From Bacteroidales bacterium (lineage in GTDB: Bacteria; Bacteroidota; Bacteroidia; Bacteroidales; JAFGXI01), in NCBI GenBank assembly GCA_016936665.1, contig JAFGXI010000024.1, forward strand, positions 7,832 through 71,831: a stretch of 64,000 bases of DNA, given 5' to 3'. Shown here in pieces: positions 1-64,000 of the stretch (within the stretch, counting starts at the first letter, position 1; each line of letters starts with the position of its first letter). Made by a program: the position numbers and the translations under genes. The notes beneath the pieces were generated by a model. That model was given only the letters and a program-made list of their open reading frames with translations, did no database searches and was not told where the DNA came from.

Positions 1-575
1 TTACCGAAATCGATCCTATTTGCGCATTGCAAGCTTCTATGGAAGGATTTGAAGTGACTACAATGGAAGAAGCTGTAAAAGAAGGAAATATCTTTGTTAC
101 TACTACAGGTAATAAAGATGTAATTACAGCAGAACACATGAAACAAATGAAAGATAAATCAATAGTTTGTAATATTGGTCACTTCGATAACGAAATTCAG
201 GTTGCCGAAATGCAAGCTATCGATGGTATCAGAAGAGAAAATATTAAAGATCAGGTCGATCAATATCATTTCCCCGATGGGCATTCGATTATTCTACTTT
301 CAGAAGGTCGATTGGTTAACTTAGGTAACGCTACAGGTCATCCATCATTTGTAATGAGTAACTCGTTCACAAACCAAACATTGGCTCAAATGGAAATCTG
401 GAACAACGATTTAGCAATTGATGTTTATCGATTACCAAAACACCTCGACGAAGAAGTTGCAAGATTACACTTAGAACATGTTGGCGTTAAATTAACCACT
501 TTAACCAACGAACAAGCCGAATATCTTGGTGTACCTAAAGGAGGGCCATATAAACCAGATCATTACAGATATTAG
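1..575 (+). CDS. ahcY: Adenosylhomocysteinase, C-terminal fragment (5' end lies outside the window)
   Basis: The open frame runs in from the window edge. The translation ([33 protein letters not shown]-terminal PDHYRY) matches the NAD-binding and C-terminal region of SAH hydrolase. Confidence 0.9.
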
Positions 576-618
576 TATTGTTTTTGTTAGGAAAACAATT
601 CAAAATAAATTAACTTGC

Positions 619-644
619 GAAGCCTCAGAAATGGGGCTTTTTTT
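619..644 (+). terminator. Rho-independent terminator candidate after ahcY
   Basis: GAAGCCTC/GGGGCTT stem of about 8 bp (2 G-U pairs) with a 6-nt loop, followed by a T run at 641-644. It lies inside the TTG-extended N-terminus of the 615 ORF, which argues for the ATG at 645 as the real start. Confidence 0.55.
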
Positions 645-1046
645 ATGGCAAAAACAGTAAATATTAAAACGACAGAATATCTAAATTGGAATTTGATTGG
701 AGTTAATAGCCAAGTGAAAGATTATCAGTTGGCTATGGCTATTGGTGATGATGCTCAAATGAATTTAAGCTTGACGCAAAAAGTCAATTTAGATAAAGCT
801 ATCTTTTACCATGGGCAAAATGATTTTCAACATATCATTTTACTAAACAACCAAGTAGATCAGGATAAATACATCTTTACAAGTTTAAAAACCTTTGAGT
901 ATATATTAATCAGTAATAATATAGGAGAAAAGTGTCTTAAGAAACTTAATATTAATCCATCGATATTATTAGCAAACAACATCAGTTTAACAGTCCTGTC
1001 GGCAAAAGAGTTAAAAATTTTTCGTTTTATTATCGATAATTTTTAA
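645..1046 (+). CDS. Hypothetical protein (about 133 aa)
   Basis: ORF track 615..1046, trimmed to the ATG at 645 (MAKTVNIK...) just after the terminator hairpin. I recognise no motif. Confidence 0.5.
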   Translation: MAKTVNIKTTEYLNWNLIGVNSQVKDYQLAMAIGDDAQMNLSLTQKVNLDKAIFYHGQNDFQHIILLNNQVDQDKYIFTSLKTFEYILISNNIGEKCLKKLNINPSILLANNISLTVLSAKELKIFRFIIDNF

Positions 1047-1155
1047 AATACTGATTTTTTTTTTGCTCAATAAAACATTCTTTTATAATATTGTAACCAA
1101 ATTCAAGTCCTAGGACTATAAAGACACAAATTTATTATCAATCCAACCATTTTTT

Positions 1156-2931
1156 ATGTATAAAAAAGAAGTCTTAGAAGATAAACTTCTTGCTGATATT
1201 CGTATGATTGCTAAAGATTTAGGAATTAAACGAGTAGAATCATTCAGAAAACAAGAATTAATATTTGCTATCCTTGACAGGCAAGCAGAAGTCGAATCTA
1301 AAAAAGAAACCGACCAAGCTCAAAAAAGCAAAAGGCCAAGGCTTAAAGTGAATAAAGAACATAACTCTCCGTTTGTAAAGGGCGATGTTGTTAACACAAA
1401 AGTAAAAGCGACAACAGCTCCTCCCATCAAAAAAGAAGAAGAAACAGCTCCAAAACAAGAACAAAATAATCAAAACCAATCAAATCGCTCAGATCATCAA
1501 AATGAAAGATATTCTAAAGATGCTTCTCAAAAACTAGACTTTCAAAAACAGAAAAGAAAGCGAATAGGCGATTTTAAACAGGGAGAGAAACTCCCCTACA
1601 ACGAGAATAACAGAAGAACTTACCAGCCTAGTGTTGACAACGAGAATAATAGAAACTCATTTCAACCTAAAATTGACAACGACAAGGTCGCTCAAGTTAG
1701 CCAAGAAGACAATGCAAAACCTGCAGAATCTTATAAAAGACCTTATAATAACGACAACCAGCAACAGCGAAATAAAGTGTCACAGCAAGCTCAGAAACCT
1801 CAAGTAGAGTTCAAAGGGGTTATTGAAACTTCTGGAGTACTCGAAATTATACAAGATGGTTATGGATTCTTAAGATCGTCGGATTATAATTATTTGAATT
1901 CTCCCGATGATGTATATGTTTCTCAGTCTCAAATAAAGTCGTTTTCGTTAAGATCTGGCGACACAATTACAGGAACGATTCGTCCTCCTAAGGAAGGAGA
2001 AAAGTTTTTCCCTTTAGTGAAAATTAGTTCTATCAACGGACGTTCTCCTGAAGCGGTTCGCGACAGAGTACCTTTCGATCATTTAACACCTTTATTCCCA
2101 GATGAAAAGTTTAATATAACAGGCAATGGTAAGGCAACTTTAACAACTCGTGTTATCGATTTGATCGCGCCAATAGGAAAAGGACAAAGAGGTTTGATTG
2201 TTGCGCAACCTAAAACCGGTAAAACCATGTTGTTGCAAGAAATTGCAAACGCTATCGCGGCTAATCATCCGGAGGTTTATCTTATCATCTTACTTATCGA
2301 CGAAAGACCTGAGGAGGTTACTGAAATGGCAAGACACGTAGATGCAGAGGTTATTGCGTCAACATTCGACGAGCCTGCCGAAAGACACGTAAAAGTAGCC
2401 AATATAGTTCTCGAAAAAGCCAAAAGATTAGTTGAAAGTGGACACGATGTCGTTATATTACTAGACTCAATAACTCGTTTAGCCAGAGCATACAATACAG
2501 TTGCCCCTTCGTCTGGTAAAGTATTATCGGGTGGAGTCGATGCTAACGCTCTTCAGAAACCAAAACGATTCTTTGGAGCCGCTAGAAATATTGAAAATGG
2601 AGGGTCACTTTCAATTATAGCTACAGCACTTACAGAAACAGGCTCTAAAATGGACGAAGTTATTTTCGAAGAGTTTAAAGGAACAGGTAATATGGAGTTA
2701 CAGCTCGATAGAAAACTATCTAATAGAAGAATTTATCCTGCGGTTGACATTACAGCATCCGGAACTCGTAGAGAAGACTTGTTGTTACCGGAACATATGA
2801 TTAGTCGTTTGTGGATATTGAGAGAATTTTTAGCCGATATGAATCCTATAGAAGCTATGGATTTTATGCGAACAAGGCTGCCTCGAACATTGAATAACGA
2901 AGAGTTTATATTAACAATGGATAAAGATTAA
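1156..2931 (+). CDS. rho: Transcription termination factor Rho with a long N-terminal insertion
   Basis: N-terminal helical bundle ([13 protein letters not shown]); CSD-like RNA-binding region ([15 protein letters not shown]); Walker A (AQPKTGKT); the [14 protein letters not shown] and RLARAYN motifs; C-terminal [15 protein letters not shown]. Residues about 45-216 are low-complexity N/Q/K-rich sequence. Confidence 0.95.
1600..1677 (+). repeat. In-frame 2 x 39 nt tandem duplication inside the Rho insertion
   Basis: Unit 1600-1638 ([13 protein letters not shown]) is directly followed by unit 1639-1677 ([13 protein letters not shown]). Both units begin AACGAGAATAA and end TTGAC. Confidence 0.8.
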
Positions 2932-2933
2932 TT

Positions 2934-2959
2934 AAAGCACCCAATCGGGTGCTTTTTTT
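2934..2959 (+). terminator. Rho-independent terminator after rho
   Basis: AGCACCC-AATC-GGGTGCT perfect 7-bp stem with a 4-nt loop, followed by TTTTTTT. Confidence 0.8.
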
Positions 2960-3020
2960 GTAAATTAGCTCAACTAAAAATTATTAATTTCGTATTAAAA
3001 CCCTATTAAAATAATTACAT

Positions 3021-4289
3021 ATGAAAATAGATGTCAGTGGAGCGCTTCAGTTTGTTAAAGCCTCAGATTTTGAAGAACTTAAAAAACAAGCTATTGAAGA
3101 ACTTAAAGCTTTAAAAGCAAAGACAAAAGCCGGTAACGATTTTTTAGGTTGGATGCATTGGGGGGCTTCAATGCCTAAAGAAGAAATTGAAAAAATAAAA
3201 AGTATAGCCAAACGACTTCAATCTCTAGAAACGATAGTTGTGATCGGAATAGGAGGTTCATATTTAGGGGCAAAAGCCGTTATAGATGCCTTTAAACCTT
3301 ACTTTACAGCTCAGAAAACAGAAGTTGTTTTTGCCGGGCAAAATCTAGATGAGGTTTATATTAACGAACTAAAAGATTATTTGAAAAATAGAAATTTTGG
3401 AATTATTGTTATTTCGAAATCTGGAACGACTCTCGAGCCTGCTGTAGCTTTCAGACTTTTATTCGAACAACTAGTTCAGCAATTTGGAGAAGCATCTATT
3501 AAAGATAGAGTAGTGGCTATTACCGACGAAAATAAAGGTGCTTTACGCTCATTAGTTAATGCTTATGGTATTGATAGTTTTGTTGTGCCCGACGATGTGG
3601 GAGGTAGATACTCTGTTTTAACTCCGGTTGGTTTGTTGCCTATAGCAGTAGCCGGTGTCGACATAGACAACTTGTTGCAAGGGGCTATAGATGCCGAAGT
3701 TTTATACCAAAAAGAAGATATTAATAATCCGGCAATCCAATACGCCACTATAAGAAATATTTTGTATCATAAGTCGTATACCAATGAGGTTATGGTTTAT
3801 TCCGTGCCTAAATTGAATGCTTTTATTGAATGGTGGAAGCAATTGTACGGTGAAAGCGAAGGTAAAGATCATAAGGGAATTTTTCCTGTATCGCTAAATA
3901 TCACGACCGATTTACATTCTTTAGGACAGTTTGTTCAAGATGGTACAAGAAACTTATTCGAAACATTTATTCGTATTTCAGAACCAAAAACAAAATTACA
4001 AGTTAACCATTCCGAAGCCAATTACGATGGTTTGAATTATTTGACAGGAAAAGGTTTGCATTATATTAATAAACAAGCAGAAAAAGGTACCATTCAAGCC
4101 CATTCCGGCGGAGGAGTACCTATAATAGAAATAGAAATAGACAAAATCGATGAAAAGAACATCGGAGAATTGATTTTCTTTTTCGAAATAGCATGTGGCA
4201 TTAGTGGTTACTTGTTAGGCGTCAATCCATTCGATCAACCCGGTGTAGAAGCCTATAAAAAGAACATGTTTTCTTTATTAGGCAAATAA
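3021..4289 (+). CDS. pgi: Glucose-6-phosphate isomerase (short, Bacillus-type)
   Basis: VVIGIGGSYLGAKA, IVISKSGTTLEP, DDVGGRYSVLTPVGLLP and GESEGKD motifs, all typical of PGI. Confidence 0.9.
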   Translation: MKIDVSGALQFVKASDFEELKKQAIEELKALKAKTKAGNDFLGWMHWGASMPKEEIEKIKSIAKRLQSLETIVVIGIGGSYLGAKAVIDAFKPYFTAQKTEVVFAGQNLDEVYINELKDYLKNRNFGIIVISKSGTTLEPAVAFRLLFEQLVQQFGEASIKDRVVAITDENKGALRSLVNAYGIDSFVVPDDVGGRYSVLTPVGLLPIAVAGVDIDNLLQGAIDAEVLYQKEDINNPAIQYATIRNILYHKSYTNEVMVYSVPKLNAFIEWWKQLYGESEGKDHKGIFPVSLNITTDLHSLGQFVQDGTRNLFETFIRISEPKTKLQVNHSEANYDGLNYLTGKGLHYINKQAEKGTIQAHSGGGVPIIEIEIDKIDEKNIGELIFFFEIACGISGYLLGVNPFDQPGVEAYKKNMFSLLGK

Positions 4290-4327
4290 ATAGTTGTAAT
4301 TTTGCGTATCGACAAAAAGAAATTGTC

Positions 4328-5395
4328 TTGGCAAAAAAAATCACAACAAAATATTTTTTAGAGGCATCCGAAAATATCCCTATCATCGATGTTCGCTCTC
4401 CGGCAGAATACGAAAAGGCTCATATACCGGGTGCTTTTAATATTCCGCTGTTTTCAAACGAAGAGAGAGCTATTGTAGGTACAGCGTATAAACAACAAGG
4501 AAAAGAGCAAGCCATGTTTATTGGACTGGGCATCGTTGGTCCGAAAATGCGTTTGCTGGCAGAACAAGCCAAAAATATTTCTGTCAATAATCAGCTATTA
4601 GTGCATTGTTGGAGAGGAGGGATGCGTAGCGAGAGTATGGCTTGGTTGTTCAAGCAAGTTGGTATTGAATGTACCTTATTGCGTGGCGGATATAAAGCTT
4701 ATCGTTCGTATTTTAAAAACCAGTTATCTCAACTAAAAAATATTATTGTTTTGAGTGGTTATACAGGAAGCGGGAAAACGGATATCTTAAATGAACTGGA
4801 ATTGATGGGCGAACAAGTTATCGATTTGGAAGGTTTAGCTCATCATAAAGGATCAGCATTTGGGGCGATAGGTATGTCGGAACAACCCTCCACCGAGCAA
4901 TTCGAAAATAATCTTTTCGAAGCAGTAAGAAAGATGAGCCCGAATAAAAGAGTTTGGGTTGAAGACGAAAGCAAGGCAATTGGTAAAAATTTTATTCCCG
5001 ACGAGTTTTTTAAGCCAATGCGATCTGCTCCGGTTGTTTTAATTGACATCCCGAAATCTGTCAGAATAAAACGACTTGTAGAAGAATACACAAATGTTCC
5101 TGGCGAATTGCTTATATATCATTTGAACCGAATCGCTAAACGATTAGGACCATTGCAAACTAAATTAGCCATCGAAGCTGTCAAAAATAACGAAATGAGT
5201 AAAGCCGTAGATTTAAGCTTGACATTTTACGATAAAGCCTATGAATTTGGGCTGACGAAAAGAACACGTTTCTCTCTGATAAAAATTAAATTAAACGAAG
5301 ATCATCCAAAAAACTACGCATTACAAATAATAGATGCTGTTAAAAACAACGATTTTATAGATCAAAACCTAAACGAACAAATGGATTTTGGTTAA
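4328..5395 (+). CDS. selU: tRNA 2-selenouridine synthase
   Basis: N-terminal rhodanese domain with the active-site loop HCWRGGMRS, followed by the P-loop SGYTGSGKT. Length and architecture match SelU/MnmH/YbbB. The frame has no ATG near its start, so the apparent start is the TTG at 4328. Confidence 0.85.
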   Translation: MAKKITTKYFLEASENIPIIDVRSPAEYEKAHIPGAFNIPLFSNEERAIVGTAYKQQGKEQAMFIGLGIVGPKMRLLAEQAKNISVNNQLLVHCWRGGMRSESMAWLFKQVGIECTLLRGGYKAYRSYFKNQLSQLKNIIVLSGYTGSGKTDILNELELMGEQVIDLEGLAHHKGSAFGAIGMSEQPSTEQFENNLFEAVRKMSPNKRVWVEDESKAIGKNFIPDEFFKPMRSAPVVLIDIPKSVRIKRLVEEYTNVPGELLIYHLNRIAKRLGPLQTKLAIEAVKNNEMSKAVDLSLTFYDKAYEFGLTKRTRFSLIKIKLNEDHPKNYALQIIDAVKNNDFIDQNLNEQMDFG

Positions 5396-5440
5396 CTTTG
5401 CAATGCATTATAATTTGATAAAACAGACTTAGTCTGATAA

Positions 5441-5480
5441 AAAAGTGCATACTGCCTAAGTTGTACTTATGTGCTTTTTT
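5441..5480 (+). terminator. Weak terminator candidate between selU and selD
   Basis: AAAAGTGCATA...TATGTGCTTTT pairing (11 bp including 2 G-U pairs) followed by a T run. The loop is large at 16 nt, so this is only moderately convincing. Confidence 0.35.
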
Positions 5481-5503
5481 AATAATGAGATAATATATTA
5501 CGA

Positions 5504-6616
5504 ATGAAGTTTAAAACCATTGAAGGAGCTCCGCAACAAGACGATTCTTGCTCGACTACACCGGTAGATCCTAATCAAATAGAGATTCCAAAACTGACAC
5601 AGTTCAGTCCAGGTGCAGGATGAGGTTGCAAGATTTCGCCTCAAGATTTATCAACAATTTTAGCTTCGGATATTAAGTACGCACCACATCCACAGTTAAT
5701 TGTTGGTAACGATAAAAGAGACGATGCTGCTGTTTTTGACCTCGGCGATGGCAAAGCAATAATAAGCACCACCGACTTTTTTACTCCAATTGTTGACGAT
5801 CCGTACGATTTCGGAAGAATTGCTTCTGTAAATGCAATTAGCGATATCTATGCTATGGGCGGAACTCCCACTATGGCAATAGCTATTTTAGGTTGGCCGG
5901 TAAAAAAACTTCCGCTAGAAACAGCACAGAAAGTTATTGAAGGTGCCAGAGCTATATGCAACGAAGCGGGCATAGCTTTGGCAGGTGGGCACAGTATCGA
6001 AATTGGCGATCCTGTTTTTGGATTGGCTGTAACCGGTGTTATCGAAACCGCAAAAGTTAAGCAGAATGCTGGTGGCAATGCTGGTGATTTATTATTTCTA
6101 ACAAAACCACTAGGAATCGGAATAATGGCAACTGCCGAAAAACAAGGTAAAATTGAAGAAAAACATCGACAAGAAATAATTAAGTGGATGTCGACCTTAA
6201 ATAAAGTAGGACAAGATCTTTCGAATTTCGAGGCTGTAAGTACAATTACCGATGTAACAGGATTTGGTTTACTAGGCCATTTAATCGAAATATGCGAAGC
6301 CAGCGAGTTGAATGCAGTCATCGAATTTGATAAAGTACCAACCATCGATGGCCTTCAAAAATATATCGATATGGAAACCTTCCCCGGAGGTTTGTTTAAG
6401 AATTATAAAAGTTATAAACCCCAAGTTCATGAATTAAGTAACCAGCAAAAATACGTGCTATGTGATGCTCAAACCAGTGGGGGCTTATTAGTAGCCGTAA
6501 ACCCTGACCAAGCTTCTGAAGTTGTTGATTACATGAGTTCAATAAACCATCCTTTTTATCCGATAGGTTATCTTACAGAGCAAAATGATACCGAAAAGAT
6601 TGTTAAAGTGATATAA
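5504..6616 (+). CDS. selD: Selenide, water dikinase (selenophosphate synthetase); selenocysteine-containing form with an in-frame UGA at codon 40
   Basis: The ATG at 5504 is in frame with ORF 5855..6616, and the only interruption is the TGA at 5621-5623. Translation: ...LTQFSPGAG-U-GCKISPQDL..VGNDKRDDAAVFDL..IISTTDFFTPIVDDPYDFGRIASVNAISDIYAMGG. This is collinear with E. coli SelD (LTQYSHGAGCGCKISP...), and the TGA sits at the position of Cys17. Confidence 0.9.
5621..5623 (+). other. UGA selenocysteine recoding site in selD
   Basis: The TGA lies exactly at the catalytic Cys/Sec position of the conserved GAG(C/U)GCK loop. Conserved SelD sequence continues in the same frame on both sides. Confidence 0.85.
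5625..5655 (+). promoter_or_regulatory. Candidate bacterial SECIS hairpin
   Basis: It starts immediately 3' of the UGA. GUUG(5625-5628)/CAAC(5652-5655) forms an outer stem, then a 2x2 internal loop, then AGAUUU(5631-5636) paired with AGAUUU(5644-5649) (6 bp, 2 G-U pairs). The apical loop is the 7-nt CGCCUCA. Folded by eye only. Confidence 0.45.
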
Positions 6617-6639
6617 TTATAATAATTAAAAAAAAATAA

Positions 6640-6670
6640 AGCGGAAAACTGAAGTGAGTTCCGCTTTTTT
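6640..6670 (+). terminator. Rho-independent terminator after selD
   Basis: GCGGAA(AA)CT...AGTTCCGC stem followed by TTTTTT. It lies inside the GTG-extended N-terminus of ORF 6654, which supports the ATG at 6735 as the true start of the next gene. Confidence 0.75.
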
Positions 6671-6734
6671 GCGTTTAAGTCGGTCGTTTGTTTTTCTTCT
6701 AAAAAGTTTATTTTTACAGAAAATAATTAGAAGT

Positions 6735-8678
6735 ATGACGAAAAGAACCGTTTTTAGAATGCTAGATATCGCGGCAGAGAAATATGCCGAAAAGCCTTAT
6801 TTAAGTCAAAAGAACGACCATGGTTGGGATAGAGTTACATTCTCTGGGGCCAAACGTAAAGCACGTATATTAGCTTCGGCATTCAAAGAACTTGGGATAG
6901 GCTACGAAGATAAAATATCAATTTTATCCGAGGCAAAAAATGATTGGATTATCTCTGAATTTGCATGTTTATATGCCGGTGCAATTTCGGTTCCCTTATC
7001 AATCAAGCTAATGCCCGAAGAGATTCCTTTTCGTGTAAATCATTCCGATTCGAAATTATTTGTTATTTCTGAAAACACATTCGAAAAAGTAGTTAGCCAG
7101 TGGGATAAATACGAATATGCCAATTTGAAATTGGTCGTTTTAGATCGCCCATCGGTGAAGATTGAACAGTTCTGTCAAAAATATAAATTCGATGTTTCAA
7201 GAATTAAATATGTAGACGATTTGTATCAAATTGGAGAAAGCTCTATCGATAAAAATGAAGAATATTTAAGAACAATAGAAGAAAATATTAAAGAAGATGA
7301 TGTTGTTACCATCTCGTACACTTCAGGTACAACTGGTAATCCTAAAGGCATCATGTTAACACATTTGAATTATTATTCAAATAGCCATGAGGCTGTTAAT
7401 ACATTTAAAATCAGAGAGTATATTTCAACATTGATAATTTTACCAACCGATCATTCGTTTGCACATACTGTTGGTATATATACTTCGTTGGTAAAAGGCT
7501 TGTCGTTACACTTTGTCAATGCCAGAGGAGGAGGTATGAATGCTTTAAAAAATATACCTAAAAACTTATTAGAATCGCATTCCAATTTTTTACTTACTGT
7601 TCCAGCGCTTACGAGCAATTTTATCGCTAAAATGAAAGAAGGTATTAAAGCAAAAGGTTCGTTCGTAGAAGGAATATTTCTCCGTGGCTTAAAAGCAGGG
7701 ATGAAGAGAAATGGCGATGCTTTTCATAAGCCGGGAGTTTTGGTTCAAGTATCAACATTTTTTAATTATTGGTTAGCCGAAAAGTTAATCTTTTCGAAAT
7801 TAAGAGCCATTTTTGGCGACAGTATCGAATTTTTTGTAGGTGGAGGAGCCTTGCTCGATATCAAGCAACAACAATTTTATAAAGCCATTGGAATACCTGT
7901 ATATCAAGGTTATGGCTTAACGGAAGCTTCTCCCATTATTTCCACAAATACACCATACATGCATAAAATGGGAACCTCCGGAAAAGTGTTAGGGGGCGTA
8001 GTTTGCCGAATTTGCGACGATAAGGGAAATGATTTACCTAAAGGCCAAAAAGGTGAAATTGTAATCAAAGGCGATAATGTGATGAAAGGCTATTATAAAA
8101 ATTCGGAGGCTTCGGCTGAAGTTTTAAAAGATGGCTGGTTGTTTACAGGTGATTTAGGATATTTCGATGAAGATGATTTTTTAATTGTGGTCGGTCGCGA
8201 AAAAGCATTATTAATTTCTGAGGATGGGGAGAAGTATTCACCAGAAGAAATTGAGGAAGCTATTGTCAATAGTTCAGGATTAATTCAACAAGTAATGATC
8301 TATAACGATCATAAAAAATACACAACTGCACTTTTAACACTAAACATTGATTTAACTAAAGAAGCCATCAAAAAGCATCATATCAAGTCAGCTTCGGCGT
8401 TGAGAGATTTTATTAAAGTAGAGATGCTTAATTTTTCTAACCAAAAAGAATTTAAAGGCAAATTTCCGGAAAAATGGATTCCTTCTTTATTTCAAGTGAT
8501 AGAAGAACCATTTTCGGAAGATAATCACATGATAAATTCGACTTTAAAAATGGTTCGCCACAAAATTCTTGAAAACTATCAAGATCGTATAGATGTAATG
8601 TACTCGGCACAATCGCAACAACAATCGCTTGAAAGAAACATCGAAGCATTAAACCGTATGTTCAAGTTGGAAAATTAA
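6735..8678 (+). CDS. Long-chain acyl-CoA synthetase / AMP-binding enzyme
   Basis: AMP-binding signature ISYTSGTTGNPKGIMLTH, plus YQGYGLTE, FTGDLGYFDEDDFLIVVGREK and GEKYSPEEIE. Start trimmed to MTKRTVFRMLD. Confidence 0.85.
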   Translation: MTKRTVFRMLDIAAEKYAEKPYLSQKNDHGWDRVTFSGAKRKARILASAFKELGIGYEDKISILSEAKNDWIISEFACLYAGAISVPLSIKLMPEEIPFRVNHSDSKLFVISENTFEKVVSQWDKYEYANLKLVVLDRPSVKIEQFCQKYKFDVSRIKYVDDLYQIGESSIDKNEEYLRTIEENIKEDDVVTISYTSGTTGNPKGIMLTHLNYYSNSHEAVNTFKIREYISTLIILPTDHSFAHTVGIYTSLVKGLSLHFVNARGGGMNALKNIPKNLLESHSNFLLTVPALTSNFIAKMKEGIKAKGSFVEGIFLRGLKAGMKRNGDAFHKPGVLVQVSTFFNYWLAEKLIFSKLRAIFGDSIEFFVGGGALLDIKQQQFYKAIGIPVYQGYGLTEASPIISTNTPYMHKMGTSGKVLGGVVCRICDDKGNDLPKGQKGEIVIKGDNVMKGYYKNSEASAEVLKDGWLFTGDLGYFDEDDFLIVVGREKALLISEDGEKYSPEEIEEAIVNSSGLIQQVMIYNDHKKYTTALLTLNIDLTKEAIKKHHIKSASALRDFIKVEMLNFSNQKEFKGKFPEKWIPSLFQVIEEPFSEDNHMINSTLKMVRHKILENYQDRIDVMYSAQSQQQSLERNIEALNRMFKLEN

Positions 8679-10162
8679 AAACGGATTCCGATTGTAGTTA
8701 AAAACTGACTGGTTGTTTTGTCGACTAAATAAGGTTGAACATCGGCTTGTTTTAATAGATATGGATATTGGTAATAAGAGCTATTTCCTAGCGCATATGC
8801 CATATCGATATAGATATTGTTAAAATTAAACCCAATACCTCCTGTGTAATATAGTGTATAAGCATTCTTATTGATTTGTGAATTACTGTATGGTGAACCT
8901 AAATAATTAAATCCGGCTCTTAAACTTGTAATCCCTAAACGATACTCTAAACCGATTTTCGCATTGTGGCCAGCAGCTAAGAAATCTTTAATATCCCTAT
9001 TTGCATCGGAAAATTCGCTTGCAGAATAATAGCTTCTTAAACTTGCAGTGCGATATTCTACATATTCGTATTCCATAGAAATTACCGCTTTTTTATCGAT
9101 TGTAAAACCTAGGCCGGCCATTAATCGCATAGGAGTTATAATTTTATAGTCGTATGCGCCATCGCCAGATCTTAAATTGTAGTTTTTATAGCTTAATCCA
9201 TCGGGCGAAACAGAAGACTTAATAACATGGTAATAACTATCCGATAATTTAATGACGTTAGGAGTTTGAAAAGAGGTTCCGAATCTTAACCATGGCGTAA
9301 TTTTATAAATTAAACCAAGTTTAAAATTATATCCGTTTGCTGTGGTGGTGAAGTTGTCTTCGTATTCCATTTGTTTAAAATTGTCGATTTGATTTTTAGA
9401 ATCAATTTCTTCAATGGTAGTTCTGTAAACGTAACGAACCGAGTTAAACCCTATAGCTAAACCACCATATAGTTGGTCGTTATAATTAAAACCAACGCTA
9501 AATGTATATTCTGAATTGTACCCCGTTGTTTGTTGGTATATAGATTGCTCAATCCCATTTTGATTGTACATGCTAACATATATAGTATTAGTGTCTGATA
9601 GATTGGTAGGGTTAATCAAATAAGCATTATAAGCATCGTAAGAGAGATCTGATGCATATTCGTTTCCTTCATCCAAATCGCTTATATATGTACCGTTGGT
9701 TTGTTCGGCAAAATAGTCAGTAACCGTGTTTGAATTGTTATAGCCATTTGCGTATATATTTTGATGAAAGTTGCTGGTTCTCTTATATGTAAAGCCATAA
9801 TTAATCGCTTTTAGAGGACCTTCTAATATTTTTAGACTACCTACAAAGCCTAAATTGTCTAGGTTAAAATTAAACTTAAGATCGCTAGCATTGCTCCCTA
9901 AATATGAAGCCTTACTTGTTGTATAGTTAAAATCAGGAGTGATATTTAATTCTGAATATAAAAAAACACCAACCGCTGCAGGATTATTGTTAATAGCAGA
10001 TAAGTCGCCTCCAAGTGCCCCAAAAGCGCCTCCCATCGATACGTATCTGGAAGTCCCATTCAAACCTTGTCTCGAATATCTTAATGCATCATCTAAATTT
10101 TGGGCAAATGATGAGTGAACAACTAGTAAACTAAGTACTAATAAACGAATATTTGATTTCAT
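8675..10162 (-). CDS. Outer-membrane beta-barrel protein, FadL/OMPP1-like
   Basis: Signal peptide (LVVHSSFAQ); an N-terminal SMGGAFGALGGDLSAINNNPAA motif typical of FadL/TodX-family and related Bacteroidota barrels; alternating beta-strand pattern; C-terminal aromatic residue (..TIGIRF). Confidence 0.65.
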   Translation of the reverse strand: MKSNIRLLVLSLLVVHSSFAQNLDDALRYSRQGLNGTSRYVSMGGAFGALGGDLSAINNNPAAVGVFLYSELNITPDFNYTTSKASYLGSNASDLKFNFNLDNLGFVGSLKILEGPLKAINYGFTYKRTSNFHQNIYANGYNNSNTVTDYFAEQTNGTYISDLDEGNEYASDLSYDAYNAYLINPTNLSDTNTIYVSMYNQNGIEQSIYQQTTGYNSEYTFSVGFNYNDQLYGGLAIGFNSVRYVYRTTIEEIDSKNQIDNFKQMEYEDNFTTTANGYNFKLGLIYKITPWLRFGTSFQTPNVIKLSDSYYHVIKSSVSPDGLSYKNYNLRSGDGAYDYKIITPMRLMAGLGFTIDKKAVISMEYEYVEYRTASLRSYYSASEFSDANRDIKDFLAAGHNAKIGLEYRLGITSLRAGFNYLGSPYSNSQINKNAYTLYYTGGIGFNFNNIYIDMAYALGNSSYYQYPYLLKQADVQPYLVDKTTSQFLTTIGIRF

Positions 10163-10179
10163 TTTTTCTAAGTTAATTT

Positions 10180-11292
10180 TTAACGACGACTTCTTGAACT
10201 ACTCGATGAGCTTCTGCTAGAACTGCTAGAACTACTTGATGACCCGGATCTACTTCCTCCTGAATAACTTGAGCTACTGCTGCTGGAACTTCTTGGTGTA
10301 GAAGAACCACTGTAGTTACTTCGGCTAGAAGAACTGCTTCTGGGGGCCGATGAGCTAGATCTTGTACTAGATCCACTGCTACTTGTCGAAGATGGGCGAC
10401 TTGCAGATCTTTGTTGTGTTGCAGACGAACTTCTGTTATTGCTCGACCTGTTAACAGAGTTTGTGCTTCTATTATTATTGGTCGAACTTCTGTTTTGACT
10501 AGCACTTGATCGTTGTGAGCTAGAACTTCTAGTTGAAGTTGAGTTTGATCTTGGACTATTTGTACTTGTGCTTCTGCTAGCATTTGAACGATTTGTTACA
10601 GCATCGCGCGAGCTTGTTCCGGAACTGCTCCTTGAACCATTTCTGTTAGGATTGTAAGTTCCTCCGGTAGTATTACGTCTTGCGTATGTTGCACCTTGGT
10701 ATCTTGAATTTCCGTAGTAATAATCGTATCGATTGTTAACACCATCGTAATATCCATTCCAATACCCATTGTTGTAACCACTCCAGTACGATCCTCCATA
10801 ATAATAAGGATATCCATAGTAATAATAGCTAGGGTAATACCATGGGTCGTACCACGGATTGTAAATATTATTATAGCCATATCCCCAAGACATTCCCCAA
10901 TATCCGGTGTTGAAACCTATATACCACGAAGGTCTATAATAATCAGAATAATAACTATCACAATAACCATCTCCAAATCTTCTCAATCGGGCACTGTAAT
11001 CATCGTAGTAATCTCCATTTTCTTCGACAAATTCACCATTTTCGTTTTCGTAATAGTTGTTGGTAATGTATGCTTCTCCATCAGGATTACTATACTCCTG
11101 ATCAGAATTTTCTTCGATACTCGACTCTTCTTGGTTTTCCTCAAGAGTATTGTATACCATTTTGTTGGTTTCCTTAATCTCATCTGAACTATAATACAGA
11201 GGATCGTAAGTGTTGGTGTTCATGCTTGTAGAACAGGCCGAAAATACTCCTGCTCCAAGAACTAAAAATGCTATTTTGTAGAGATATTTCAT
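10180..11292 (-). CDS. Lipoprotein with acidic, Tyr/Gly/Trp-rich and Ser/Arg-rich low-complexity segments
   Basis: Lipoprotein signal peptide with Cys20 (GAGVFSAC). Residues about 31-100 are D/E/N-rich. Residues about 95-205 are extremely Y/G/W/N-rich (WYYPSYYYYGYPYYYGGSYWSGYNNGYWNGYYDG). Residues 218-370 are almost entirely S/R/N/T. The gene ends 17 nt upstream of the barrel gene on the same strand. Confidence 0.7.
   Translation of the reverse strand: MKYLYKIAFLVLGAGVFSACSTSMNTNTYDPLYYSSDEIKETNKMVYNTLEENQEESSIEENSDQEYSNPDGEAYITNNYYENENGEFVEENGDYYDDYSARLRRFGDGYCDSYYSDYYRPSWYIGFNTGYWGMSWGYGYNNIYNPWYDPWYYPSYYYYGYPYYYGGSYWSGYNNGYWNGYYDGVNNRYDYYYGNSRYQGATYARRNTTGGTYNPNRNGSRSSSGTSSRDAVTNRSNASRSTSTNSPRSNSTSTRSSSSQRSSASQNRSSTNNNRSTNSVNRSSNNRSSSATQQRSASRPSSTSSSGSSTRSSSSAPRSSSSSRSNYSGSSTPRSSSSSSSSYSGGSRSGSSSSSSSSSRSSSSSSRSRR
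10183..10641 (-). repeat. Ser/Arg/Asn/Thr low-complexity coding tract (C-terminal about 150 aa of the lipoprotein)
   Basis: The translation is runs of S interrupted by R/N/T. Serine is encoded by a mixture of AGY and TCN codons, so this is not a simple trinucleotide expansion. Confidence 0.8.
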
Positions 11293-11442
11293 GGGAGATA
11301 ATTTTTTATTCTATTTCTATTATATTTGTAAGTCGGTTTATAAGTTGCAATTTAGGCGTTTTTTTAATTTAAAATACAAATTAAGAAACATCTTATTGAT
11401 GCAATTTTTCGAAACAAATTTTAACAAAAATTATACCAAATA

Positions 11443-12909
11443 ATGGGAAAGGGAATTACAAGCAGGAAGGAGAATTATTCGCAATGGTACAACGAGTTAG
11501 TTGTGAAGGCAGACCTTGCAGAAAACTCTGCGGTTAGAGGAAGTATGGTTATTAAGCCTTATGGCTATGCAATATGGGAAAAGATGCAAGCTCAATTAGA
11601 TAAAATGTTTAAAGAAACTGGTCATTCCAATGCATACTTCCCATTATTTATCCCGAAATCTTTTTTTAGCAAGGAAGCCAATCATGTTGAAGGATTTGCA
11701 AAAGAATGTGCTGTTGTTACTCACTATCGATTAAAAAATGGTGAAAATGGAATTGAAGTGGACGAGAATGCAAAATTGGAAGAAGAGTTGATAGTACGTC
11801 CTACTTCTGAAACGATAATTTGGAACACCTATAAAAATTGGATTCAATCTTATCGAGATTTGCCAATTCTTGTAAATCAGTGGGCAAATGTTGTTCGTTG
11901 GGAAATGCGTACCCGTTTATTTCTTAGAACAGCAGAGTTCCTTTGGCAAGAAGGACATACAGCACATGCGACAAGAGAAGAAGCTGTCGAAGAAGCCATC
12001 AAAATGATTAATATTTATGCAGAATTTGCTCAAAATTGGTTGGGGCTTCCTGTAGTTATTGGAACAAAAACAGAAAATGAACGATTTGCCGGGGCTCTCG
12101 AAACATATACTATTGAGGCGTTAATGCAAGATGGTAAAGCTTTACAAAGTGGAACTTCTCATTTTTTGGGACAAAACTTTGCTAAAGCATTCGATGTGAA
12201 GTTTGCCGATAAAAATGGACAATTAGAATATGTTTGGGCAACTTCGTGGGGTGTTTCTACTCGATTGATGGGAGCGCTTATTATGGCTCATTCAGATGAT
12301 AATGGTTTGGTTTTACCACCTAAATTAGCACCAATTCAAGTCGTTATTGTTCCTATATATAAAGGAGATGCGCAACTAAAAGATTTTGATGAGAAAGTTG
12401 ATGCTTGGTTAGCTCAATTTAAAGCAAAGGGAATTTCTGTAAAATACGACAATAGGGATATACATAAACCAGGCTTTAAATTTGCCGAGTATGAATTAAA
12501 AGGCGTTCCTGTTCGAATTGCTATAGGCCCAAGAGATTTGGAACAAGGCACTTGTGAAATTGCTAGAAGAGATACTCTTGAGAAGCACGTTATCCAACAA
12601 GAAGGCTTAGTTGATTATGTAGAAAAACTGCTAATAGATATTCAAAACAACATTTATCAAAAAGCGCTTAAGCACAGAGAAGAAAGCAATCATAAAGTCG
12701 ATGATTTTGAATCGTTTAAAAAAGCGATAGAAGCCGGAGGGTTTGTTTATGCACATTGGGATGGGACATCCGAAACAGAAAATAAAATTAAAGAATTGAC
12801 CAAAGCCACTATTCGCTGTATTCCTGTTGATAATCCTCAAGAAGAAGGTAAATGTGTACTAACCGGTCAGCCGTCGAAACAAAGAGTGATTTTTGCAAAA
12901 GCCTATTAA
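11443..12909 (+). CDS. proS: Proline--tRNA ligase (archaeal/eukaryote-like type)
   Basis: About 488 aa with no INS editing domain. Class II motifs ([29 protein letters not shown]) and a C-terminal zinc-binding-like domain ending ..FAKAY. Confidence 0.95.
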
Positions 12910-12924
12910 TTGAAGCGTACAAAC

Positions 12925-13611
12925 ATGAAAGATATTGAAAATAGAATCATCAGCACTATAAAAGAAAAAGCAGAGATAAAACAAAAAGTTTATGATCACA
13001 CTTTAAACGTTTTTGAAGCATTAAAAACAGAATTACAATTAATTGTCGATGACTTCAATAAAAAACTAAAAGGTAGCGACGAACGTGTTCTATTGCAATA
13101 TAAAGATCGTGGAGCATTTGAAGCCGAAATAAAAGTCGCTGGCGATTTAATTATTTTCAATATGCATTCAAATATCTTTGAATTTGAAAATTCACACAAC
13201 ATATGGCAAACTACTTTTGTTCAAAAAGATGCAATGAACTCATTTTGTGGTGTAATTAATGTATATAACTTTTTAGCGGATTCTTTCAAATATAATCGCT
13301 TCGATGACCTTGGTTACATGATTGCTCGCCTTTTTGTAAATAAAGACAAATACTTCTTTGTCGAGGGTAAACATCAAATGGGGTTTCTACATAACGATTT
13401 TGGAAAGGAACAAATAACAAAGGTTGAGATTCGCGAGATAATTTTATCGGCTATTCAATATTCTTTAGAATTCGATTTATTAGTACCTCCGTATCGCCAT
13501 GTAGAAGAAGTTTCGGTGGCGCAAATGCATGATAATATTAACAAATCAAAAATAAAAACAGGCAAACGCCTAGGCTTTCAGTTTTATTCCGACGATGATG
13601 CTGTAAAGTAG
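12925..13611 (+). CDS. Hypothetical protein (about 228 aa)
   Basis: The long ORF directly abuts the proS stop. The ORF track starts at the TTG at 12910; I prefer the ATG at 12925 (MKDIENR). No recognisable motif. Confidence 0.6.
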   Translation: MKDIENRIISTIKEKAEIKQKVYDHTLNVFEALKTELQLIVDDFNKKLKGSDERVLLQYKDRGAFEAEIKVAGDLIIFNMHSNIFEFENSHNIWQTTFVQKDAMNSFCGVINVYNFLADSFKYNRFDDLGYMIARLFVNKDKYFFVEGKHQMGFLHNDFGKEQITKVEIREIILSAIQYSLEFDLLVPPYRHVEEVSVAQMHDNINKSKIKTGKRLGFQFYSDDDAVK

Positions 13612-13626
13612 AATCTATAAGATATA

Positions 13627-13666
13627 AAAAAGGCTGATTCAATTTTTGTGAGTCAGCCTTTTTTAT
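13627..13666. terminator. Bidirectional terminator between convergent genes
   Basis: AAAAAGGCTGATTCA...TGAGTCAGCCTTTTTT: a stem of about 10 bp with one mismatch, flanked by an A run and a T run. Confidence 0.75.
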
Positions 13667-13683
13667 TTAATACATTAAACAAA

Positions 13684-15369
13684 TTATTCCACAACTAGTT
13701 TTTGAGTTACAATTTCGTTTATATTTTGAATTTTAATAATGTAATTACCAGAATTAAAAGCGTCGAGGTTAATTACAGTGCTTGTGTTAACTGTTTTTGT
13801 TCTATATACCAATTGTCCAGCAATTGAGTAGATGCTTATTTCGCTGTTTAAATCAGTATTAATATTTAATAAATCTGAAGCAGGATTAGGATAAATACTA
13901 ATTTGTTCAGAAATACTATTATTAATACCATCAGCGACATCTATAGAAACGTCATCGATTAGTAGTAGATATTGGTCAGGATCACTGTATGCGAAGAATC
14001 CTAAGTTGTATGTACCACTAGTAGTAATAGAAAAATTGGTTACTGTTTCTACCCATTCAGTATTTGTAATTGTACCTAAATCGACGAGTTCTTGCGTCAT
14101 TGGAGCTTGTCCTTGTCCGATAAAAACTGTAAGTTTTTCTTCGTAAGGCGTTCCGTTATTGTCCATTACTCTAGTCCAAAATCTTAAAGTATAGTCCCCG
14201 GGCTCTAAGTCGATACAATTCGAGTAATAGTAATCGTTGCCGGCGTTTGAAGCACTGTACTGGTATAATGCTGCATAATCATCGTTATGGCCGCCACCAA
14301 TTGTAGATACGTTGTAAACACCCCAAGTGCTATTATCGTTATTTAAATCACCGGTGTTCCATCCTAAAAAGTCAAAAGTATTAGGATCGAAAGCGATAGT
14401 AAATGGTATCTCATAGGGTAAAGTATTAGCAGTATAAGTGTAGTTTGTGTCGTTATCATGGTCTTCATCACCTGTGAGTACTGTCCAAGCTCTAATTTCA
14501 TAGAGATTATCAGTTGACATATCGATTGATAAATCAACATTAACGGTAGCTCCTGCGGCTATAGGTGTAGGGACTGAAATTGGAGAAGAAACGGTTCCGT
14601 TTACTTCATAATAAAGATTAAATGCTGTTGAAATTGTAGTACTGCTGTTATTTTTTACTGTTGCAACTACAGTCTCTGTTCCTAAGCTACATTCAGGATC
14701 TGGGCCAGTTAAACCTAATAGTTCTACATCTTGGAAAGATGCTCCATCATCGACATAAGCTTTAATAGCAAATGCTAAGTATTGACCTGCCGTACCAGTT
14801 CCGATATAACTACGGTATGAATACATTGGTAATGTAAAATAACTTCCCATATCGCTAGCTGCTAATTGAGAGTTGTCGTATCCAAATCCGGCGCCAGTGC
14901 TTGTGTTTGCAGAATAGCCAACAGTAAGTTCATTACCATCAATAGCATATGGAGTAGAAAGTATAACATCATTCCATCCATCGGATAAAGAACTGGCAGC
15001 AACAGTTTGTGTGTATGCAGGAGATGATCCGAAGTTTGATGTATCTGCCCATATCATGATTGTTACATCTCCTGTGAGAGTTCCTGGGTAAACTCCAATA
15101 GAGATTTTATTAATAACATTTCCTGTATATGTTCCCATTGTTGATGATGGGAAATAAGCCATGGGGGTTACACCGTTCAAAGCTTGTCCAAGATTAGCAT
15201 TGCCTGCTGTAACATCGGTACAATGAGCTAAAGTTGTTACGGGGGCGTTTGTACTTTTAACGCCAGTAGGTGTTAGGCTCGGTTTGATAGTCAACGGCTG
15301 GTTGGTAATTTGACTATAACCCATACCAATTAAGGCCAAAAAGGCCAATGATAGTAAAGATTTTTTCAT
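13684..15369 (-). CDS. Secreted protein with a T9SS type A C-terminal sorting domain
   Basis: Signal peptide (LALIGMGYSQ). The C-terminal about 75 aa (ISIYPNPASDLLNI...IYSIAGQLVY...GNYIIKIQN...QKLVVE) match the Por_Secre_tail pattern. Confidence 0.8.
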   Translation of the reverse strand: MKKSLLSLAFLALIGMGYSQITNQPLTIKPSLTPTGVKSTNAPVTTLAHCTDVTAGNANLGQALNGVTPMAYFPSSTMGTYTGNVINKISIGVYPGTLTGDVTIMIWADTSNFGSSPAYTQTVAASSLSDGWNDVILSTPYAIDGNELTVGYSANTSTGAGFGYDNSQLAASDMGSYFTLPMYSYRSYIGTGTAGQYLAFAIKAYVDDGASFQDVELLGLTGPDPECSLGTETVVATVKNNSSTTISTAFNLYYEVNGTVSSPISVPTPIAAGATVNVDLSIDMSTDNLYEIRAWTVLTGDEDHDNDTNYTYTANTLPYEIPFTIAFDPNTFDFLGWNTGDLNNDNSTWGVYNVSTIGGGHNDDYAALYQYSASNAGNDYYYSNCIDLEPGDYTLRFWTRVMDNNGTPYEEKLTVFIGQGQAPMTQELVDLGTITNTEWVETVTNFSITTSGTYNLGFFAYSDPDQYLLLIDDVSIDVADGINNSISEQISIYPNPASDLLNINTDLNSEISIYSIAGQLVYRTKTVNTSTVINLDAFNSGNYIIKIQNINEIVTQKLVVE

Positions 15370-15480
15370 TGTGAATTTAATTTATAGGATTAATAAAAAA
15401 TGTAATTTCATCGTAATTCAGCGCAATTTACGAAAATAAATGTTATTAAAATTACATTTAATGTATAAAATGTATATTTT

Positions 15481-16770
15481 TTATAATACTTCCCCAAACA
15501 AATCAAAATCATCTGCCGAAGTGATTTTAACTTCGTAAAAAGAGCCTATTGTTAGAATTTTGTCTTTGTTGATTAGCACTTCGTTATCTACTTCCGGAGA
15601 ATCAAATTCAGTTCTACCTACATAATAATCATCATCTTCTCGATCGATGATTGTTTTATAGAATTTCCCAATTTTAGCTATGTTAAGTTGTTGAGAAACG
15701 GATTGTTGTAATTCCATTAAGCGGTTAAACTTTTCGGTTTTTGTACTTTCATCAACATCATCCTCATAGTGTTTTTGAGCGTAGGTATTGTCTTCGTCGG
15801 AGTATGTGAATCCTCCCAAACGATCGAATTTGAATTCTTTTACAAATTGAAATAATGTTTCAAAATCATCATCGGTTTCTCCCGGATGCCCGACTAGCAT
15901 AGTGGTTCTTATGGCAATTTCTGGGGCTGAAGCACGAATTTTTTCCAGTAATTTTTTAGTTTTTTCGAACGTGATGTTTCTTCGCATCAATTTAAGCTGA
16001 TTATCGCTCATGTGTTGCAAGGCTAGATCGATGTATTTACAGACTTTCGTATTGTTTTTAATCTCCTCTAAGATAGCATATGGGAAATTTGCCGGATATA
16101 AATAATGCATTCTAATCCATTCAACACCTTCGATTTCTGAAATGCCTTTAAGTAGCTCTGCTAATTTTTGTTCTTTATATAGATCGACTCCGTAAAAAGA
16201 TAAGTCTTGTGCAATTAGAATAATTTCTTTTGTTCCCTTGTAAGCAAGATATTTACATTCTGCAATAATGCTTTCGAAGGGGCGAGAGCGGTGTTTGCCT
16301 TTAATGATAGGAATAGCACAAAAGGAACAAGTACGATTACAACCGTCGGATATTTTAACATATGCATAATGCGATGGTGTTGTTAGCCATCGTTTTTCTT
16401 TTTCAGTTTGACAGGGTTTTATGTTAAGATCCGACAAAATTTTATCAATTTCGTAGGTGCCATAAAAATGCTCGATTTCTGGTATTTCGGCTTCTAGCTC
16501 TTTCTTATATCTTTCCGATAGGCAACCAAATACTCGAATATCTTTAACGTAACCCTCTTTTTTGGCCTCAATCAAGTCTAAGATTAAATCAATCGATTCT
16601 TGTTTGGCATCTTGAATAAAACCACAAGTGTTGACCAATACTAGATCTTTGTTTTCGAAAGAGCCATTGTGTTCTATTTCGTAATCGTTTTGCTTAAGAT
16701 GATAAAGAATCTTTTCGGAATCTACCAAGTTTTTTGAACATCCTAAAGTAATGACACTTGCTTTTTTCAT
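15481..16770 (-). CDS. rimO: Ribosomal protein S12 methylthiotransferase
   Basis: UPF0004 N-terminus (ITLGCSKNLVDSE, VNTCGF); radical SAM CxxxCxxC (GCNRTCSFCAIP); C-terminal TRAM domain; about 430 aa, typical of RimO. Confidence 0.85.
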   Translation of the reverse strand: MKKASVITLGCSKNLVDSEKILYHLKQNDYEIEHNGSFENKDLVLVNTCGFIQDAKQESIDLILDLIEAKKEGYVKDIRVFGCLSERYKKELEAEIPEIEHFYGTYEIDKILSDLNIKPCQTEKEKRWLTTPSHYAYVKISDGCNRTCSFCAIPIIKGKHRSRPFESIIAECKYLAYKGTKEIILIAQDLSFYGVDLYKEQKLAELLKGISEIEGVEWIRMHYLYPANFPYAILEEIKNNTKVCKYIDLALQHMSDNQLKLMRRNITFEKTKKLLEKIRASAPEIAIRTTMLVGHPGETDDDFETLFQFVKEFKFDRLGGFTYSDEDNTYAQKHYEDDVDESTKTEKFNRLMELQQSVSQQLNIAKIGKFYKTIIDREDDDYYVGRTEFDSPEVDNEVLINKDKILTIGSFYEVKITSADDFDLFGEVL

Positions 16771-16873
16771 GATGGTATTAATATTTCAACTTAAAAAATT
16801 ATAGAAACGCAAATATAAACACATTTATTTTTAACTTTGAGTTGATTATTACTAAGGATGAAAACTAAACCTG

Positions 16874-18781
16874 ATGAGTCTTCGATATTTATTTTTTCTA
16901 ATAATTTTTATACTTAGTGTAAGCACACTAAAGGCTCAATCTGCGAAACAATACAAGAAAGCCGGCGATAAGGCTTTCGATGCCGGTGATTATATAACAG
17001 CCTCGCAGAATTACGAAAAAGCCTATGTTATTTCGCCCATCGAAATGCTTGAATATCAAATGGCCGTGAGTTTATTTTATCAAAGAAATTATGAGAAAGC
17101 CTTAGTGCTTTTTATTAAACTCACAGAAAATAGTCTTTCGAAGTATCCAATGTCTGAATGGTTCTTGGCTCAAACTTATCATGCATTAGGGCAGTACCAA
17201 CGTGCAAATTTATCTTATCATAATTATTATAAAGCACATAGAAAGCAACGCGATTTTTATACACTGAAGGCGAAGCAAGGTATTACAGCAAGCGAAAAAG
17301 CCTTCGATTTTTCATTAGATCCCGACACAAGTTGCGACATTCATTTAATGGAAGAATTAACAATGGATGGACATTCTGAGTTGCAGTTTGTCAATTATAA
17401 ACCAAACGAGCAGTATTTAGTGGCAAAACGCCCGATGTTTAATAATGACAGCTTATTTACTAGTCGAGTTTTTTTATGGCAAAACGATAGTTTAATTCCG
17501 CTAGACACCAACATCAATTTTTATCCTGCTAATATTGGTGCTATTTCGTTAAATACAGAAGGTAACGAAGCTTACTTCTCGGTATGCGAATTGGTCAACG
17601 ACAAAAAGATATGTTCTATTTATCAGTCGAAAAAATTGAATGGAGCGTGGCAGAAGGCCGAGAAATTTGATGAGAATATCAACTTTGAAGCGGCTAATAA
17701 TATCCATCCGTATTATTTCGAAAAAAATAATCATTCGTACATATTATTTGCTTCAGATGTAAAAGATGGCGAAGGAGGGTACGATATTTATTATACAGAA
17801 AAAGAAAGCGGTCGTTTTAAAAAAGCAAAAAATCTTGGACGAAGAATTAACTCTATCGACGATGAAATAACTCCTTACTATAGTGTCGAAGAAAACAGAT
17901 TGTATTTTTCATCGAAATGGTACGAAAATTTAGGTGGCTTCGATATTTTTTATGCCGATGGCGATATCGAAACCCTAGATTTACCCATCAATTTAGGACT
18001 TCCGATTAATTCGAGTTACGACGATTTGTACTATAATCAATCTAATTACACCAATGTTGCTTATTTATCGAGTAATAGATTAAATCCTGAGGCATTAAAA
18101 TCGGAAACATGTTGCAATAACATTTATACTTATTCTTTACCCGAACGAATAATAGACTCTGTGCCAGATACTAATTGGGTTGTTAAAAGTGTGGAAAAAA
18201 TGGAACAGTTAATTCCAATTGATCTTTATTTCGATAACGATCATCCCAACCCTAAAACGACCGATACCAGCACGAATTTTACATATGAGCAAACTTATGT
18301 AGCATACTTTAAGAAATTAAAAGAATACGAAGATGAATTTTCTTTTGGATTAAAAAAGGAAGCTAAAAGTAATGCTGTTAATATGATTGATAATTTCTTT
18401 TTCGAAAAAGTAGAAAAAGGTTTCGATCAGCTTAAAGATTTTAATCAAATGCTTATTCAATTGCTTCGCGATGGATATAATGTTGAGCTTGTGGTTAAGG
18501 GCTTTGCAAGTCCTCTGAATAGCAATAGTTACAATATCAATCTGTCTAAAAGAAGAGTTTCATCTATTGTAAATTACTACCGAAAAACCGAAGATGGTTT
18601 GTTTGCAGAATACATAGATGGCGAAACGCCACAATTAATTCTAAAAGAAGAAGCTTTTGGAGAAGATACTGCCTCAAGAAAGGTTTCTGATGATAGAAAT
18701 GATAAAAAAAATTCGATATATAGCCCATGGGCAGCAGAAGAAAGAAGGGTACAGTTATTAGCTTTCAAATTGGAAAAATAA
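16874..18781 (+). CDS. TPR / PD40-like / OmpA-like periplasmic protein
   Basis: Signal peptide; N-terminal TPR-like helices; repeated PD40-like motifs (E..PY.S.D...LYFSS, GG.DI(F)Y); a divergent OmpA-like C-terminus (NINLSKRRVSSIVNYY...EERRVQLL). Architecture parallels the 46416..48617 protein. Confidence 0.7.
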   Translation: MSLRYLFFLIIFILSVSTLKAQSAKQYKKAGDKAFDAGDYITASQNYEKAYVISPIEMLEYQMAVSLFYQRNYEKALVLFIKLTENSLSKYPMSEWFLAQTYHALGQYQRANLSYHNYYKAHRKQRDFYTLKAKQGITASEKAFDFSLDPDTSCDIHLMEELTMDGHSELQFVNYKPNEQYLVAKRPMFNNDSLFTSRVFLWQNDSLIPLDTNINFYPANIGAISLNTEGNEAYFSVCELVNDKKICSIYQSKKLNGAWQKAEKFDENINFEAANNIHPYYFEKNNHSYILFASDVKDGEGGYDIYYTEKESGRFKKAKNLGRRINSIDDEITPYYSVEENRLYFSSKWYENLGGFDIFYADGDIETLDLPINLGLPINSSYDDLYYNQSNYTNVAYLSSNRLNPEALKSETCCNNIYTYSLPERIIDSVPDTNWVVKSVEKMEQLIPIDLYFDNDHPNPKTTDTSTNFTYEQTYVAYFKKLKEYEDEFSFGLKKEAKSNAVNMIDNFFFEKVEKGFDQLKDFNQMLIQLLRDGYNVELVVKGFASPLNSNSYNINLSKRRVSSIVNYYRKTEDGLFAEYIDGETPQLILKEEAFGEDTASRKVSDDRNDKKNSIYSPWAAEERRVQLLAFKLEK

Positions 18782-18782
18782 A

Positions 18783-19697
18783 ATGAGCGATTTTCACCAT
18801 CAAGAACAAGAAAAGATAGGTTTTAGATTGTTGGTGTCTATTCTTTTGAATATTGGTATCACAGCATTTCAAACACTTGGTTTTTTTATTTCCGGAAGTT
18901 TGTCGTTGTTAAGCGATGCAATGCACAATTTTACCGATGTTTTCTCTCTTGTAATAAGCTGGTTTGCTTCTAAAATGATGCAGCGAGCCTATAGCAAAAA
19001 AGCAACTTTTGGTTATGTTCGCTCCGAAGTATTGGCGGCATTTATTAATACAATTATTTTGTTACTGATTGCTGCCTTTTTAATTAAAGAGGCTATAGAG
19101 CGTTTTTGGCAACCCGAGACACTACAAAGTATCGATACTAAATGGATTATTTGGGGAACTTTAGTTAGTATTGTTGGCAACTTTTTAAGTGTATTAGTAC
19201 TTTATTCCAAAGCGAAAGATAACATCAATGTAAAATCGTCTTATCTGCATTTATTGAGCGACTTAATGTCGTCTTTAGCGATTTTGTTGGGGGGGATTAT
19301 AATGTATTATACCCAATGGATGTGGATCGATGGTTTGTTGAGTATTTTAATTGCTGTTTATTTGCTTTGGATTAGCTTTAAGCTACTTGGCCAAACCTAT
19401 AATATTTTGATGCAATTTTCTCCGGTCGATGTGAAAGAAGAGGATATTCAATTGATATTAAATTCGATTCCTGAAATTAAAAATATTCACCACTTACACA
19501 TTTGGGAAATGACAAGCGGACGCACAATGCTAATGGCTCATGTAGATTTTTATCAGAACATCGACCTTAAGCAAGCTAACGAATTATTAGATGTTTTAGC
19601 AAGTTCTCTTAAAGAAAAATATCAGATTTTCGAAGTGAATTTACAAGCTGAGTTTGATGTAAAAGATGATAAGTCGTTGATTAATCAATCGATTTAA
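18783..19697 (+). CDS. Cation diffusion facilitator family transporter (CzcD-like)
   Basis: Six predicted TM helices, the SLLSDAMHNFTD and HLLSDLMSS metal-site motifs, and a C-terminal cytoplasmic domain (HHLHIWEM). Confidence 0.85.
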   Translation: MSDFHHQEQEKIGFRLLVSILLNIGITAFQTLGFFISGSLSLLSDAMHNFTDVFSLVISWFASKMMQRAYSKKATFGYVRSEVLAAFINTIILLLIAAFLIKEAIERFWQPETLQSIDTKWIIWGTLVSIVGNFLSVLVLYSKAKDNINVKSSYLHLLSDLMSSLAILLGGIIMYYTQWMWIDGLLSILIAVYLLWISFKLLGQTYNILMQFSPVDVKEEDIQLILNSIPEIKNIHHLHIWEMTSGRTMLMAHVDFYQNIDLKQANELLDVLASSLKEKYQIFEVNLQAEFDVKDDKSLINQSI

Positions 19698-21592
19698 CCA
19701 ATTTTTCTAATGTTTTTCCAAATGCTCAACAAATCGAACCATAGGGTATAGTTTTTTGCGTAGCTGACTTGATCTTCAACTTCGATAATGCAGGGTTTTA
19801 ACTCTGGTAAGTGGATTTTATCTGGACTTAGTTTGGTGTAACCAACAAATGTTTTTCGATTTAATATTACACTTAATAGATTATTGAAGAAATTTTGTTT
19901 TTGATCTTGAATCAGCAAAAATATTGGAGAACTAATCATTAATGTTAAAGCTATTAATAAATCTAATACTCGTTTGTTCCTTTTATTTTCTTCAGAATTA
20001 ATTAGGTTTAAATCTACATGGTATAACGTTCCGTTGGTGTTTGCCGAGCTACTTCCTATAACCGAAATACTATCGGGAGAAGCAATTTTGGTATCGCAAT
20101 TTAATGGATTTAAGTCGAGCATATTGCTAATAATATCGGCCGAACTTACATTCTTAGCGCAAAAAATAACTTCGTCTATTTGGTGCACACGTACAATTTC
20201 GAATAACTGAGATATGCTTCCCAATGAGCCTTCGTAGGCTATTTCGTTGGATTGGACATATCCTTTTATTTCCGGTTGTTCTTGCAATGCTCTAACAATA
20301 TTGGCGACTCTTTCCGATTCTTGTTTATCGCCTACGATTATCATCTTCTTTTTGTACTTAATTTTATAACGGAATGGAATAAAGCTAAGTTGATGAAAAA
20401 ACCATCGATAGCTAGGTAAGGTTAAAAATGCCCAAGCTATTGAGCTCAAAATTAAAAAACGAGAAAGGCGTACATCTTCGTCAAGAAGAGCGTAACCGGC
20501 TAAGGTTAAAACACCTCCAAAAGCAACGCCCCGTATGAGCTTGGTAAATTGAACTGGTTTAAAATAAGCTCCGAATATACTAAGCGATAATAAATAAGTT
20601 AAGCCAATGGCAGGGATGATAATCCATGTGATTGATGATGGATAATAGCCCGAATGATATTGGTATTGTTCCCATAATTTAGTAAGACTCCAAAAACCAA
20701 AAGTAAGTACTAAAAAGTCGATAGTAGGAAGATAAATATTACTTGCGATTCTTTTAAAAATAGCAATGCCTGCTCTAAGATAAACAGCCGCCTTTATCAA
20801 ATTAATTAGGCAGGAAGCAGATTTTCCAAAATGCTTTTGAGCAAAAATAATCATTGCGTTATAAAAGGTTTTAACATAATTTAAAGAACTTTTTTTAGTG
20901 CTTTCGCCTTTGTAGTGTATTATGGTAGTGTCCGCAAAATAGTAGTTTTTATAACCACCCAATATTATTCTGTACGATAAATCGATGTCTTCGCCGTACA
21001 TAAAAAAGGTCTCATCGAGCAAGCCTACTTTGTCGAGGGCTTCTTTACGCATCAACATAAATGCACCCGATAAAATCTCAACTTCGTGTGTTTGGTTTAA
21101 ATCTAAGAAACTCAAATGGTACTGACCGAATTTTTTGGAGTTAGGGAATAGTTTCGATAAACCAAAAATCTTATAAAAGGCTACCTTTGGTGTAGGGAGA
21201 GCTCGTTTGCTTTCCGGTAAAAAATTACCATTTCCATCAATCATCTTAACACCAAGGCCCCCTGCTTCAGGATGTGAGTCCATAAAGCCAACAACCTTTT
21301 CGAATGTATCTTCTTCAACGAGGGTGTCCGGGTTTAGCAGTAGTATATATTCTCCTTTTGCTAATTTAATCGCTTGGTTATTTGCTACGGCAAAACCAGT
21401 GTTTTTTTTATTTTCTATTAAAGTGAAATGAGGAAACTTGCTTTTAACCATCTGGCACGATTGATCCACAGAATTATTGTCAACCACAAATACTTCGGTA
21501 CTTAGATTTCTAATGGCTTTGTCTACCGAATTTAGACATTGTTCTAAGAAATCTTTAACATTGTAATTAACAATAATGATCGATAGTTGCAT
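19694..21592 (-). CDS. Family 2 glycosyltransferase fused to a polytopic membrane region and a degenerate WbaP-like C-terminal module
   Basis: N-terminal GT2 (LSIIIVNYN, VVDNNSVD, LLLNPD, YGEDIDLSYR) and central TM helices. The C-terminus has KKMIIVGD...IDEVIFCA plus KRVLDLLIALTLMISSPIFLLI and a YAKNYTLWFDLLSIWKNI end motif. The KFRSM and DELPQ core is missing. Confidence 0.8.
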   Translation of the reverse strand: MQLSIIIVNYNVKDFLEQCLNSVDKAIRNLSTEVFVVDNNSVDQSCQMVKSKFPHFTLIENKKNTGFAVANNQAIKLAKGEYILLLNPDTLVEEDTFEKVVGFMDSHPEAGGLGVKMIDGNGNFLPESKRALPTPKVAFYKIFGLSKLFPNSKKFGQYHLSFLDLNQTHEVEILSGAFMLMRKEALDKVGLLDETFFMYGEDIDLSYRIILGGYKNYYFADTTIIHYKGESTKKSSLNYVKTFYNAMIIFAQKHFGKSASCLINLIKAAVYLRAGIAIFKRIASNIYLPTIDFLVLTFGFWSLTKLWEQYQYHSGYYPSSITWIIIPAIGLTYLLSLSIFGAYFKPVQFTKLIRGVAFGGVLTLAGYALLDEDVRLSRFLILSSIAWAFLTLPSYRWFFHQLSFIPFRYKIKYKKKMIIVGDKQESERVANIVRALQEQPEIKGYVQSNEIAYEGSLGSISQLFEIVRVHQIDEVIFCAKNVSSADIISNMLDLNPLNCDTKIASPDSISVIGSSSANTNGTLYHVDLNLINSEENKRNKRVLDLLIALTLMISSPIFLLIQDQKQNFFNNLLSVILNRKTFVGYTKLSPDKIHLPELKPCIIEVEDQVSYAKNYTLWFDLLSIWKNIRKIG

Positions 21593-21653
21593 GCTTTATT
21601 ATGTTCTCAATTTCGGATTACAAGAAAAATAACGTAAAAATTCATAAAATGTT

Positions 21654-22472
21654 TTACGATTTCTTTCTCATTATTACAACAAGTGCAATACCAGCTAATA
21701 CAAATGGAATACTGAGCCATTGCCCCATGTTAAAAGCCATGTCGTTTTCAAATGATTCTTGATTTTCTTTCACAAATTCGATGAAAAAACGAGCTGTGAA
21801 AATGCCGATCATCATCAAACCTAAGAAAAATCCGGGTTTAACTTTATCTTTTAATCTTCGGTAAGCCAACATCACGATTACAAAGGTAAAAACATAACCT
21901 AAGGCTTCGTATAACTGCGAAGGATGTCGAGGAATTTCGTCGACGCGTTCGAAAATAAATCCAAAAGACAGATTTGTGGCTTTTCCTATTATTTCGGAAT
22001 TCATTAAATTTCCGAAACGAACCATTGCGCCCGCAAGTGGAATTACTAATGCAATTTTATCGAAAAAGACCAATGCATTTTTCTTTTGAACTAGAGCAAA
22101 TAAAATAACAGACAGCACAATGCCTATTGCTGCTCCATGACTTGCAAGTCCTTGAAAACCTGAAAATTCATAACCGCTTGTGGTTTGGTGTATAGGTAAT
22201 AAAATTTCTAACATATGGTTTTTATAGTAATACCATTCGTAGAAAAAGACATGACCTAGTCTAGCTCCCAAAACAGTTCCTACACCAACATATATAAATA
22301 GTTTATCGAGCCATTCTAGAGGCATGTTTTCCTTAATAAAAACTTTCTTTAGAATATAGTAGCTTACAATTAAGCCACCAACAAACAGAAGCGAATAATA
22401 ACGAATAGCTATAGATCCTATTTTAAATATTTCGGGTTCGATGTTCCAATGAATATAATTGAGCATATGCAA
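21654..22472 (-). CDS. lgt: Prolipoprotein diacylglyceryl transferase
   Basis: Polytopic membrane protein with GARLGHVFFY, FGNLMNSEIIG and HPSQLYEALGY motifs. Confidence 0.9.
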   Translation of the reverse strand: MHMLNYIHWNIEPEIFKIGSIAIRYYSLLFVGGLIVSYYILKKVFIKENMPLEWLDKLFIYVGVGTVLGARLGHVFFYEWYYYKNHMLEILLPIHQTTSGYEFSGFQGLASHGAAIGIVLSVILFALVQKKNALVFFDKIALVIPLAGAMVRFGNLMNSEIIGKATNLSFGFIFERVDEIPRHPSQLYEALGYVFTFVIVMLAYRRLKDKVKPGFFLGLMMIGIFTARFFIEFVKENQESFENDMAFNMGQWLSIPFVLAGIALVVIMRKKS

Positions 22473-22568
22473 AGATTTGCAACAAAGTTAGAATTTTCCG
22501 ATTAAAAACCTTTATTTCATTTCTGATTCTTTACCTTTGTTTACGAACCAAAATTCCAAATTTATTTC

Positions 22569-25500
22569 ATGCAAAGACTGGTATTATTAATTATTATTCT
22601 ACTGAGTTTATGTAGTCAGGCAATTAAAGCTCAGTTCTCAGAAGTGGGCAGGCCGTTTATTTCTAATTATTCTCCAAAAGATTATAAGCACGAAAATCAG
22701 AATTTTTCTATCGCTCAAGATACCAATGGGATCATGTATTTTGGAAATTTGGATGGTATTATGCAATACGACGGGCAAACTTGGCGATACATTGAATATC
22801 CCGGTAAACCTCAATTGGCATCGACAAGGAAAGGGAAAATAATTGCCGGCGGATACCAAAGTTTTGGTATAGTTGAAAATACCGAAAATTTTAAAATGGT
22901 ATATAGAGAATTATCTAAAAGCATGGAAAAGGCAGGTTATCAATTTAACCATGTTAACGCAATTAAAACTTTTGGAGAAAAAACGGTGATAATAGCTAAA
23001 CCACAAGTTTTTGTTATTGATTCTAATCTAGCAGTAGAACATGTTCTAACCTATAACAATAATATTAAATTATTTGGGGAAAAAGAACCTTTACTACTTC
23101 TCGATTCTGGTCTTTTTAAAATTGATTTAGAAAGGTTCGATACTGTTTCTTGCCCATGCCGTTTATATAATCAAATCCAAAATATTATACCTTTTCAAGA
23201 TCAATATTTAGTTAGATTTAAAGATCAATCGTGGAAAATTTTCGATCAGGGCTTTGGATATATTAGAGATTTTAATAATCAAGCTTCCTCAATATTAAAA
23301 AATAACAAATTGGTTTCCAGTATTTATTTATCGAACGGAATGTTTGCTTTTGGAACAGAAAGTTGTGGGATAGTAATTGTCGATGAAGAAGGAAGATTTG
23401 TAACTCATATCAATCAAAATAATGGATTGTTGGATAACGATATTTATCAACTTTTCGAAGATTCGCATCACAATATTTGGGTTGCAATGAACAATGGTAT
23501 TGCATTGTTAAATTATCCTTCTGTTTTTACAATTTTTGATGCCGATTATGGAATTAAAGGCGGTGTTTTTGATATTATTCGTCAGGATGGAAGAATTTAT
23601 ATTGCAACTTCTCAAGGTGTTTTGGTATCGCCGGATAATCAACTTAGTAATAATTGTCAAACAATTTCTTTTTCTAAAATTGACGGGATAAAACAAAAGT
23701 GTAGAAAGTTTTTGAAAACAAATAATCGTTTGTTTGTCTCAAATAGTACCGGCCTTTATGAAATAAAAGGACATTCAGCAGAAAAATTATCGGATGTATT
23801 TGCTTTTGGGCTAACGGCTTCTGAAGAATTTAAAGGCTATATATATGTTGCCGCTCAAAATGGATTGTATGTTTACGGCATCAGAAACGGATTTAATTTG
23901 TTGGGTAAAATAAAAAACCTTGATAAAGATATCCGGACCGTTGCCGAAACCATAGATGGCGATTTGTGGTTGGGAACCAATTACGAAGGTGTTTTTTTCC
24001 TAAGCATGTCGAGTGGCTTTACATTAAACCCTCAAATTTCTCAATACAAAGAATCAAATGGTCTTCCGAAAAATCACGGATGGATCGATGTGTTTGAAAC
24101 GCATAAAGGAACTTATTTTTCAAGTTTCAAGGGCGTTTTTAATTTCAACGATAAAACCCATCAATTCGAAAAACAATACTTAATCGATTCGCTTAAAAAC
24201 CGATGGTACTACCCAATTTCTGAAGATATGCATGGAAATCTATGGTTCAGTTCTGGCATAGCAAAAGAATACCGTAGACAAACCGGCTTAAGATATTACT
24301 ATGCTGAAAAAGATTCTTTTGTATCTGTGACTCAGCCATTCAATCAAATTCGAGATTATTCTATCGAAGTTATATATCCAGATGAAAACTCAGTAATTTG
24401 GTTTGGTTCAATAGAGGGTTTGTTACGTTTCGATAGCAAAAAGATGAATAGAGATAACGAAGTTTATCAAACAAAATTACGCTCTGTTAAGTTTGGAAAA
24501 GATTCGATTATCGATCCAAATATTTTTAAAACGAAAACAATTTTAAAACTACCATATAAGTGGAATACTCTTGTTTTTCAGGCCAGCACGGCGTATTACC
24601 AGCCTCAAGATGAAGTGTTGTTTCAATTTAGGTTGGAAGGCTTAGAAGAGGAGTGGTCTAACTGGCAAAGTACCTGTACAGAACAATATTCCGGTTTAAA
24701 AGAAGGCGATTACACTTTGTTTGTAAGAAGTAAGAATATACATGATATTATTTCCGACCCGGCCAGTTTTAGTTTTCATATTAAACCACCCTACTATAGA
24801 ACATGGTGGGCTTATTTGTCGTATTTTATTTTGTTGGGGTCTTTCATATACATGATTTTCAGATATAGAGCTTATTTGTATGCCAAAGAAAAAAGCGAAT
24901 TGGAGCGAATCATAAGAGATAAGACAGAAGAAATTGTTTTGCAAAAAGAAAGAGCCGAAGATCTGGTGAAAAACATTTTACCAGAAGATACAGCTCGAGA
25001 ATTGCAAACAAAAGGCAGAGCTACTCGAAAGAAATACGAATTGGTAACGGTCTTATTTTCAGATATTCAAGGGTTTACTAAGATTGCAGAAGGTTTAAAC
25101 CCCGAGAGTTTACTCGATGAGTTAGATTTTTATGTTTTGGAGTTCGATAAAGTGGTGGAACGCTTCGATATTGAGAAAATTAAAACGATCGGAGATGCGT
25201 ACATGTGTGCAGGAGGAATACCAAAGAAAAATAAAACCAATCCGATCGATGTTGTGTTGGCCGGTTTGCAAATGATCCATTATGCTAAAAAAATTCAAGA
25301 AAGATCGGAGTTCGATTGGGGAATCCGTTTTGGAGTTCATACAGGGCCTGTAATTGCCGGTGTTGTTGGAAGTAAGAAAATGTCGTACGACATATGGGGC
25401 GATACTGTAAATATTGCAAGCAGGATGGAATCGTACGGAGAAGTTGGTCATTTGAATATCTCTGAAACAACTTACGAAATTGTTTCGTCGTATTTCGAGT

Positions 25501-26234
25501 GCGAATACCGTGGAGAATTACCAGTGAAGTACAAAGGCAATATGGCCATGTATTTTGTACATGGATTGAAGCCGGAATATTGCGACGATGAGGATAAAAT
25601 AAATCCGAATAAAAAGTTTATGCTGAAAATACAAAACATCAGATTCGAAGAGTTGGAAGATCTAATTTTAACTAAGTTAGAAAAAGGCTTAGATAAGCGT
25701 TTGTATTATCATAATGTAAAGCATACCATCGATGTAATGAACCAAGTAGAAGTGATTGGAATAGGAGAGGGAATAAGCGACGATGAGATGATTTTGCTTA
25801 AAACAGCAGCTCTTTTTCATGACTTAGGTCATACTATTAGTTTCTTAGATCACGAAGAGCAGGGGATAATTTTTGCCAAAGATTTATTGCCTAATTTTAA
25901 ATATTCCGATGCTCAAATTGAGCAAATATCTGAGCTCATTTATGCAACAAAGTTTCCTCCCGAGCCCAAAAATAAATTGGAAGAAATTATTTGCGATGCC
26001 GATTTAGATTATCTAGGAAGAAAAGACTTTTTACCGGTTTCTAATAATTTATACTTAGAAATGTTCGAGCACGGAAGGATAAATAATCGAAAGGAATGGA
26101 ATGAATTGCAAATTAGTTTCCTTAAATCGCATCAGTATTATACAGAAACAGCAAGAAAAGCGAGAGAGGTTAACAAGCAGGAGCAATTACAAAAACTGAT
26201 CGAGCAAATGGAACGCGACTCTACAAAATATTAG
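22569..26234 (+). CDS. Sensor protein: periplasmic beta-propeller/Y_Y_Y domain, one TM helix, class III adenylate/guanylate cyclase, HD domain
   Basis: Signal peptide; repeated Reg_prop-like blades (D..GN(I/L)W(V/F)(A/G)T..G(I/L)); Y_Y_Y-like module (GDYTLFVRSKN...FHIKPPYY); TM helix WWAYLSYFILLGSFIYMIF at about 24804-24860. Cyclase motifs: VTVLFSDIQGFT, IKTIGDAYMCAGG, GVHTGPVIAGVVG, DIWGDTVNIASRMES. HD motifs: HNVKHT..AALFHDLGH..CDADLDYLG. Confidence 0.85.
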   Translation: MQRLVLLIIILLSLCSQAIKAQFSEVGRPFISNYSPKDYKHENQNFSIAQDTNGIMYFGNLDGIMQYDGQTWRYIEYPGKPQLASTRKGKIIAGGYQSFGIVENTENFKMVYRELSKSMEKAGYQFNHVNAIKTFGEKTVIIAKPQVFVIDSNLAVEHVLTYNNNIKLFGEKEPLLLLDSGLFKIDLERFDTVSCPCRLYNQIQNIIPFQDQYLVRFKDQSWKIFDQGFGYIRDFNNQASSILKNNKLVSSIYLSNGMFAFGTESCGIVIVDEEGRFVTHINQNNGLLDNDIYQLFEDSHHNIWVAMNNGIALLNYPSVFTIFDADYGIKGGVFDIIRQDGRIYIATSQGVLVSPDNQLSNNCQTISFSKIDGIKQKCRKFLKTNNRLFVSNSTGLYEIKGHSAEKLSDVFAFGLTASEEFKGYIYVAAQNGLYVYGIRNGFNLLGKIKNLDKDIRTVAETIDGDLWLGTNYEGVFFLSMSSGFTLNPQISQYKESNGLPKNHGWIDVFETHKGTYFSSFKGVFNFNDKTHQFEKQYLIDSLKNRWYYPISEDMHGNLWFSSGIAKEYRRQTGLRYYYAEKDSFVSVTQPFNQIRDYSIEVIYPDENSVIWFGSIEGLLRFDSKKMNRDNEVYQTKLRSVKFGKDSIIDPNIFKTKTILKLPYKWNTLVFQASTAYYQPQDEVLFQFRLEGLEEEWSNWQSTCTEQYSGLKEGDYTLFVRSKNIHDIISDPASFSFHIKPPYYRTWWAYLSYFILLGSFIYMIFRYRAYLYAKEKSELERIIRDKTEEIVLQKERAEDLVKNILPEDTARELQTKGRATRKKYELVTVLFSDIQGFTKIAEGLNPESLLDELDFYVLEFDKVVERFDIEKIKTIGDAYMCAGGIPKKNKTNPIDVVLAGLQMIHYAKKIQERSEFDWGIRFGVHTGPVIAGVVGSKKMSYDIWGDTVNIASRMESYGEVGHLNISETTYEIVSSYFECEYRGELPVKYKGNMAMYFVHGLKPEYCDDEDKINPNKKFMLKIQNIRFEELEDLILTKLEKGLDKRLYYHNVKHTIDVMNQVEVIGIGEGISDDEMILLKTAALFHDLGHTISFLDHEEQGIIFAKDLLPNFKYSDAQIEQISELIYATKFPPEPKNKLEEIICDADLDYLGRKDFLPVSNNLYLEMFEHGRINNRKEWNELQISFLKSHQYYTETARKAREVNKQEQLQKLIEQMERDSTKY

Positions 26235-26255
26235 TTTTATAAATCAAAATTTTTG

Positions 26256-26298
26256 AAAAAACAAAAGCGGCTAAAATCAAGCCGCTTTTGTTTTTTTT
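26256..26298. terminator. Bidirectional terminator between convergent genes
   Basis: AAAAGCGGC-TAAAATCAA-GCCGCTTTT perfect 9-bp stem, flanked by an A run upstream and a T run (TTTTTTTT) downstream. Confidence 0.8.
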
Positions 26299-26306
26299 GG
26301 AGAATA

Positions 26307-27512
26307 TTAAATCAATTTTAAATCGATTAAGCAAGATTTAATTACACTAAAAGTGTTTTCTATATCGTTGTCTAAACCAACAGAATATCTTACTAAACCT
26401 TCAGAAAGGCCCATTTTGGCTTGTAATTTTAAAGGAACCTCCGACGAAGTGCTCGATCCGCTATTGCTAAAAAGTGTTTTGAAGTATCCTAAACTTACAG
26501 CCAGATAACCAACGCCTCTTTTTTGCATAAGCGACATAAAATCGCTTGCTTTTTCTTTGGTGCCCAAGTCAATTGATATCATTCCGCCATAACCAAAGTC
26601 AGCGTTCATCGTGCGGCCCATTACCTCATGTTGAGGGTGATCTTTACAACCTGCATAATTCACTTTTAATCCAATTTCTTTAAATTTTTTAGCCAGAAAC
26701 ATAGTATTTTGGCTATGTTGTTTCATGCGGATGTGTAATGTGAATAAATTCTTATGAATGCTCGACGCTCTGAAAGTATCTAGAACCGGGCCCAAAAGCA
26801 TAGCAGTGCCGTCGTTTAAATCGATAAGTGAATTGATGAAATCGCCACTAGCGCAAATTGAACCTGCTGTGGTGTCGTTTTTGCCGTTTATAAATTTAGT
26901 CATACTATAAACCACCACATCTGCACCAAGTTTAAATGGCGAAAAGATCATTGGAGTAAACGTATTGTCGACCACTAATTTAATCTGATGTTTTTTTGTT
27001 ACTGTCGATAATGCAGGAACATCAGAAATTTGTAACAATGGATTGGTCATGGTTTCTGTGTAAACCATTTTTGTGTTTGGTCGAATAGCCTTAGTTACCT
27101 CTTCTATGTTAGTAATATCTACAAAAGAAACTTCAATGCCATATTTAGGCAACCAATTTTTGAAAAAAGCAAAAGTTCCACCATAGGTAGTCATACTCGA
27201 AACAATATGGTCGCCACTTTTGCAAATCTGAAGGATTGTGCTTGTAATGGCCGCCATGCCGGAACCTGTTACCCAAGCTGCTTCTGTACCTTCCATAGCT
27301 GCTAACGCTTTAGATAATTCTAAGTTGGTTGGGTTCCAATGGCGACTGTATAAAAAGGCTTGATGTTCGCCATTAAATGTGTCTGTCATTTGTTTGCCAT
27401 CTTCAAAGGTGAAAGTAGCGGAGTCGCTTATAGATTGGTTAACGCCAAAAACTTGGTCGGTGTGTAAACTGTTTTGAAGTTCAGTTGCCGGATCGAAATG
27501 TCTTGTATTCAT
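26307..27512 (-). CDS. Cys/Met-metabolism PLP-dependent enzyme (methionine gamma-lyase / sulfhydrylase family)
   Basis: YSRHWNPTN, GSGMAAI, VVDNTF and SMTKFINGKND (PLP-lysine region) match the trans-sulfuration enzyme fold. The precise activity is not resolvable by eye. Confidence 0.8.
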   Translation of the reverse strand: MNTRHFDPATELQNSLHTDQVFGVNQSISDSATFTFEDGKQMTDTFNGEHQAFLYSRHWNPTNLELSKALAAMEGTEAAWVTGSGMAAITSTILQICKSGDHIVSSMTTYGGTFAFFKNWLPKYGIEVSFVDITNIEEVTKAIRPNTKMVYTETMTNPLLQISDVPALSTVTKKHQIKLVVDNTFTPMIFSPFKLGADVVVYSMTKFINGKNDTTAGSICASGDFINSLIDLNDGTAMLLGPVLDTFRASSIHKNLFTLHIRMKQHSQNTMFLAKKFKEIGLKVNYAGCKDHPQHEVMGRTMNADFGYGGMISIDLGTKEKASDFMSLMQKRGVGYLAVSLGYFKTLFSNSGSSTSSEVPLKLQAKMGLSEGLVRYSVGLDNDIENTFSVIKSCLIDLKLI

Positions 27513-27665
27513 ATCTATTGATTTTTATTTTAAAAATACTATTAATTAATATTAAGTGCTATTTTTTATTTATGTTTTTAAAAATAACAAGCTAATTGCT
27601 TACATAAATTAAATAAATAATTATATTTGATTACAAAATGTAAATTTTAATATATAAATTTTATA

Positions 27666-28130
27666 ATGGACTTAAAGATTGATAGTACCGATAAAAAGAT
27701 TTTGAAAATTCTGATGCAAGAAGCCAGAACATCATACATGGACATCGCCCGAAAATGTGGAATTTCCGGCGCTGCAGTTCATCAAAGGATGAATAAAATT
27801 CAGAAAATGGGTGTTATTGAAGGCGCACATTTGCAAATTAAACCGGTGAATTTAGGTTATTTTACCTGCGCGTTTATAGGTTTGCAAGTCAATATATTAA
27901 ATTCAAAATCGCACGACGAAGTGTTCGAAAAAATCAGAAAAATACCGGAAGTGGTAGAGTCGCACCATATCACGGGAAAGTACTCTCTTTTGTTAAAGGT
28001 TTACACCAAAAACAATGAGCAACTCAAGAGCCTAATTGTAGAAAAATTACAATCGATTCCGGAAATAGTGAGTACGGAAACTTTTATTTCGTTACAAGAA
28101 GGTTTCGAAAGGGTTTTGCCTATTGAATAG
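27666..28130 (+). CDS. Lrp/AsnC family transcriptional regulator
   Basis: N-terminal HTH (DKKILKILMQEARTSYMDIARKCGISGAAVHQRM) and a C-terminal RAM/AsnC_trans_reg domain. Divergent from the PLP enzyme gene. Confidence 0.9.
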   Translation: MDLKIDSTDKKILKILMQEARTSYMDIARKCGISGAAVHQRMNKIQKMGVIEGAHLQIKPVNLGYFTCAFIGLQVNILNSKSHDEVFEKIRKIPEVVESHHITGKYSLLLKVYTKNNEQLKSLIVEKLQSIPEIVSTETFISLQEGFERVLPIE

Positions 28131-28134
28131 TTAA

Positions 28135-28659
28135 TTAAAAATGGTATAATAACACAGCTTCTCCGGTAAATCCGATAGAACTGAAATTATCGTAACCCGC
28201 ATAGCCACCCATTAGACTAAAGCTCATTACCTCGAAAAAATTGAGTTTAATCCCAAGGCCGGCTCCAATATTTACAGAATTATCGACTCTTGTATAAGTG
28301 TTTTCTACACAATTATCATTTTCCATAACTATACAGTCCCAAACTTCGTTTTTATCGTAGATGTAATGTGTGCCTTGGTAAAGAAAAAACTCAGCGACTT
28401 TATGTTTTTTTAAAGTGTAATAAAACGAAAGACCTGCGCTAACTCTTGTATGCGAATCGTTCGAATAGGGGGTAAAAGACAATTGTGTACTAAAATTATT
28501 AAAAGTAGCTCTATAAGCCAGGCCGTAGCCAATAGTAAAACCTAAATCAGCACCAATAGCATGCTGTACTTTTTTAGCGGTCTGCTCAGTGCTTGTAGTT
28601 TGAGCAGATACTGTCCAAAACCATAGGCTGGCCAATACAATCAAAAGAAATCTTTTCAT
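28135..28659 (-). CDS. Small outer-membrane beta-barrel protein
   Basis: Signal peptide (WFWTVSAQ), alternating hydrophobic beta-strand pattern, C-terminal ..LLYHF. Confidence 0.6.
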   Translation of the reverse strand: MKRFLLIVLASLWFWTVSAQTTSTEQTAKKVQHAIGADLGFTIGYGLAYRATFNNFSTQLSFTPYSNDSHTRVSAGLSFYYTLKKHKVAEFFLYQGTHYIYDKNEVWDCIVMENDNCVENTYTRVDNSVNIGAGLGIKLNFFEVMSFSLMGGYAGYDNFSSIGFTGEAVLLYHF

Positions 28660-28718
28660 ATTAAAAACTATTAAGTGTAGATTTCAAATATACGTAATGT
28701 CTTGACTTTTTACACTAA

Positions 28719-29822
28719 TTAAACATTAAATCTGAAGTGCATAATATCGCCGTCTTCAACAACGTATTCTTTGCCTTCTACAGCCATTTTACCGGCTTCT
28801 TTAACGGCAAGTTCTGAGCCGAATTTAATGAAATCGTTGTATTTGATAACTTCAGCGCGAATAAAGCCTCTTTCAAAATCTGAGTGAATAACGCCGGCCG
28901 CTTGTGGGGCAGTCATACCTTTTTTGTAGGTCCATGCGCGAACTTCTTTTTCTCCGGCAGTGAAGTAAGTTTCTAAATTAAGCAACGAGTAAGCCGATCG
29001 TATCAATTTAGTTAATCCACTTTCTGTTAAACCAAGGTCTTCCAAAAACTCTAGACGTTCTTCGTAACTTTCTAACTCAGCAATATCGGCTTCGGTAGCT
29101 GCTGCTACAACAATTAACTCAGCATTTTCGCCTTCGATTGCTTTTTTAACAGCATTAACATGTACATTGCCTTCGGCAGCAGAATTTTCGTCAACATTGC
29201 ATACGTAAAGTACCGGTTTATTGGTAAGAAGAAAAAGTTCTTTAGCAATTTTAGTTTCTTCTTCGTTTTTGAGTTCGACAGTTCTTGCCGATAGTCCTTG
29301 TTCTAACGCTGTTTTATATCTGCTCATAACTTCGTATGATTTTTGAGCATTTTTATCTTTTCCGGTTTGAGCAATTTTTTGAACTTTAGCAATTCTGCCT
29401 TCTATTGTTTCGAGGTCTTTCAACTGTAATTCTGTGTCGATCGTTTCTTTATCGCGTACAGGGTTTACAGTAGCATCCACATGAGTAATATTTTCATCTT
29501 CAAAGCAACGTAATACATGAATAATTGCATCAGTTTCTCTAATGTTGCCTAAAAATTTATTTCCTAAGCCTTCGTTATTACTTGCACCTTTTACAAGTCC
29601 TGCAATGTCTACAATTTCTACTGTTGTGGGAACTACACGTTGCGGATTAACGATTTTTTCCAGAGCAATCAAACGGTCATCAGGAACGGTAATAATGCCA
29701 ATATTTGGCTCAATTGTACAAAAAGGGAAATTGGCTGCTTGAGCTTTAGCGTTGGTTAAACTATTGAATAAAGTCGATTTTCCAACATTGGGCAAGCCAA
29801 CAATACCACATTTTAATGCCAT
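28719..29822 (-). CDS. ychF: Ribosome-binding ATPase YchF
   Basis: GIVGLPNVGKSTLFN P-loop, DIAGLVKGAS, and a C-terminal TGS domain (IHSDFERGFIRAEV). Confidence 0.95.
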   Translation of the reverse strand: MALKCGIVGLPNVGKSTLFNSLTNAKAQAANFPFCTIEPNIGIITVPDDRLIALEKIVNPQRVVPTTVEIVDIAGLVKGASNNEGLGNKFLGNIRETDAIIHVLRCFEDENITHVDATVNPVRDKETIDTELQLKDLETIEGRIAKVQKIAQTGKDKNAQKSYEVMSRYKTALEQGLSARTVELKNEEETKIAKELFLLTNKPVLYVCNVDENSAAEGNVHVNAVKKAIEGENAELIVVAAATEADIAELESYEERLEFLEDLGLTESGLTKLIRSAYSLLNLETYFTAGEKEVRAWTYKKGMTAPQAAGVIHSDFERGFIRAEVIKYNDFIKFGSELAVKEAGKMAVEGKEYVVEDGDIMHFRFNV

Positions 29823-30117
29823 AGAATTTATTTTTTTAGGGGTGCAAAGATAAGCTTTTCATCTAAAAATGAAGTGCATATTCATGCTAAATAAAATAAT
29901 CTCGAATGCTTTTAGAAACGATTAATTTTTTTATTTTTGAAGTATGTATCTTTTCAAGATAAATAATCTCATAACTATTATATTCTACTTCTCAGTAGCA
30001 ATATCGGTTGGGTTTTTCAAACGCTTTGGTGGTTTGTAAGATACGCTTTTCTCCATTCTAAAAGGAGAATTTAAGAAGCGTAGAGATTATATTTAGTTAA
30101 CGAAAAAAATCAAAATA

Positions 30118-31737
30118 ATGGGAAAATTATTGATGTTAGGCGACGAAGCTATCGCTCAGGCGGGCTTAGATGCCGGTATGTCGGGGATGTACGCATATCC
30201 AGGAACTCCATCGACAGAAATTATGGAGTATGTTCAAAAATCGAAGCAAGCTAAAGAAAACGGAGTCCATGCAAAATGGTCTGCCAACGAAAAAACATCT
30301 ATGGAGGCTGCTTTAGGAATGTCGTATGCCGGAAAGAGAGCCATGTGTGCAATGAAGCATGTTGGTTTAAACGTGGCAGCCGATGCTTTTATCAACTCAG
30401 CGATTACCGGGGTAAATGGTGGTTTAATAGTTGTTTCTGCAGATGATCCTTCGATGCACTCTTCGCAAAATGAACAAGATAATCGTTTTTATGGCAAATT
30501 TGCACAAATTCCAATTTTAGAACCTGCAAATCAGCAAGAAGCTTATAATATGGTTCATTACGGGTTTGAAATTTCTGAAAAATTCAAAGTGCCTGTGTTA
30601 ATGAGAATAACAACTCGTTTGGCTCACTCAAGATCGGGCGTTGAAACTATTACACCAAAAGCTCAAAACGAACTAGTGCTTCCAAGAGATCCTATGCAAT
30701 TTATCTTATTGCCTTCTGTTGCAAGAAAAAATTATAAAACGCTTTTGAGTAACTTCGATAATTTTATTAGCGCTTCGGAAGAATCTCAATTCAACGAGTT
30801 CATTGATGCATCCGATAAATCATTAGGAATTATTACTTGTGGCATTGCTTATAATTATTTAGTAGAAAATTACGAAGACCAAAAAGTGCCTTATCCTGTA
30901 TTAAGAATAGGTCAATACCCTCTTCCTAAGGCAAAAATTAAGCACATTATGGAGACTTGTGATGAAGTTTTGGTGGTTGAGGACGGCTATCCGATGGTTG
31001 AAGAAATGTTGAAAGGTTATTTAGGTAAAGAAAAAGTAAGAGGCCGTTTAGATGGTTCATTACCTCGCGATGGTGAGTTAAATCCGAATTTAGTGTTAGC
31101 CGCTATTCATAAAGAAACATTCACTTTAGATCCTATTCCATCTACAGTTGCGAATCGTTTGCCTGCTATGTGTAAAGGTTGTGGACACATCGATGCTTAT
31201 GTCGCTTTGAATGAAGCTTTATTGGAGCATGGTAAAGGAAGGGTTTTTGCCGATATTGGTTGCTATACCTTAGGCGCTTACGAACCTTACCAAGCCATTA
31301 GTACGTGTGTTGATATGGGAGCCTCTATAACTATGGCAAAAGGTGCTGCCGATGCAGGATTAGTACCTTCGGTTGCCGTAATTGGCGATTCAACATTTAC
31401 TCACTCAGGAATCACTGGTCTTATTGATGCTGTAATAGGCAACAGCCCTATAACTGTGGTAATTAGCGATAACTATACTACGGGAATGACCGGTGGTCAA
31501 GACTCGGCAGCCTTAGGAAGAATAGAGCAAATATGCGAAGGGGTAGGTGTCGATCCTGCTCATATTAGAGTGTTTCATCCAACACCTGCTAATCACGATC
31601 AAATGGTGGAGCTACTAAAAGAAGAATTAGCTTATCCCGGTGTTTCTGTTGTAATTCCTCGTAGACAGTGCATTCAAACGATGAAGAACAAAGAACTTGT
31701 TACTAAGGTGAAAGAATTGGGCTTAAACAAGAAATAA
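30118..31737 (+). CDS. iorA: Indolepyruvate:ferredoxin oxidoreductase, alpha subunit
   Basis: TPP-dependent 2-oxoacid:ferredoxin oxidoreductase layout (GNEAIA-like N-terminus, GDSTFTHSG TPP motif, CKGCGH). Followed by a small IorB-type subunit gene. Confidence 0.8.
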   Translation: MGKLLMLGDEAIAQAGLDAGMSGMYAYPGTPSTEIMEYVQKSKQAKENGVHAKWSANEKTSMEAALGMSYAGKRAMCAMKHVGLNVAADAFINSAITGVNGGLIVVSADDPSMHSSQNEQDNRFYGKFAQIPILEPANQQEAYNMVHYGFEISEKFKVPVLMRITTRLAHSRSGVETITPKAQNELVLPRDPMQFILLPSVARKNYKTLLSNFDNFISASEESQFNEFIDASDKSLGIITCGIAYNYLVENYEDQKVPYPVLRIGQYPLPKAKIKHIMETCDEVLVVEDGYPMVEEMLKGYLGKEKVRGRLDGSLPRDGELNPNLVLAAIHKETFTLDPIPSTVANRLPAMCKGCGHIDAYVALNEALLEHGKGRVFADIGCYTLGAYEPYQAISTCVDMGASITMAKGAADAGLVPSVAVIGDSTFTHSGITGLIDAVIGNSPITVVISDNYTTGMTGGQDSAALGRIEQICEGVGVDPAHIRVFHPTPANHDQMVELLKEELAYPGVSVVIPRRQCIQTMKNKELVTKVKELGLNKK

Positions 31738-31800
31738 GCAAATTCTAAGATCAATAAATAATTAACTAGAATAATTTAATTATTCAAAATAAAGAATTTT

Positions 31801-32382
31801 ATGAAATCAGATATAATTTTAGCAGGGGTTGGAGGCCAGGGTATTATTTCAATTGCTGCGGCAATAGGAGGTGCAGCATTGCACGAAAACCTTCATATGA
31901 AGCAAGCCGAAGTTCATGGTATGAGTCAAAGGGGAGGCGCAGTACAGTCGACCTTAAGAGTTTCGTCGAAACCAATTGCTTCCGACTTAATAGCATATGG
32001 TTCTGCGGATATGATTGTTTCGCTTGAACCCATGGAATCTTTAAGGTATTTATCGTATTTAAAACCAGATGGTTGGGTTATTACCAATGCTGTGCCTTTT
32101 GTTAATATTACAGATTACCCAGAATTGGAAGATGTCTATGCCGAAATTAAAAAGAGATCGAATCATGTTATTATTGATGCTGAAGAGATAGCCGGCCAAG
32201 TGGCAACAAAACGTGCTGCAAATATGGTTATGCTTGGGGCTGCGTCTAATTTTATTGACATTCCTTTGGAAAGTATTAAAGAAGGAATTCGTCAGATTTT
32301 TGGTAGAAAAGGAGAGGAGATTACCAATAGTAATATCGATGCAATGTTAGCCGGTCGAGAAGCGGCTCAAAAGTTTTTATAG
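31801..32382 (+). CDS. iorB: Indolepyruvate:ferredoxin oxidoreductase, beta subunit
   Basis: The GVGGQGI motif and EVHGMSQRGGAV are characteristic of the POR gamma/IorB family. About 193 aa. Confidence 0.8.
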   Translation: MKSDIILAGVGGQGIISIAAAIGGAALHENLHMKQAEVHGMSQRGGAVQSTLRVSSKPIASDLIAYGSADMIVSLEPMESLRYLSYLKPDGWVITNAVPFVNITDYPELEDVYAEIKKRSNHVIIDAEEIAGQVATKRAANMVMLGAASNFIDIPLESIKEGIRQIFGRKGEEITNSNIDAMLAGREAAQKFL

Positions 32383-32406
32383 TTAACGAGAATACCTAAA
32401 TACGTA

Positions 32407-32445
32407 AAAGAGGCTACTATAAAATATTGGCAGTCTCTTTTTTTA
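32407..32445. terminator. Terminator candidate between convergent iorB and the glycosyltransferase gene
   Basis: AAGAGGCT...AGTCTCTT stem (8 bp, one G-U pair) followed by TTTTTT. The T run overlaps the stop codon of the minus-strand gene. Confidence 0.55.
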
Positions 32446-33687
32446 TTTCGGGGATTCACATTTTTCATCTTCAAGTAAATTTATTGAAGCTTCAAATGCT
32501 CTAATATGTTTGTATATTTCTTTAGCACTGTTTTCCCAAGTGTGTTCGTTGGCAAAAGCCATTCTTGCATCTTTTTTCGCTTGGTTATCTTCTCTTAAGC
32601 CTAGTTCAATTTTCTCGACATATTGTTGGTTGTTTTCAGCTAAATAAGTGTGGTCTTCAAATGCTTTCATTGCCTCTGTTTTAGTAGCTACAGTAATCTT
32701 TCCCATTGCTAAATACTCATCAATTTTTCTAGGGTAATTGCCAATTGTTAATTCGTTTAGTATCTGTGGGTTAATAGCAACATCAAAAGCATTTATATAC
32801 GATGGCAATTCTTGACCTTTTTTACTCCCGAGGAAGAAAACATTATCCATTTGGTGTAATTCACTACTTTGGAACGCTTCATCTTCCGGTCCAACAAGCA
32901 CAATATTCCAATCTTTACGAACACGGGCAATGTAATTTATAATTTCGATATCTAGACGGATTTTTAAAATTGCTCCAACATATCCAATAATTGGTTTGTG
33001 TTGTTCTTTAATAAGTTTAATGTCTTCGGGTATTTCTTTTATTAAGCTTGGCTTAAAAGCACTTACATCGCAACCTTGTCCTACGTAGTAAGATTTCGGA
33101 TTGTGTTTAGCGGCTAATTGTTGCAAATAAGTAGAGTTGGCAACGACTATGTCTGCCTTTTTCATGTGTAGGGGTTCAATTCGTTGGCCTTGAACTTTCC
33201 AAAAGGGCATTGAAATAAGATTGTCGCGAGTATAGTAAACGTAAGTTTTTGGTTTTAAAATCTCTTTTAAATAAAAACTTCTAAACATGTCGCTATCGTT
33301 AAAGATAATGTAGTCTTTAAAGGCGAGTTTTTTTATGGCTGTTTTTATTTGTTTAGCAAATTTTCTATTGTTTATTCTGTTTAAAATATCGAAAGGTAAA
33401 TTATATTTCAGACGGCTGATAGAAAGCAACTTAGTTCTCGGATTAAGGTTCCAAATGTTGTTACCTATTTTCACTAAATCGTCGCTAAATTTGTTGATGA
33501 CATCTAATCGTTTTTTTACATAATCTTCGTCTTTATGATAATATATAGTTTTTACATCAAGCGGATAATTGATATACAAAACGCGATTTTTCTTAGCAAA
33601 TTCGACAGCTAAGTCTTTACAATTACTTCCTATTTTTTCGTCCCAAGCTTGTAATCCAACGATGATAATGTCTCTATTTGTAATCAT
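32443..33687 (-). CDS. Glycosyltransferase (GT-B fold, group 1-like)
   Basis: IIGYVGAI...IVLVGPED...FFLGSKK..LPSYINAFDVAINPQ resembles group 1 / TuaH-like transferases. Last gene of the EPS locus. Confidence 0.7.
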   Translation of the reverse strand: MITNRDIIIVGLQAWDEKIGSNCKDLAVEFAKKNRVLYINYPLDVKTIYYHKDEDYVKKRLDVINKFSDDLVKIGNNIWNLNPRTKLLSISRLKYNLPFDILNRINNRKFAKQIKTAIKKLAFKDYIIFNDSDMFRSFYLKEILKPKTYVYYTRDNLISMPFWKVQGQRIEPLHMKKADIVVANSTYLQQLAAKHNPKSYYVGQGCDVSAFKPSLIKEIPEDIKLIKEQHKPIIGYVGAILKIRLDIEIINYIARVRKDWNIVLVGPEDEAFQSSELHQMDNVFFLGSKKGQELPSYINAFDVAINPQILNELTIGNYPRKIDEYLAMGKITVATKTEAMKAFEDHTYLAENNQQYVEKIELGLREDNQAKKDARMAFANEHTWENSAKEIYKHIRAFEASINLLEDEKCESPK

Positions 33688-33700
33688 GCTTAGTTATTTT

Positions 33701-34879
33701 TTATATAAACAACATACTTTTCGATTCGTAGCCTTTTTCGAAGCTTTCTGCAAAAACCGTTTCGTAGATATCGAGGTTTTTAAAGGCCATGGCCTCCCAC
33801 GAAAACCGTTTAGCTCTTTCGTAACCCGATATAATATATTGATTTTTTAGATCTTGATTTTCTAAAAGTTCAATCATGGCATTTAAAATCTCGGATGCTT
33901 GGAATGGATCAATAATTTTGGCACTATCTCCGGCTACCTCAGGCATTGACGAAGTGTTCGATGTAACTACAGCAGTACCACAGGCCATAGCTTCTAACAT
34001 TGGTATGCCAAAGCTTTCTCTTAGTGATGGATAAAGAAATAATCCTGCCATGTTATAAATAGCGGGTAAATCGCTGTTTACAACATATCCTGCAAGAAAT
34101 ATATCGGAACGTATTTCTAGTGCATTAATTTCAGTAAGCAACTTTTGCAATTCAGACTCTTCGTAATCCAGCATTAGCAATTTAATCTCATTTCCTTTTT
34201 GTTGAACATATTGAGCATAGGCTTTTAATACATTTTTAGTATTCTTTTTAGGGTCTGTATTTCCAAGGAAGAAGAAGTATTTGTCCGGTAAATTATATTT
34301 CTTTTTGATCGAAGATAAAACTGAGGCTTCGTCGATTTTTTTAAAGTGCTTTCCAACACCATTATAGACCGCTTCAATTTTATTTTCAGATAACTTAAAA
34401 AAGTTTTTAATTCTTTCTTTTTCAAATTCTGAAACAGTAATCACTTTGTGGGCTTTTTTTAGGACTCTAGGGACAACAAATCTGCGATACATATTACCGA
34501 GTTTCTGATAAGAAGAGTACCCTTTTTGAAACAAGGCGATTGATTCCATATAAATGATATCGTGCAGAATTATAATTAAAGGAACCGGGCTATTTATTGG
34601 AGCCGTATTGCTTGTGCATTGTAATACATTGCACTTGTACTTTTTGACGGCTTTGGGTAATGCTATCTGTTCCCACGTTGGGTAAGGACCTCCTTTGAGT
34701 TCAATAATTTTAAAGTTCTCGGTGTCGTGCAGACATTTGTCTTCGTCGGGAGTAACAAATACAAAATATTGGTTCTTTTTGTCTATGGTTTGCAGGTTTT
34801 TAATTAATTCAAGTGCCACAAAATCCATCCCATGTTTTTTCTTTCTGAACAAGCGCTGTCCTTCTATTGCTATTCTCAT
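33701..34879 (-). CDS. Glycosyltransferase family 4 (group 1)
   Basis: C-terminal LFLYPSLRESFGIPMLEAMACGTAVVTSNTSSMPEV matches the GT4 E-x7-E region. Confidence 0.85.
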   Translation of the reverse strand: MRIAIEGQRLFRKKKHGMDFVALELIKNLQTIDKKNQYFVFVTPDEDKCLHDTENFKIIELKGGPYPTWEQIALPKAVKKYKCNVLQCTSNTAPINSPVPLIIILHDIIYMESIALFQKGYSSYQKLGNMYRRFVVPRVLKKAHKVITVSEFEKERIKNFFKLSENKIEAVYNGVGKHFKKIDEASVLSSIKKKYNLPDKYFFFLGNTDPKKNTKNVLKAYAQYVQQKGNEIKLLMLDYEESELQKLLTEINALEIRSDIFLAGYVVNSDLPAIYNMAGLFLYPSLRESFGIPMLEAMACGTAVVTSNTSSMPEVAGDSAKIIDPFQASEILNAMIELLENQDLKNQYIISGYERAKRFSWEAMAFKNLDIYETVFAESFEKGYESKSMLFI

Positions 34880-34925
34880 AATATATTTTTTAGGTCTATT
34901 TGTAAACGTTAATATTTATAAGAAG

Positions 34926-35900
34926 TTATTGTTTTTGTAAAAATCTCCCGTTTAAAAGGTTAAAAAGAGAATTAAAATACTTCTCGATAAAGATTGCTCC
35001 CAATAAACTAATTGTAAAACCGAGTATCGGATTGAATATACTTAAATAGCCAAAAGCATTTGGTAATGTTTTGCCAAAACCAGTGTTTATTAAATAATAT
35101 ATAAAGGGATGATATAAATAAATGAACAGCGAATAGTCTTTGCCCCAGTCGGATAATCTGTTATTTTGGATGTTAATTTTAGTTGTAAGAATAAATAAAC
35201 TTACAGAGCTAATGATAGTTCCAATTAGTAATTGGTGATCGTATTTGGGGTAGAAATAATGTTTGAAAAGTTGATTAGATTCTATGTATTGTAGTGCGAA
35301 TGATAGGATGAATATTATAAATATTATTTGGGTTTGAGTCTTGGAAAATTTAAATCTTGAAATAACTAAGCCGAAGTATAAAAAAGGAATTGATATAAAA
35401 AAACCGAATGTGTAATAATCTAAATTTATTCCCATTGTCACATCGTAGGAGTCAGAAAATAAGGCGGATAATAAGATTAATGAACTAATTAAAGGCAAGA
35501 GTCTAGTCCTTTTGATGTAATATATGTACCATAGAAAAAGATAACCAAATATTAATGACCCGATAAACCAAAGGTGAAAATATGTCCCAGTTAGTATGCT
35601 CGAAACTTCGAGTGTGAAACTTCTATTAACCAATAAATATACAAACGATGCTACAATGATTATTGATATTAAATTGACGATGTTTTTTTCGATCTTCCTA
35701 AAATCCAGAATTTTATTATCAGTAATTTTACTTTGAAGAAAGTACCCACTGCAAAGAAAAAAGAATGGAACAGCCCATCTTGCAGAAATTCTAATGTTAT
35801 CGACGTATTCTTCAGGCAAATAACCATATTTGGTATGTACCAACATTATAAAGAAAGCTCCAATAAATCTAAATAAATCGATTCCATTTTTCCTTTTCAT
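34926..35900 (-). CDS. Acyltransferase family 3 membrane protein (polysaccharide O-acyltransferase)
   Basis: About 10 TM helices. The N-terminal IDLFRFIGAFFIMLVHT motif is typical of Acyl_transf_3. Confidence 0.8.
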   Translation of the reverse strand: MKRKNGIDLFRFIGAFFIMLVHTKYGYLPEEYVDNIRISARWAVPFFFLCSGYFLQSKITDNKILDFRKIEKNIVNLISIIIVASFVYLLVNRSFTLEVSSILTGTYFHLWFIGSLIFGYLFLWYIYYIKRTRLLPLISSLILLSALFSDSYDVTMGINLDYYTFGFFISIPFLYFGLVISRFKFSKTQTQIIFIIFILSFALQYIESNQLFKHYFYPKYDHQLLIGTIISSVSLFILTTKINIQNNRLSDWGKDYSLFIYLYHPFIYYLINTGFGKTLPNAFGYLSIFNPILGFTISLLGAIFIEKYFNSLFNLLNGRFLQKQ

Positions 35901-35911
35901 ACGTTTTTATA

Positions 35912-37117
35912 TTATTTCTGTTTTTCGTTCCCACTCACCCCATGCGAAGTGTGGAAAAAAGTATTACCGTTAAATGCCGATTTTATAAGTGAAATAAACA
36001 TTACAATAATTCCTAACGGAAGTTGTGCTAATGCATTCAATGTTTTTAAATTATAATGTTTTTTGGGGACAGCTAAAAGCATTGTAAGAAATAGTAACAA
36101 GGCAATTGTTAACCATTGTCGAATTAGCATTACAGCTGGTAATTGATTGCTTAAAACGAAAATGAAACCCAAAATAATAAAGTAAAGTCCGATCGTTCCA
36201 ATAAGCAAAGATCTAGGAATAAGAGCTTGTTGAATGACTTTGTCGAAAAAGTTGATGTTGCCTTTTGCAAACAATTGGTAGAAAGCTTCCGAGATATATT
36301 GTCCAAAGAAGTCGAATTGGGCAAATAGCCATCGCCTTCTCTGATTAACCATGTTGCTGTATTGTTGAACCTTTTCGTCGTACACAAGGGCATTAGGAAC
36401 GTATTCTATTGTGTGATGATCTTTAAGTAAAAAGATTTCTAATTCCTTGTCTTCACCAACATGAGAAACTTTTTTCATCATTTCTTTGAACAAATCGTAT
36501 TGAACGGCGAGCCCCGAACCTATAAATGCAGATGATACACCTAAGGCTCTGTGCCCTTGCCTAAAAATACTATTGTTAATCTCTTCGCTTATTGCATCTA
36601 AGATGGCTACATTTGTGTTTGTGTTTTTAGCAACTCTGTGGCCTTGAACTGCAACAAAACCTTTCTCAAAAGGATAATTAACTTTTTGTATAAAATCGGG
36701 CTCCATAATATTGTCAGCATCAATAACATATGCAATATCGTATGGCCCTTTATAATAATCCAGTGCCGAATTTAAAGCTTTAGCTTTGGTGCTTTTTTCG
36801 AATTTTACTTCGTGTACATTTATAGGTAAATTTTTTAGTGCTTCGATGGTTTCTTGTTTTAGAGAGTCTGCAATTACAACAATATCCAGTAATTCCTTAG
36901 GATAGTTAAGTTCGGATGCTTTTTTTGCAACTTCTCGAATTACAAAGTCTTCTTTATATGCAGGGATTAATACTAAACATTTGAATTTTTTTGATTTCCC
37001 AAAATGCTTATGCTCAGTTCTAAAAATTGAGGCAAAGGCAAAAAAGAAAATGTATAATGTAGAAAATCCAACGTAGCTGGTAATTATCAGAATAAACAGA
37101 TATAATATGATCTCCAT
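35912..37117 (-). CDS. Membrane-embedded GT2 glycosyltransferase (synthase-like topology)
   Basis: N-terminal TM helix, GT2 core (VLIPAYKE, VIDADN, GSGLAV) and QRRRW-like NQRRRWLFAQ, then several C-terminal TM helices. Start trimmed to MEIILY at 37117, which removes a 119-nt overlap with the upstream gene. Confidence 0.8.
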   Translation of the reverse strand: MEIILYLFILIITSYVGFSTLYIFFFAFASIFRTEHKHFGKSKKFKCLVLIPAYKEDFVIREVAKKASELNYPKELLDIVVIADSLKQETIEALKNLPINVHEVKFEKSTKAKALNSALDYYKGPYDIAYVIDADNIMEPDFIQKVNYPFEKGFVAVQGHRVAKNTNTNVAILDAISEEINNSIFRQGHRALGVSSAFIGSGLAVQYDLFKEMMKKVSHVGEDKELEIFLLKDHHTIEYVPNALVYDEKVQQYSNMVNQRRRWLFAQFDFFGQYISEAFYQLFAKGNINFFDKVIQQALIPRSLLIGTIGLYFIILGFIFVLSNQLPAVMLIRQWLTIALLLFLTMLLAVPKKHYNLKTLNALAQLPLGIIVMFISLIKSAFNGNTFFHTSHGVSGNEKQK

Positions 37118-37127
37118 CGTAAATGTT

Positions 37128-37742
37128 TTAATGAGTGATTTGTTTGATAACTTTGGCTGGTACTCCGGCCACAACACAATAAGGAGGAACGTCTTTAGTA
37201 ACAACCGATCCGCTTGCAACAACAGCCCCTTTTCCAATAGTAACACCTTTCATAATCATGCAATTCATAGTAATCCATGCATCATCTTCTATTACAATTG
37301 GTTTTTTAGTTCCTTCATCGGAGAAATGATCATCTACCTTATGAAAGTCGTTATCTATAATGATGTTGTAAGGTGCTATTCTTACGTTGTTGCCAATTAT
37401 AACCTTATGACTTACAGATATATGGCTTCCGTTCAATCGGGAATTATTACCGACGATTAATTTTGCTCCTCTATCGACAAATATTTTGGCTTTGTTGATG
37501 TTTGACCAAATTCGTACTTCGTTGCCGAGTTCTAAATAACCTTTATTTACAATCTGAGGTTTTTTATTGACAGAAATTAAAGATCCTTTTTTATTTACAT
37601 TTCTTAAGTACCATTGTCCTAACAGCATTTGCCAAGCCCCTTTTATCAGAATTATTAGAATTGATAAAAAACCATTTGGCTCTCCGGCATTTTTAAGGTC
37701 GACTTTTTTTTGTCGAATACGTTCTTTTATTCTATGTATCAT
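37128..37742 (-). CDS. Hexapeptide-repeat O-acetyltransferase
   Basis: Left-handed beta-helix repeats ([48 protein letters not shown]) and a VAGVPAKVI ending. Confidence 0.85.
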
Positions 37743-37746
37743 ATTA

Positions 37747-38727
37747 TTAGCTAAATTTTACAAAAGGTTCTGTTGTATCGTCGATGATTCTTTTTTTACC
37801 ATCGGAATCAATAAGTTTAGGAATAATATTAACTTGATGATGTGTGAGATGCCATTTAAGGGCGGCCCAAAACGCTATGAGTAATTTGTTTTCGCCCTCT
37901 AGTAATAGCTTTATACTGTTTTTGGGAACAGATAAAAGTGTAAAAAATACCAATGCTTTCAATTTAGTTAGCCCGCTTGTGTTTCTACGAGTGTAAAGCA
38001 ACCTACCTCTAGTCATATAATACATTCTTAAAGGCGAATTTTTACCCACCGACATCGATTCTTTATGATATACCACTGAACTTCCAACGTAAAAAACTTT
38101 ATAACCACCATTTTTAATTTTTTCGCACCAATCGTGTTCTTCGTAATAGAGAAAAAAGATATCGGGCATTAAACCTACTTCTTTAATAACAGTTGTAGGA
38201 ATCATCATTGCGGCACCATGCCCAAGTTGAGTTTCTCGAATATCGTTGTATTGCCCTTTGTCGTACTGAAACGAACCTATCTTTTCGCCTCGTCCGGTCG
38301 ATGGATTTATCCCTGTAGAACCGGCATATTGAATAGTATTCTTTTTTTCGCTGAAAAAAAATTTAATTTTTGGTGAAACTAAGCCTATTGAACTATCGGA
38401 TTCTAGTTGATAAACCAGAGGTTCTAAAAAATCGGGCTCAACTTCGGTATCGTTGTTTAGGAATAATAAATATTTACCATTTGCTTCGAGAATTCCTTGA
38501 TTGTTGCCCCCTGCAAAACCTAAATTTTTACCTGTTTTAATTAGTTTTATCTGAGGATACTTTTCCTCAATAATATCGGGGTTGTCGGAAGGAGAACCAT
38601 TATCTACAATAATGATTTCGATGTTAGGGTAAGTAATTCGTTTTAACGATTCGATCATATCGCAAGTCATTTGCGATTGGTTAAAATTGATCGAAATTAT
38701 ACTCACTAATGGAAACTCTTGATTCAT
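37747..38727 (-). CDS. Glycosyltransferase family 2
   Basis: [22 protein letters not shown] and YYEEHDWC motifs. Confidence 0.85.
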
Positions 38728-38840
38728 TATTTTAGATTTGAAATTTGAAGAATACTACTTTATACCTAAAAAAATAAAAAAAGTTCAACTTAGGTTAAAT
38801 AAAAAACAATGCCTTTACAGTAGTATAATACCAAGAGTGA

Positions 38841-40358
38841 TTATAGCGGTTTGATTTCGTTCTTTTTTGTCCAATAAATAGCTTCTTGTGTTTTTTCTTC
38901 TTCGGTAATTTCACCAAGTCTTTGGCGTTCAATTTTTATAGCCATTGTAATATATGCCATACTTGTGTATAGCATCACACTTGTAGGAATTTGACCTAAA
39001 ACACCGTTACCGTAAGAACAGAGCATAACACCGGCTTGGCCAGAGAGTAAAGCGGTCATTCTATTGATTATTATGGGGTCTCTTAGTTTGAACATAACTA
39101 AATATGTTCCATATAAAAGAACATAAAAAAGAATGAACAAATGCAATGTTAAGCCAATTACTCCAGTCTCTACCCAAACAGCAACAAACCAACTATCGGT
39201 AGGTACCGTTGCAAGATATGTATTCGGAGTAAAACGAGCAGCCCACTCAAAACTTTGACCAATGCCAGCGCCAATAGGCCTACTGGCCATGTATGTTTTT
39301 AAAATTTTTTGATTTCTCTTTCGTACCATTAACGAGGGGTTATCAGGATCGAAACCAGTTCGCATTCGTCTAATTTGGGCGTTCCCATTCATTATGGTAG
39401 TAAATCTGAAAAATATATAAATCAGAATCATAAGCGTGATTCCCGGAATGAGTAGTTTAAAGTTTTTCTTAAGCACAAGAAACATTAATCCACCAGCAGC
39501 AGGAGCAGCTATGGCTCCTCTTGTTCCGGAAATTAACATGCCGTAAAATCCAAGAAGAGAAACGATTAAATACAATCTTTTTCTTTTCTTGTTTTCGCAA
39601 CCCATCCATAATATTCCGAAAACAACGCCTGTAACAGCTTGTGCCGCTCCAAATTGCCCGGCATCGCTGTAGAATGAAAAAACTCGTAGTTTACCGAACA
39701 ATATATGTGTGCCTGCATTTCCCGCGTCTAACCATGCTTGTTCAGCAAAGTCGGGACCAACAAAAAGTTGCATGGCGCCTTTAATTGAACCGAGTATTGA
39801 AAATATTCCCCAAATCAATATAAATTGCTGAAAAGATTTATCATTATCTAAAAGCATCTGTACTAGCGGAATAATGAGAACCATGTACAATCCGACGCCT
39901 CTCGATGCAAAAAACCAAGCTTCTCTACTTGTGACTTCAGGATTCACAATTTCGAAAAGGATATATAAATACCATATAATTGCTAAATAGGTGATTGTGC
40001 TCGAAGCTTTATGCCATGGGACATGACGAGTTGTCGATTTAAAAAATAGAGATAAGTAAGACATTACCAGTAAACCATCTATACTTAAGCCTAATGGAGG
40101 TTTCCCTGGTATATAACGCAAAATGCCGATTGCGGCAAACGCCATAACCATTGTGCCAATAATACCAATTTTAGGATTAATAAATAATTTATTCATGAAG
40201 ATTGCTCCAAATGGTAAGCCAATAAAAGCCATCGTAGCAGCCATTCCACCTTTTCCTATTGCATAGCCTGATACGAAAGAAAGGAGCAGTATGAAAACAA
40301 TGCCAATGGCTGTTTTTAAAAAAGGTTTTTCTTTATAGAGTTGTTCATCAAAACTCAT
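38841..40358 (-). CDS. O-antigen polymerase/ligase-like membrane protein (Wzy-like)
   Basis: At least 10 TM helices with a central loop region. Its position next to the flippase fits a Wzy-type polymerase. Assignment rests on topology and context. Confidence 0.65.
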   Translation of the reverse strand: MSFDEQLYKEKPFLKTAIGIVFILLLSFVSGYAIGKGGMAATMAFIGLPFGAIFMNKLFINPKIGIIGTMVMAFAAIGILRYIPGKPPLGLSIDGLLVMSYLSLFFKSTTRHVPWHKASSTITYLAIIWYLYILFEIVNPEVTSREAWFFASRGVGLYMVLIIPLVQMLLDNDKSFQQFILIWGIFSILGSIKGAMQLFVGPDFAEQAWLDAGNAGTHILFGKLRVFSFYSDAGQFGAAQAVTGVVFGILWMGCENKKRKRLYLIVSLLGFYGMLISGTRGAIAAPAAGGLMFLVLKKNFKLLIPGITLMILIYIFFRFTTIMNGNAQIRRMRTGFDPDNPSLMVRKRNQKILKTYMASRPIGAGIGQSFEWAARFTPNTYLATVPTDSWFVAVWVETGVIGLTLHLFILFYVLLYGTYLVMFKLRDPIIINRMTALLSGQAGVMLCSYGNGVLGQIPTSVMLYTSMAYITMAIKIERQRLGEITEEEKTQEAIYWTKKNEIKPL

Positions 40359-41693
40359 TTAGTGTTTTAATATTTTTGTTGTGTAAAGGTTTTTATAAAA
40401 TAACCAGCCCGATTTAAAAACCATGCTGTAGTTAAAAGGTATCGATTTATTAAAGTAATAATTACCTATTAAAATACCAACAAGTGTCATCAATATTGTT
40501 ATTAACGCAACGCCAAAAATACTTTCGAAAACAAATACAGCTATTAGATCGCCAATAATATTTGATACTACCATAAAAATGACTTTATACATATTGTATT
40601 TTGGTAAGTTTAAAGTGTCTAAGCCAACTCCTGTAAAACGATCGAGAGGTAAAATTAGCCCGTAAATACAAAAGGCTTGGTATATGATTGCGGTTGAAAG
40701 ATATTGTTTTCCTCCTAAGATCTGAACAAAAAAATCGGCAAAAACAAAGTTGAAAATGGAAAAAGGGATAAATAAAAGGGTTAATGCTCCTGTGTAGGTG
40801 TAAAATAAGTCCCGAACTTTATTCAAATTGTTTTCGGAGCTGGCTTTAGCCATTTTTGGAAAAGATGTAGCAGCCATGCTTCTCAGTGGGATTTCCATGA
40901 CCTCGGTTAGTTTAAGAGGGACACTATATAGAGCAACCCCTTCTGCTCCAAGAATGGGACTTAACCCGATAATAAAAGCGTCTGCACTTTTTAAAATATT
41001 GCTTCCTATTAAAGTTGCTAATGTAAATTTTCCAAAATGAAAGATTTCTTTACTGGTTTCTTTTGTGGATTTGAAAAGGTATTTAATACCATCCCATCCC
41101 TTGATGAGGCTTAGTAATGAGGTAAATAAATTAAAAAATAAAAAGGCATAAACAACAATTGAAACATCGAATTTCCAAAGAAATAAGTTAAGGATTAAAA
41201 ATAGATCGAAAAATATTATATTGAATATTCTAAGTATAAGTATTTTACCAAAGGCTAATTGTGCTTGTAAAACCGTGAGTGCGTTATTGAATGGTAGAGT
41301 GACGATGGCTAATAGAGGATACCATTCGAAAAATAAACCAAAACCTGACGCTTCAATTTCAGATTTAAATAAATAATTAATTATAAAAACAGGAATTATA
41401 ATGATTCCGGAAACAATAATTCCAATCAACCAATTAGAGCCAATTAAAGATTTTTGTCTTTCGATGTCCGCACCTGCTAAAAACCGTACCATGGCTGTTC
41501 TAGTTAATCCAAATCTGAACATTTCGATAAAAGATGCTGTTGTAACAAACAATACCCACTGCCCGAAGATAGTTTTATCAAAGCTTCTGGTTAATAACAC
41601 AAAGCTTATAAAACCAAGTGCTGCATACGATAAATTACCTGCGAAAGACAAAAACTCTTCTTGCCTAAGTAACTTTTTAAACTTAGTTATCAT
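40359..41693 (-). CDS. Oligosaccharide flippase (Wzx, MOP superfamily)
   Basis: About 12-14 TM helices, and an N-terminal pattern (AGNLSYAALGFISFVLLTR) typical of polysaccharide biosynthesis flippases. Its stop abuts the Wzy-like start with no gap. Confidence 0.8.
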   Translation of the reverse strand: MITKFKKLLRQEEFLSFAGNLSYAALGFISFVLLTRSFDKTIFGQWVLFVTTASFIEMFRFGLTRTAMVRFLAGADIERQKSLIGSNWLIGIIVSGIIIIPVFIINYLFKSEIEASGFGLFFEWYPLLAIVTLPFNNALTVLQAQLAFGKILILRIFNIIFFDLFLILNLFLWKFDVSIVVYAFLFFNLFTSLLSLIKGWDGIKYLFKSTKETSKEIFHFGKFTLATLIGSNILKSADAFIIGLSPILGAEGVALYSVPLKLTEVMEIPLRSMAATSFPKMAKASSENNLNKVRDLFYTYTGALTLLFIPFSIFNFVFADFFVQILGGKQYLSTAIIYQAFCIYGLILPLDRFTGVGLDTLNLPKYNMYKVIFMVVSNIIGDLIAVFVFESIFGVALITILMTLVGILIGNYYFNKSIPFNYSMVFKSGWLFYKNLYTTKILKH

Positions 41694-41700
41694 AGAGGCG

Positions 41701-43923
41701 TTAATTTATTTTTTTGCTAGAATTAAACTGGAACTTAATAAGTTGTTTTACAAGTCGTCTAAAGAATCCTCGTTTTTTAGGAATTTCACCAATAATGCTT
41801 TCTAAAATATCGATTTCGACACCGTTGGTTAATACTTCTGTCTCGGTTTTCTCAATTACAGTTTTTTTGAAACTGTTTAATACGTTCGTTTCGGCTTCAC
41901 TCCAAGGTCTGTTTGCTCTAGCGATCATAAGTGCAAAATGTACGTTTCTTAACATCCTTACGGGCGTAGGGTAGTGAAGTATAGATGGGATTTCCAGAAA
42001 AATAAAATCAAACTTTTCGTAATCGGTTTCCAGTAATTTTTCAAAAAAACAATCGACTTTAAAGTCGTTCGACATTAAGTCTTCGAAATTGTAATAATGG
42101 CAACCTAATTCAATATCGTTATCACTAATTCTTCCATCGATTTTATAATTAAAAAATGCAACGTTAAAACCATTTCGCATGTGTGCATTGTGCAAACGTC
42201 TTGCAATAGTACTCTTTCCGTCTCCTTTTGCGGTACTAAAAATTACTGTAATGAACGGTTTATGTATTTGCGCCGAATTGTAATTAAATGCTTTTTGTCT
42301 GATTTTTTGAGCAATTTCGTCGGTAGTTCGCTTGAGAATAAAATCTAAATCTACTTTTTTATTTGTTTTGTATAGATTCGGAAAAGCTCCGGCATATTCT
42401 AAGTTAGTTAATTTCGATAATCGTTTATGAGATTTAATTGAGCTATCAAAATACTCCATGATAATTAATAAGAAAATGGTTAATATAATACCGGCAAAAC
42501 CTGCTCCTACAATCATTACCGACCGTTTAGATGCTTTTGGAACGACAGGATAAAATGGAGGGTCGATAATGTCGAGATTGGTAGACATTTCGATGTTTCT
42601 TTGCATTATTTTACTCTCATTTAAACCTTGTAAAATTGATAGATATTCTCGTTCGGTCACGCTTATTTGTCGCTCAATACGCATCATAGTTGCTCCCAAC
42701 GGAGCATACTCGGAATATACTCGCTTTAAATCGTTTATTTTTTCTTTGTATATCGATATTCTTGCATTGCTTTCTTCGTGTAAAATAATTTGTTCTAACC
42801 ATTTGGTCATTAAATCTTGTTGACTTAGTCCTGCTGTTGTATTTTCTACAATACCAATTTCTTTAATAATTTGATTAAGTTCGTCTTTAATGTTTTCCGA
42901 CTTTGCATAAAGGGCAGAAAGTTCTGCGGAGTAATTTTCTTTATTATCGGTTTTTACTTCTAAAAGGGCGATTTTTGTGGTTATTTCCGAAAGTTCATTT
43001 CTCAAATCGATCATGTTAGAACTTTTTAAGAGCGTTTTGTTTCTTCTGTTTAGCTGATCTTCTATTTTAATGATAGAGGCTTTTGCGGCTGCAGATTGCA
43101 TCAGTTCTTGTTGAAATAATAACTCTATATCTTCGCGGAGCTTAGATATATGTTTGGTTTGCTCATAATAGTTTATAATTTTATTATCCTTGTTAAAATT
43201 TAAAAGAGTTTGCTCTGCTTGATCTAATTTGCCTTTTACTATACTTAGTTGATCTTCGAAATAACCAACCACACTGTGCGTTTCGCCTTCTTTTATTTTT
43301 TGATAGTTTTTAATAAAAACTTCATTTAAAATTTTTAAAGTTTGATAACAAACTCCGGCATCATCTGCATCAAAGTTTATTTCAATTAAATCGCTGTTTG
43401 AAATTCTCTTTACAGAAATTCCAGAAACAGCATCGATGCTATAGTAAGGGTGTTTTCCGTGTAATAATTTGTATATAAAATTGTTACCTCCATTTTGGTA
43501 ATCTGCCCAAAGTTGATCAAAAATTAGTGATTCGTTGTTTGAAGGCTTAATCTTAAGAGAATCGAATACGTTCTTTTTAACATCTTTATAATGTTCAATA
43601 GAAATTAGATTCCCATCTATTTTTTCGATGGCCATATGTTTTGCAAGTAATCTTATGGCAACTTCTTCGTAGGTCTTTCGGGCCTCAATAATATTGATAA
43701 GGTTATCGAAAGCGGCCTGTGTTTTTAAGTAATCGAAATTAGCATTACTGACCGATTTTAGATTTAAACCAGTTCCAAAACCAGTATAAATAATTGTTTT
43801 CGATGAGTACGATTTTGGAAGATTGGCAGTCAATGAGATTACTACACCGACGAGAATTACAGGAACAATAAATATTATTTTTATGTTCTTAAGGATTAAT
43901 CTTATGAGTTGAATAATGTTCAT
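41701..43923 (-). CDS. Wzc/GumC-like polysaccharide co-polymerase with a divergent C-terminal P-loop domain
   Basis: N-terminal TM helix plus Wzz motif; long coiled-coil periplasmic region; GNVR-like IIDPPFYPVVPKASKR plus a second TM helix. The C-terminal domain has Walker A-like STAKGDGKST, no DxDLR Walker A' motif and no C-terminal Tyr cluster. Confidence 0.75.
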   Translation of the reverse strand: MNIIQLIRLILKNIKIIFIVPVILVGVVISLTANLPKSYSSKTIIYTGFGTGLNLKSVSNANFDYLKTQAAFDNLINIIEARKTYEEVAIRLLAKHMAIEKIDGNLISIEHYKDVKKNVFDSLKIKPSNNESLIFDQLWADYQNGGNNFIYKLLHGKHPYYSIDAVSGISVKRISNSDLIEINFDADDAGVCYQTLKILNEVFIKNYQKIKEGETHSVVGYFEDQLSIVKGKLDQAEQTLLNFNKDNKIINYYEQTKHISKLREDIELLFQQELMQSAAAKASIIKIEDQLNRRNKTLLKSSNMIDLRNELSEITTKIALLEVKTDNKENYSAELSALYAKSENIKDELNQIIKEIGIVENTTAGLSQQDLMTKWLEQIILHEESNARISIYKEKINDLKRVYSEYAPLGATMMRIERQISVTEREYLSILQGLNESKIMQRNIEMSTNLDIIDPPFYPVVPKASKRSVMIVGAGFAGIILTIFLLIIMEYFDSSIKSHKRLSKLTNLEYAGAFPNLYKTNKKVDLDFILKRTTDEIAQKIRQKAFNYNSAQIHKPFITVIFSTAKGDGKSTIARRLHNAHMRNGFNVAFFNYKIDGRISDNDIELGCHYYNFEDLMSNDFKVDCFFEKLLETDYEKFDFIFLEIPSILHYPTPVRMLRNVHFALMIARANRPWSEAETNVLNSFKKTVIEKTETEVLTNGVEIDILESIIGEIPKKRGFFRRLVKQLIKFQFNSSKKIN

Positions 43924-43933
43924 CGCTTAATTT

Positions 43934-44695
43934 TTACCAATCGCTGGGTTGATTGAGATTAACCTTGTTTATTTCACCAATTAATTCCATCAGAATTAAA
44001 TAAGAAATTCTAAAATCCATTTTTGCTTTTAAATAGTCGGCTTCTGCTTTAGTCGATGCTTCCATTACTTTAGTTAACTCGTATATGGTTAAGTTTCCAT
44101 TTTTTTGATCGTTGTTTGTTTTGGTTAATTGCATTTGTGTAGTTGTAAACGCTTTGTTTTTTACAATTATTAACTGCTTATTGAGTTGATATTCATTGTA
44201 TTGTTTAATAACAAGTTTTCGTATCTCGTCGTGTATCTGTTGGCGTTCGAGCCTGCTTACTTCAATTTGTTGACGAGCAATGTTATTTTGGTTTTTTTGA
44301 TCTAAAAAAGTTAAAAACGACATTTTGAGATACACCCCAACAGAGTATCTCGAATCGGTTGTTTTTGCGCTGGTAATGTCGTCGGTTTGTCCTATGTTCT
44401 GAATATTAACATTGTCCATCGATCCATATTTATAGTAGCTTTCGATGCCAATGTCGTCGAGCCATTCTTTTTGAATACTTTTAAGCTCGAATTGTCGAAT
44501 GGCTGTATTAATATCTGCCGATTTTAATAGGGGAGATTTTTCTAATGCTTTTTCTATCGCAATATCTAAAGTCGGAACATTAAGTAAACTATCGCTCAGA
44601 TCCAAACTTGGAGGAACAATTGTATCCTGAGATAAGCTTAAGTTGTTAATAAATATCGTAAGAATTAATATCAGTTTAAAACAAAAAAATTTCAT
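43934..44695 (-). CDS. Small TolC-like (outer membrane efflux protein repeat) secreted protein
   Basis: Signal peptide. LDIAIEKALEKSPLLKSADINTAIRQFELKS and later coiled segments resemble a single OEP/TolC repeat. At 253 aa it is about half a canonical TolC. Confidence 0.5.
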   Translation of the reverse strand: MKFFCFKLILILTIFINNLSLSQDTIVPPSLDLSDSLLNVPTLDIAIEKALEKSPLLKSADINTAIRQFELKSIQKEWLDDIGIESYYKYGSMDNVNIQNIGQTDDITSAKTTDSRYSVGVYLKMSFLTFLDQKNQNNIARQQIEVSRLERQQIHDEIRKLVIKQYNEYQLNKQLIIVKNKAFTTTQMQLTKTNNDQKNGNLTIYELTKVMEASTKAEADYLKAKMDFRISYLILMELIGEINKVNLNQPSDW

Positions 44696-45846
44696 ACGTC
44701 TTCTGTTTGTAACAAGGCTTTTGCGGTTCTAATTAATAATACTATATCGCCCCAAAATGTATAAGTTCTGGCATAAGTGTTGTCGAGTTGTTTTCGTTCT
44801 TCGTTCGACATATCGGACTTTCCTCGTTTTGTAACTTGCCATAATCCTGTGATGCCTGCGGGGGCTAAAAAGCGTTCGGAGTATTGGTCGGAGGTCAACA
44901 CTTCGGCTTCGTACAATGGGATGGGTCGGTTGCCTACAATAGACATGTCTCCTTTTAAAACATTAACTAATTGAGGCAATTCATCGATACTTGTTTTGCG
45001 AATAAAACGTCCTACTTTGGTAATTCTAGGGTCGTTTTGAATTTTAATAAATGCTTTTTCTTTTTTGTTTCTTTGTTTTAAAATATAATCGCTTTCAGAG
45101 ATCATTTCATTGTCTGAAATGAGCATGGTTTCGCCATTGTCTGCATATGTTTTTTCTGGTGATTTTTCGCTAATTATAGGAATATCTTCTTTGTTGTATT
45201 GGTTTAGATGGGCGAGGTCTTTCAGCCGTTTGTCTGCATCGACGTACATCGATCGGAACTTGTAAAAGTCGAATATTTCATATCCCATTCCAACCCGTTT
45301 ACTAGAATAAAAAAAAGGGCCTTTAGATTCTAATTTCAGCAGAATTATAACCAATAAAAAAATTGGTGAAAGCATTAACAAAGCAAAAAGAGCAAAAACG
45401 ATATCGAAAATTCGTTTGGCGAACGGGATTTTTAGTTGATGTTTTTTACTTTTAAATTTGTTGAAACTCAATTTGTTTGTTTTGTATTTTCTTAAAAAAT
45501 TAAGCCTTTTATCTATATTCTCAATCGAAACAGGCTTAGGATAAATGTCGTCAATTTTTTTAAAAAGAGCATCTTCTATTTGATCTTTACTTGGCGTTGA
45601 ACTTTGAAAAATAATAAATGGAATTCCTCTAAAATATAAGGTTGAAAAGACTTGTTTATGGAAGTCTTTTGACGAAATTCCTTTGGTTGATTCATCAAAA
45701 ATTACGGCGTAGATTAGCCCTTTTTTGCTTATTAGCTTTTGTGCTAAAAAAGGATCTGGCGATACTTCTGTTTCAAAAAGAGTTGATTTGTTTAGCTCAT
45801 CTACTATAGATTGGTCGTTGCCAATATATATTAATTTTTCAGCCAT
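44692..45846 (-). CDS. Initiating polyprenyl-phosphate glycosyl-phosphate transferase with an N-terminal receiver-like domain
   Basis: The C-terminal Bac_transf domain has KRIFDIVFALFALLMLSPIFLLV, GPFFYSSKRVG, YKFRSM, DPRITKVGRFIRKTSIDELPQL, VLKGDMSIVGNRP and GITGLWQV. The N-terminal about 125 aa show a REC-like pattern (KLIYIGND, AVIFDES, IPFIIFQSS, DIYPKPV). Confidence 0.85.
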   Translation of the reverse strand: MAEKLIYIGNDQSIVDELNKSTLFETEVSPDPFLAQKLISKKGLIYAVIFDESTKGISSKDFHKQVFSTLYFRGIPFIIFQSSTPSKDQIEDALFKKIDDIYPKPVSIENIDKRLNFLRKYKTNKLSFNKFKSKKHQLKIPFAKRIFDIVFALFALLMLSPIFLLVIILLKLESKGPFFYSSKRVGMGYEIFDFYKFRSMYVDADKRLKDLAHLNQYNKEDIPIISEKSPEKTYADNGETMLISDNEMISESDYILKQRNKKEKAFIKIQNDPRITKVGRFIRKTSIDELPQLVNVLKGDMSIVGNRPIPLYEAEVLTSDQYSERFLAPAGITGLWQVTKRGKSDMSNEERKQLDNTYARTYTFWGDIVLLIRTAKALLQTEDV

Positions 45847-45891
45847 AATTATTCGTTTAGTTGTTTGAGTCGTTTAAAAACAGTTGAAGAC

Positions 45892-46260
45892 TTATTTTAA
45901 AAAAATTCCTACTTTAAGTTTTAGTTCTTCTGGATTGAAAGGTTTAACTAGATAATCGTTGGCTCCGAGCTTTAACATTTTAATTCTTTCTTCGCTACTT
46001 TCTATACCGGAGAGCATTATTATTGGAATATTGCTAAAAATACCGGTTGATTTGATTTCTTGTACAAATTCTTCACCACTCATTACCGGCATTTGAATGT
46101 CGCAGATAATTAAATCTGCCATGTTTCCGTCTTGTAACCATTCTAAAGCTTGAGATCCGTCTTCGGTTGAGTGAACGTGGTTTTCTTTGCCTAATACTGT
46201 CTCTAATATTTTTCTTACAGAGATTGCATCTTCAATTACTAAAATCTTTTTCATATTCAC
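45892..46260 (-). CDS. Stand-alone response regulator receiver protein (CheY-like)
   Basis: KILVIEDA, LIICDIQMPVMSG, IPIIMLSG and DYLVKPF are canonical REC motifs. At 122 aa there is no output domain. Confidence 0.9.
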   Translation of the reverse strand: MNMKKILVIEDAISVRKILETVLGKENHVHSTEDGSQALEWLQDGNMADLIICDIQMPVMSGEEFVQEIKSTGIFSNIPIIMLSGIESSEERIKMLKLGANDYLVKPFNPEELKLKVGIFLK

Positions 46261-46415
46261 TATTTGGTTAAATTTAGGTTTATATTTATCTATTGAATTA
46301 ATAATCTTCTTTTTATAAAAATAAATTAAGATCTAATGTTTTGTTTTTCAACTATTACGCATATACGCTTATAAATGTTCTGTTTTTGGCAAAAATATAG
46401 TTAGCAGATTAGCAG

Positions 46416-48617
46416 TTAATATGTTATTACTTTGAATTCAGTACGTCTGTTTATGCGAAATTCCTCTTCGGAGCATGGCGAGTTGTTTGTACATCGATTG
46501 ATGGGGTACTTTTCTCCGTAGCCTTTGTATTTCACTCTCCCATGTGCAATGCCCTTGCTTACAATGTATTTAAAGGCTTCTAAAGCTCTTTTGTTTGATA
46601 GTTCTAGGTTGTATTTAAAGCTGGCTCTCGAATCGGTGTGAGAGCTTAGCTCTATTACGATATATGGGTTTTGATTTAGAATCTTCACGATCTTGTCTAA
46701 TTCTTTTTTCGAATCCTCATTTAAGTCCCATTGGTCGGTTTCGTAATAGATGTTTTTCAATACATAAGCTTGGTTTAAATGAATCTTGTTTAGGTGTAAA
46801 TATAAATCGTAGTACAAGGTCGTATTATTCATTTTTTCAGTGTTAAATTGGTTTGCTTGTTCGTTGAAATACCCTTCCTTTTGAACAAAAATCTGGTATT
46901 GACAGTTGGTATCGAGTGTAAAATTGAATAGCCCATTTTTATCGGTATAATGGTATTCGGAAAGTTGATATGTTTGGTTTGTTAAAATAACTTTTGCAGA
47001 GTCGAGTGCAATATTTTGTTCTTCGTCAAACACTTTGCCTTTAAGTTCTAACCATTGTTCAGGCTCAAGTTGAATAACAATTTCGTTATTTTTTATACCT
47101 TCAAAGTTCTCATGGAAGTATAGAAACTTTTTGGTGTGGTAATTAGGCTTGCTGATTATGAATTCGTAATCTTCGAGAGGATTAATTAAACTTTCTAATT
47201 CTCCATTTTGATTCGTTTTTGCTTTGTATTCTCTCAAGTTTTTTTGATAATATACATCGACAAACTCTAACTCTTTTTTGGTTTTGTTTTCTATCACTTT
47301 TATTTTTAAATGCTGATAAAAGTTTTCGTTGCTTTTGAAAAAATATATGTCGTCGCAACCTTTACCATTAGGTCTGTCTGAACTAAAAAAACCTTCATCT
47401 TCATCAATCTCCGAAATGAAAAATGAAAAATCGTCCATGCTAGAGTTAATGGGGCTTTTCAGATTTTGAGGGTACGACCAAAAGTAGCCGTTGTAGTTCG
47501 AAACATATATGTCTAAACCACCTAAGCCAACTAAACCATCCGACGAAAAATATAATTGATGATTTATTATAAACGGAAACATTTCATTTCCAGCGGTATT
47601 AATTGTTTTACCTAAGTTAACTGGTGTGCTCCAATTTTCATTAATTTTTCTGGAAATATATAGGTCTGTACCACCAAACCCGCCAGGTTTGTCGGAAACA
47701 AAAAATAGCATTTGAAGTTGCTCATCGAACCAAGCGTGACCAACTGAAAATGTTGGACGATTGTATTCGAATTCTTTTATAAATTTAAATTCACCATTGC
47801 TTTCTATTTGATATAGATATAAACCTAATACATTATCTTTTAGATTGGAATTGAATTTTTTATACGATTTCTGATTGGCAGTAACCCAACAATATTTATT
47901 TCCGTTTTCTATCCAAATAGGACCATCGTGATACGTTTTGTTGATAGCATCGCTTAGCGATATCGGATTTGCAAAATCGGCATAATCATTTTGCCCTTGT
48001 TTTTCGGAATAGTAAAGCTCGTAATAGGGTTGATCTGTCCATTTGTATTTTTTTAAACTTGTGTTTTTTAATCCGTTCGAAGAAAATACAATACCCTTGT
48101 TATATTCTACTGCTCCAAAATCTGAAAAGCTAGTATTTATATTTAGGTTCGATATCGTATATTTTTCATTGGCTTGATCTAATAAATTATATTCCAGAAT
48201 TGATCTGTATAAATTGTTTGCATAGCTGTCGTTAGGATATGTTTTTAAATACAGAGAAACATACTCGTTGGCTTCGTCAATCGATTTCAGACGAATAAGT
48301 ACATCGGCAATTTTAAGTTGAGCAGAGTAATAATTCGGCTTTTTTTTTAGTATTGCCAAATAGTTATTTTTAGCCTTATAGTATTGTTTTGTTTTAGCAT
48401 ATGCATCTGCTAGATTAAGTATATGATGAATGTTTTTTAAACTGTCGAATTTTTTGTAATGAAATAGTTTTTCGTACTTTTTAATACATAAACTGTATTC
48501 TAAATTGATGAACAGTTTTTCGGCTTTATCTAGTTTTTTTTCAGTCTGAGCATATGTATTCAGCCGGAGTGAAAAAACTAAAAATAACAGAGCTATATTT
48601 TTGAAATTCAGCATCAT
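46416..48617 (-). CDS. OmpA family protein with TPR, PD40-like and CarboxypepD_reg-like regions
   Basis: The C-terminus (IELSSHTDSRASFKYNLELSNKRALEA...INRRTEFKVI) is a canonical OmpA_C domain. The N-terminus has TPR-like helices and the middle has PD40-like repeats. Its start overlaps the PorP/SprF stop (TAATG). Confidence 0.85.
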   Translation of the reverse strand: MMLNFKNIALLFLVFSLRLNTYAQTEKKLDKAEKLFINLEYSLCIKKYEKLFHYKKFDSLKNIHHILNLADAYAKTKQYYKAKNNYLAILKKKPNYYSAQLKIADVLIRLKSIDEANEYVSLYLKTYPNDSYANNLYRSILEYNLLDQANEKYTISNLNINTSFSDFGAVEYNKGIVFSSNGLKNTSLKKYKWTDQPYYELYYSEKQGQNDYADFANPISLSDAINKTYHDGPIWIENGNKYCWVTANQKSYKKFNSNLKDNVLGLYLYQIESNGEFKFIKEFEYNRPTFSVGHAWFDEQLQMLFFVSDKPGGFGGTDLYISRKINENWSTPVNLGKTINTAGNEMFPFIINHQLYFSSDGLVGLGGLDIYVSNYNGYFWSYPQNLKSPINSSMDDFSFFISEIDEDEGFFSSDRPNGKGCDDIYFFKSNENFYQHLKIKVIENKTKKELEFVDVYYQKNLREYKAKTNQNGELESLINPLEDYEFIISKPNYHTKKFLYFHENFEGIKNNEIVIQLEPEQWLELKGKVFDEEQNIALDSAKVILTNQTYQLSEYHYTDKNGLFNFTLDTNCQYQIFVQKEGYFNEQANQFNTEKMNNTTLYYDLYLHLNKIHLNQAYVLKNIYYETDQWDLNEDSKKELDKIVKILNQNPYIVIELSSHTDSRASFKYNLELSNKRALEAFKYIVSKGIAHGRVKYKGYGEKYPINRCTNNSPCSEEEFRINRRTEFKVITY

Positions 48618-49546
48618 TAGAAAAATCTTGGTGAGTATGTCTTGTTTTTTCTACTTATCAAGTTATAACCTAAAGTAATCTCGTGAGAACCATTTTGATA
48701 TGCCGATAGTTTACCGATAGTTAAGTTGTATGCATAACCAAAATATAAGTTTTGATAATAAAACATAAGATTAAAATTGATAGCATCGTTAAAATGGTAT
48801 CCTATGCCTAGTAAATACGTTTCTTTTAATATGAAATTTGCATTTAAATCGAGTTGATTTGGAGCCCCATAGATTAGTTTGTATACGGCAATTGGTTTAA
48901 ATGCAATGGTATTATAAATAGGGAAATTGTACGACCCAATAATATAATAATGCCATTGTTTATCGTTGGTTTCAGTAGTGCTTTCGAAAGATGAGTTTTT
49001 TGGATAGGCATTCGTAAATAGTTGAGGGATATCTATACCAATGTACCATCGATGACTGTACCATAAAAAACCTATCGAAGCCGAAGGTTTTAAATAATTT
49101 TCAATACCTACATTAAATTTTGGGTCGGAAGTCTCAATATTTTCTAGTTGGGTATAATCTATATTAATAAAATTGGCGCCCAAACTTATTCCGAATGCAA
49201 GTTTTGTTTCGTCGAATTTAATATGATATGCAAATTTTCCATTGAGGCTTTGTGTTTTACTGAGTCCAATATTTTCCGAAATAAACTCTAATCCTAGTCC
49301 AAGGTTTTTGTCTTTAATAGTACTGTTGTAAATAATTACATGGTTTTTTGGGGCTCCTTCAATATTCAACCATTGTTGCCTGAATTTGTAAAATAAATGA
49401 CTCCTTTCGTTTTTTCCCACAAACCCATTATTTATTATAGACTCACTTTGTTCAATTTGAGAAAATCGATAATTATTTTGAGTATATAATTGCACACTGT
49501 AAAGCATCAAAATAAATATCAATAATATAGTATACGATTTTTTCAT
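48617..49546 (-). CDS. T9SS membrane protein of the PorP/SprF family
   Basis: About 309 aa barrel with signal peptide, RFSQ..., FRQQWLNIEGAP, LGLGLEFISENIG and a C-terminal ..SPRFF, matching the PorP/SprF pattern. It begins 4 nt after the type B cargo gene. Confidence 0.85.
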   Translation of the reverse strand: MKKSYTILLIFILMLYSVQLYTQNNYRFSQIEQSESIINNGFVGKNERSHLFYKFRQQWLNIEGAPKNHVIIYNSTIKDKNLGLGLEFISENIGLSKTQSLNGKFAYHIKFDETKLAFGISLGANFINIDYTQLENIETSDPKFNVGIENYLKPSASIGFLWYSHRWYIGIDIPQLFTNAYPKNSSFESTTETNDKQWHYYIIGSYNFPIYNTIAFKPIAVYKLIYGAPNQLDLNANFILKETYLLGIGYHFNDAINFNLMFYYQNLYFGYAYNLTIGKLSAYQNGSHEITLGYNLISRKNKTYSPRFF

Positions 49547-49550
49547 AGGT

Positions 49551-52500
49551 TTACTCTTTAACGATGATAAAACCTGTTTTATAAAAATTAATCTCGGCGA
49601 TTTCTACAATGTAATAGTAGGTTCCGTCAGGAACTCTGGATTGATTGTATATGCTTTTAGCACTAGCATTGTAATACTGTCCATTCCAATTGTTCTGATA
49701 ATCTTCAGATTCAAACACAAGATTTCCCCAACGATTAATAATCTGCACTTTAACGTTTTCATAGTTTTGTATCCCTTCAATGTGCCAATAATCGTTAAAT
49801 CCATCATTGTTAGGGCTTATTGCATTTGCAATTAAAATGTTTTCTTGTAATAAACATTTAATAATTATATAAGCCGAGTCACATTGGTAATAATCTTCAG
49901 TTTCACAAATTTTATACTTAAATATTTCAATACCAATGAAATTTTCATCTGCTTTATAATCGATGTAAGGCCAATGGTCTGTTAATGCTCCATAAATCGT
50001 ATTGGTTCTACGGGTAATTTCAAAAGCTTGGTTTTCTAGATTATAATCATTATCCAATGGATTAAATGTGATAGTTTGGTTTTGCTTCACTTCTATTGTG
50101 TCGTTTAAGGCAACTAGAGGAGAATTTTGATGCTCGGTATTTTCTATTATTACAATTAAAACATCGCATAATGAATAAAGAGCGTTATCGCAAACACTTA
50201 TAGCAAGCGTATCAAAACCGATAAAGTTTTCGTTCGAAGTGTATTTAATACAAGTGTCAGAGTTATTCACGAAGTACGCTTCCCCATTTGGTGGAAAAAT
50301 ACTAATTGTACTCGAAATTTCGTCGTTGTTTGCATCCACATAACTAAAGCAAAATTCAAGAGTAGAGTCGGTTTCTGTCGAAAAGTATAAAGTGTCAATT
50401 AAGATTCCATCATAAATAATTTCGGGACCAACATTAGTGTCGTTTACTGTGATAATTACCCAAACATTATCGCATGATGAATTCCAATAATTATCACATA
50501 CACAAATGTTTAATGTGTCACAACCAATAAATCCGTTATTTGGCTTGTAAACAAAGCAACTATCAGTATTGCTATTAGAAAATATTGTACTGTTGTTAGT
50601 GTTTGAGCAAATAAAGTAATGTATACTGTCGGAATCTTGATCGTATGCTTCAATGCAAAATTGAATTTCAACACCGAGGTCAGTAATAAAATAGATGGTG
50701 TCTACTTCTAAGCCATTATCGGTAATCACAGGGGCACTGTTTGTATCGACAATGTTTACAATGTACCAAATAGTATCGCACAAGCTCCACCAATGATTAT
50801 CGCAAACCACAATTGCAAAAGTGTCTGCTCCTAAATAATAAATTTCCCCTATATAAGAGTAACAAGAGTCTATGCCTGAAATATTATTCAAACTTCCGTT
50901 TTCTGGTGTAGAAAATATTTGATAAGAAAGCATTTCATTATCAGGGTCGAAAGCATCGATGCAAAAAAAATATTCTTCGCCGTATTGAAGTTCAAAATAA
51001 ATAGTGTCAACCTCGAGGCCATTATTGGTAATCACAGGGGCATTGTTTGTATCTGTAATATTTATAACAATCCAAAGGGTATCGCATAATGAATAAATAT
51101 TATTATCGCATAGCATTAGGCACATAGTGTCGTTGCCAATGTAATTAGTTTGAGGCTGAAAAGTAAAACAACTGTCATCGGGGTTTGTATCGAGTATACT
51201 ACCATAAGTAGGTAATAGCATCGGGTTAAATTCTATACTATCTTGCTCGTTATCAAAAAGGTTTAGGCAAATATCTTGACTTTGGTTACTATTTATTTGA
51301 ACGTAAATCGTATCGTTGTTTGCGTTTTGTTCGAATGGGGAAGTGTTATTGCTTACCACATTAATGTAAATCGATGCCGTGTCAGTAAAAGTGGGGTCAT
51401 TTATTTGCTGTATAATATATTTAATAGAATCTATTCCCAAAAAATTTAAATTTGGAATGTATTCGATTAGAGAATCATTAAGAACAGTAGCATTTCCGTT
51501 AAAAGGGGGTGTGAGAATTATATTTTTTAATCCACTTAAAATAAAATCTATATCGTTGTTTTGGTTGTGAATTATACTCGTTTCGTTTGCATTTACATAA
51601 ACCGTGTCGTTTATTGCAATTGGATTCGTAGCTACATAAAAAATTTCAGCGGCAGCTTGACTATACACCGTGTTGCTTTGAAAATTAAAAGTATCCATTA
51701 ATGCATTTAATTCAGTTTGAGAAACAATAATGTAGTGTGTTTCAAAGGTGCTCATTTCAATTGGACAAGTCCATGTGTTAGCCATATATCCACTTAATAT
51801 GGTGTCTAAATACCAATGGCTACTTTGAGGTTTGATGTATATTTTTAAATCATTTCCATTTCCGGAACCGATTAAAGTGAACGTTTGTGAGTTATTATTA
51901 TCGATATAAAAAGAAGGTCCTTCGAATATGCTAGGATTACTTGAGTTTATGTTGACATTATTTGCGTTGAATCCATCGGTTCGTATTCTACCATCGGACC
52001 CGTTCCCTCCATTATTGGCCATAGATCCATCTCCTGATGGCAAACCATAAAGACCACCATCTACTGTAATATTAGCGTTATTAATAAAACCGTGTTTTGC
52101 GCCTAAAATAACAGCTCCGCCAGCACCACCACCTCCACCAGAGCAAGTATTAAGAGGGGCATATAAATCAACACCATCTAAACCGTTCGATCCATTCGAT
52201 GAAATGCCACCTTCAATATTTACAATTCCAAATGTATAGATAGAAATTGCGCCACCACCGCCACCACCGGAGCCTCCTTTGTTAAGAGCCCAAACATTGC
52301 CGGCTCCACCTCCAGATCCTCCAAACAAAGGCGATAATTGTTGATTTCCATGTGCTCGCCCGCCATTAGAGCTGGCATTGCCTTCTCCTGTATCGCCATT
52401 GTGGGCATTTCCACCACCACCTCCTCCATAGGTAGGAGGATTAGCAACCGATTCTTCACCACCTGCGCTACCAGCTCCATAACCACCAAGTTCCGGAGTC

Positions 52501-53450
52501 TGAATGCCTACAGGACCCATTCTGCCGCTACTTCCAAAAGGATGACCAGTTCCACCTCCGGCTCCTTGGTCGCAAAACCCTATGCCTCCCTTAATTCCGT
52601 TGATACTATAATTACCCATTAATAAACTGTCGTTTTCTTCTTCCGGGATAATTAAACCTGTCGATTCTCCAGAATAATTCGGTGTGCTTGCATTAACTTT
52701 GCAACTAAAACCTCCGGAAGTAAAGCCACTACCTCCATCGCCATCTCTTGAGCCAGCTCCGCCACCACCACCTCCAGCTCCGGCATCTTTCCCGCTTGCA
52801 TTTACACTTAATATAGTGCCAGATGAGATAGAAACATTACCTAAACTAATAATATTGATAGGCAAATACGATTGATTTCCTTCAACAAAAGGGTCGCAAT
52901 CTTGAGTTGAGAAGTTATAAGTGCCAACCCCGCTTAATTGAATAGAATCTACTATTATAGCTCCTGCTCTCGATCTAATGGTGTTTGTTGAAGAACCAAT
53001 TGTTTGTGGTGAATTGAGTACAATTGCGGATTGAGGAGCAACAATGTAAAACGTATCTATGTTAGTTTGCACACTGTTTACAACAACGGAGATTGGAATT
53101 TTAAACTCATTCTCAAGTTCAGACCAATTGCTGGAATTTGGAATCAAACCTGGTTTGATAAAAAAATGCACACCAATTAATCGGCCATGCCAAGACACAT
53201 TTATAGGTGAAATTATCACTTTATTAGTGTCTAAGACAGAGGTGCAAATCACTCTGACGGAGCTATTTTCGTCGTTCAAATAAAAACCATCGTTGCCAAA
53301 TGAATGATACTGACTCTTTAAGGCAATTATTTCTACATATGTGTTGTATCCAGGTGTCCCAATATCAGGAATGATATAGCTTTTAGGTTGGCCTAATGCA
53401 TAGAGTGAAGTTAAAAATAATAAAAGGAGAAATGCAATTTTATGAGTCAT
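49551..53450 (-). CDS. Giant cell-surface protein with a T9SS type B (gliding motility-associated) C-terminal domain
   Basis: Start trimmed to MTHKIAFLLLLFLTSLYALGQ (signal peptide). It has a Gly-rich region and at least 4 tandem repeats of about 101-102 aa. The C-terminus NAISPNNDGFNDYWHIEGI...VQIINRWGNLVFES...VPDGTYYYIV matches the type B CTD (TIGR04131-like) pattern. Confidence 0.85.
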   Translation of the reverse strand: MTHKIAFLLLLFLTSLYALGQPKSYIIPDIGTPGYNTYVEIIALKSQYHSFGNDGFYLNDENSSVRVICTSVLDTNKVIISPINVSWHGRLIGVHFFIKPGLIPNSSNWSELENEFKIPISVVVNSVQTNIDTFYIVAPQSAIVLNSPQTIGSSTNTIRSRAGAIIVDSIQLSGVGTYNFSTQDCDPFVEGNQSYLPINIISLGNVSISSGTILSVNASGKDAGAGGGGGGAGSRDGDGGSGFTSGGFSCKVNASTPNYSGESTGLIIPEEENDSLLMGNYSINGIKGGIGFCDQGAGGGTGHPFGSSGRMGPVGIQTPELGGYGAGSAGGEESVANPPTYGGGGGGNAHNGDTGEGNASSNGGRAHGNQQLSPLFGGSGGGAGNVWALNKGGSGGGGGGAISIYTFGIVNIEGGISSNGSNGLDGVDLYAPLNTCSGGGGGAGGAVILGAKHGFINNANITVDGGLYGLPSGDGSMANNGGNGSDGRIRTDGFNANNVNINSSNPSIFEGPSFYIDNNNSQTFTLIGSGNGNDLKIYIKPQSSHWYLDTILSGYMANTWTCPIEMSTFETHYIIVSQTELNALMDTFNFQSNTVYSQAAAEIFYVATNPIAINDTVYVNANETSIIHNQNNDIDFILSGLKNIILTPPFNGNATVLNDSLIEYIPNLNFLGIDSIKYIIQQINDPTFTDTASIYINVVSNNTSPFEQNANNDTIYVQINSNQSQDICLNLFDNEQDSIEFNPMLLPTYGSILDTNPDDSCFTFQPQTNYIGNDTMCLMLCDNNIYSLCDTLWIVINITDTNNAPVITNNGLEVDTIYFELQYGEEYFFCIDAFDPDNEMLSYQIFSTPENGSLNNISGIDSCYSYIGEIYYLGADTFAIVVCDNHWWSLCDTIWYIVNIVDTNSAPVITDNGLEVDTIYFITDLGVEIQFCIEAYDQDSDSIHYFICSNTNNSTIFSNSNTDSCFVYKPNNGFIGCDTLNICVCDNYWNSSCDNVWVIITVNDTNVGPEIIYDGILIDTLYFSTETDSTLEFCFSYVDANNDEISSTISIFPPNGEAYFVNNSDTCIKYTSNENFIGFDTLAISVCDNALYSLCDVLIVIIENTEHQNSPLVALNDTIEVKQNQTITFNPLDNDYNLENQAFEITRRTNTIYGALTDHWPYIDYKADENFIGIEIFKYKICETEDYYQCDSAYIIIKCLLQENILIANAISPNNDGFNDYWHIEGIQNYENVKVQIINRWGNLVFESEDYQNNWNGQYYNASAKSIYNQSRVPDGTYYYIVEIAEINFYKTGFIIVKE
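50139..51353 (-). repeat. Four tandem coding repeats of about 303-306 nt (101-102 aa) in the adhesin gene
   Basis: Unit starts at 51353 (SNNTSPF), 51050 (TNNAPVITNNGLEVDTIYF), 50744 (TNSAPVITDNGLEVDTIYF) and 50438 (TNVGPEIIYDGILIDTLYF). Each unit ends ..CDN..(Y/W)S(L/S)CD..W.(V/I)..(I/V).D. More diverged units flank on both sides. Confidence 0.8.
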
Positions 53451-53673
53451 TGTCGTCGTTATTTTTGCGCTTTTCCTATTACGACAGATTATAGACCTCG
53501 GTTTCAAAAAAAAATGAAATCGCTTTTTTGTTCAAACATAAAGGAATAAAGATGCTCGATAATTTGAGCTTTTGATAGGTTTTCTTTACTTTCGTAAGTT
53601 TTTATAAAAGATAAATTATAGTTATAAAAGCATCTAATTATTAGAGCTTTAAACTTTATTAAATGGAATAATC

Positions 53674-55602
53674 ATGGAACAGAAAAACAGCATGATGGAA
53701 TCTAATCAAGAGCTTGAGCAAAATATGCAAGAGTTTGAGAACACTGAGACAAATGCAAATTTAGTAGAAAGCCAATCGGAAGAAGATTCGTTTTTTGAAG
53801 ACAATGCGCCTGAAATCGAGAGCGACGAAGACAATGAAGATAATGACATTGTAGTCGAAAATGACGATCACGATAAACAGTTGCCAGACTTTAATAAAAT
53901 GTCTTTAGAAGAGCTTTTAGTAGAAACAAACAAAGTAATTAATCAGTACGTTTTTGGCGAGAGTAAAAGGGTGATTGAAATCATCAAAACAACTTTTTAC
54001 ACCAAGCTAAATACTCAAAACGAGCAAGCCAAGCAAGCTTTTCTCGAAAAAGGTCTAAACGAAGCTGACTTTGTTCCGGAAGTTAATCCTATCGAGGAAA
54101 CTTTTAAAGAGTTAATAAAAGTTTTTAAATCGAAAAGGGCAGAGGCTCTCTCTGCTTTTGAAAAAGAGAAAGAAAAGAATTATCAAACTAAAATTCATAT
54201 AATCGATGAGATTAATGGTTTGGTAAACACTACAGAGCATTTTAATCAGGTTTACCATCGCTTTAAAGATCTTCAAGACAATTGGAAATCGATTAAACAA
54301 GTTCCATCCGATAAAATTAGAGAGTTAAACTCGAAGTATCAGTTTGTTTTAAATCAGTTTTACGATTATTTAAAAATTAACAAAGAATTACGCGAACTCG
54401 ATTTAAAGAAAAATCAGGAGCACAAAGAAAAAATGTGCGAAAGAGCAGAAGCATTATTAAATTCCGACAGTGCTAAGTCTGCTTTTGTCGAACTCCAAGA
54501 CCTTCATCAACGTTGGAAAGATACAGGTCCCGTATTAGATGAAGTTAGAGAGAATTTGTGGGAGCGATTTAAGGAAGCAACTAAAAAAATAAACGATAAA
54601 TTCCAAGACTATCAAAATAAGCTTAAAGTAGAGCGCGACGACAATTTAATTAAAAAAACAGAAATCTGCGAAAAAGCAGAAGAGATCAATACCAAAGAGT
54701 ACGACTCTCCAAAATCTTGGGAAGAAGCATCGGCTGTTATCGAGAGTTTGCAAAAAGACTGGAGAAAAATTGGAATGGTTCCTTCGAAATACAACGAGTC
54801 GATATACAAACGATTTAAAGTTGCTTGCGATGAGTTTTTTAGAACAAAGAACGATTTTTATAAAGGCTTAAAAGAAAGTCAGAAAGATAATCTGACAGAA
54901 AAGATGCAATTGATTGAAGAGGTTGAGGCGCTTGTAAATAGTCAAGATTGGAAAAATGCAACCGATAAAATTATCAAAATTCAAAAAGACTGGAAAAAAA
55001 TTGGCCCCGTACCTAGAAAAAAATCAGATGCAATTTGGAAAAGATTTAGAGCAGCTTGCGATTTGTTTTTCGATAATAAAACCAAACATTTTGAAAATCT
55101 TCACGGCGATGAAAATGAAAATTTAAAGCTGAAAAACGAATTAATCGAAGCAATAGATAAATACCAGCATAAAGAAGATATTAAAGAAAGCCTGAAAGAT
55201 CTTAAAGATTTTCAGAATCAATGGGCAGAAATTGGTTTTGTACCAATGAAACACAAAAAAGATATTCAAGACCGATACAGAACAGCCATCAATAAACAAT
55301 TCGATTCTCTTGATGTCGATGCCAAAGAGCGAGACCTATCGAGATTAAAACTAAAATTAGACAGTTTTATAGAATCTTCGAATGCTAAAAAATTAATATT
55401 TAGTGAGCGTAATAAGTTGGTTACCAGAATTAAAAGGGTTGAGGCAGATATTCAGCAACTCGAAAACAACATTGGCTTTTTCTCATCGGGTACCGCTAAA
55501 GGCTTATTGAAAGAATACGAAAATAAAATTAAAGTGAATAAGAAAAATTTATCTGACCTACAAGATAAAATTCGTCTAATTGATAAATATATTGAAGATT
55601 AA
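53674..55602 (+). CDS. DUF349 domain-containing protein
   Basis: Acidic N-terminus followed by about 5-6 repeats of the DUF349 signature (W(K/R)..G.VP......(L/I)W.RF..A.D.FF). Confidence 0.8.
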   Translation: MEQKNSMMESNQELEQNMQEFENTETNANLVESQSEEDSFFEDNAPEIESDEDNEDNDIVVENDDHDKQLPDFNKMSLEELLVETNKVINQYVFGESKRVIEIIKTTFYTKLNTQNEQAKQAFLEKGLNEADFVPEVNPIEETFKELIKVFKSKRAEALSAFEKEKEKNYQTKIHIIDEINGLVNTTEHFNQVYHRFKDLQDNWKSIKQVPSDKIRELNSKYQFVLNQFYDYLKINKELRELDLKKNQEHKEKMCERAEALLNSDSAKSAFVELQDLHQRWKDTGPVLDEVRENLWERFKEATKKINDKFQDYQNKLKVERDDNLIKKTEICEKAEEINTKEYDSPKSWEEASAVIESLQKDWRKIGMVPSKYNESIYKRFKVACDEFFRTKNDFYKGLKESQKDNLTEKMQLIEEVEALVNSQDWKNATDKIIKIQKDWKKIGPVPRKKSDAIWKRFRAACDLFFDNKTKHFENLHGDENENLKLKNELIEAIDKYQHKEDIKESLKDLKDFQNQWAEIGFVPMKHKKDIQDRYRTAINKQFDSLDVDAKERDLSRLKLKLDSFIESSNAKKLIFSERNKLVTRIKRVEADIQQLENNIGFFSSGTAKGLLKEYENKIKVNKKNLSDLQDKIRLIDKYIED

Positions 55603-55608
55603 ACTACT

Positions 55609-57903
55609 ATGAAAAAAAACTTGCTAATCTTACTATCTGTCTTTATCACCACTGTTCTTTTTGCACAAACTAGCAGTGTAAAAGGTTTTGTTTACGATAA
55701 AGAAACCGGAGAACCGGTAATTTTTACTAATGTTTATCTAAAAGGCACCAAATACGGCACGTCTACCGATATTAACGGATATTTTTATATCGATAAAATC
55801 GAAGCAGGGACCTACAATGTAGAAGTTAGTTTTTTAGGCTATGCAACATTTAATAAATCGGTTACTATAAAAGATGGTGAATCCCGAAAACTAAATATTA
55901 ATTTAGAGAAATCGGTCGAACGTTTAGGCGATGTAGTCGTTTCCGCTAAAAAGCAAGAAGCTAAAACTGAAGTCAGAATGTCGGTTGTTAAATTATCTCC
56001 AAAAGAAATAACAGCCTTGCCGAGTATGGGTAGCGAGCCCGATTTAGCCCAAGCCATTCAAGTGTTGCCAGGCGTTGTTTTTACCGGCGACCAAGGAGGT
56101 CAGTTATACATCAGAGGAGGTTCTCCAATTCAAAACAAAGTGTTGTTAGATGGGATGACAATCTATCAACCCTTCCACTCAATTGGATTCTTTTCTGTAT
56201 TCGAAACAGATTTGATTAGTAATGCAGACATTTACACCGGAGGCTTCAATGCAGAATATGGAGGTAGGGTCTCGTCTATTATGGATATCAATCTTAGAGA
56301 TGGAAACAAATTAAAACAAAGCGGTAAATTATCTTTAAGTACTTTTGGTGCTAATCTGATGTTGGAAGGGCCTCTTAAAAAACAAAAAGAAGACTCAAAA
56401 AGTGCAATTACGTATGTTTTATACGGCAAAACTTCGTATTTAGAAGAAAGCTCAAAATTGCTGTATTCCTATGCAAATGAAGATGGTTTGCCATTTTCTT
56501 ATAACGACTTATACGGTAAGTTAACTTTTAGTGCCGAGGGAGGAAGTAAAATTAGTTTGTTCGGGTTTCGTTTTACAGACCAAGTTTTGTACAAAAACGT
56601 CTCAAATTTTAATTGGAACCAATGGGGTTTAGGAACTAAAATAGTTGTCGTGCCAGAAAATGTACCTACAATTATTACAGTGCGTTCATCTTTTTCAAAC
56701 TACGAAATTGGATTGGATAACGACGATAATTATGATCGATACAGCCAAATCAATGGATTCGATTTTGGCCTTAACTTCCATTATTTTATGGGAAGAAACG
56801 ACTTCGATTATGGTGTTGAAGTAATGGGTAATAAAACCAATTTTACTTTTGCTAATTCAGTAGGTCGAGTTATCTCTCAGGTCGAAAATACAACAGAAAT
56901 TGCAGGCTATTTAAAACCTAAATTTGTCTCTGGTCGCTTCGTAGTTGAGCCAGGCTTAAGACTTCATTATTATGCTTCGCTCAATAATTTTTCTTTTGAA
57001 CCTCGTTTAGGAGTTAAGTTTAACATGTTGGAATGGCTACGTTTTAAACTTGCCGGTGGATTATATTCTCAGAATCTAATTGCAGCCACTTCCGATAGAG
57101 ATGTAGTGAACTTATTCTATGGGTTTTTATCAGGGCCGGATAATTTACCCAAAACATTCGATGGAGAAGAATTGACGACAAAACTTCAAAAAGCTAAACA
57201 TATTATAGTGGGTAGTGAAATAGATATTACTCGCGACATTAATTTAAATGTTGAAGCATACTGGAAAATATTCGACCAACTAACCAATATTAATCGTAAT
57301 AAATTGTACGACGATACATCAGAAAATAGCGAAGAACCCGATGAGTTAAAAAAAGACTTCATTGTCGAATCCGGTGATGCTTATGGCATTGATTTTACTT
57401 TGAATTATGAAAAAGAAAACTTCTCGGTTTGGTTAGTTTATTCTCATGGCTATGTAAACCGATTCGATGGAGATATTACTTATAGAACGCATTACGATAG
57501 AAGACATAACGTCAATTTAATGACTTCGTATAAATTTGGAAAAACTAAGACTTGGGTATTTGGTCTTCGTTGGAATTATGGAAGCGGATTTCCATTTACA
57601 CCTGTTAGTAACTATTACGAACAATTGGTTTTAAACAACAATATCGATCCAAATGTAGAAAGTTTTAACGGCCAAGTAGAAACTGTTTATGGCGACATCA
57701 ACTCATTTCAATTGTCAGATTATCATCGATTGGATATGAGTATAAAAAAATCATTTGAATTTAAAAAATCAAGCTTGGAAGCAGCCTTTACTGTGACCAA
57801 TGTTTATAATAGAAAAAATATTTTTTATGTCGATACCTTCGACAATGAACGCATTTACCAATTGCCAATTTTACCCAGTATTGGCTTGAGTTTTAAATTT
57901 TAA
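55609..57903 (+). CDS. TonB-dependent receptor with an N-terminal CarboxypepD_reg-like domain
   Basis: Signal peptide; VKGFVYDKETGEPVIFTNVYLKGTKYGTSTDINGYF (CarboxypepD_reg); plug motifs (LPGV, YIRGG, VLLDGM); a long barrel with a C-terminal ..LSFKF. Confidence 0.85.
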   Translation: MKKNLLILLSVFITTVLFAQTSSVKGFVYDKETGEPVIFTNVYLKGTKYGTSTDINGYFYIDKIEAGTYNVEVSFLGYATFNKSVTIKDGESRKLNINLEKSVERLGDVVVSAKKQEAKTEVRMSVVKLSPKEITALPSMGSEPDLAQAIQVLPGVVFTGDQGGQLYIRGGSPIQNKVLLDGMTIYQPFHSIGFFSVFETDLISNADIYTGGFNAEYGGRVSSIMDINLRDGNKLKQSGKLSLSTFGANLMLEGPLKKQKEDSKSAITYVLYGKTSYLEESSKLLYSYANEDGLPFSYNDLYGKLTFSAEGGSKISLFGFRFTDQVLYKNVSNFNWNQWGLGTKIVVVPENVPTIITVRSSFSNYEIGLDNDDNYDRYSQINGFDFGLNFHYFMGRNDFDYGVEVMGNKTNFTFANSVGRVISQVENTTEIAGYLKPKFVSGRFVVEPGLRLHYYASLNNFSFEPRLGVKFNMLEWLRFKLAGGLYSQNLIAATSDRDVVNLFYGFLSGPDNLPKTFDGEELTTKLQKAKHIIVGSEIDITRDINLNVEAYWKIFDQLTNINRNKLYDDTSENSEEPDELKKDFIVESGDAYGIDFTLNYEKENFSVWLVYSHGYVNRFDGDITYRTHYDRRHNVNLMTSYKFGKTKTWVFGLRWNYGSGFPFTPVSNYYEQLVLNNNIDPNVESFNGQVETVYGDINSFQLSDYHRLDMSIKKSFEFKKSSLEAAFTVTNVYNRKNIFYVDTFDNERIYQLPILPSIGLSFKF

Positions 57904-59517
<1,614 letters not shown>

Positions 59518-59533
59518 TTTTAAAAAGTGACTT

Positions 59534-61429
59534 ATGAATAGAGATTCATTGATTGGATTAGTGCTGATTGGAGCCTTGTTTATTGGCTATTTTATTTATA
59601 CACAGCCAACACAAGAAGAGATTGACGCAATGAGAGCTAAAGCGCAAGCAGAAAAAGATTCGATTGCTATGGTGGACGCTCAACAACTTAGTTTTCAAAA
59701 TCAAAGAGATTCCATATTAACAACAGAAACTACTCAAGATACACTAGTTTCCGACAGCTTGGCTCATGCAGAAAGTATTGCTAAGTTTGGCTTGTTTGCA
59801 GCTGCCTCCGTAGGAAATGAAGAAAACTATACTATTGAAAACGATTTAATCAAGTTAGTGGTGTCTTCGAAAGGAGGTGCTCCCGAATCTGTTCAAATTA
59901 AAAACTACAAATCGTACGGACAAAAAGATGTAGTGCTGTTTAAAAAAGACTCTTCAAAATTTGTTCTTAATTTCTTTGCCGATAATAAAATGATTGCCAC
60001 TGATCAGTTTTTCTTCAATAATGTAGAAGGAATTGCATCGGTCGATGCCAGCGGAGCTGAGAAGCGATTAACTATGCGATTGGATGCCGGCAACGGAAAA
60101 TATATCGATTATGTGTATAAACTAAGACCCAACAGCTATCTGGTAGATTTCGATATTGTTGTAAATGGCTTAGACCAAGAGTTGGCTTCAAATAGAAATT
60201 ATATTACGCTAGACTGGATGATTTATGCCCCACAACAAGAGAAAGGGGCTAAAAATGAAAACCAGTATTCGCAAATTTATTATAAGTATTTTCAAGACGA
60301 AACCGATTATTTATCTAACATGTCGGATGCCGAAGAAGACCTAAAGTCGCGTGTTAAGTGGATCGCTTTTAAAGATCAGTTTTTCTCATCTATTTTTATT
60401 GCTAAAGATTATTTTCCAAATGCCATAGTCAAAAGCCAACCTGTTTACGAAACAATTCCCGGGTATATAAAAAAATACGATGCTTCAATAGGCTTAAATT
60501 TACCTCAAACAGGTGATAAAATTATTCCACTTCAATTTTATTTCGGTCCTAACGACTACACTACACTCAGAGACTATAGCGAGGTTGAAGCAGGTGAAAA
60601 TTTAAAGTTAGATGTTATTGTCGATTTAGGTTGGGGAATATTTGGTTGGATCAATCGTTTTGTGGTTATACCAATTTTCGATACCCTTAAAAGTTTCATA
60701 TCAAGCTTTGGGCTAATTATCCTTTTAATGACTATCATCATTAAAATCTTTTTATTCCCATTGACGTACAAATCTTACATGTCGACGGCTAAAATGAAGG
60801 TGCTTAAACCTCAGGTTGACGAGATTAATGCTAAAATTCCAAAAGAAAAAGCAATGGAACGCCAACAAGCTACAATGGCCTTGTACCGCAAAGCTGGTGT
60901 TAATCCTATGGGAGGTTGCTTACCAATGGTCTTGCAAATGCCAATATTATTTGCAATGTTCAGGTTCTTTCCTGTTTCTATTCAATTACGTCAACAAAGT
61001 TTTTTATGGGCCGACGATTTGTCATCGTACGACTCCATTTTAGACTTACCTTTTAATATACCTTTTTATGGCGACCATGTGAGTTTGTTTACTTTGTTGA
61101 TGACCGCATCTACAATTATTTATACACGTATGCAGAATTCGATGAATCCTCAGAATACAAGCATACCGGGTATGAAAACCATGATGTACATGATGCCAAT
61201 TATGTTCTTGTTTTTCTTGAATAGTTATGCTTCCGGTTTGAGTTATTATTACTTTGTAGCTAACATCATTACATTTACGCAGATGTACGTTATTAAACGA
61301 TTTGTGGACGAAGACAAAGTTTTAGCAAAATTGGAAGCTGCTAAAAAGAAACCGGCTAAAAAGAAATCAGGGTTTCAAGCTAGATTAGAAGAAATGGCTA
61401 AGCAAAGACAACAACAAGCAAAAAAATAA
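59534..61429 (+). CDS. yidC: Membrane protein insertase YidC (long Bacteroidota form)
   Basis: N-terminal TM helix, a large periplasmic domain, a conserved 60 kDa IMP core (GCLPMVLQMPILFAMF, ASGLSYYYFVANIIT) and a basic C-terminal tail. Confidence 0.9.
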   Translation: MNRDSLIGLVLIGALFIGYFIYTQPTQEEIDAMRAKAQAEKDSIAMVDAQQLSFQNQRDSILTTETTQDTLVSDSLAHAESIAKFGLFAAASVGNEENYTIENDLIKLVVSSKGGAPESVQIKNYKSYGQKDVVLFKKDSSKFVLNFFADNKMIATDQFFFNNVEGIASVDASGAEKRLTMRLDAGNGKYIDYVYKLRPNSYLVDFDIVVNGLDQELASNRNYITLDWMIYAPQQEKGAKNENQYSQIYYKYFQDETDYLSNMSDAEEDLKSRVKWIAFKDQFFSSIFIAKDYFPNAIVKSQPVYETIPGYIKKYDASIGLNLPQTGDKIIPLQFYFGPNDYTTLRDYSEVEAGENLKLDVIVDLGWGIFGWINRFVVIPIFDTLKSFISSFGLIILLMTIIIKIFLFPLTYKSYMSTAKMKVLKPQVDEINAKIPKEKAMERQQATMALYRKAGVNPMGGCLPMVLQMPILFAMFRFFPVSIQLRQQSFLWADDLSSYDSILDLPFNIPFYGDHVSLFTLLMTASTIIYTRMQNSMNPQNTSIPGMKTMMYMMPIMFLFFLNSYASGLSYYYFVANIITFTQMYVIKRFVDEDKVLAKLEAAKKKPAKKKSGFQARLEEMAKQRQQQAKK

Positions 61430-61444
61430 GCTAGTTATATCAAA

Positions 61445-62302
61445 ATGAGGACATCTGTATTGTCAGTTTTAATTATTAATCTTATAGGAAATGCTTTCTC
61501 GCAAAGCTTGTTGTGGAAAATTTCGGGCAATGGCTTAAAGGAAGACTCTTATTTGTATGGTACAATTCATATTCAAGATAACAGAGTGTTTTTATACGGC
61601 GATACGGTTTTAAATGCATTTAATAACTGTAATGCTTATGCAATGGAGGTTGTTATCGACGAAATTGATAAATCGGCTTTAGAAGAAGTCATATATTTGA
61701 AAGAGGGCTCTATAAAAGATTATTTAAGCGACGAAGAATACCAGAAGCTCGATGATTATTGCAAAGAAAAAATAGGCGCAGGCTTAGAGATGTTAAAAAA
61801 GATGAAACCCTTTTTCCTGTCTTCACAACTTATGCAAGTCGATATGCCTAAAGATAGACCATTAGCTTTAGATGCCGATTTTTTAAATATGGCTAGAAAA
61901 CAAGGGAAATTGGTATTAGGGATCGAAGAACTTTCAGATCAGTTAGGAGCAATCGACGAAATTCCTGTCGAGGAACAAGTTAATATGCTCATGGCTAACG
62001 TTAATGATACCATGAAAGCCCAAAATCAGTTCGAAGCTTTAATCGATGCCTATCTTCTTGGTGATTTTGAATCCATACAAACTTTAATGGCCGACACCAG
62101 TTTGCCAAAAGAATTTGAAGAAGCGATGCTGATAAAGCGTAACAAAGGAATGGCTAAAAATATTGCAAAATACATCAAAAAACAATCGACCTTTAATGCT
62201 ATTGGAGCGGCTCATTTACCGGGCGAAAAAGGAGTAATTGCGCTTCTTAGGAAAAAAGGATTTACCGTAGAACCAGTTCCTTTTACCTTCAATAAACAAT
62301 GA
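61445..62302 (+). CDS. TraB/GumN family protein
   Basis: Signal peptide, LLWKISGNGLKEDSYLYGTIHI, and a late GAAHLPGEKGV motif typical of the TraB/GumN family. Confidence 0.8.
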   Translation: MRTSVLSVLIINLIGNAFSQSLLWKISGNGLKEDSYLYGTIHIQDNRVFLYGDTVLNAFNNCNAYAMEVVIDEIDKSALEEVIYLKEGSIKDYLSDEEYQKLDDYCKEKIGAGLEMLKKMKPFFLSSQLMQVDMPKDRPLALDADFLNMARKQGKLVLGIEELSDQLGAIDEIPVEEQVNMLMANVNDTMKAQNQFEALIDAYLLGDFESIQTLMADTSLPKEFEEAMLIKRNKGMAKNIAKYIKKQSTFNAIGAAHLPGEKGVIALLRKKGFTVEPVPFTFNKQ

Positions 62303-62371
62303 AGAATACATAACTTTCTTTGTCAGTTATAAATCTAAAATATTGGATAATCAGTTTAAAATTATTAATTG

Positions 62372-63664
62372 ATGGATTTTATTAAAGAATTAGAATGGCG
62401 TGGCATGGTACACGATATGATGCATGGTTTAGACGAAATACTTAAAAAAGAAATGGTAGCAGGTTATGTCGGTATCGACCCTACTGCCGATTCTCTACAT
62501 ATTGGACATTTAGTGTCTGTTATGATGCTTAAGCATCTTCAAGTGGCAGGACACAAACCAATCGCTTTAGTTGGTGGCGCTACGGGAATGATTGGCGACC
62601 CCTCGGGAAAATCGGAAGAACGAAATTTATTAGACGAAGCAACATTACGTCACAATGAGAATGCGATTAAAAAACAGCTTTCAAAATTTTTAGACTTTAA
62701 TGAAGCTTCAAAAAACAATGCTGTTCTAGTAAATAATTACGATTGGATGAAAAATTATTCCTTTCTGGAATTTATTCGCGATATCGGAAAGCACATCACT
62801 GTGAATTATATGATGTCTAAAGAATCAGTCAAGAAACGCTTGGGTGCAGAAGCTAAAGCTGGAATGTCGTTTACCGAATTTACCTATCAGTTGGTTCAGG
62901 GTAACGATTTTTTAGAATTGTATAATGCTCATAATTGCAAGTTACAAATGGGTGGGGCCGATCAGTGGGGAAATATTACAACAGGTACCGAACTGATTAG
63001 AAGAAAAGTAGGCGGACATGCTTTTGCGGTTACTTGCCCGCTTATCACAAAATCGGATGGTAAAAAGTTTGGTAAAACAGAGACTGGTAATGTTTGGCTC
63101 GATCCTGAAAAAACTACACCATACGAATTTTATCAGTTTTGGCTCAATGTATCGGATGAAGATGCCGAAAAATACATTAAGATTTTTACTTTATTAGACG
63201 AGGCAACAGTAAAAGAATTAGTAAATAAACATCGAGTAGAACCTCATCTAAGAGAATTGCAACAAGTTTTAGCTAAGGAAGTAACCACCATGGTTCATTC
63301 TGCCGAAGATTATGAAATGGCTGTAGAAGCATCTAATATTTTATTTGGTAAAGCCACAGCTGATTCGTTATCTAAATTAGACGAAAAAACGTTCTTAGCA
63401 GTTTTCGATGGGGTGCCAACTTTTAATGTGTCAGCAGATCTTATTCAAAAAGGAGTCAATATTGTGGATCTACTGGCAGAAGAAACACAAGTGTTTGCTT
63501 CGAAAGGGGAATTGCGGCGCTTAATGAAGGATAATGGCTTAAGCATAAATAAAGAAAAAAGCAATAATCAAGAGACTATAATCGATGCTAAAAACTTGAT
63601 TAATGATAAATATATTCTAGTGCAAAAAGGCAAAAAGAATTATTTTTTAATTGTTGTTGCGTAA
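62372..63664 (+). CDS. tyrS: Tyrosine--tRNA ligase
   Basis: HIGH motif (SLHIGHLV), KMSKS-type [13 protein letters not shown], and a C-terminal S4-like domain. ATG at 62372 preferred over TTG at 62369. Confidence 0.95.
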
Positions 63665-63678
63665 CAAAGTATCTAATA

Positions 63679-63719
63679 AAAAAACCTCCAGTGCTTTTAA
63701 TAATCATTGGAGGTTTTTT
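63679..63719. terminator. Bidirectional terminator between tyrS and the convergent carboxyltransferase gene
   Basis: AAAAAAACCTCCAGTG...CATTGGAGGTTTTTT: 9-bp stem (one G-U pair) flanked by an A run and a T run. Confidence 0.75.
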
Positions 63720-63738
63720 ATGTCTAAAAGAATCTTCT

Positions 63739-64000
63739 TAAGCGCGAATAACCCCTGTAATATATGGTTCTTTTATAGGGTTGTGATTAGCCGCTTCTAT
63801 ACCCATAGAAATCACCCTTCGGGTTTCTAAGGGGTCAATTATCATATCGACTCTTAAATGCGCTGCGGCATGATAAGGAGACGTTTGTTTAGTATATCGA
63901 TCTGTAATTTCTGTTAATAATTTTTCTTCATCATCTATTGAGATGGTTTCGCCTTTCGCTTTTAAAGTTGCTACCTGAATTTGTAATAATGTTTTTGCTG
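63739..64000 (-). CDS. Acyl-CoA carboxylase carboxyltransferase (beta) subunit, C-terminal fragment (5' end lies outside the window)
   Basis: My manual minus-strand translation reads ...SPYHAAAHLRVDMIIDPLETRRVISMGIEAANHNPIKEPYITGVIRA*. This matches the conserved C-terminus of propionyl-CoA/methylmalonyl-CoA carboxyltransferases. It is absent from the ORF track because no start codon lies in the window. Confidence 0.7.

Follow-up and report, generated by a model that had tools for sequence, protein, structure and literature searches.

The 64 kb window (the whole stretch of DNA that was analysed) has a GC content of about 35%, carries a type-9-secretion sorting domain and harbors on its forward strand the gene pair selU–selD, which is preceded by pgi, rho and a fragment of an AdoHcy hydrolase gene and followed by a gene for an AMP-binding enzyme. 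The features of the locus are as follows:

4328 to 5395, + strand: selU/mnmH (ybbB), tRNA 2-selenouridine(34) synthase, recognised by NF008750 (375 bits, cut-off 241)
5424 to 5481, + strand: two predicted hairpins in the selU–selD spacer (5424-5436 and 5438-5481), from the fold of 5396-5510
5504 to 6616, + strand: complete coding sequence of selD, 370 codons and a stop, with selenocysteine (Sec) proposed at codon 40, from the translation and a full-length SelD equivalog match
5549 to 5551, + strand: codon of Cys16, which lies in the N-terminal extension (about 20 residues) confined to subclade A of the Sec-type SelD
5621 to 5623, + strand: TGA in the selD frame, at the place of Cys17 in E. coli SelD; proposed as the Sec codon (U40) and shared by 21-22 relatives
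5633 to 5635, + strand: ATT used as the start codon of the NCBI protein MBN2669333.1 (327 aa, MSPQDL...), placed by cluster look-up and sequence
5648 to 5709, + strand: candidate SECIS-like hairpin (-15 kcal/mol, z = -3.38, 1 of 200 shuffles as stable)
5855 to 5857, + strand: ATG of Met118, the start of selD in the mechanical ORF listing and in an identical Logan gene call

The selU gene lies 108 nt upstream of selD, and its counterpart on an identical Logan contig exhibits the Rhodanese and AAA_SelU domains of Pfam. The selU-selD order is kept in relatives, where the longer arrangement rho-pgi-selU-selD also recurs, so that the linkage of mnmH/selU to selD by which the selenouridine trait is recognised was observed here.

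The selD reading frame and its catalytic loop

The ATG at 5504 opens a frame on the + strand whose sole interruption is the TGA at 5621-5623 (codon 40), and the surroundings of this codon read IPKLTQFSPGAG-TGA-GCKISPQDL, with LTQFSPGAG directly before the TGA and GCKISP directly after it. For profile searches with the 370-residue translation, Cys was substituted at codon 40. The translation matched the SelD model NF002098 of NCBIfam with 485.9 bits (cut-off 299), positions 5-346 of the 347 in the profile corresponding to residues 28-369, and the SelD model TIGR00476, against which the preliminary description had proposed to align it, with 417.3 bits (cut-off 125). That description, made from the sequence alone, had placed the frame at 5504-6616, the TGA at 5621-5623 and the shortened ORF start at 5855, with 117 codons lost, and all of these coordinates hold; its view that the lost codons are genuine SelD sequence is borne out.

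In a phmmer search, E. coli SelD (PDB 3U0O) was matched with E = 2.7e-111 and residues 30-355 aligned, and because query residue 30 pairs with residue 7 of the 3U0O chain, codon 40 of selD is the equivalent of Cys17 in the E. coli motif GAGCGCK, the assignment proposed earlier. The SelD structures 2YYE and 2ZOD of Aquifex aeolicus were also matched in the structure-sequence search; A. aeolicus and Haemophilus influenzae are examples of species with a Sec-containing SelD. The glycine-rich loop GAG[U/C]GCK with its lysine at position 20 is present (SPGAG-TGA-GCK against GAGCGCK), Cys17 and Lys20 of the E. coli enzyme being the essential residues. The N- and C-terminal AIRS (PurM-like) domains, PF00586 and PF02769, were recognised on the C-terminal 253 aa, and the aspartate motifs DDAAV, TTDFF, SDIYAMGG and TDVTGFGL are conserved in the SelD alignment. 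The protein thus resembles E. coli SelD, the Cys17 form, in its GAGxGCK loop, its conserved motifs and its AIRS and AIRS_C domains, whereas E. coli has a Cys codon (TGY) in place of the TGA and is without the N-terminal extension.

Long open stretches joined by one TGA were also sought on both strands of the whole 64 kb, and the scan yielded the selD site and one antisense artefact inside rho, nothing else, so that the match at selD is far beyond chance. Experiments have verified SelD as a selenoprotein family; its motif is UxxK, and among the families of prokaryotes it is the second most widespread (PMC13188914). Of the prokaryotic SelD genes, 19% carry Sec, invariably at the position seen here (PMC4561486), and SelD is among the commonest selenoproteins of ocean metagenomes (PMC2398784). 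Sec-type SelD is a well-known kind of selenoprotein, among the two commonest in bacteria.

Conservation of the TGA and shortened gene calls

The codon at position 40 is TGA in 21-22 distinct relatives and TGC or TGT in 78 other loci, which places the in-frame UGA opposite the Cys of homologues. The TGA-type sequences were drawn from four NCBI MAGs, a MAG of Marinifilaceae (L020) and 18 metagenome contigs. The fetched DNA of the four MAGs (GCA_027064025.1, GCA_022729875.1, GCA_974003235.1 and GCA_020719325.1) exhibits the TGA together with a conserved in-frame N-terminus; the 18 further contigs came from JGI metagenomes, scanned for the pattern (S)PGAG-TGA-GCKI; and L020, with an identity of merely 57%, also has TGA. 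The best-named SelD relatives are MAGs of Bacteroidales or Bacteroidota, and in a genome-collection scan with SelD (pattern IVDDPYDF) the relatives among the matches listed were at most 60% identical.

The TGA-type proteins align without gaps across 122 codons spanning the TGA. Pairwise diversity at synonymous sites reaches 0.51 across the 12 codons that precede it, and for the 20 codons that follow it the value is 0.36-0.40; the gapless alignment together with the synonymous variation indicates that purifying selection acts on a translated sequence on either side. Synonymous constraint right after the UGA was considered as a further line of evidence and dropped, as it is not clearly below the gene-wide level. 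An invariant TCG serine codon was observed at +5 after the UGA in the TGA-type genes.

These patterns bear directly on the possibility of a pseudogene or a sequencing error, namely of a TGY codon that became TGA by nonsense mutation in a decaying selD or through misreading of the gene. Such a change would require a single third-position substitution from TGC or TGT, and the public annotations do contain a shorter gene, but the TGA is found in 21-22 independently assembled and divergent sequences, frameshifts and additional stops are absent, and the amino acids on both sides are conserved while synonymous sites vary. The 75-83% identities of the close relatives also rule out copies of one contaminated assembly. 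We regard this explanation as a poor one and highly improbable, in agreement with the preliminary description, which had preferred recoding to a pseudogene because of the conserved flanks.

The shortened gene calls deserve attention in their own right. The mechanical ORF listing gives 5855 to 6616 only, a product of 253 aa beginning MGGTPTMAIAILGWP, and the public gene call on the identical 11.4 kb Logan contig is likewise 253 aa long. The NCBI protein MBN2669333.1, which shares 90% identity or more with the 253 C-terminal residues, starts at the ATT four codons past the TGA, so the NCBI annotation is truncated too and misses the catalytic loop. In the databases, the nearest relatives (75-83% identity) mostly lack part of the N-terminus and are given with 305, 314, 317, 322 or 253 aa.

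Taken at face value, these calls by gene callers and NCBI would describe a shorter SelD starting at ATT 5633 or at Met118, the 39 codons upstream of the TGA being a separate small peptide or untranslated. Yet a start at Met118 loses the conserved core residues 41-117, and a start at 5633 loses both the Sec/Cys17 position and the lysine of GCK. The relatives were given different starts (305, 314, 317 and 322 aa), which leaves no conserved start downstream, and the peptide KLTQFSPGAG upstream of the TGA is conserved in frame in every relative. No in-frame ATG, GTG or TTG exists between the TGA and Met118 of the selD in the window, so ordinary re-initiation cannot yield the conserved residues 41-117. 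A shorter protein is a poor explanation and very unlikely.

Three ENA calls on short contigs (P0001, P0002 and P0014) print W at the position of codon 40, as would be expected if UGA were reassigned to a sense codon throughout the lineage (as in genetic codes 4 or 25), and TGA is a rare stop in the window, where the 44 ORFs end in 37 TAA, 5 TAG and 2 TGA. Against such a reassignment, an in-frame TGA was found in selD alone among the 44 ORFs, every other gene reads intact with code 11, and both of the genes that end in TGA soon reach further stops. The host uses the standard genetic code; the W calls are probably best explained by a gene caller picking code 4 on short contigs, and reassignment is a poor explanation that we consider scarcely credible.

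Gene callers are known to truncate selD in this way, selenoprotein genes being "usually misannotated" (PMC4561486). Every public call that was found (253, 305-322 or 327 aa) is without the catalytic residue, and a scoring of selenium traits from such annotation would misjudge the lineage.

RNA folding downstream of the UGA

The published bSECIS model (PMC13188914) describes an apical loop that is 3-9 nt long, with G in its first two positions, on a stem of at least 4 bp and spaced 16-37 nt from the UGA. This model fits none of the 17 core TGA-type genes, the one in the window included, even at a relaxed threshold of -3 kcal/mol, and weak candidates were observed in the distant L020 and L095 only; a subset of selenoprotein genes is known to fail the bSECIS consensus model (PMC13188914). 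RNAalifold over all TGA-type genes returned no common structure, and the 70 nt after the UGA in the window are no more stable than shuffles (z = +0.69). A short hairpin containing the UGA itself (UGAGGU..GCCUCA) was also considered and rejected, with z = +0.69 and no retention in relatives.

Farther downstream, the predicted hairpin at 5648-5709 starts 27 nt after the U of the UGA and pairs 5648-5658 with 5699-5709, 5661-5665 with 5694-5698 and 5668-5671 with 5688-5691. Its start at 27 nt, its long stem and its large apical region make it a misfit to the bSECIS consensus. The stretch from +22 to +96 has a mean folding z of -2.15 in 21 TGA-type genes, with negative values in 21 of 21, against -0.03 in 76 Cys-type genes and -0.12 in the 25 Cys-type genes of low GC (Mann-Whitney p = 3.5e-7), a contrast that overstates the number of independent observations because of the kinship among the TGA-type sequences. 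Elsewhere in the TGA-type genes, 74-nt windows range from -1.08 to +0.48, and the closest Cys-type relatives, L111 (75% identity) and L113 (72%), are unstructured from +22 to +96 (z = -0.8 and +1.3). A stable RNA structure just past the UGA is thus specific to the TGA form of the gene.

Different pairings were observed in the two sister subclades. In subclade A (the window and 12 others), the (S/A)-T-I codons at +27 to +36 pair with the L-L-V-G codons at +79 to +88, and the outer helix exhibits compensatory third-position changes, such as A-U, U-A, C-G and G-U at +32/+83. Scored on the same sequences from which the structure was derived, 81.9% of cells are paired as compared with 21-49% for slid partners, and covariation is 0.212 as compared with 0.157 ± 0.017 in shuffles, 2 of 500 being as high. 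Subclade B (5 sequences) has instead a local hairpin of 10 bp, +31 to +40 with +48 to +57, with a consensus energy of -13.8 kcal/mol; its loop AAAAUCG is without a 5' G, and its apical loop begins 37-38 nt past the UGA, close to the upper limit of the bSECIS spacing.

Our reading is that there is an RNA element specific to the Sec form, and the hairpin at 5648-5709 may be the SECIS of the gene. That Sec is inserted through an atypical SECIS whose 5' arm begins 27 nt after the UGA, with a pairing that differs between the two subclades, is a tentative proposal to which we give somewhat less than an even chance; if true, it would imply a SelB with unusual RNA recognition. As the clade combines the lack of a bSECIS match with two subclade-specific structures, it forms a small, usable test set for SECIS prediction.

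Selenocysteine machinery and the reading of the codon

ARAGORN and Rfam returned no tRNA gene and no Rfam match in the 64 kb window, and ARAGORN returned no tRNA-Sec in about 60 related loci. With the SelA and SelB of E. coli and Verrucomicrobiales as tblastn queries, 115 loci (about 2 Mb) yielded selA/selB at a Verrucomicrobiales locus (L026) only; selA, selB and tRNA-Sec were found neither in the window nor in any of the fetched Bacteroidota flanks, selA and selB were likewise missing from the selD flanks of Spirosoma and Dyadobacter, and a SelB tblastn against plasmids gave no match in Bacteroidota. The fetched loci, of about 20 kb each, amount to only a small part, a few per cent, of the respective genome, and their lack of the machinery says little; selA, selB and selC would lie elsewhere in the genome. 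Separately, an IMG/VR scan returned two SelB genes, one of them at 26% GC.

The preliminary description had called Sec decoding patchy in Bacteroidota, which agrees with the survey by Peng et al. 2016 (PMC5029168). There, Bacteroidetes with SelD mostly have SelD and YbbB only, and six Sec users are given, Chryseobacterium taeanense, Cyclobacterium qasimii, three Dyadobacter and Spirosoma linguale, with 0-1 selenoproteins each. No second selenoprotein gene was detected in the window or in the TGA-type loci, where antisense artefacts alone were returned; cases in which a Sec-SelD beside ybbB/selU is the only selenoprotein have been described (PMC1794560).

The missing Sec machinery in the fetched Bacteroidota DNA and the missing canonical bSECIS would also be expected if the UGA were read through by a near-cognate tRNA such as tRNA-Cys or tRNA-Trp, stimulated by the RNA structure, in a lineage that makes selenouridine only and a low level of SelD with Cys or Trp at this position. 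The predominance of SelD with YbbB alone in the Bacteroidetes survey and the rarity of TGA as a stop in the window (2 of 44) are in line with such non-Sec read-through, and a precedent exists in the SPS1-UGA genes of selenoprotein-less Hymenoptera, in which an overlapping RNA structure helps (PMC4561486). The hymenopteran gene is homologous to selD, has its UGA at the homologous position and carries the overlapping structure just downstream, as here; it differs in being eukaryotic, in occurring in species without selenoproteins and in having a product whose function is not that of SelD. However, the small share of each genome that was fetched deprives the absence of machinery of most of its weight, no prokaryotic case of a conserved read-through of this kind in SelD appears in the cited literature, and the UGA occupies exactly the one site that is known for Sec in SelD. 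In addition, TGY is one mutation away and has been reached in L111 and L113; that TGA is kept across the clade argues that it offers something Cys does not. Non-Sec read-through is accordingly judged unlikely; if true, it would be the prokaryotic counterpart of the hymenopteran SPS1-UGA, and selenium would serve tRNA selenouridine only.

The reading that we prefer is that the UGA of selD (5504-6616) encodes Sec, so that the product would be a selenocysteine-containing selenophosphate synthetase, and we consider this very probable. The UGA at 5621-5623 would be read as Sec at the catalytic position, within the glycine-rich loop near the N-terminus (GAG-U-GCK); Sec-tRNA(Sec) and SelB would be required for this recoding, with the intragenic RNA structure at 5648-5709 as their guide. 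The resulting Sec-SelD would make selenophosphate for the adjoining SelU, which would place 2-selenouridine in tRNA, and its selenophosphate may also feed SelA and hence support the enzyme's own Sec synthesis. The gene fits the situation described by Zhang et al. 2006, in which a Sec-SelD maintains the Sec trait while serving selenouridine synthesis. It is like known bacterial Sec-SelD in its family, in the position of the Sec codon, in the early UGA and in the intragenic RNA structure downstream, and such genes often adjoin selU/ybbB (PMC1794560); it is unlike them in its uncultured host of Bacteroidales type and in the extension that subclade A adds at the N-terminus. From the comparison with known SelD and with the Bacteroidetes survey, the present clade represents a taxonomic extension and not a new kind of system, one by which Sec-type SelD becomes known from uncultured Bacteroidales and Marinifilaceae-like lineages, probably together with the complete Sec-decoding trait. 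In the uncultured Bacteroidales lineage of the window, the trait is rare.

Switches between Sec and Cys are known for SelD (PMC13188914). The Cys-type relatives L111 and L113 share the selU-selD pair and a near-identical protein with the TGA-type genes and differ in having TGT for TGA, and AGU GAA for the Ser-Asp codons UCG GAU that are common in the TGA type; in the window, the conserved UCGGAU lies at 5666-5671. In a rough neighbour-joining tree they stand beside subclade B, and L020 stands among Cys-type genes like those of Marinilabiliales, which suggests repeated switching between Sec and Cys.

Two smaller details were also observed. The N-terminus MK(F/I)xK(I/L) of the protein is shared with the subclade-A relatives, and the N-terminal extension of subclade A, like the misfit of the RNA element to the bSECIS consensus a modestly unusual feature, contains Cys16, which is invariant in 13 of 13 subclade-A sequences and absent from subclade B, L020, L095 and the Cys-type relatives. 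In the spacer between selU and selD, the predicted hairpin at 5438-5481 combines an A-run, a 14-bp stem and a U-run and is terminator-like, and the small hairpin at 5424-5436 was flagged as terminator-like on the minus strand.

The N-terminal extension of subclade-A SelD

In the alignment with relatives, all 13 Sec-type SelDs of subclade A, namely the window sequence together with L002, L005, L090, L093, L094, L098, L100, L101, L104, L106, L107 and L108, were extended at the N-terminus by about 20 residues. The extension harbors an invariant cysteine about 24 residues upstream of the Sec residue, in the acidic context ..D/E-x-C-S/A.., and the codon of this residue in the window is as follows:

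5549-5551 (+), Cys16 codon, within 5504-5620, invariant in the subclade-A extension

In the same alignment, the extension was not found in the Sec-type SelDs of subclade B, in the distant L020 and L095, or in any of the Cys-type relatives. The extension cysteine could serve as a candidate partner thiol for Sec40.

Codon constancy, distant TGA-type genes and UGA as a stop

In the TGA-type selD genes, the synonymous codons AAA AGA GAC GAT GCT GCT GTA TTT GAC, which encode KRDDAAVFD, are near-invariant among 17 TGA-type sequences and variability is seen outside this run in the same sequences; the run occupies codons +30 to +39 counted from the TGA, at about 5711-5740 in the window, and the candidate SECIS-like structure lies immediately 5' of it. 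This constancy could be due to codon bias or to an additional RNA constraint. Two more distant TGA-type SelDs lie outside the core clade, and each carries a weak hairpin resembling the canonical bSECIS: L020, from a Marinifilaceae MAG (CAXXRT010000031.1), with the loop GGA located 20 nt past the UGA, and L095, from a JGI contig (Ga0265294_10000003, 452,750 nt), with the loop AGAU located 31 nt past the UGA. As a stop, TGA is rare in the whole window, where 44 long ORFs end in TAA (37), TAG (5) and TGA (2), and such scarcity would make any leaky decoding of UGA less costly.

The selU-selD spacer and public annotation

RNA folding of the spacer between selU and selD predicted two hairpins:

5424-5436, small hairpin
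5438-5481, 14-bp hairpin composed of an A-run, a stem and a U-run

The 3' end of the second lies 22 nt upstream of the selD ATG, and its predicted fold looks like that of a bidirectional terminator or attenuator. In the public annotation, the same gene (NCBI MBN2669333.1, 327 aa) begins at a non-standard ATT at window 5633, directly 3' of UGA-GGT-TGC-AAG; the NCBI pipeline stretched selD upstream up to the limit set by the TGA, without a selenoprotein call.

Other loci

At window 10173-11292 (-), the Logan call gives genes of 136 aa and 94 aa in one frame and the ORF listing gives a 370-aa ORF in a different frame; none of these conflicting models had a Pfam match. A bona fide SelB (TIGR00475, 290 bits versus a cut-off of 242) is encoded at L116 1399-3303, on an IMG/VR contig (IMGVR_UViG_3300008680_000276, 26% GC) classed as viral, where an ISL3 transposase adjoins it, and this SelB is without relation to the window. 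In the L005-L007 relative, selU and selD are separated by a PIN-domain gene with a partner of 78 aa, and a nucleotidyltransferase and substrate-binding gene pair lies downstream of selD:

8985-9606 and 10966-11705 (L005 coordinates), putative cassettes around the selenium genes

Both pairs resemble cassettes of the toxin-antitoxin type that flank the selenium genes.

Follow-up and report, generated by a model that had tools for sequence, protein, structure and literature searches.

A putative pseudo-receiver fused to a small initiating phosphoglycosyl transferase is encoded beside a free single-domain response regulator across Bacteroidota

Through the initiating phosphoglycosyl transferase (PGT), scarce undecaprenyl phosphate and nucleotide sugars become committed to a pathway. 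We know of few accounts of how bacteria throttle this step, and of none from before 2025 in which a two-component protein acts on it directly. [quoted passage not shown] Small monotopic PGTs (monoPGTs) fused to receiver (REC) domains are also on record from the survey of O'Toole et al. (2021), as cited in PMC12802240. Bifunctional monoPGTs (Bi-PGTs) with fused receivers are catalogued in the sequence-similarity network of O'Toole, Imperiali and Allen (2021), cited in PMC12802240 and PMC10942596, where, according to these citing papers, the fusion is listed without functional study. A 2024 preprint on monoPGT annotation does not mention receivers, and a literature search for a Bacteroidetes pair of an SDRR and a REC-PGT returned nothing relevant. 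The protein described here has the Bi-PGT architecture, with the extra domain N-terminal to a small monoPGT core. Relative to the 2021 survey, as it is known second-hand, the present analysis adds two findings: the phospho-site is lost throughout the family, and an SDRR is an obligate partner. Neither was found described in the literature searched. The fusion of a receiver to a PGT and a related control mechanism are already known, whereas the pairing of a fused pseudo-receiver with a free SDRR appears to be new.

Pseudo- or atypical receivers that signal without phosphorylation include the plant PRR/TOC1 family, which carries Glu at the acceptor position, as well as FrzS and ChxR. The domain described below resembles these proteins in that the receiver fold and the dimerisation surface are kept, whereas the acidic pocket is lost and the acceptor is Glu in most members. 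It differs from them in that it is fused to a membrane enzyme and always accompanied by a canonical free receiver, and we know of no such pairing described for PRR/TOC1, FrzS, or ChxR. In PleD and WspR (REC-GGDEF) and in PorX (REC-PglZ, Bacteroidota T9SS), an N-terminal receiver is followed by a long alpha5 linker and an enzyme domain, as here, but those receivers are themselves phosphorylated, whereas the present fused domain lacks the site.

The window, which is the whole 64-kb stretch of DNA analysed, carries on its minus strand a gene for a 384-aa REC-PGT fusion protein (44692..45846), identified from the ORF, Pfam, and a structural model as a bifunctional-type small monotopic PGT. Its exact database match (P0001) is a "sugar transferase" in a Bacteroidales MAG. 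The SDRR gene (45892..46260, minus strand; Pfam PF00072) lies 45 nt upstream and encodes 122 aa when read from a GTG start, the true start likely being the ATG at 46254, two codons inside. The PGT stop overlaps by 4 nt the start of a gene for a half-size, TolC-like outer-membrane protein (OEP) of 253 aa (43934..44695, minus strand; Pfam OEP, E 6.7e-19). The same strand also carries a 740-aa chain-length-determinant (PCP)-like protein (41701..43923), for which the Wzz and GNVR matches are weak and whose C-terminus carries a degenerate P-loop, and the remainder of a Wzx/Wzy-dependent polysaccharide locus (32443..41693), in which a Pfam scan identified a Wzx flippase, a Wzy polymerase, GT2, a hexapeptide acyltransferase, GT2, Acyl_transf_3, GT4, and GT1. 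The SDRR and REC-PGT genes share their orientation and are probably co-transcribed, and a search for a minus-strand terminator between them found none. The AT-rich intergenic region upstream of the SDRR gene (46261..46415, minus strand), recognised on reading the sequence, is presumed to be the promoter of an SDRR-PGT-export operon; the sigma-70 model with which this region was scanned is uninformative for Bacteroidota promoters. In-frame reading through the SDRR and PGT genes meets two stop codons. A search of the 64-kb window found no kinase or Hpt gene.

This locus resembles the EpsW/EpsZ system in that a Wzx/Wzy locus encodes, together with its initiating PGT, an SDRR with an intact phospho-site; control is post-translational in Myxococcus and would presumably be so here. 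Orthology, however, fails: against the EpsW and EpsZ equivalogs (NCBIfam NF041866, NF041877), the scores are 63 bits versus a cutoff of 200, a weak match of the SDRR, and 162 versus 800 bits. The window PGT also falls far below the cutoffs of the NCBIfam WbaP and WcaJ models, as well as that for EpsZ. EpsZ belongs to the large monoPGTs and has a DUF as well as a four-helix bundle, whereas the window PGT consists of a small core and the fused putative pseudo-receiver. The present system further differs in belonging to Bacteroidota, in having no chemosensory (Dif) kinase nearby, and in that its regulator-enzyme interaction is a proposed one.

The ORFs and PGT motifs are as the earlier note described them. 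The Bac_transf catalytic domain (aa 144-379; 44710..45417, minus strand) was matched by Pfam with E 1.4e-59, and KFRSM (196-200), DPRIT (272-276), the D288-E289 dyad in SIDELPQL, and GNRP (305-308) are invariant in 111 homologues. The catalytic part aligns in sequence to WbaP and PglC in the PDB, and Foldseek matched the C-terminal part to PglC/WbaP structures (8e37, 6e-10; 8t53, 8e-10; 8g1n, 1e-9). A re-entrant membrane helix is predicted at aa 142-174 (45325..45423, minus strand) from the AF2 model, a conserved Ser-Pro break (P161 invariant, S160 conserved in at least 90%), and alignment to the re-entrant helix region of WbaP. By its sequence and model, the gene encodes a small monotopic PGT, predicted to commit undecaprenyl phosphate to the Wzx/Wzy polysaccharide pathway. 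The insertion between KFRSM and DPRIT, previously put at about 55 aa, is real, the spacer being 71 aa here versus 26-30 aa in generic PGTs, which amounts to ~41-45 extra residues relative to generic PGTs, or 58 relative to the Pfam model. This clade-specific insertion (aa 201-271; 45034..45246, minus strand) is partly disordered in the model (pLDDT <50 at aa 220-235) and Cys-free in the window; a CxxC...C...C motif is found in 77 of the 111 relatives.

The N-terminal part of the PGT (aa 1-132; 45451..45846, minus strand) adopts a CheY-like receiver fold in the AF2 model, in line with the earlier proposal. The elements follow a strict (beta-alpha)5 order at a pLDDT of 85-95: beta1 3-8, alpha1 12-19, beta2 24-29, alpha2 32-41, beta3 47-51, alpha3 59-67, beta4 77-81, alpha4 87-95, beta5 100-103, and a long alpha5 108-132. 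Foldseek superimposed this domain on the receivers of PmrA, CheY4, ArlR, and KdpE with TM scores of 0.78-0.83 and rmsd values of 2.1-2.8 A. A family profile matched 258 REC chains in the PDB, with PleD at the top (3e-20), and PleD and PorX rank among the top sequence and fold matches. In hhalign comparisons, the domain was related to the neighbouring SDRR (99.4%), PhoB (98.9%), and CheY (97.9%). In contrast, single-sequence searches were empty, with no Pfam match for aa 1-143 at E<=0.1 and chance-level matches without any REC from phmmer against the PDB, so that the receiver homology is visible only through the family profile and the fold. The long alpha5 and the re-entrant helix connect the receiver fold to the small monotopic PGT in the model, in which the interdomain geometry is uncertain (pTM 0.54).

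The structure and profile analysis on which the earlier note had staked its reading also bears on whether the N-terminus is instead the cytoplasmic, non-catalytic DUF (CoA_binding_3) found in WbaP-type large PGTs, an identity whose probability is close to nil. Only its position N-terminal to the catalytic core speaks for this identity, and the Foldseek match to WbaP (8t53) stems from the catalytic part (TM 0.31, rmsd 20 A, 399 columns). The WbaP-type DUF was rejected on the grounds that the PGT has no PF13727 match and no N-terminal transmembrane or four-helix bundle, that only 141 soluble residues precede the re-entrant helix, and that all profile matches and the N-terminal fold matches are receivers.

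The architecture recurs among relatives. Of the 120 closest full-length homologues, 83 have both PF00072 and PF02397 in their precomputed Pfam annotation; Pfam did not detect PF00072 in the other 37. When aa 1-140 were searched with phmmer against 1.84 billion representatives, 17 matches were obtained, a number that is no useful gauge of family size. They were mostly of PGT-like or fragment lengths, and the two exceptions, P0127 (4530 aa) and P0134 (501 aa), matched over short repeated stretches only; this search gave no sign of the N-terminal domain in another architecture.

At the positions of the CheY quintet, the fused domain has G9, N10, D51, Q81, and K104. Two of the receiver landmarks named earlier hold, namely the D51 acceptor and the beta5 Lys-Pro (K104-P105), whereas the other two were each off by one: the acidic pair corresponds to G9/N10 rather than N10-D11, and the equivalent of CheY T87 is Q81 rather than the next residue, S82. 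Judged by the length of the loop in the model, G9/N10 fall at CheY D12/D13, and two of the three alignments give the same register, in which D11 follows the pair; the remaining alignment, made with PhoB, has D11 in the second acidic column. In any register there is at most one carboxylate, and the acidic pair after beta1 is absent. Among 111 relatives, the D12 position is Gly in all, the D13 position is acidic in 19, the acceptor (D57) position is Glu in 87, Asp in 23, and Ser in 1, the T87 position is Ser/Thr in 23, and the K109 position is Lys in 70. In the wider Bacteroidota (Prevotella, Bacteroides, Chitinophagia), the fused domain has no Lys-Pro. This degeneracy of the phospho-site across the family indicates that the domain is a pseudo-receiver, as the earlier note had considered possible, in which the phosphorylation chemistry appears to be lost.

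The same residues argue against the earlier note's reading, in which the fused receiver is itself phosphorylated on D51, at least in the window's clade, while the SDRR acts as a competing phosphate sink or relay partner of the same kinase. In that clade, 14 of 18 members have Asp as the acceptor, and all 18 keep both K104 and D11; together with the PhoB register of D11 and the Hpt proteins encoded near the cassette in some relatives (L004, L086, L019, L023), this favours phosphorylation. We nevertheless regard it as improbable, since the first acidic position is invariably Gly, the second is Asn here, and the Thr/Ser position is Gln. In addition, 78% of the family has Glu as the acceptor, suggesting that phosphorylation is not what selection maintains, and the N-terminal domain evolves much faster than the catalytic domain, with a mean information content of 1.92 versus 3.31 bits. 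The earlier suggestion that both RECs compete for a kinase is likewise weakened by the missing acidic pair and the predominant Glu acceptor, whereas the functional link proposed between the two genes is supported by the presence of the pair in every fused-REC locus examined.

The upstream gene encodes, as previously stated, a canonical 122-aa single-domain response regulator (PF00072, E 1.7e-27) that is apparently phosphorylatable. Alignment with CheY and 24 syntenic orthologues gives an intact quintet of E10, D11, D54, S84, and K106. Across the 25 sequences, the five positions are D/E in 23, D in 19, D in 22, S/T in 25, and K in 24; some orthologues have degenerate sites themselves (L018, L025-L030).

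An SDRR gene lies immediately upstream of the PGT gene in 27/27 distinct Bacteroidota fused-REC loci and beside none of 54 generic non-Bacteroidota PGTs, which served as the negative control. These generic PGTs make up 54 of the 80 loci listed by the contig scan, which used the most conserved peptide patterns, located in the catalytic domain. The gene order SDRR, REC-PGT, OEP, PCP, Wzx, Wzy is conserved among the fused-REC loci compared, with a syntenic OEP gene in L001, L004, L085, and L086 and a syntenic protein of 730-910 aa as the PCP-like counterpart. Besides the SDRR gene, the 27 loci have in common an OEP-like gene, a PCP-like gene, Wzx, and Wzy. Genes for NtrC-like regulators and Hpt proteins are found repeatedly around the cassette, but in only some of the relatives. 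The SDRR adjacency is kept across Bacteroidia, Flavobacteriia, Cytophagia, Sphingobacteriia, Chitinophagia, and Saprospiria. The SDRR and REC-PGT gene pair is a conserved module across Bacteroidota.

This retention of adjacency across six classes makes it very improbable that the two genes are mere neighbours, with the SDRR controlling something unrelated and the fused domain a functionless, decaying remnant. The rapid divergence of the N-terminal domain, to which Pfam is blind in the window protein and in the 37 relatives mentioned above, would agree with decay, but the domain is full length and confidently folded in the AF2 model, and Y7, G9, and R114 do not vary among 111 sequences.

On the surface of the fused domain, conservation is highest at D100 (kept in 106/111 relatives) and R114 (111/111), which lie on the receiver dimerisation face and align to D101 and R115 of PhoB. 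In PhoB, D101-R115 is an alpha4-beta5-alpha5 dimer pair, backed by charge-swap rescue (PMC4511772). The fused domain thus has the equivalents of the Asp and Arg of OmpR/PhoB-type dimers; unlike those proteins, it has no DNA-binding domain, its heterodimer with the SDRR is hypothetical, and the SDRR has D102 with K116, a Lys where the PhoB-type pair has Arg.

The conservation of this face also weighs on the possibility that the direct target of the SDRR is the PGT catalytic domain, or the OEP/PCP export proteins encoded downstream, and that the pseudo-receiver serves not as a docking site but as an accessory to autoinhibition, constitutive oligomerisation, or localisation. Such direct action is unlikely, although several observations are in its favour: OEP-like and PCP-like genes are always part of the cassette, and Myxococcus EpsW is modelled to touch the catalytic domain as well as the DUF (PMC12802240). 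In L010 and L024, moreover, an SDRR gene adjoins that of a PGT without a fused REC, so that the SDRR may act on the catalytic domain or another partner, and docking may not strictly require the fused domain. Against it, the SDRR accompanies all 27 fused-REC PGTs and neither of the two REC-less PGTs examined from the same clade (L022, L028), and the dimerisation face is the most conserved surface of the fused domain.

The constant presence of a normal free receiver beside a degenerate fused one suggests that polysaccharide synthesis is turned on or off at its first step by a phosphorylation signal. The best explanation as a whole, to which we give a probability of roughly 0.45, is that the SDRR, once phosphorylated, docks on the fused pseudo-receiver and so modulates the PGT. 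The phospho-acceptor would be the free SDRR, which would receive its phosphoryl group from a histidine kinase or an Hpt relay whose genes lie elsewhere. The phosphorylated SDRR would pair with the fused pseudo-receiver via the alpha4-beta5-alpha5 face, and this pairing would alter the conformation or the oligomeric state of the PGT through the alpha5 linker. Polysaccharide initiation would then be switched post-translationally, activation and inhibition both being compatible with the sequence. The arrangement would be a Bacteroidota counterpart of the activation of EpsZ by EpsW~P, in which the fused pseudo-receiver would replace the DUF of EpsZ as the docking domain. Points against the docking model, besides L010 and L024 and the uncertain interdomain geometry of the model, are the loss of the Lys-Pro and the replacement of R114 in the fused domain of the wider Bacteroidota, the degenerate sites of some SDRRs, and the lack of a kinase or Hpt gene in the window. 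Furthermore, small monoPGTs are reported to work as monomers (PMC12802240), and a dimerisation mechanism is therefore not assured.

A broader form of the docking model, which we advance tentatively and hold to be somewhat less probable than docking itself, is a "split response regulator" switch. A free phosphorylatable receiver would heterodimerise through alpha4-beta5-alpha5 with a degenerate receiver fused to the enzyme, and would thereby set the activity or oligomeric state of the small PGT and gate the commitment of undecaprenyl phosphate throughout Bacteroidota, including gut Bacteroides and Prevotella. If true, this switch would be a second, mechanistically distinct answer to the problem that EpsW/EpsZ solves in myxobacteria.

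If the docking mechanism holds, PGT regulation by free receivers would reach well beyond myxobacteria, such control could work on small, supposedly monomeric PGTs, and pseudo-receivers could be built-in docking modules for canonical receivers. The cassette is carried by cultured Flavobacterium, Pedobacter, Mucilaginibacter, and Sediminibacterium, and by gut Prevotella and Bacteroides MAGs, which makes it accessible to experiment, and is relevant to capsule, biofilm, and host interaction.

The phosphoglycosyl transferase (PGT) gene, at 44692..45846 on the minus strand, encodes a 384-aa protein in which Pfam Bac_transf covers residues 144-379 (E 1.4e-59). As the earlier note had described, a gene for a 122-aa single-domain response regulator (SDRR; 45892..46260, minus strand; Pfam Response_reg, E 1.7e-27) lies directly upstream, 45 nt away. 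No minus-strand terminator was found between the two genes, and the PGT stop overlaps the start of the next gene by 4 nt. The PGT motifs quoted in that note are present and are invariant across 111 homologues, the Asp-Glu dyad D288-E289 and the remaining motifs are intact, and a predicted helix at residues 142-174 holds a conserved S160-P161 break, typical of the monotopic PGT re-entrant helix. In NCBIfam, the catalytic part groups with the EPS, WbaP and WcaJ sugar transferases, models that describe large PGTs, with every score below cutoff. The published scheme divides monoPGTs into small, bifunctional and large classes (PMC10942596), and the window PGT falls in the bifunctional class because a fused domain sits N-terminal to its small core.

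Three independent lines of evidence concur that the N-terminus of the PGT is a CheY-like receiver (REC), as had been proposed from the sequence. Among the 120 best full-length homologues, which are 46-66% identical along their entire length, 83 have both PF00072 and PF02397 in their precomputed Pfam annotation. When 35 N-terminal domains were combined into a profile, it matched 258 receiver chains in the PDB, with PleD (3e-20) and PhoB (4e-14) at the top and CheY also matched, and hhalign of the fused domain gave 99.4% to the adjoining SDRR, 98.9% to PhoB and 97.9% to CheY. The AlphaFold2 model, based on 111 homologues, showed pLDDT 85-95 for residues 1-130, in the order b1-a1-b2-a2-b3-a3-b4-a4-b5-a5; in Foldseek, this part superposed on receiver domains (TM about 0.8, rmsd 2.1-2.4 A), and PglC and WbaP matched the C-terminal part. 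Residues 1-143 have no Pfam assignment at E<=0.1, and as a single sequence the window N-terminus found no receiver in Pfam or PDB searches; the receiver of this sub-clade has drifted under Pfam's threshold. Because single-sequence searches miss the receiver, the record identical to the window PGT, from a Bacteroidales MAG, is named merely 'sugar transferase'. The alternative that the N-terminus is the cytoplasmic DUF of WbaP-type PGTs was excluded, with a negligible residual probability: PF13727 has no match, there is no N-terminal transmembrane bundle, and only 141 soluble residues precede the membrane helix.

The fused-domain residues were mapped onto CheY, PhoB and the adjoining SDRR, with statistics over 111 relatives. 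CheY D12 corresponds to window G9, which is Gly in 111/111 relatives; D13 to N10, acidic in 19/111; the acceptor D57 to D51, Glu in 87/111 and Asp in 23/111; T87 to Q81, Ser or Thr in 23/111; and K109-P110 to K104-P105, Lys in 70/111 and Arg in 13/111. The landmarks assigned in the earlier note held for D51 and K104-P105, whereas those for the acidic pair and the Ser/Thr position were each one residue off; its suggestion of a pseudo-receiver agrees with the degenerate quintet across the relatives. D11 slides to the second acidic column in one alignment only, that against PhoB. Counted along the modelled b1-a1 loop, which has three residues as in CheY and PhoB, D11 is the residue following the acidic pair, and whatever the register, no more than one carboxylate of the pair is present. 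In distant Bacteroidota (Prevotella, Bacteroides, Chitinophagia, Sphingobacteriia), Lys-Pro is often missing too. Judged from these alignments, the fused domain is a pseudo-receiver family-wide. Mean information content is 1.92 bits for the N-terminal domain versus 3.31 bits for the catalytic domain, and the constraint read from the sequences is much weaker on the former. The window's own clade retains the acceptor Asp (14/18) and the Lys (18/18), as expected if the fused domain were itself phosphorylated and the SDRR served as a sink or relay, but the family-wide Gly at the D12 position and the prevailing acceptor Glu make this improbable.

The invariant or near-invariant residues of the fused domain are Y7, G9, D11, G56, P76, D99, D100, P105, R114, and L118. 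In exact alignment, D100 and R114 equal PhoB D101 and R115, which form an alpha4-beta5-alpha5 dimer contact in which D101R partly rescues R115D (PMC4511772). Since this pair is kept, the receiver-receiver face seems to be under selection. In the AlphaFold2 model, an extended alpha5 (residues 108-132) runs into the membrane helix. Selection appears to keep the interaction face and the extended alpha5, not the phosphorylation pocket. Separately, a Y-x-G-x-D motif at the end of beta1 (45814..45828, minus strand; PGT aa 7-11; Y7 and G9 invariant, D11 95%) is more conserved than every phospho-site residue, and none of the explanations considered accounts for it.

The window SDRR carries a canonical set of site residues (E10, D11, D54, S84, K106), and its orthologues, to judge from their alignment, mostly keep the quintet (D/E 23, D 19, D 22, S/T 25, and K 24 among 25). 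The 27 distinct fused-domain loci that we compared are the window, four retrieved by looking up exact proteins, and 22 recovered by scanning species-representative genomes. A single-domain receiver of 121-155 aa lies immediately upstream on the same strand in 27/27, and SDRR adjacency was seen in 0/54 generic PGT loci of other phyla in the same scan. These fused-domain loci come from Bacteroidales, Prevotella, Bacteroides, Flavobacterium, Lacinutrix, Thermaurantimonas, Sediminibacterium, Pedobacter, Mucilaginibacter, Desertivirga, Rufibacter, Dawidia, Fulvivirgaceae, Saprospiraceae, and Chitinophagaceae. That the SDRR and the fused domain have no functional link is very unlikely.

The conserved downstream order is OEP-like (about 250-260 aa), chain-length-determinant-like (730-910 aa), Wzx, and Wzy, followed in the window by glycosyl- and acyltransferases. 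The first two are, in the window, a half-size TolC-like OEP protein of 253 aa (43934..44695, minus strand) and a Wzz/GNVR-like protein of 740 aa (41701..43923, minus strand) whose C-terminus has a degenerate P-loop and in which no Tyr cluster is obvious. This pair is kept in every relative inspected, and no Wza/Poly_export gene was found in the export part of the window locus. Further along, a GT2 ORF with a GTG start (35912..37246, minus strand) overlaps the upstream hexapeptide-transferase ORF (37128..37742, minus strand) by about 119 nt, and it probably begins further downstream than called. Next to the SDRR, on its upstream side, is a type IX secretion set (46416..53507, minus strand) made up of a Big_9/cadherin adhesin of 1318 aa that bears a CHU_C sorting signal, a PorP/SprF protein, and an OmpA/TPR/CarboxypepD_reg protein.

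The domain architecture, degenerate phospho-site, conserved dimer-face residues, canonical partner SDRR, and obligate synteny are established. In the mechanism that we propose, the SDRR would receive the phosphoryl group, the phosphorylated SDRR would pair with the fused pseudo-receiver via alpha4-beta5-alpha5, and this pairing would change PGT activity through the alpha5 linker. We give this specific docking model a probability of about 0.45. In two variant cassettes, L010 (5857..7143) and L024 (2350..3609), the SDRR lies directly upstream of a small PGT without the fused pseudo-receiver, which favors action of the SDRR on the PGT catalytic domain or the export proteins; however, at the relatives' loci L022 and L028 the PGT is REC-less and the SDRR is absent as well, and we consider such action unlikely. 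A small share of the probability is assigned to none of the explanations considered.

The insertion noted between KFRSM and DPRIT (45034..45246, minus strand; aa 201-271) is confirmed by the spacer lengths: 71 aa in the window PGT, against 26-30 aa for generic PGTs and 31-37 aa among Sphingobacteriia/Chitinophagia members. Model confidence is low at residues 220-235. A CxxC...C...C motif lies inside the insertion in 77/111 relatives; the comparison of insertions covered A2, a set of relatives' PGT sequences, and loci L001, L004, L007, L009, L017, L019, L020, L022, L023, and L028. All four Cys are absent from the window's and the Prevotella/Bacteroides clades, where the insertion itself is kept. 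The four-Cys form may be a zinc-binding module within a monotopic PGT. Since the REC-less PGTs (L022, L028) also have the insertion, it is independent of receiver fusion.

No histidine kinase or Hpt gene was found anywhere in the 64-kb window, and an NtrC-like sigma-54 regulator is likewise absent. In some relatives, an NtrC-like sigma-54 activator lies only a few kb from the cassette (six loci), as does a small Hpt protein (four loci); one of the Hpt matches is just below the Pfam cutoff. Such neighbours were noted at L004 (560..2145), L086 (7898..9593), L023, L010, L013, L014, and L019. Their recurrence hints that a phosphorelay may feed transcriptional as well as post-translational control. 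Elsewhere in the window, a 1221-aa protein (22569..26234, plus strand) combines a two-component-regulator propeller/Y_Y_Y sensor, an adenylate/guanylate cyclase, and an HD domain.

The earlier note regarded this control point as uncharacterised, which a 2025 Myxococcus study contradicts: there, EpsW~P contacts the large monoPGT EpsZ directly and stimulates it post-translationally, and stabilisation of the active EpsZ dimer is the mode of action that its authors propose (PMC12802240). This is the closest experimental precedent. By NCBIfam, the window SDRR is not orthologous to EpsW, nor the window PGT to EpsZ, and the window PGT is in a different size class from EpsZ. The Discussion of that study, citing O'Toole et al. 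2021, states that receiver domains can occur on small monoPGTs and that the mechanism there may differ, small monoPGTs being monomers. Relative to the papers searched, three features appear to be new: throughout the family the receiver fused to the PGT is a pseudo-receiver, a canonical free receiver always accompanies it, and the surface that it conserves is the one used for dimerisation. L010 and L024 provide natural controls for the SDRR docking site, and the family offers a clear, testable hypothesis with carriers among culturable organisms.
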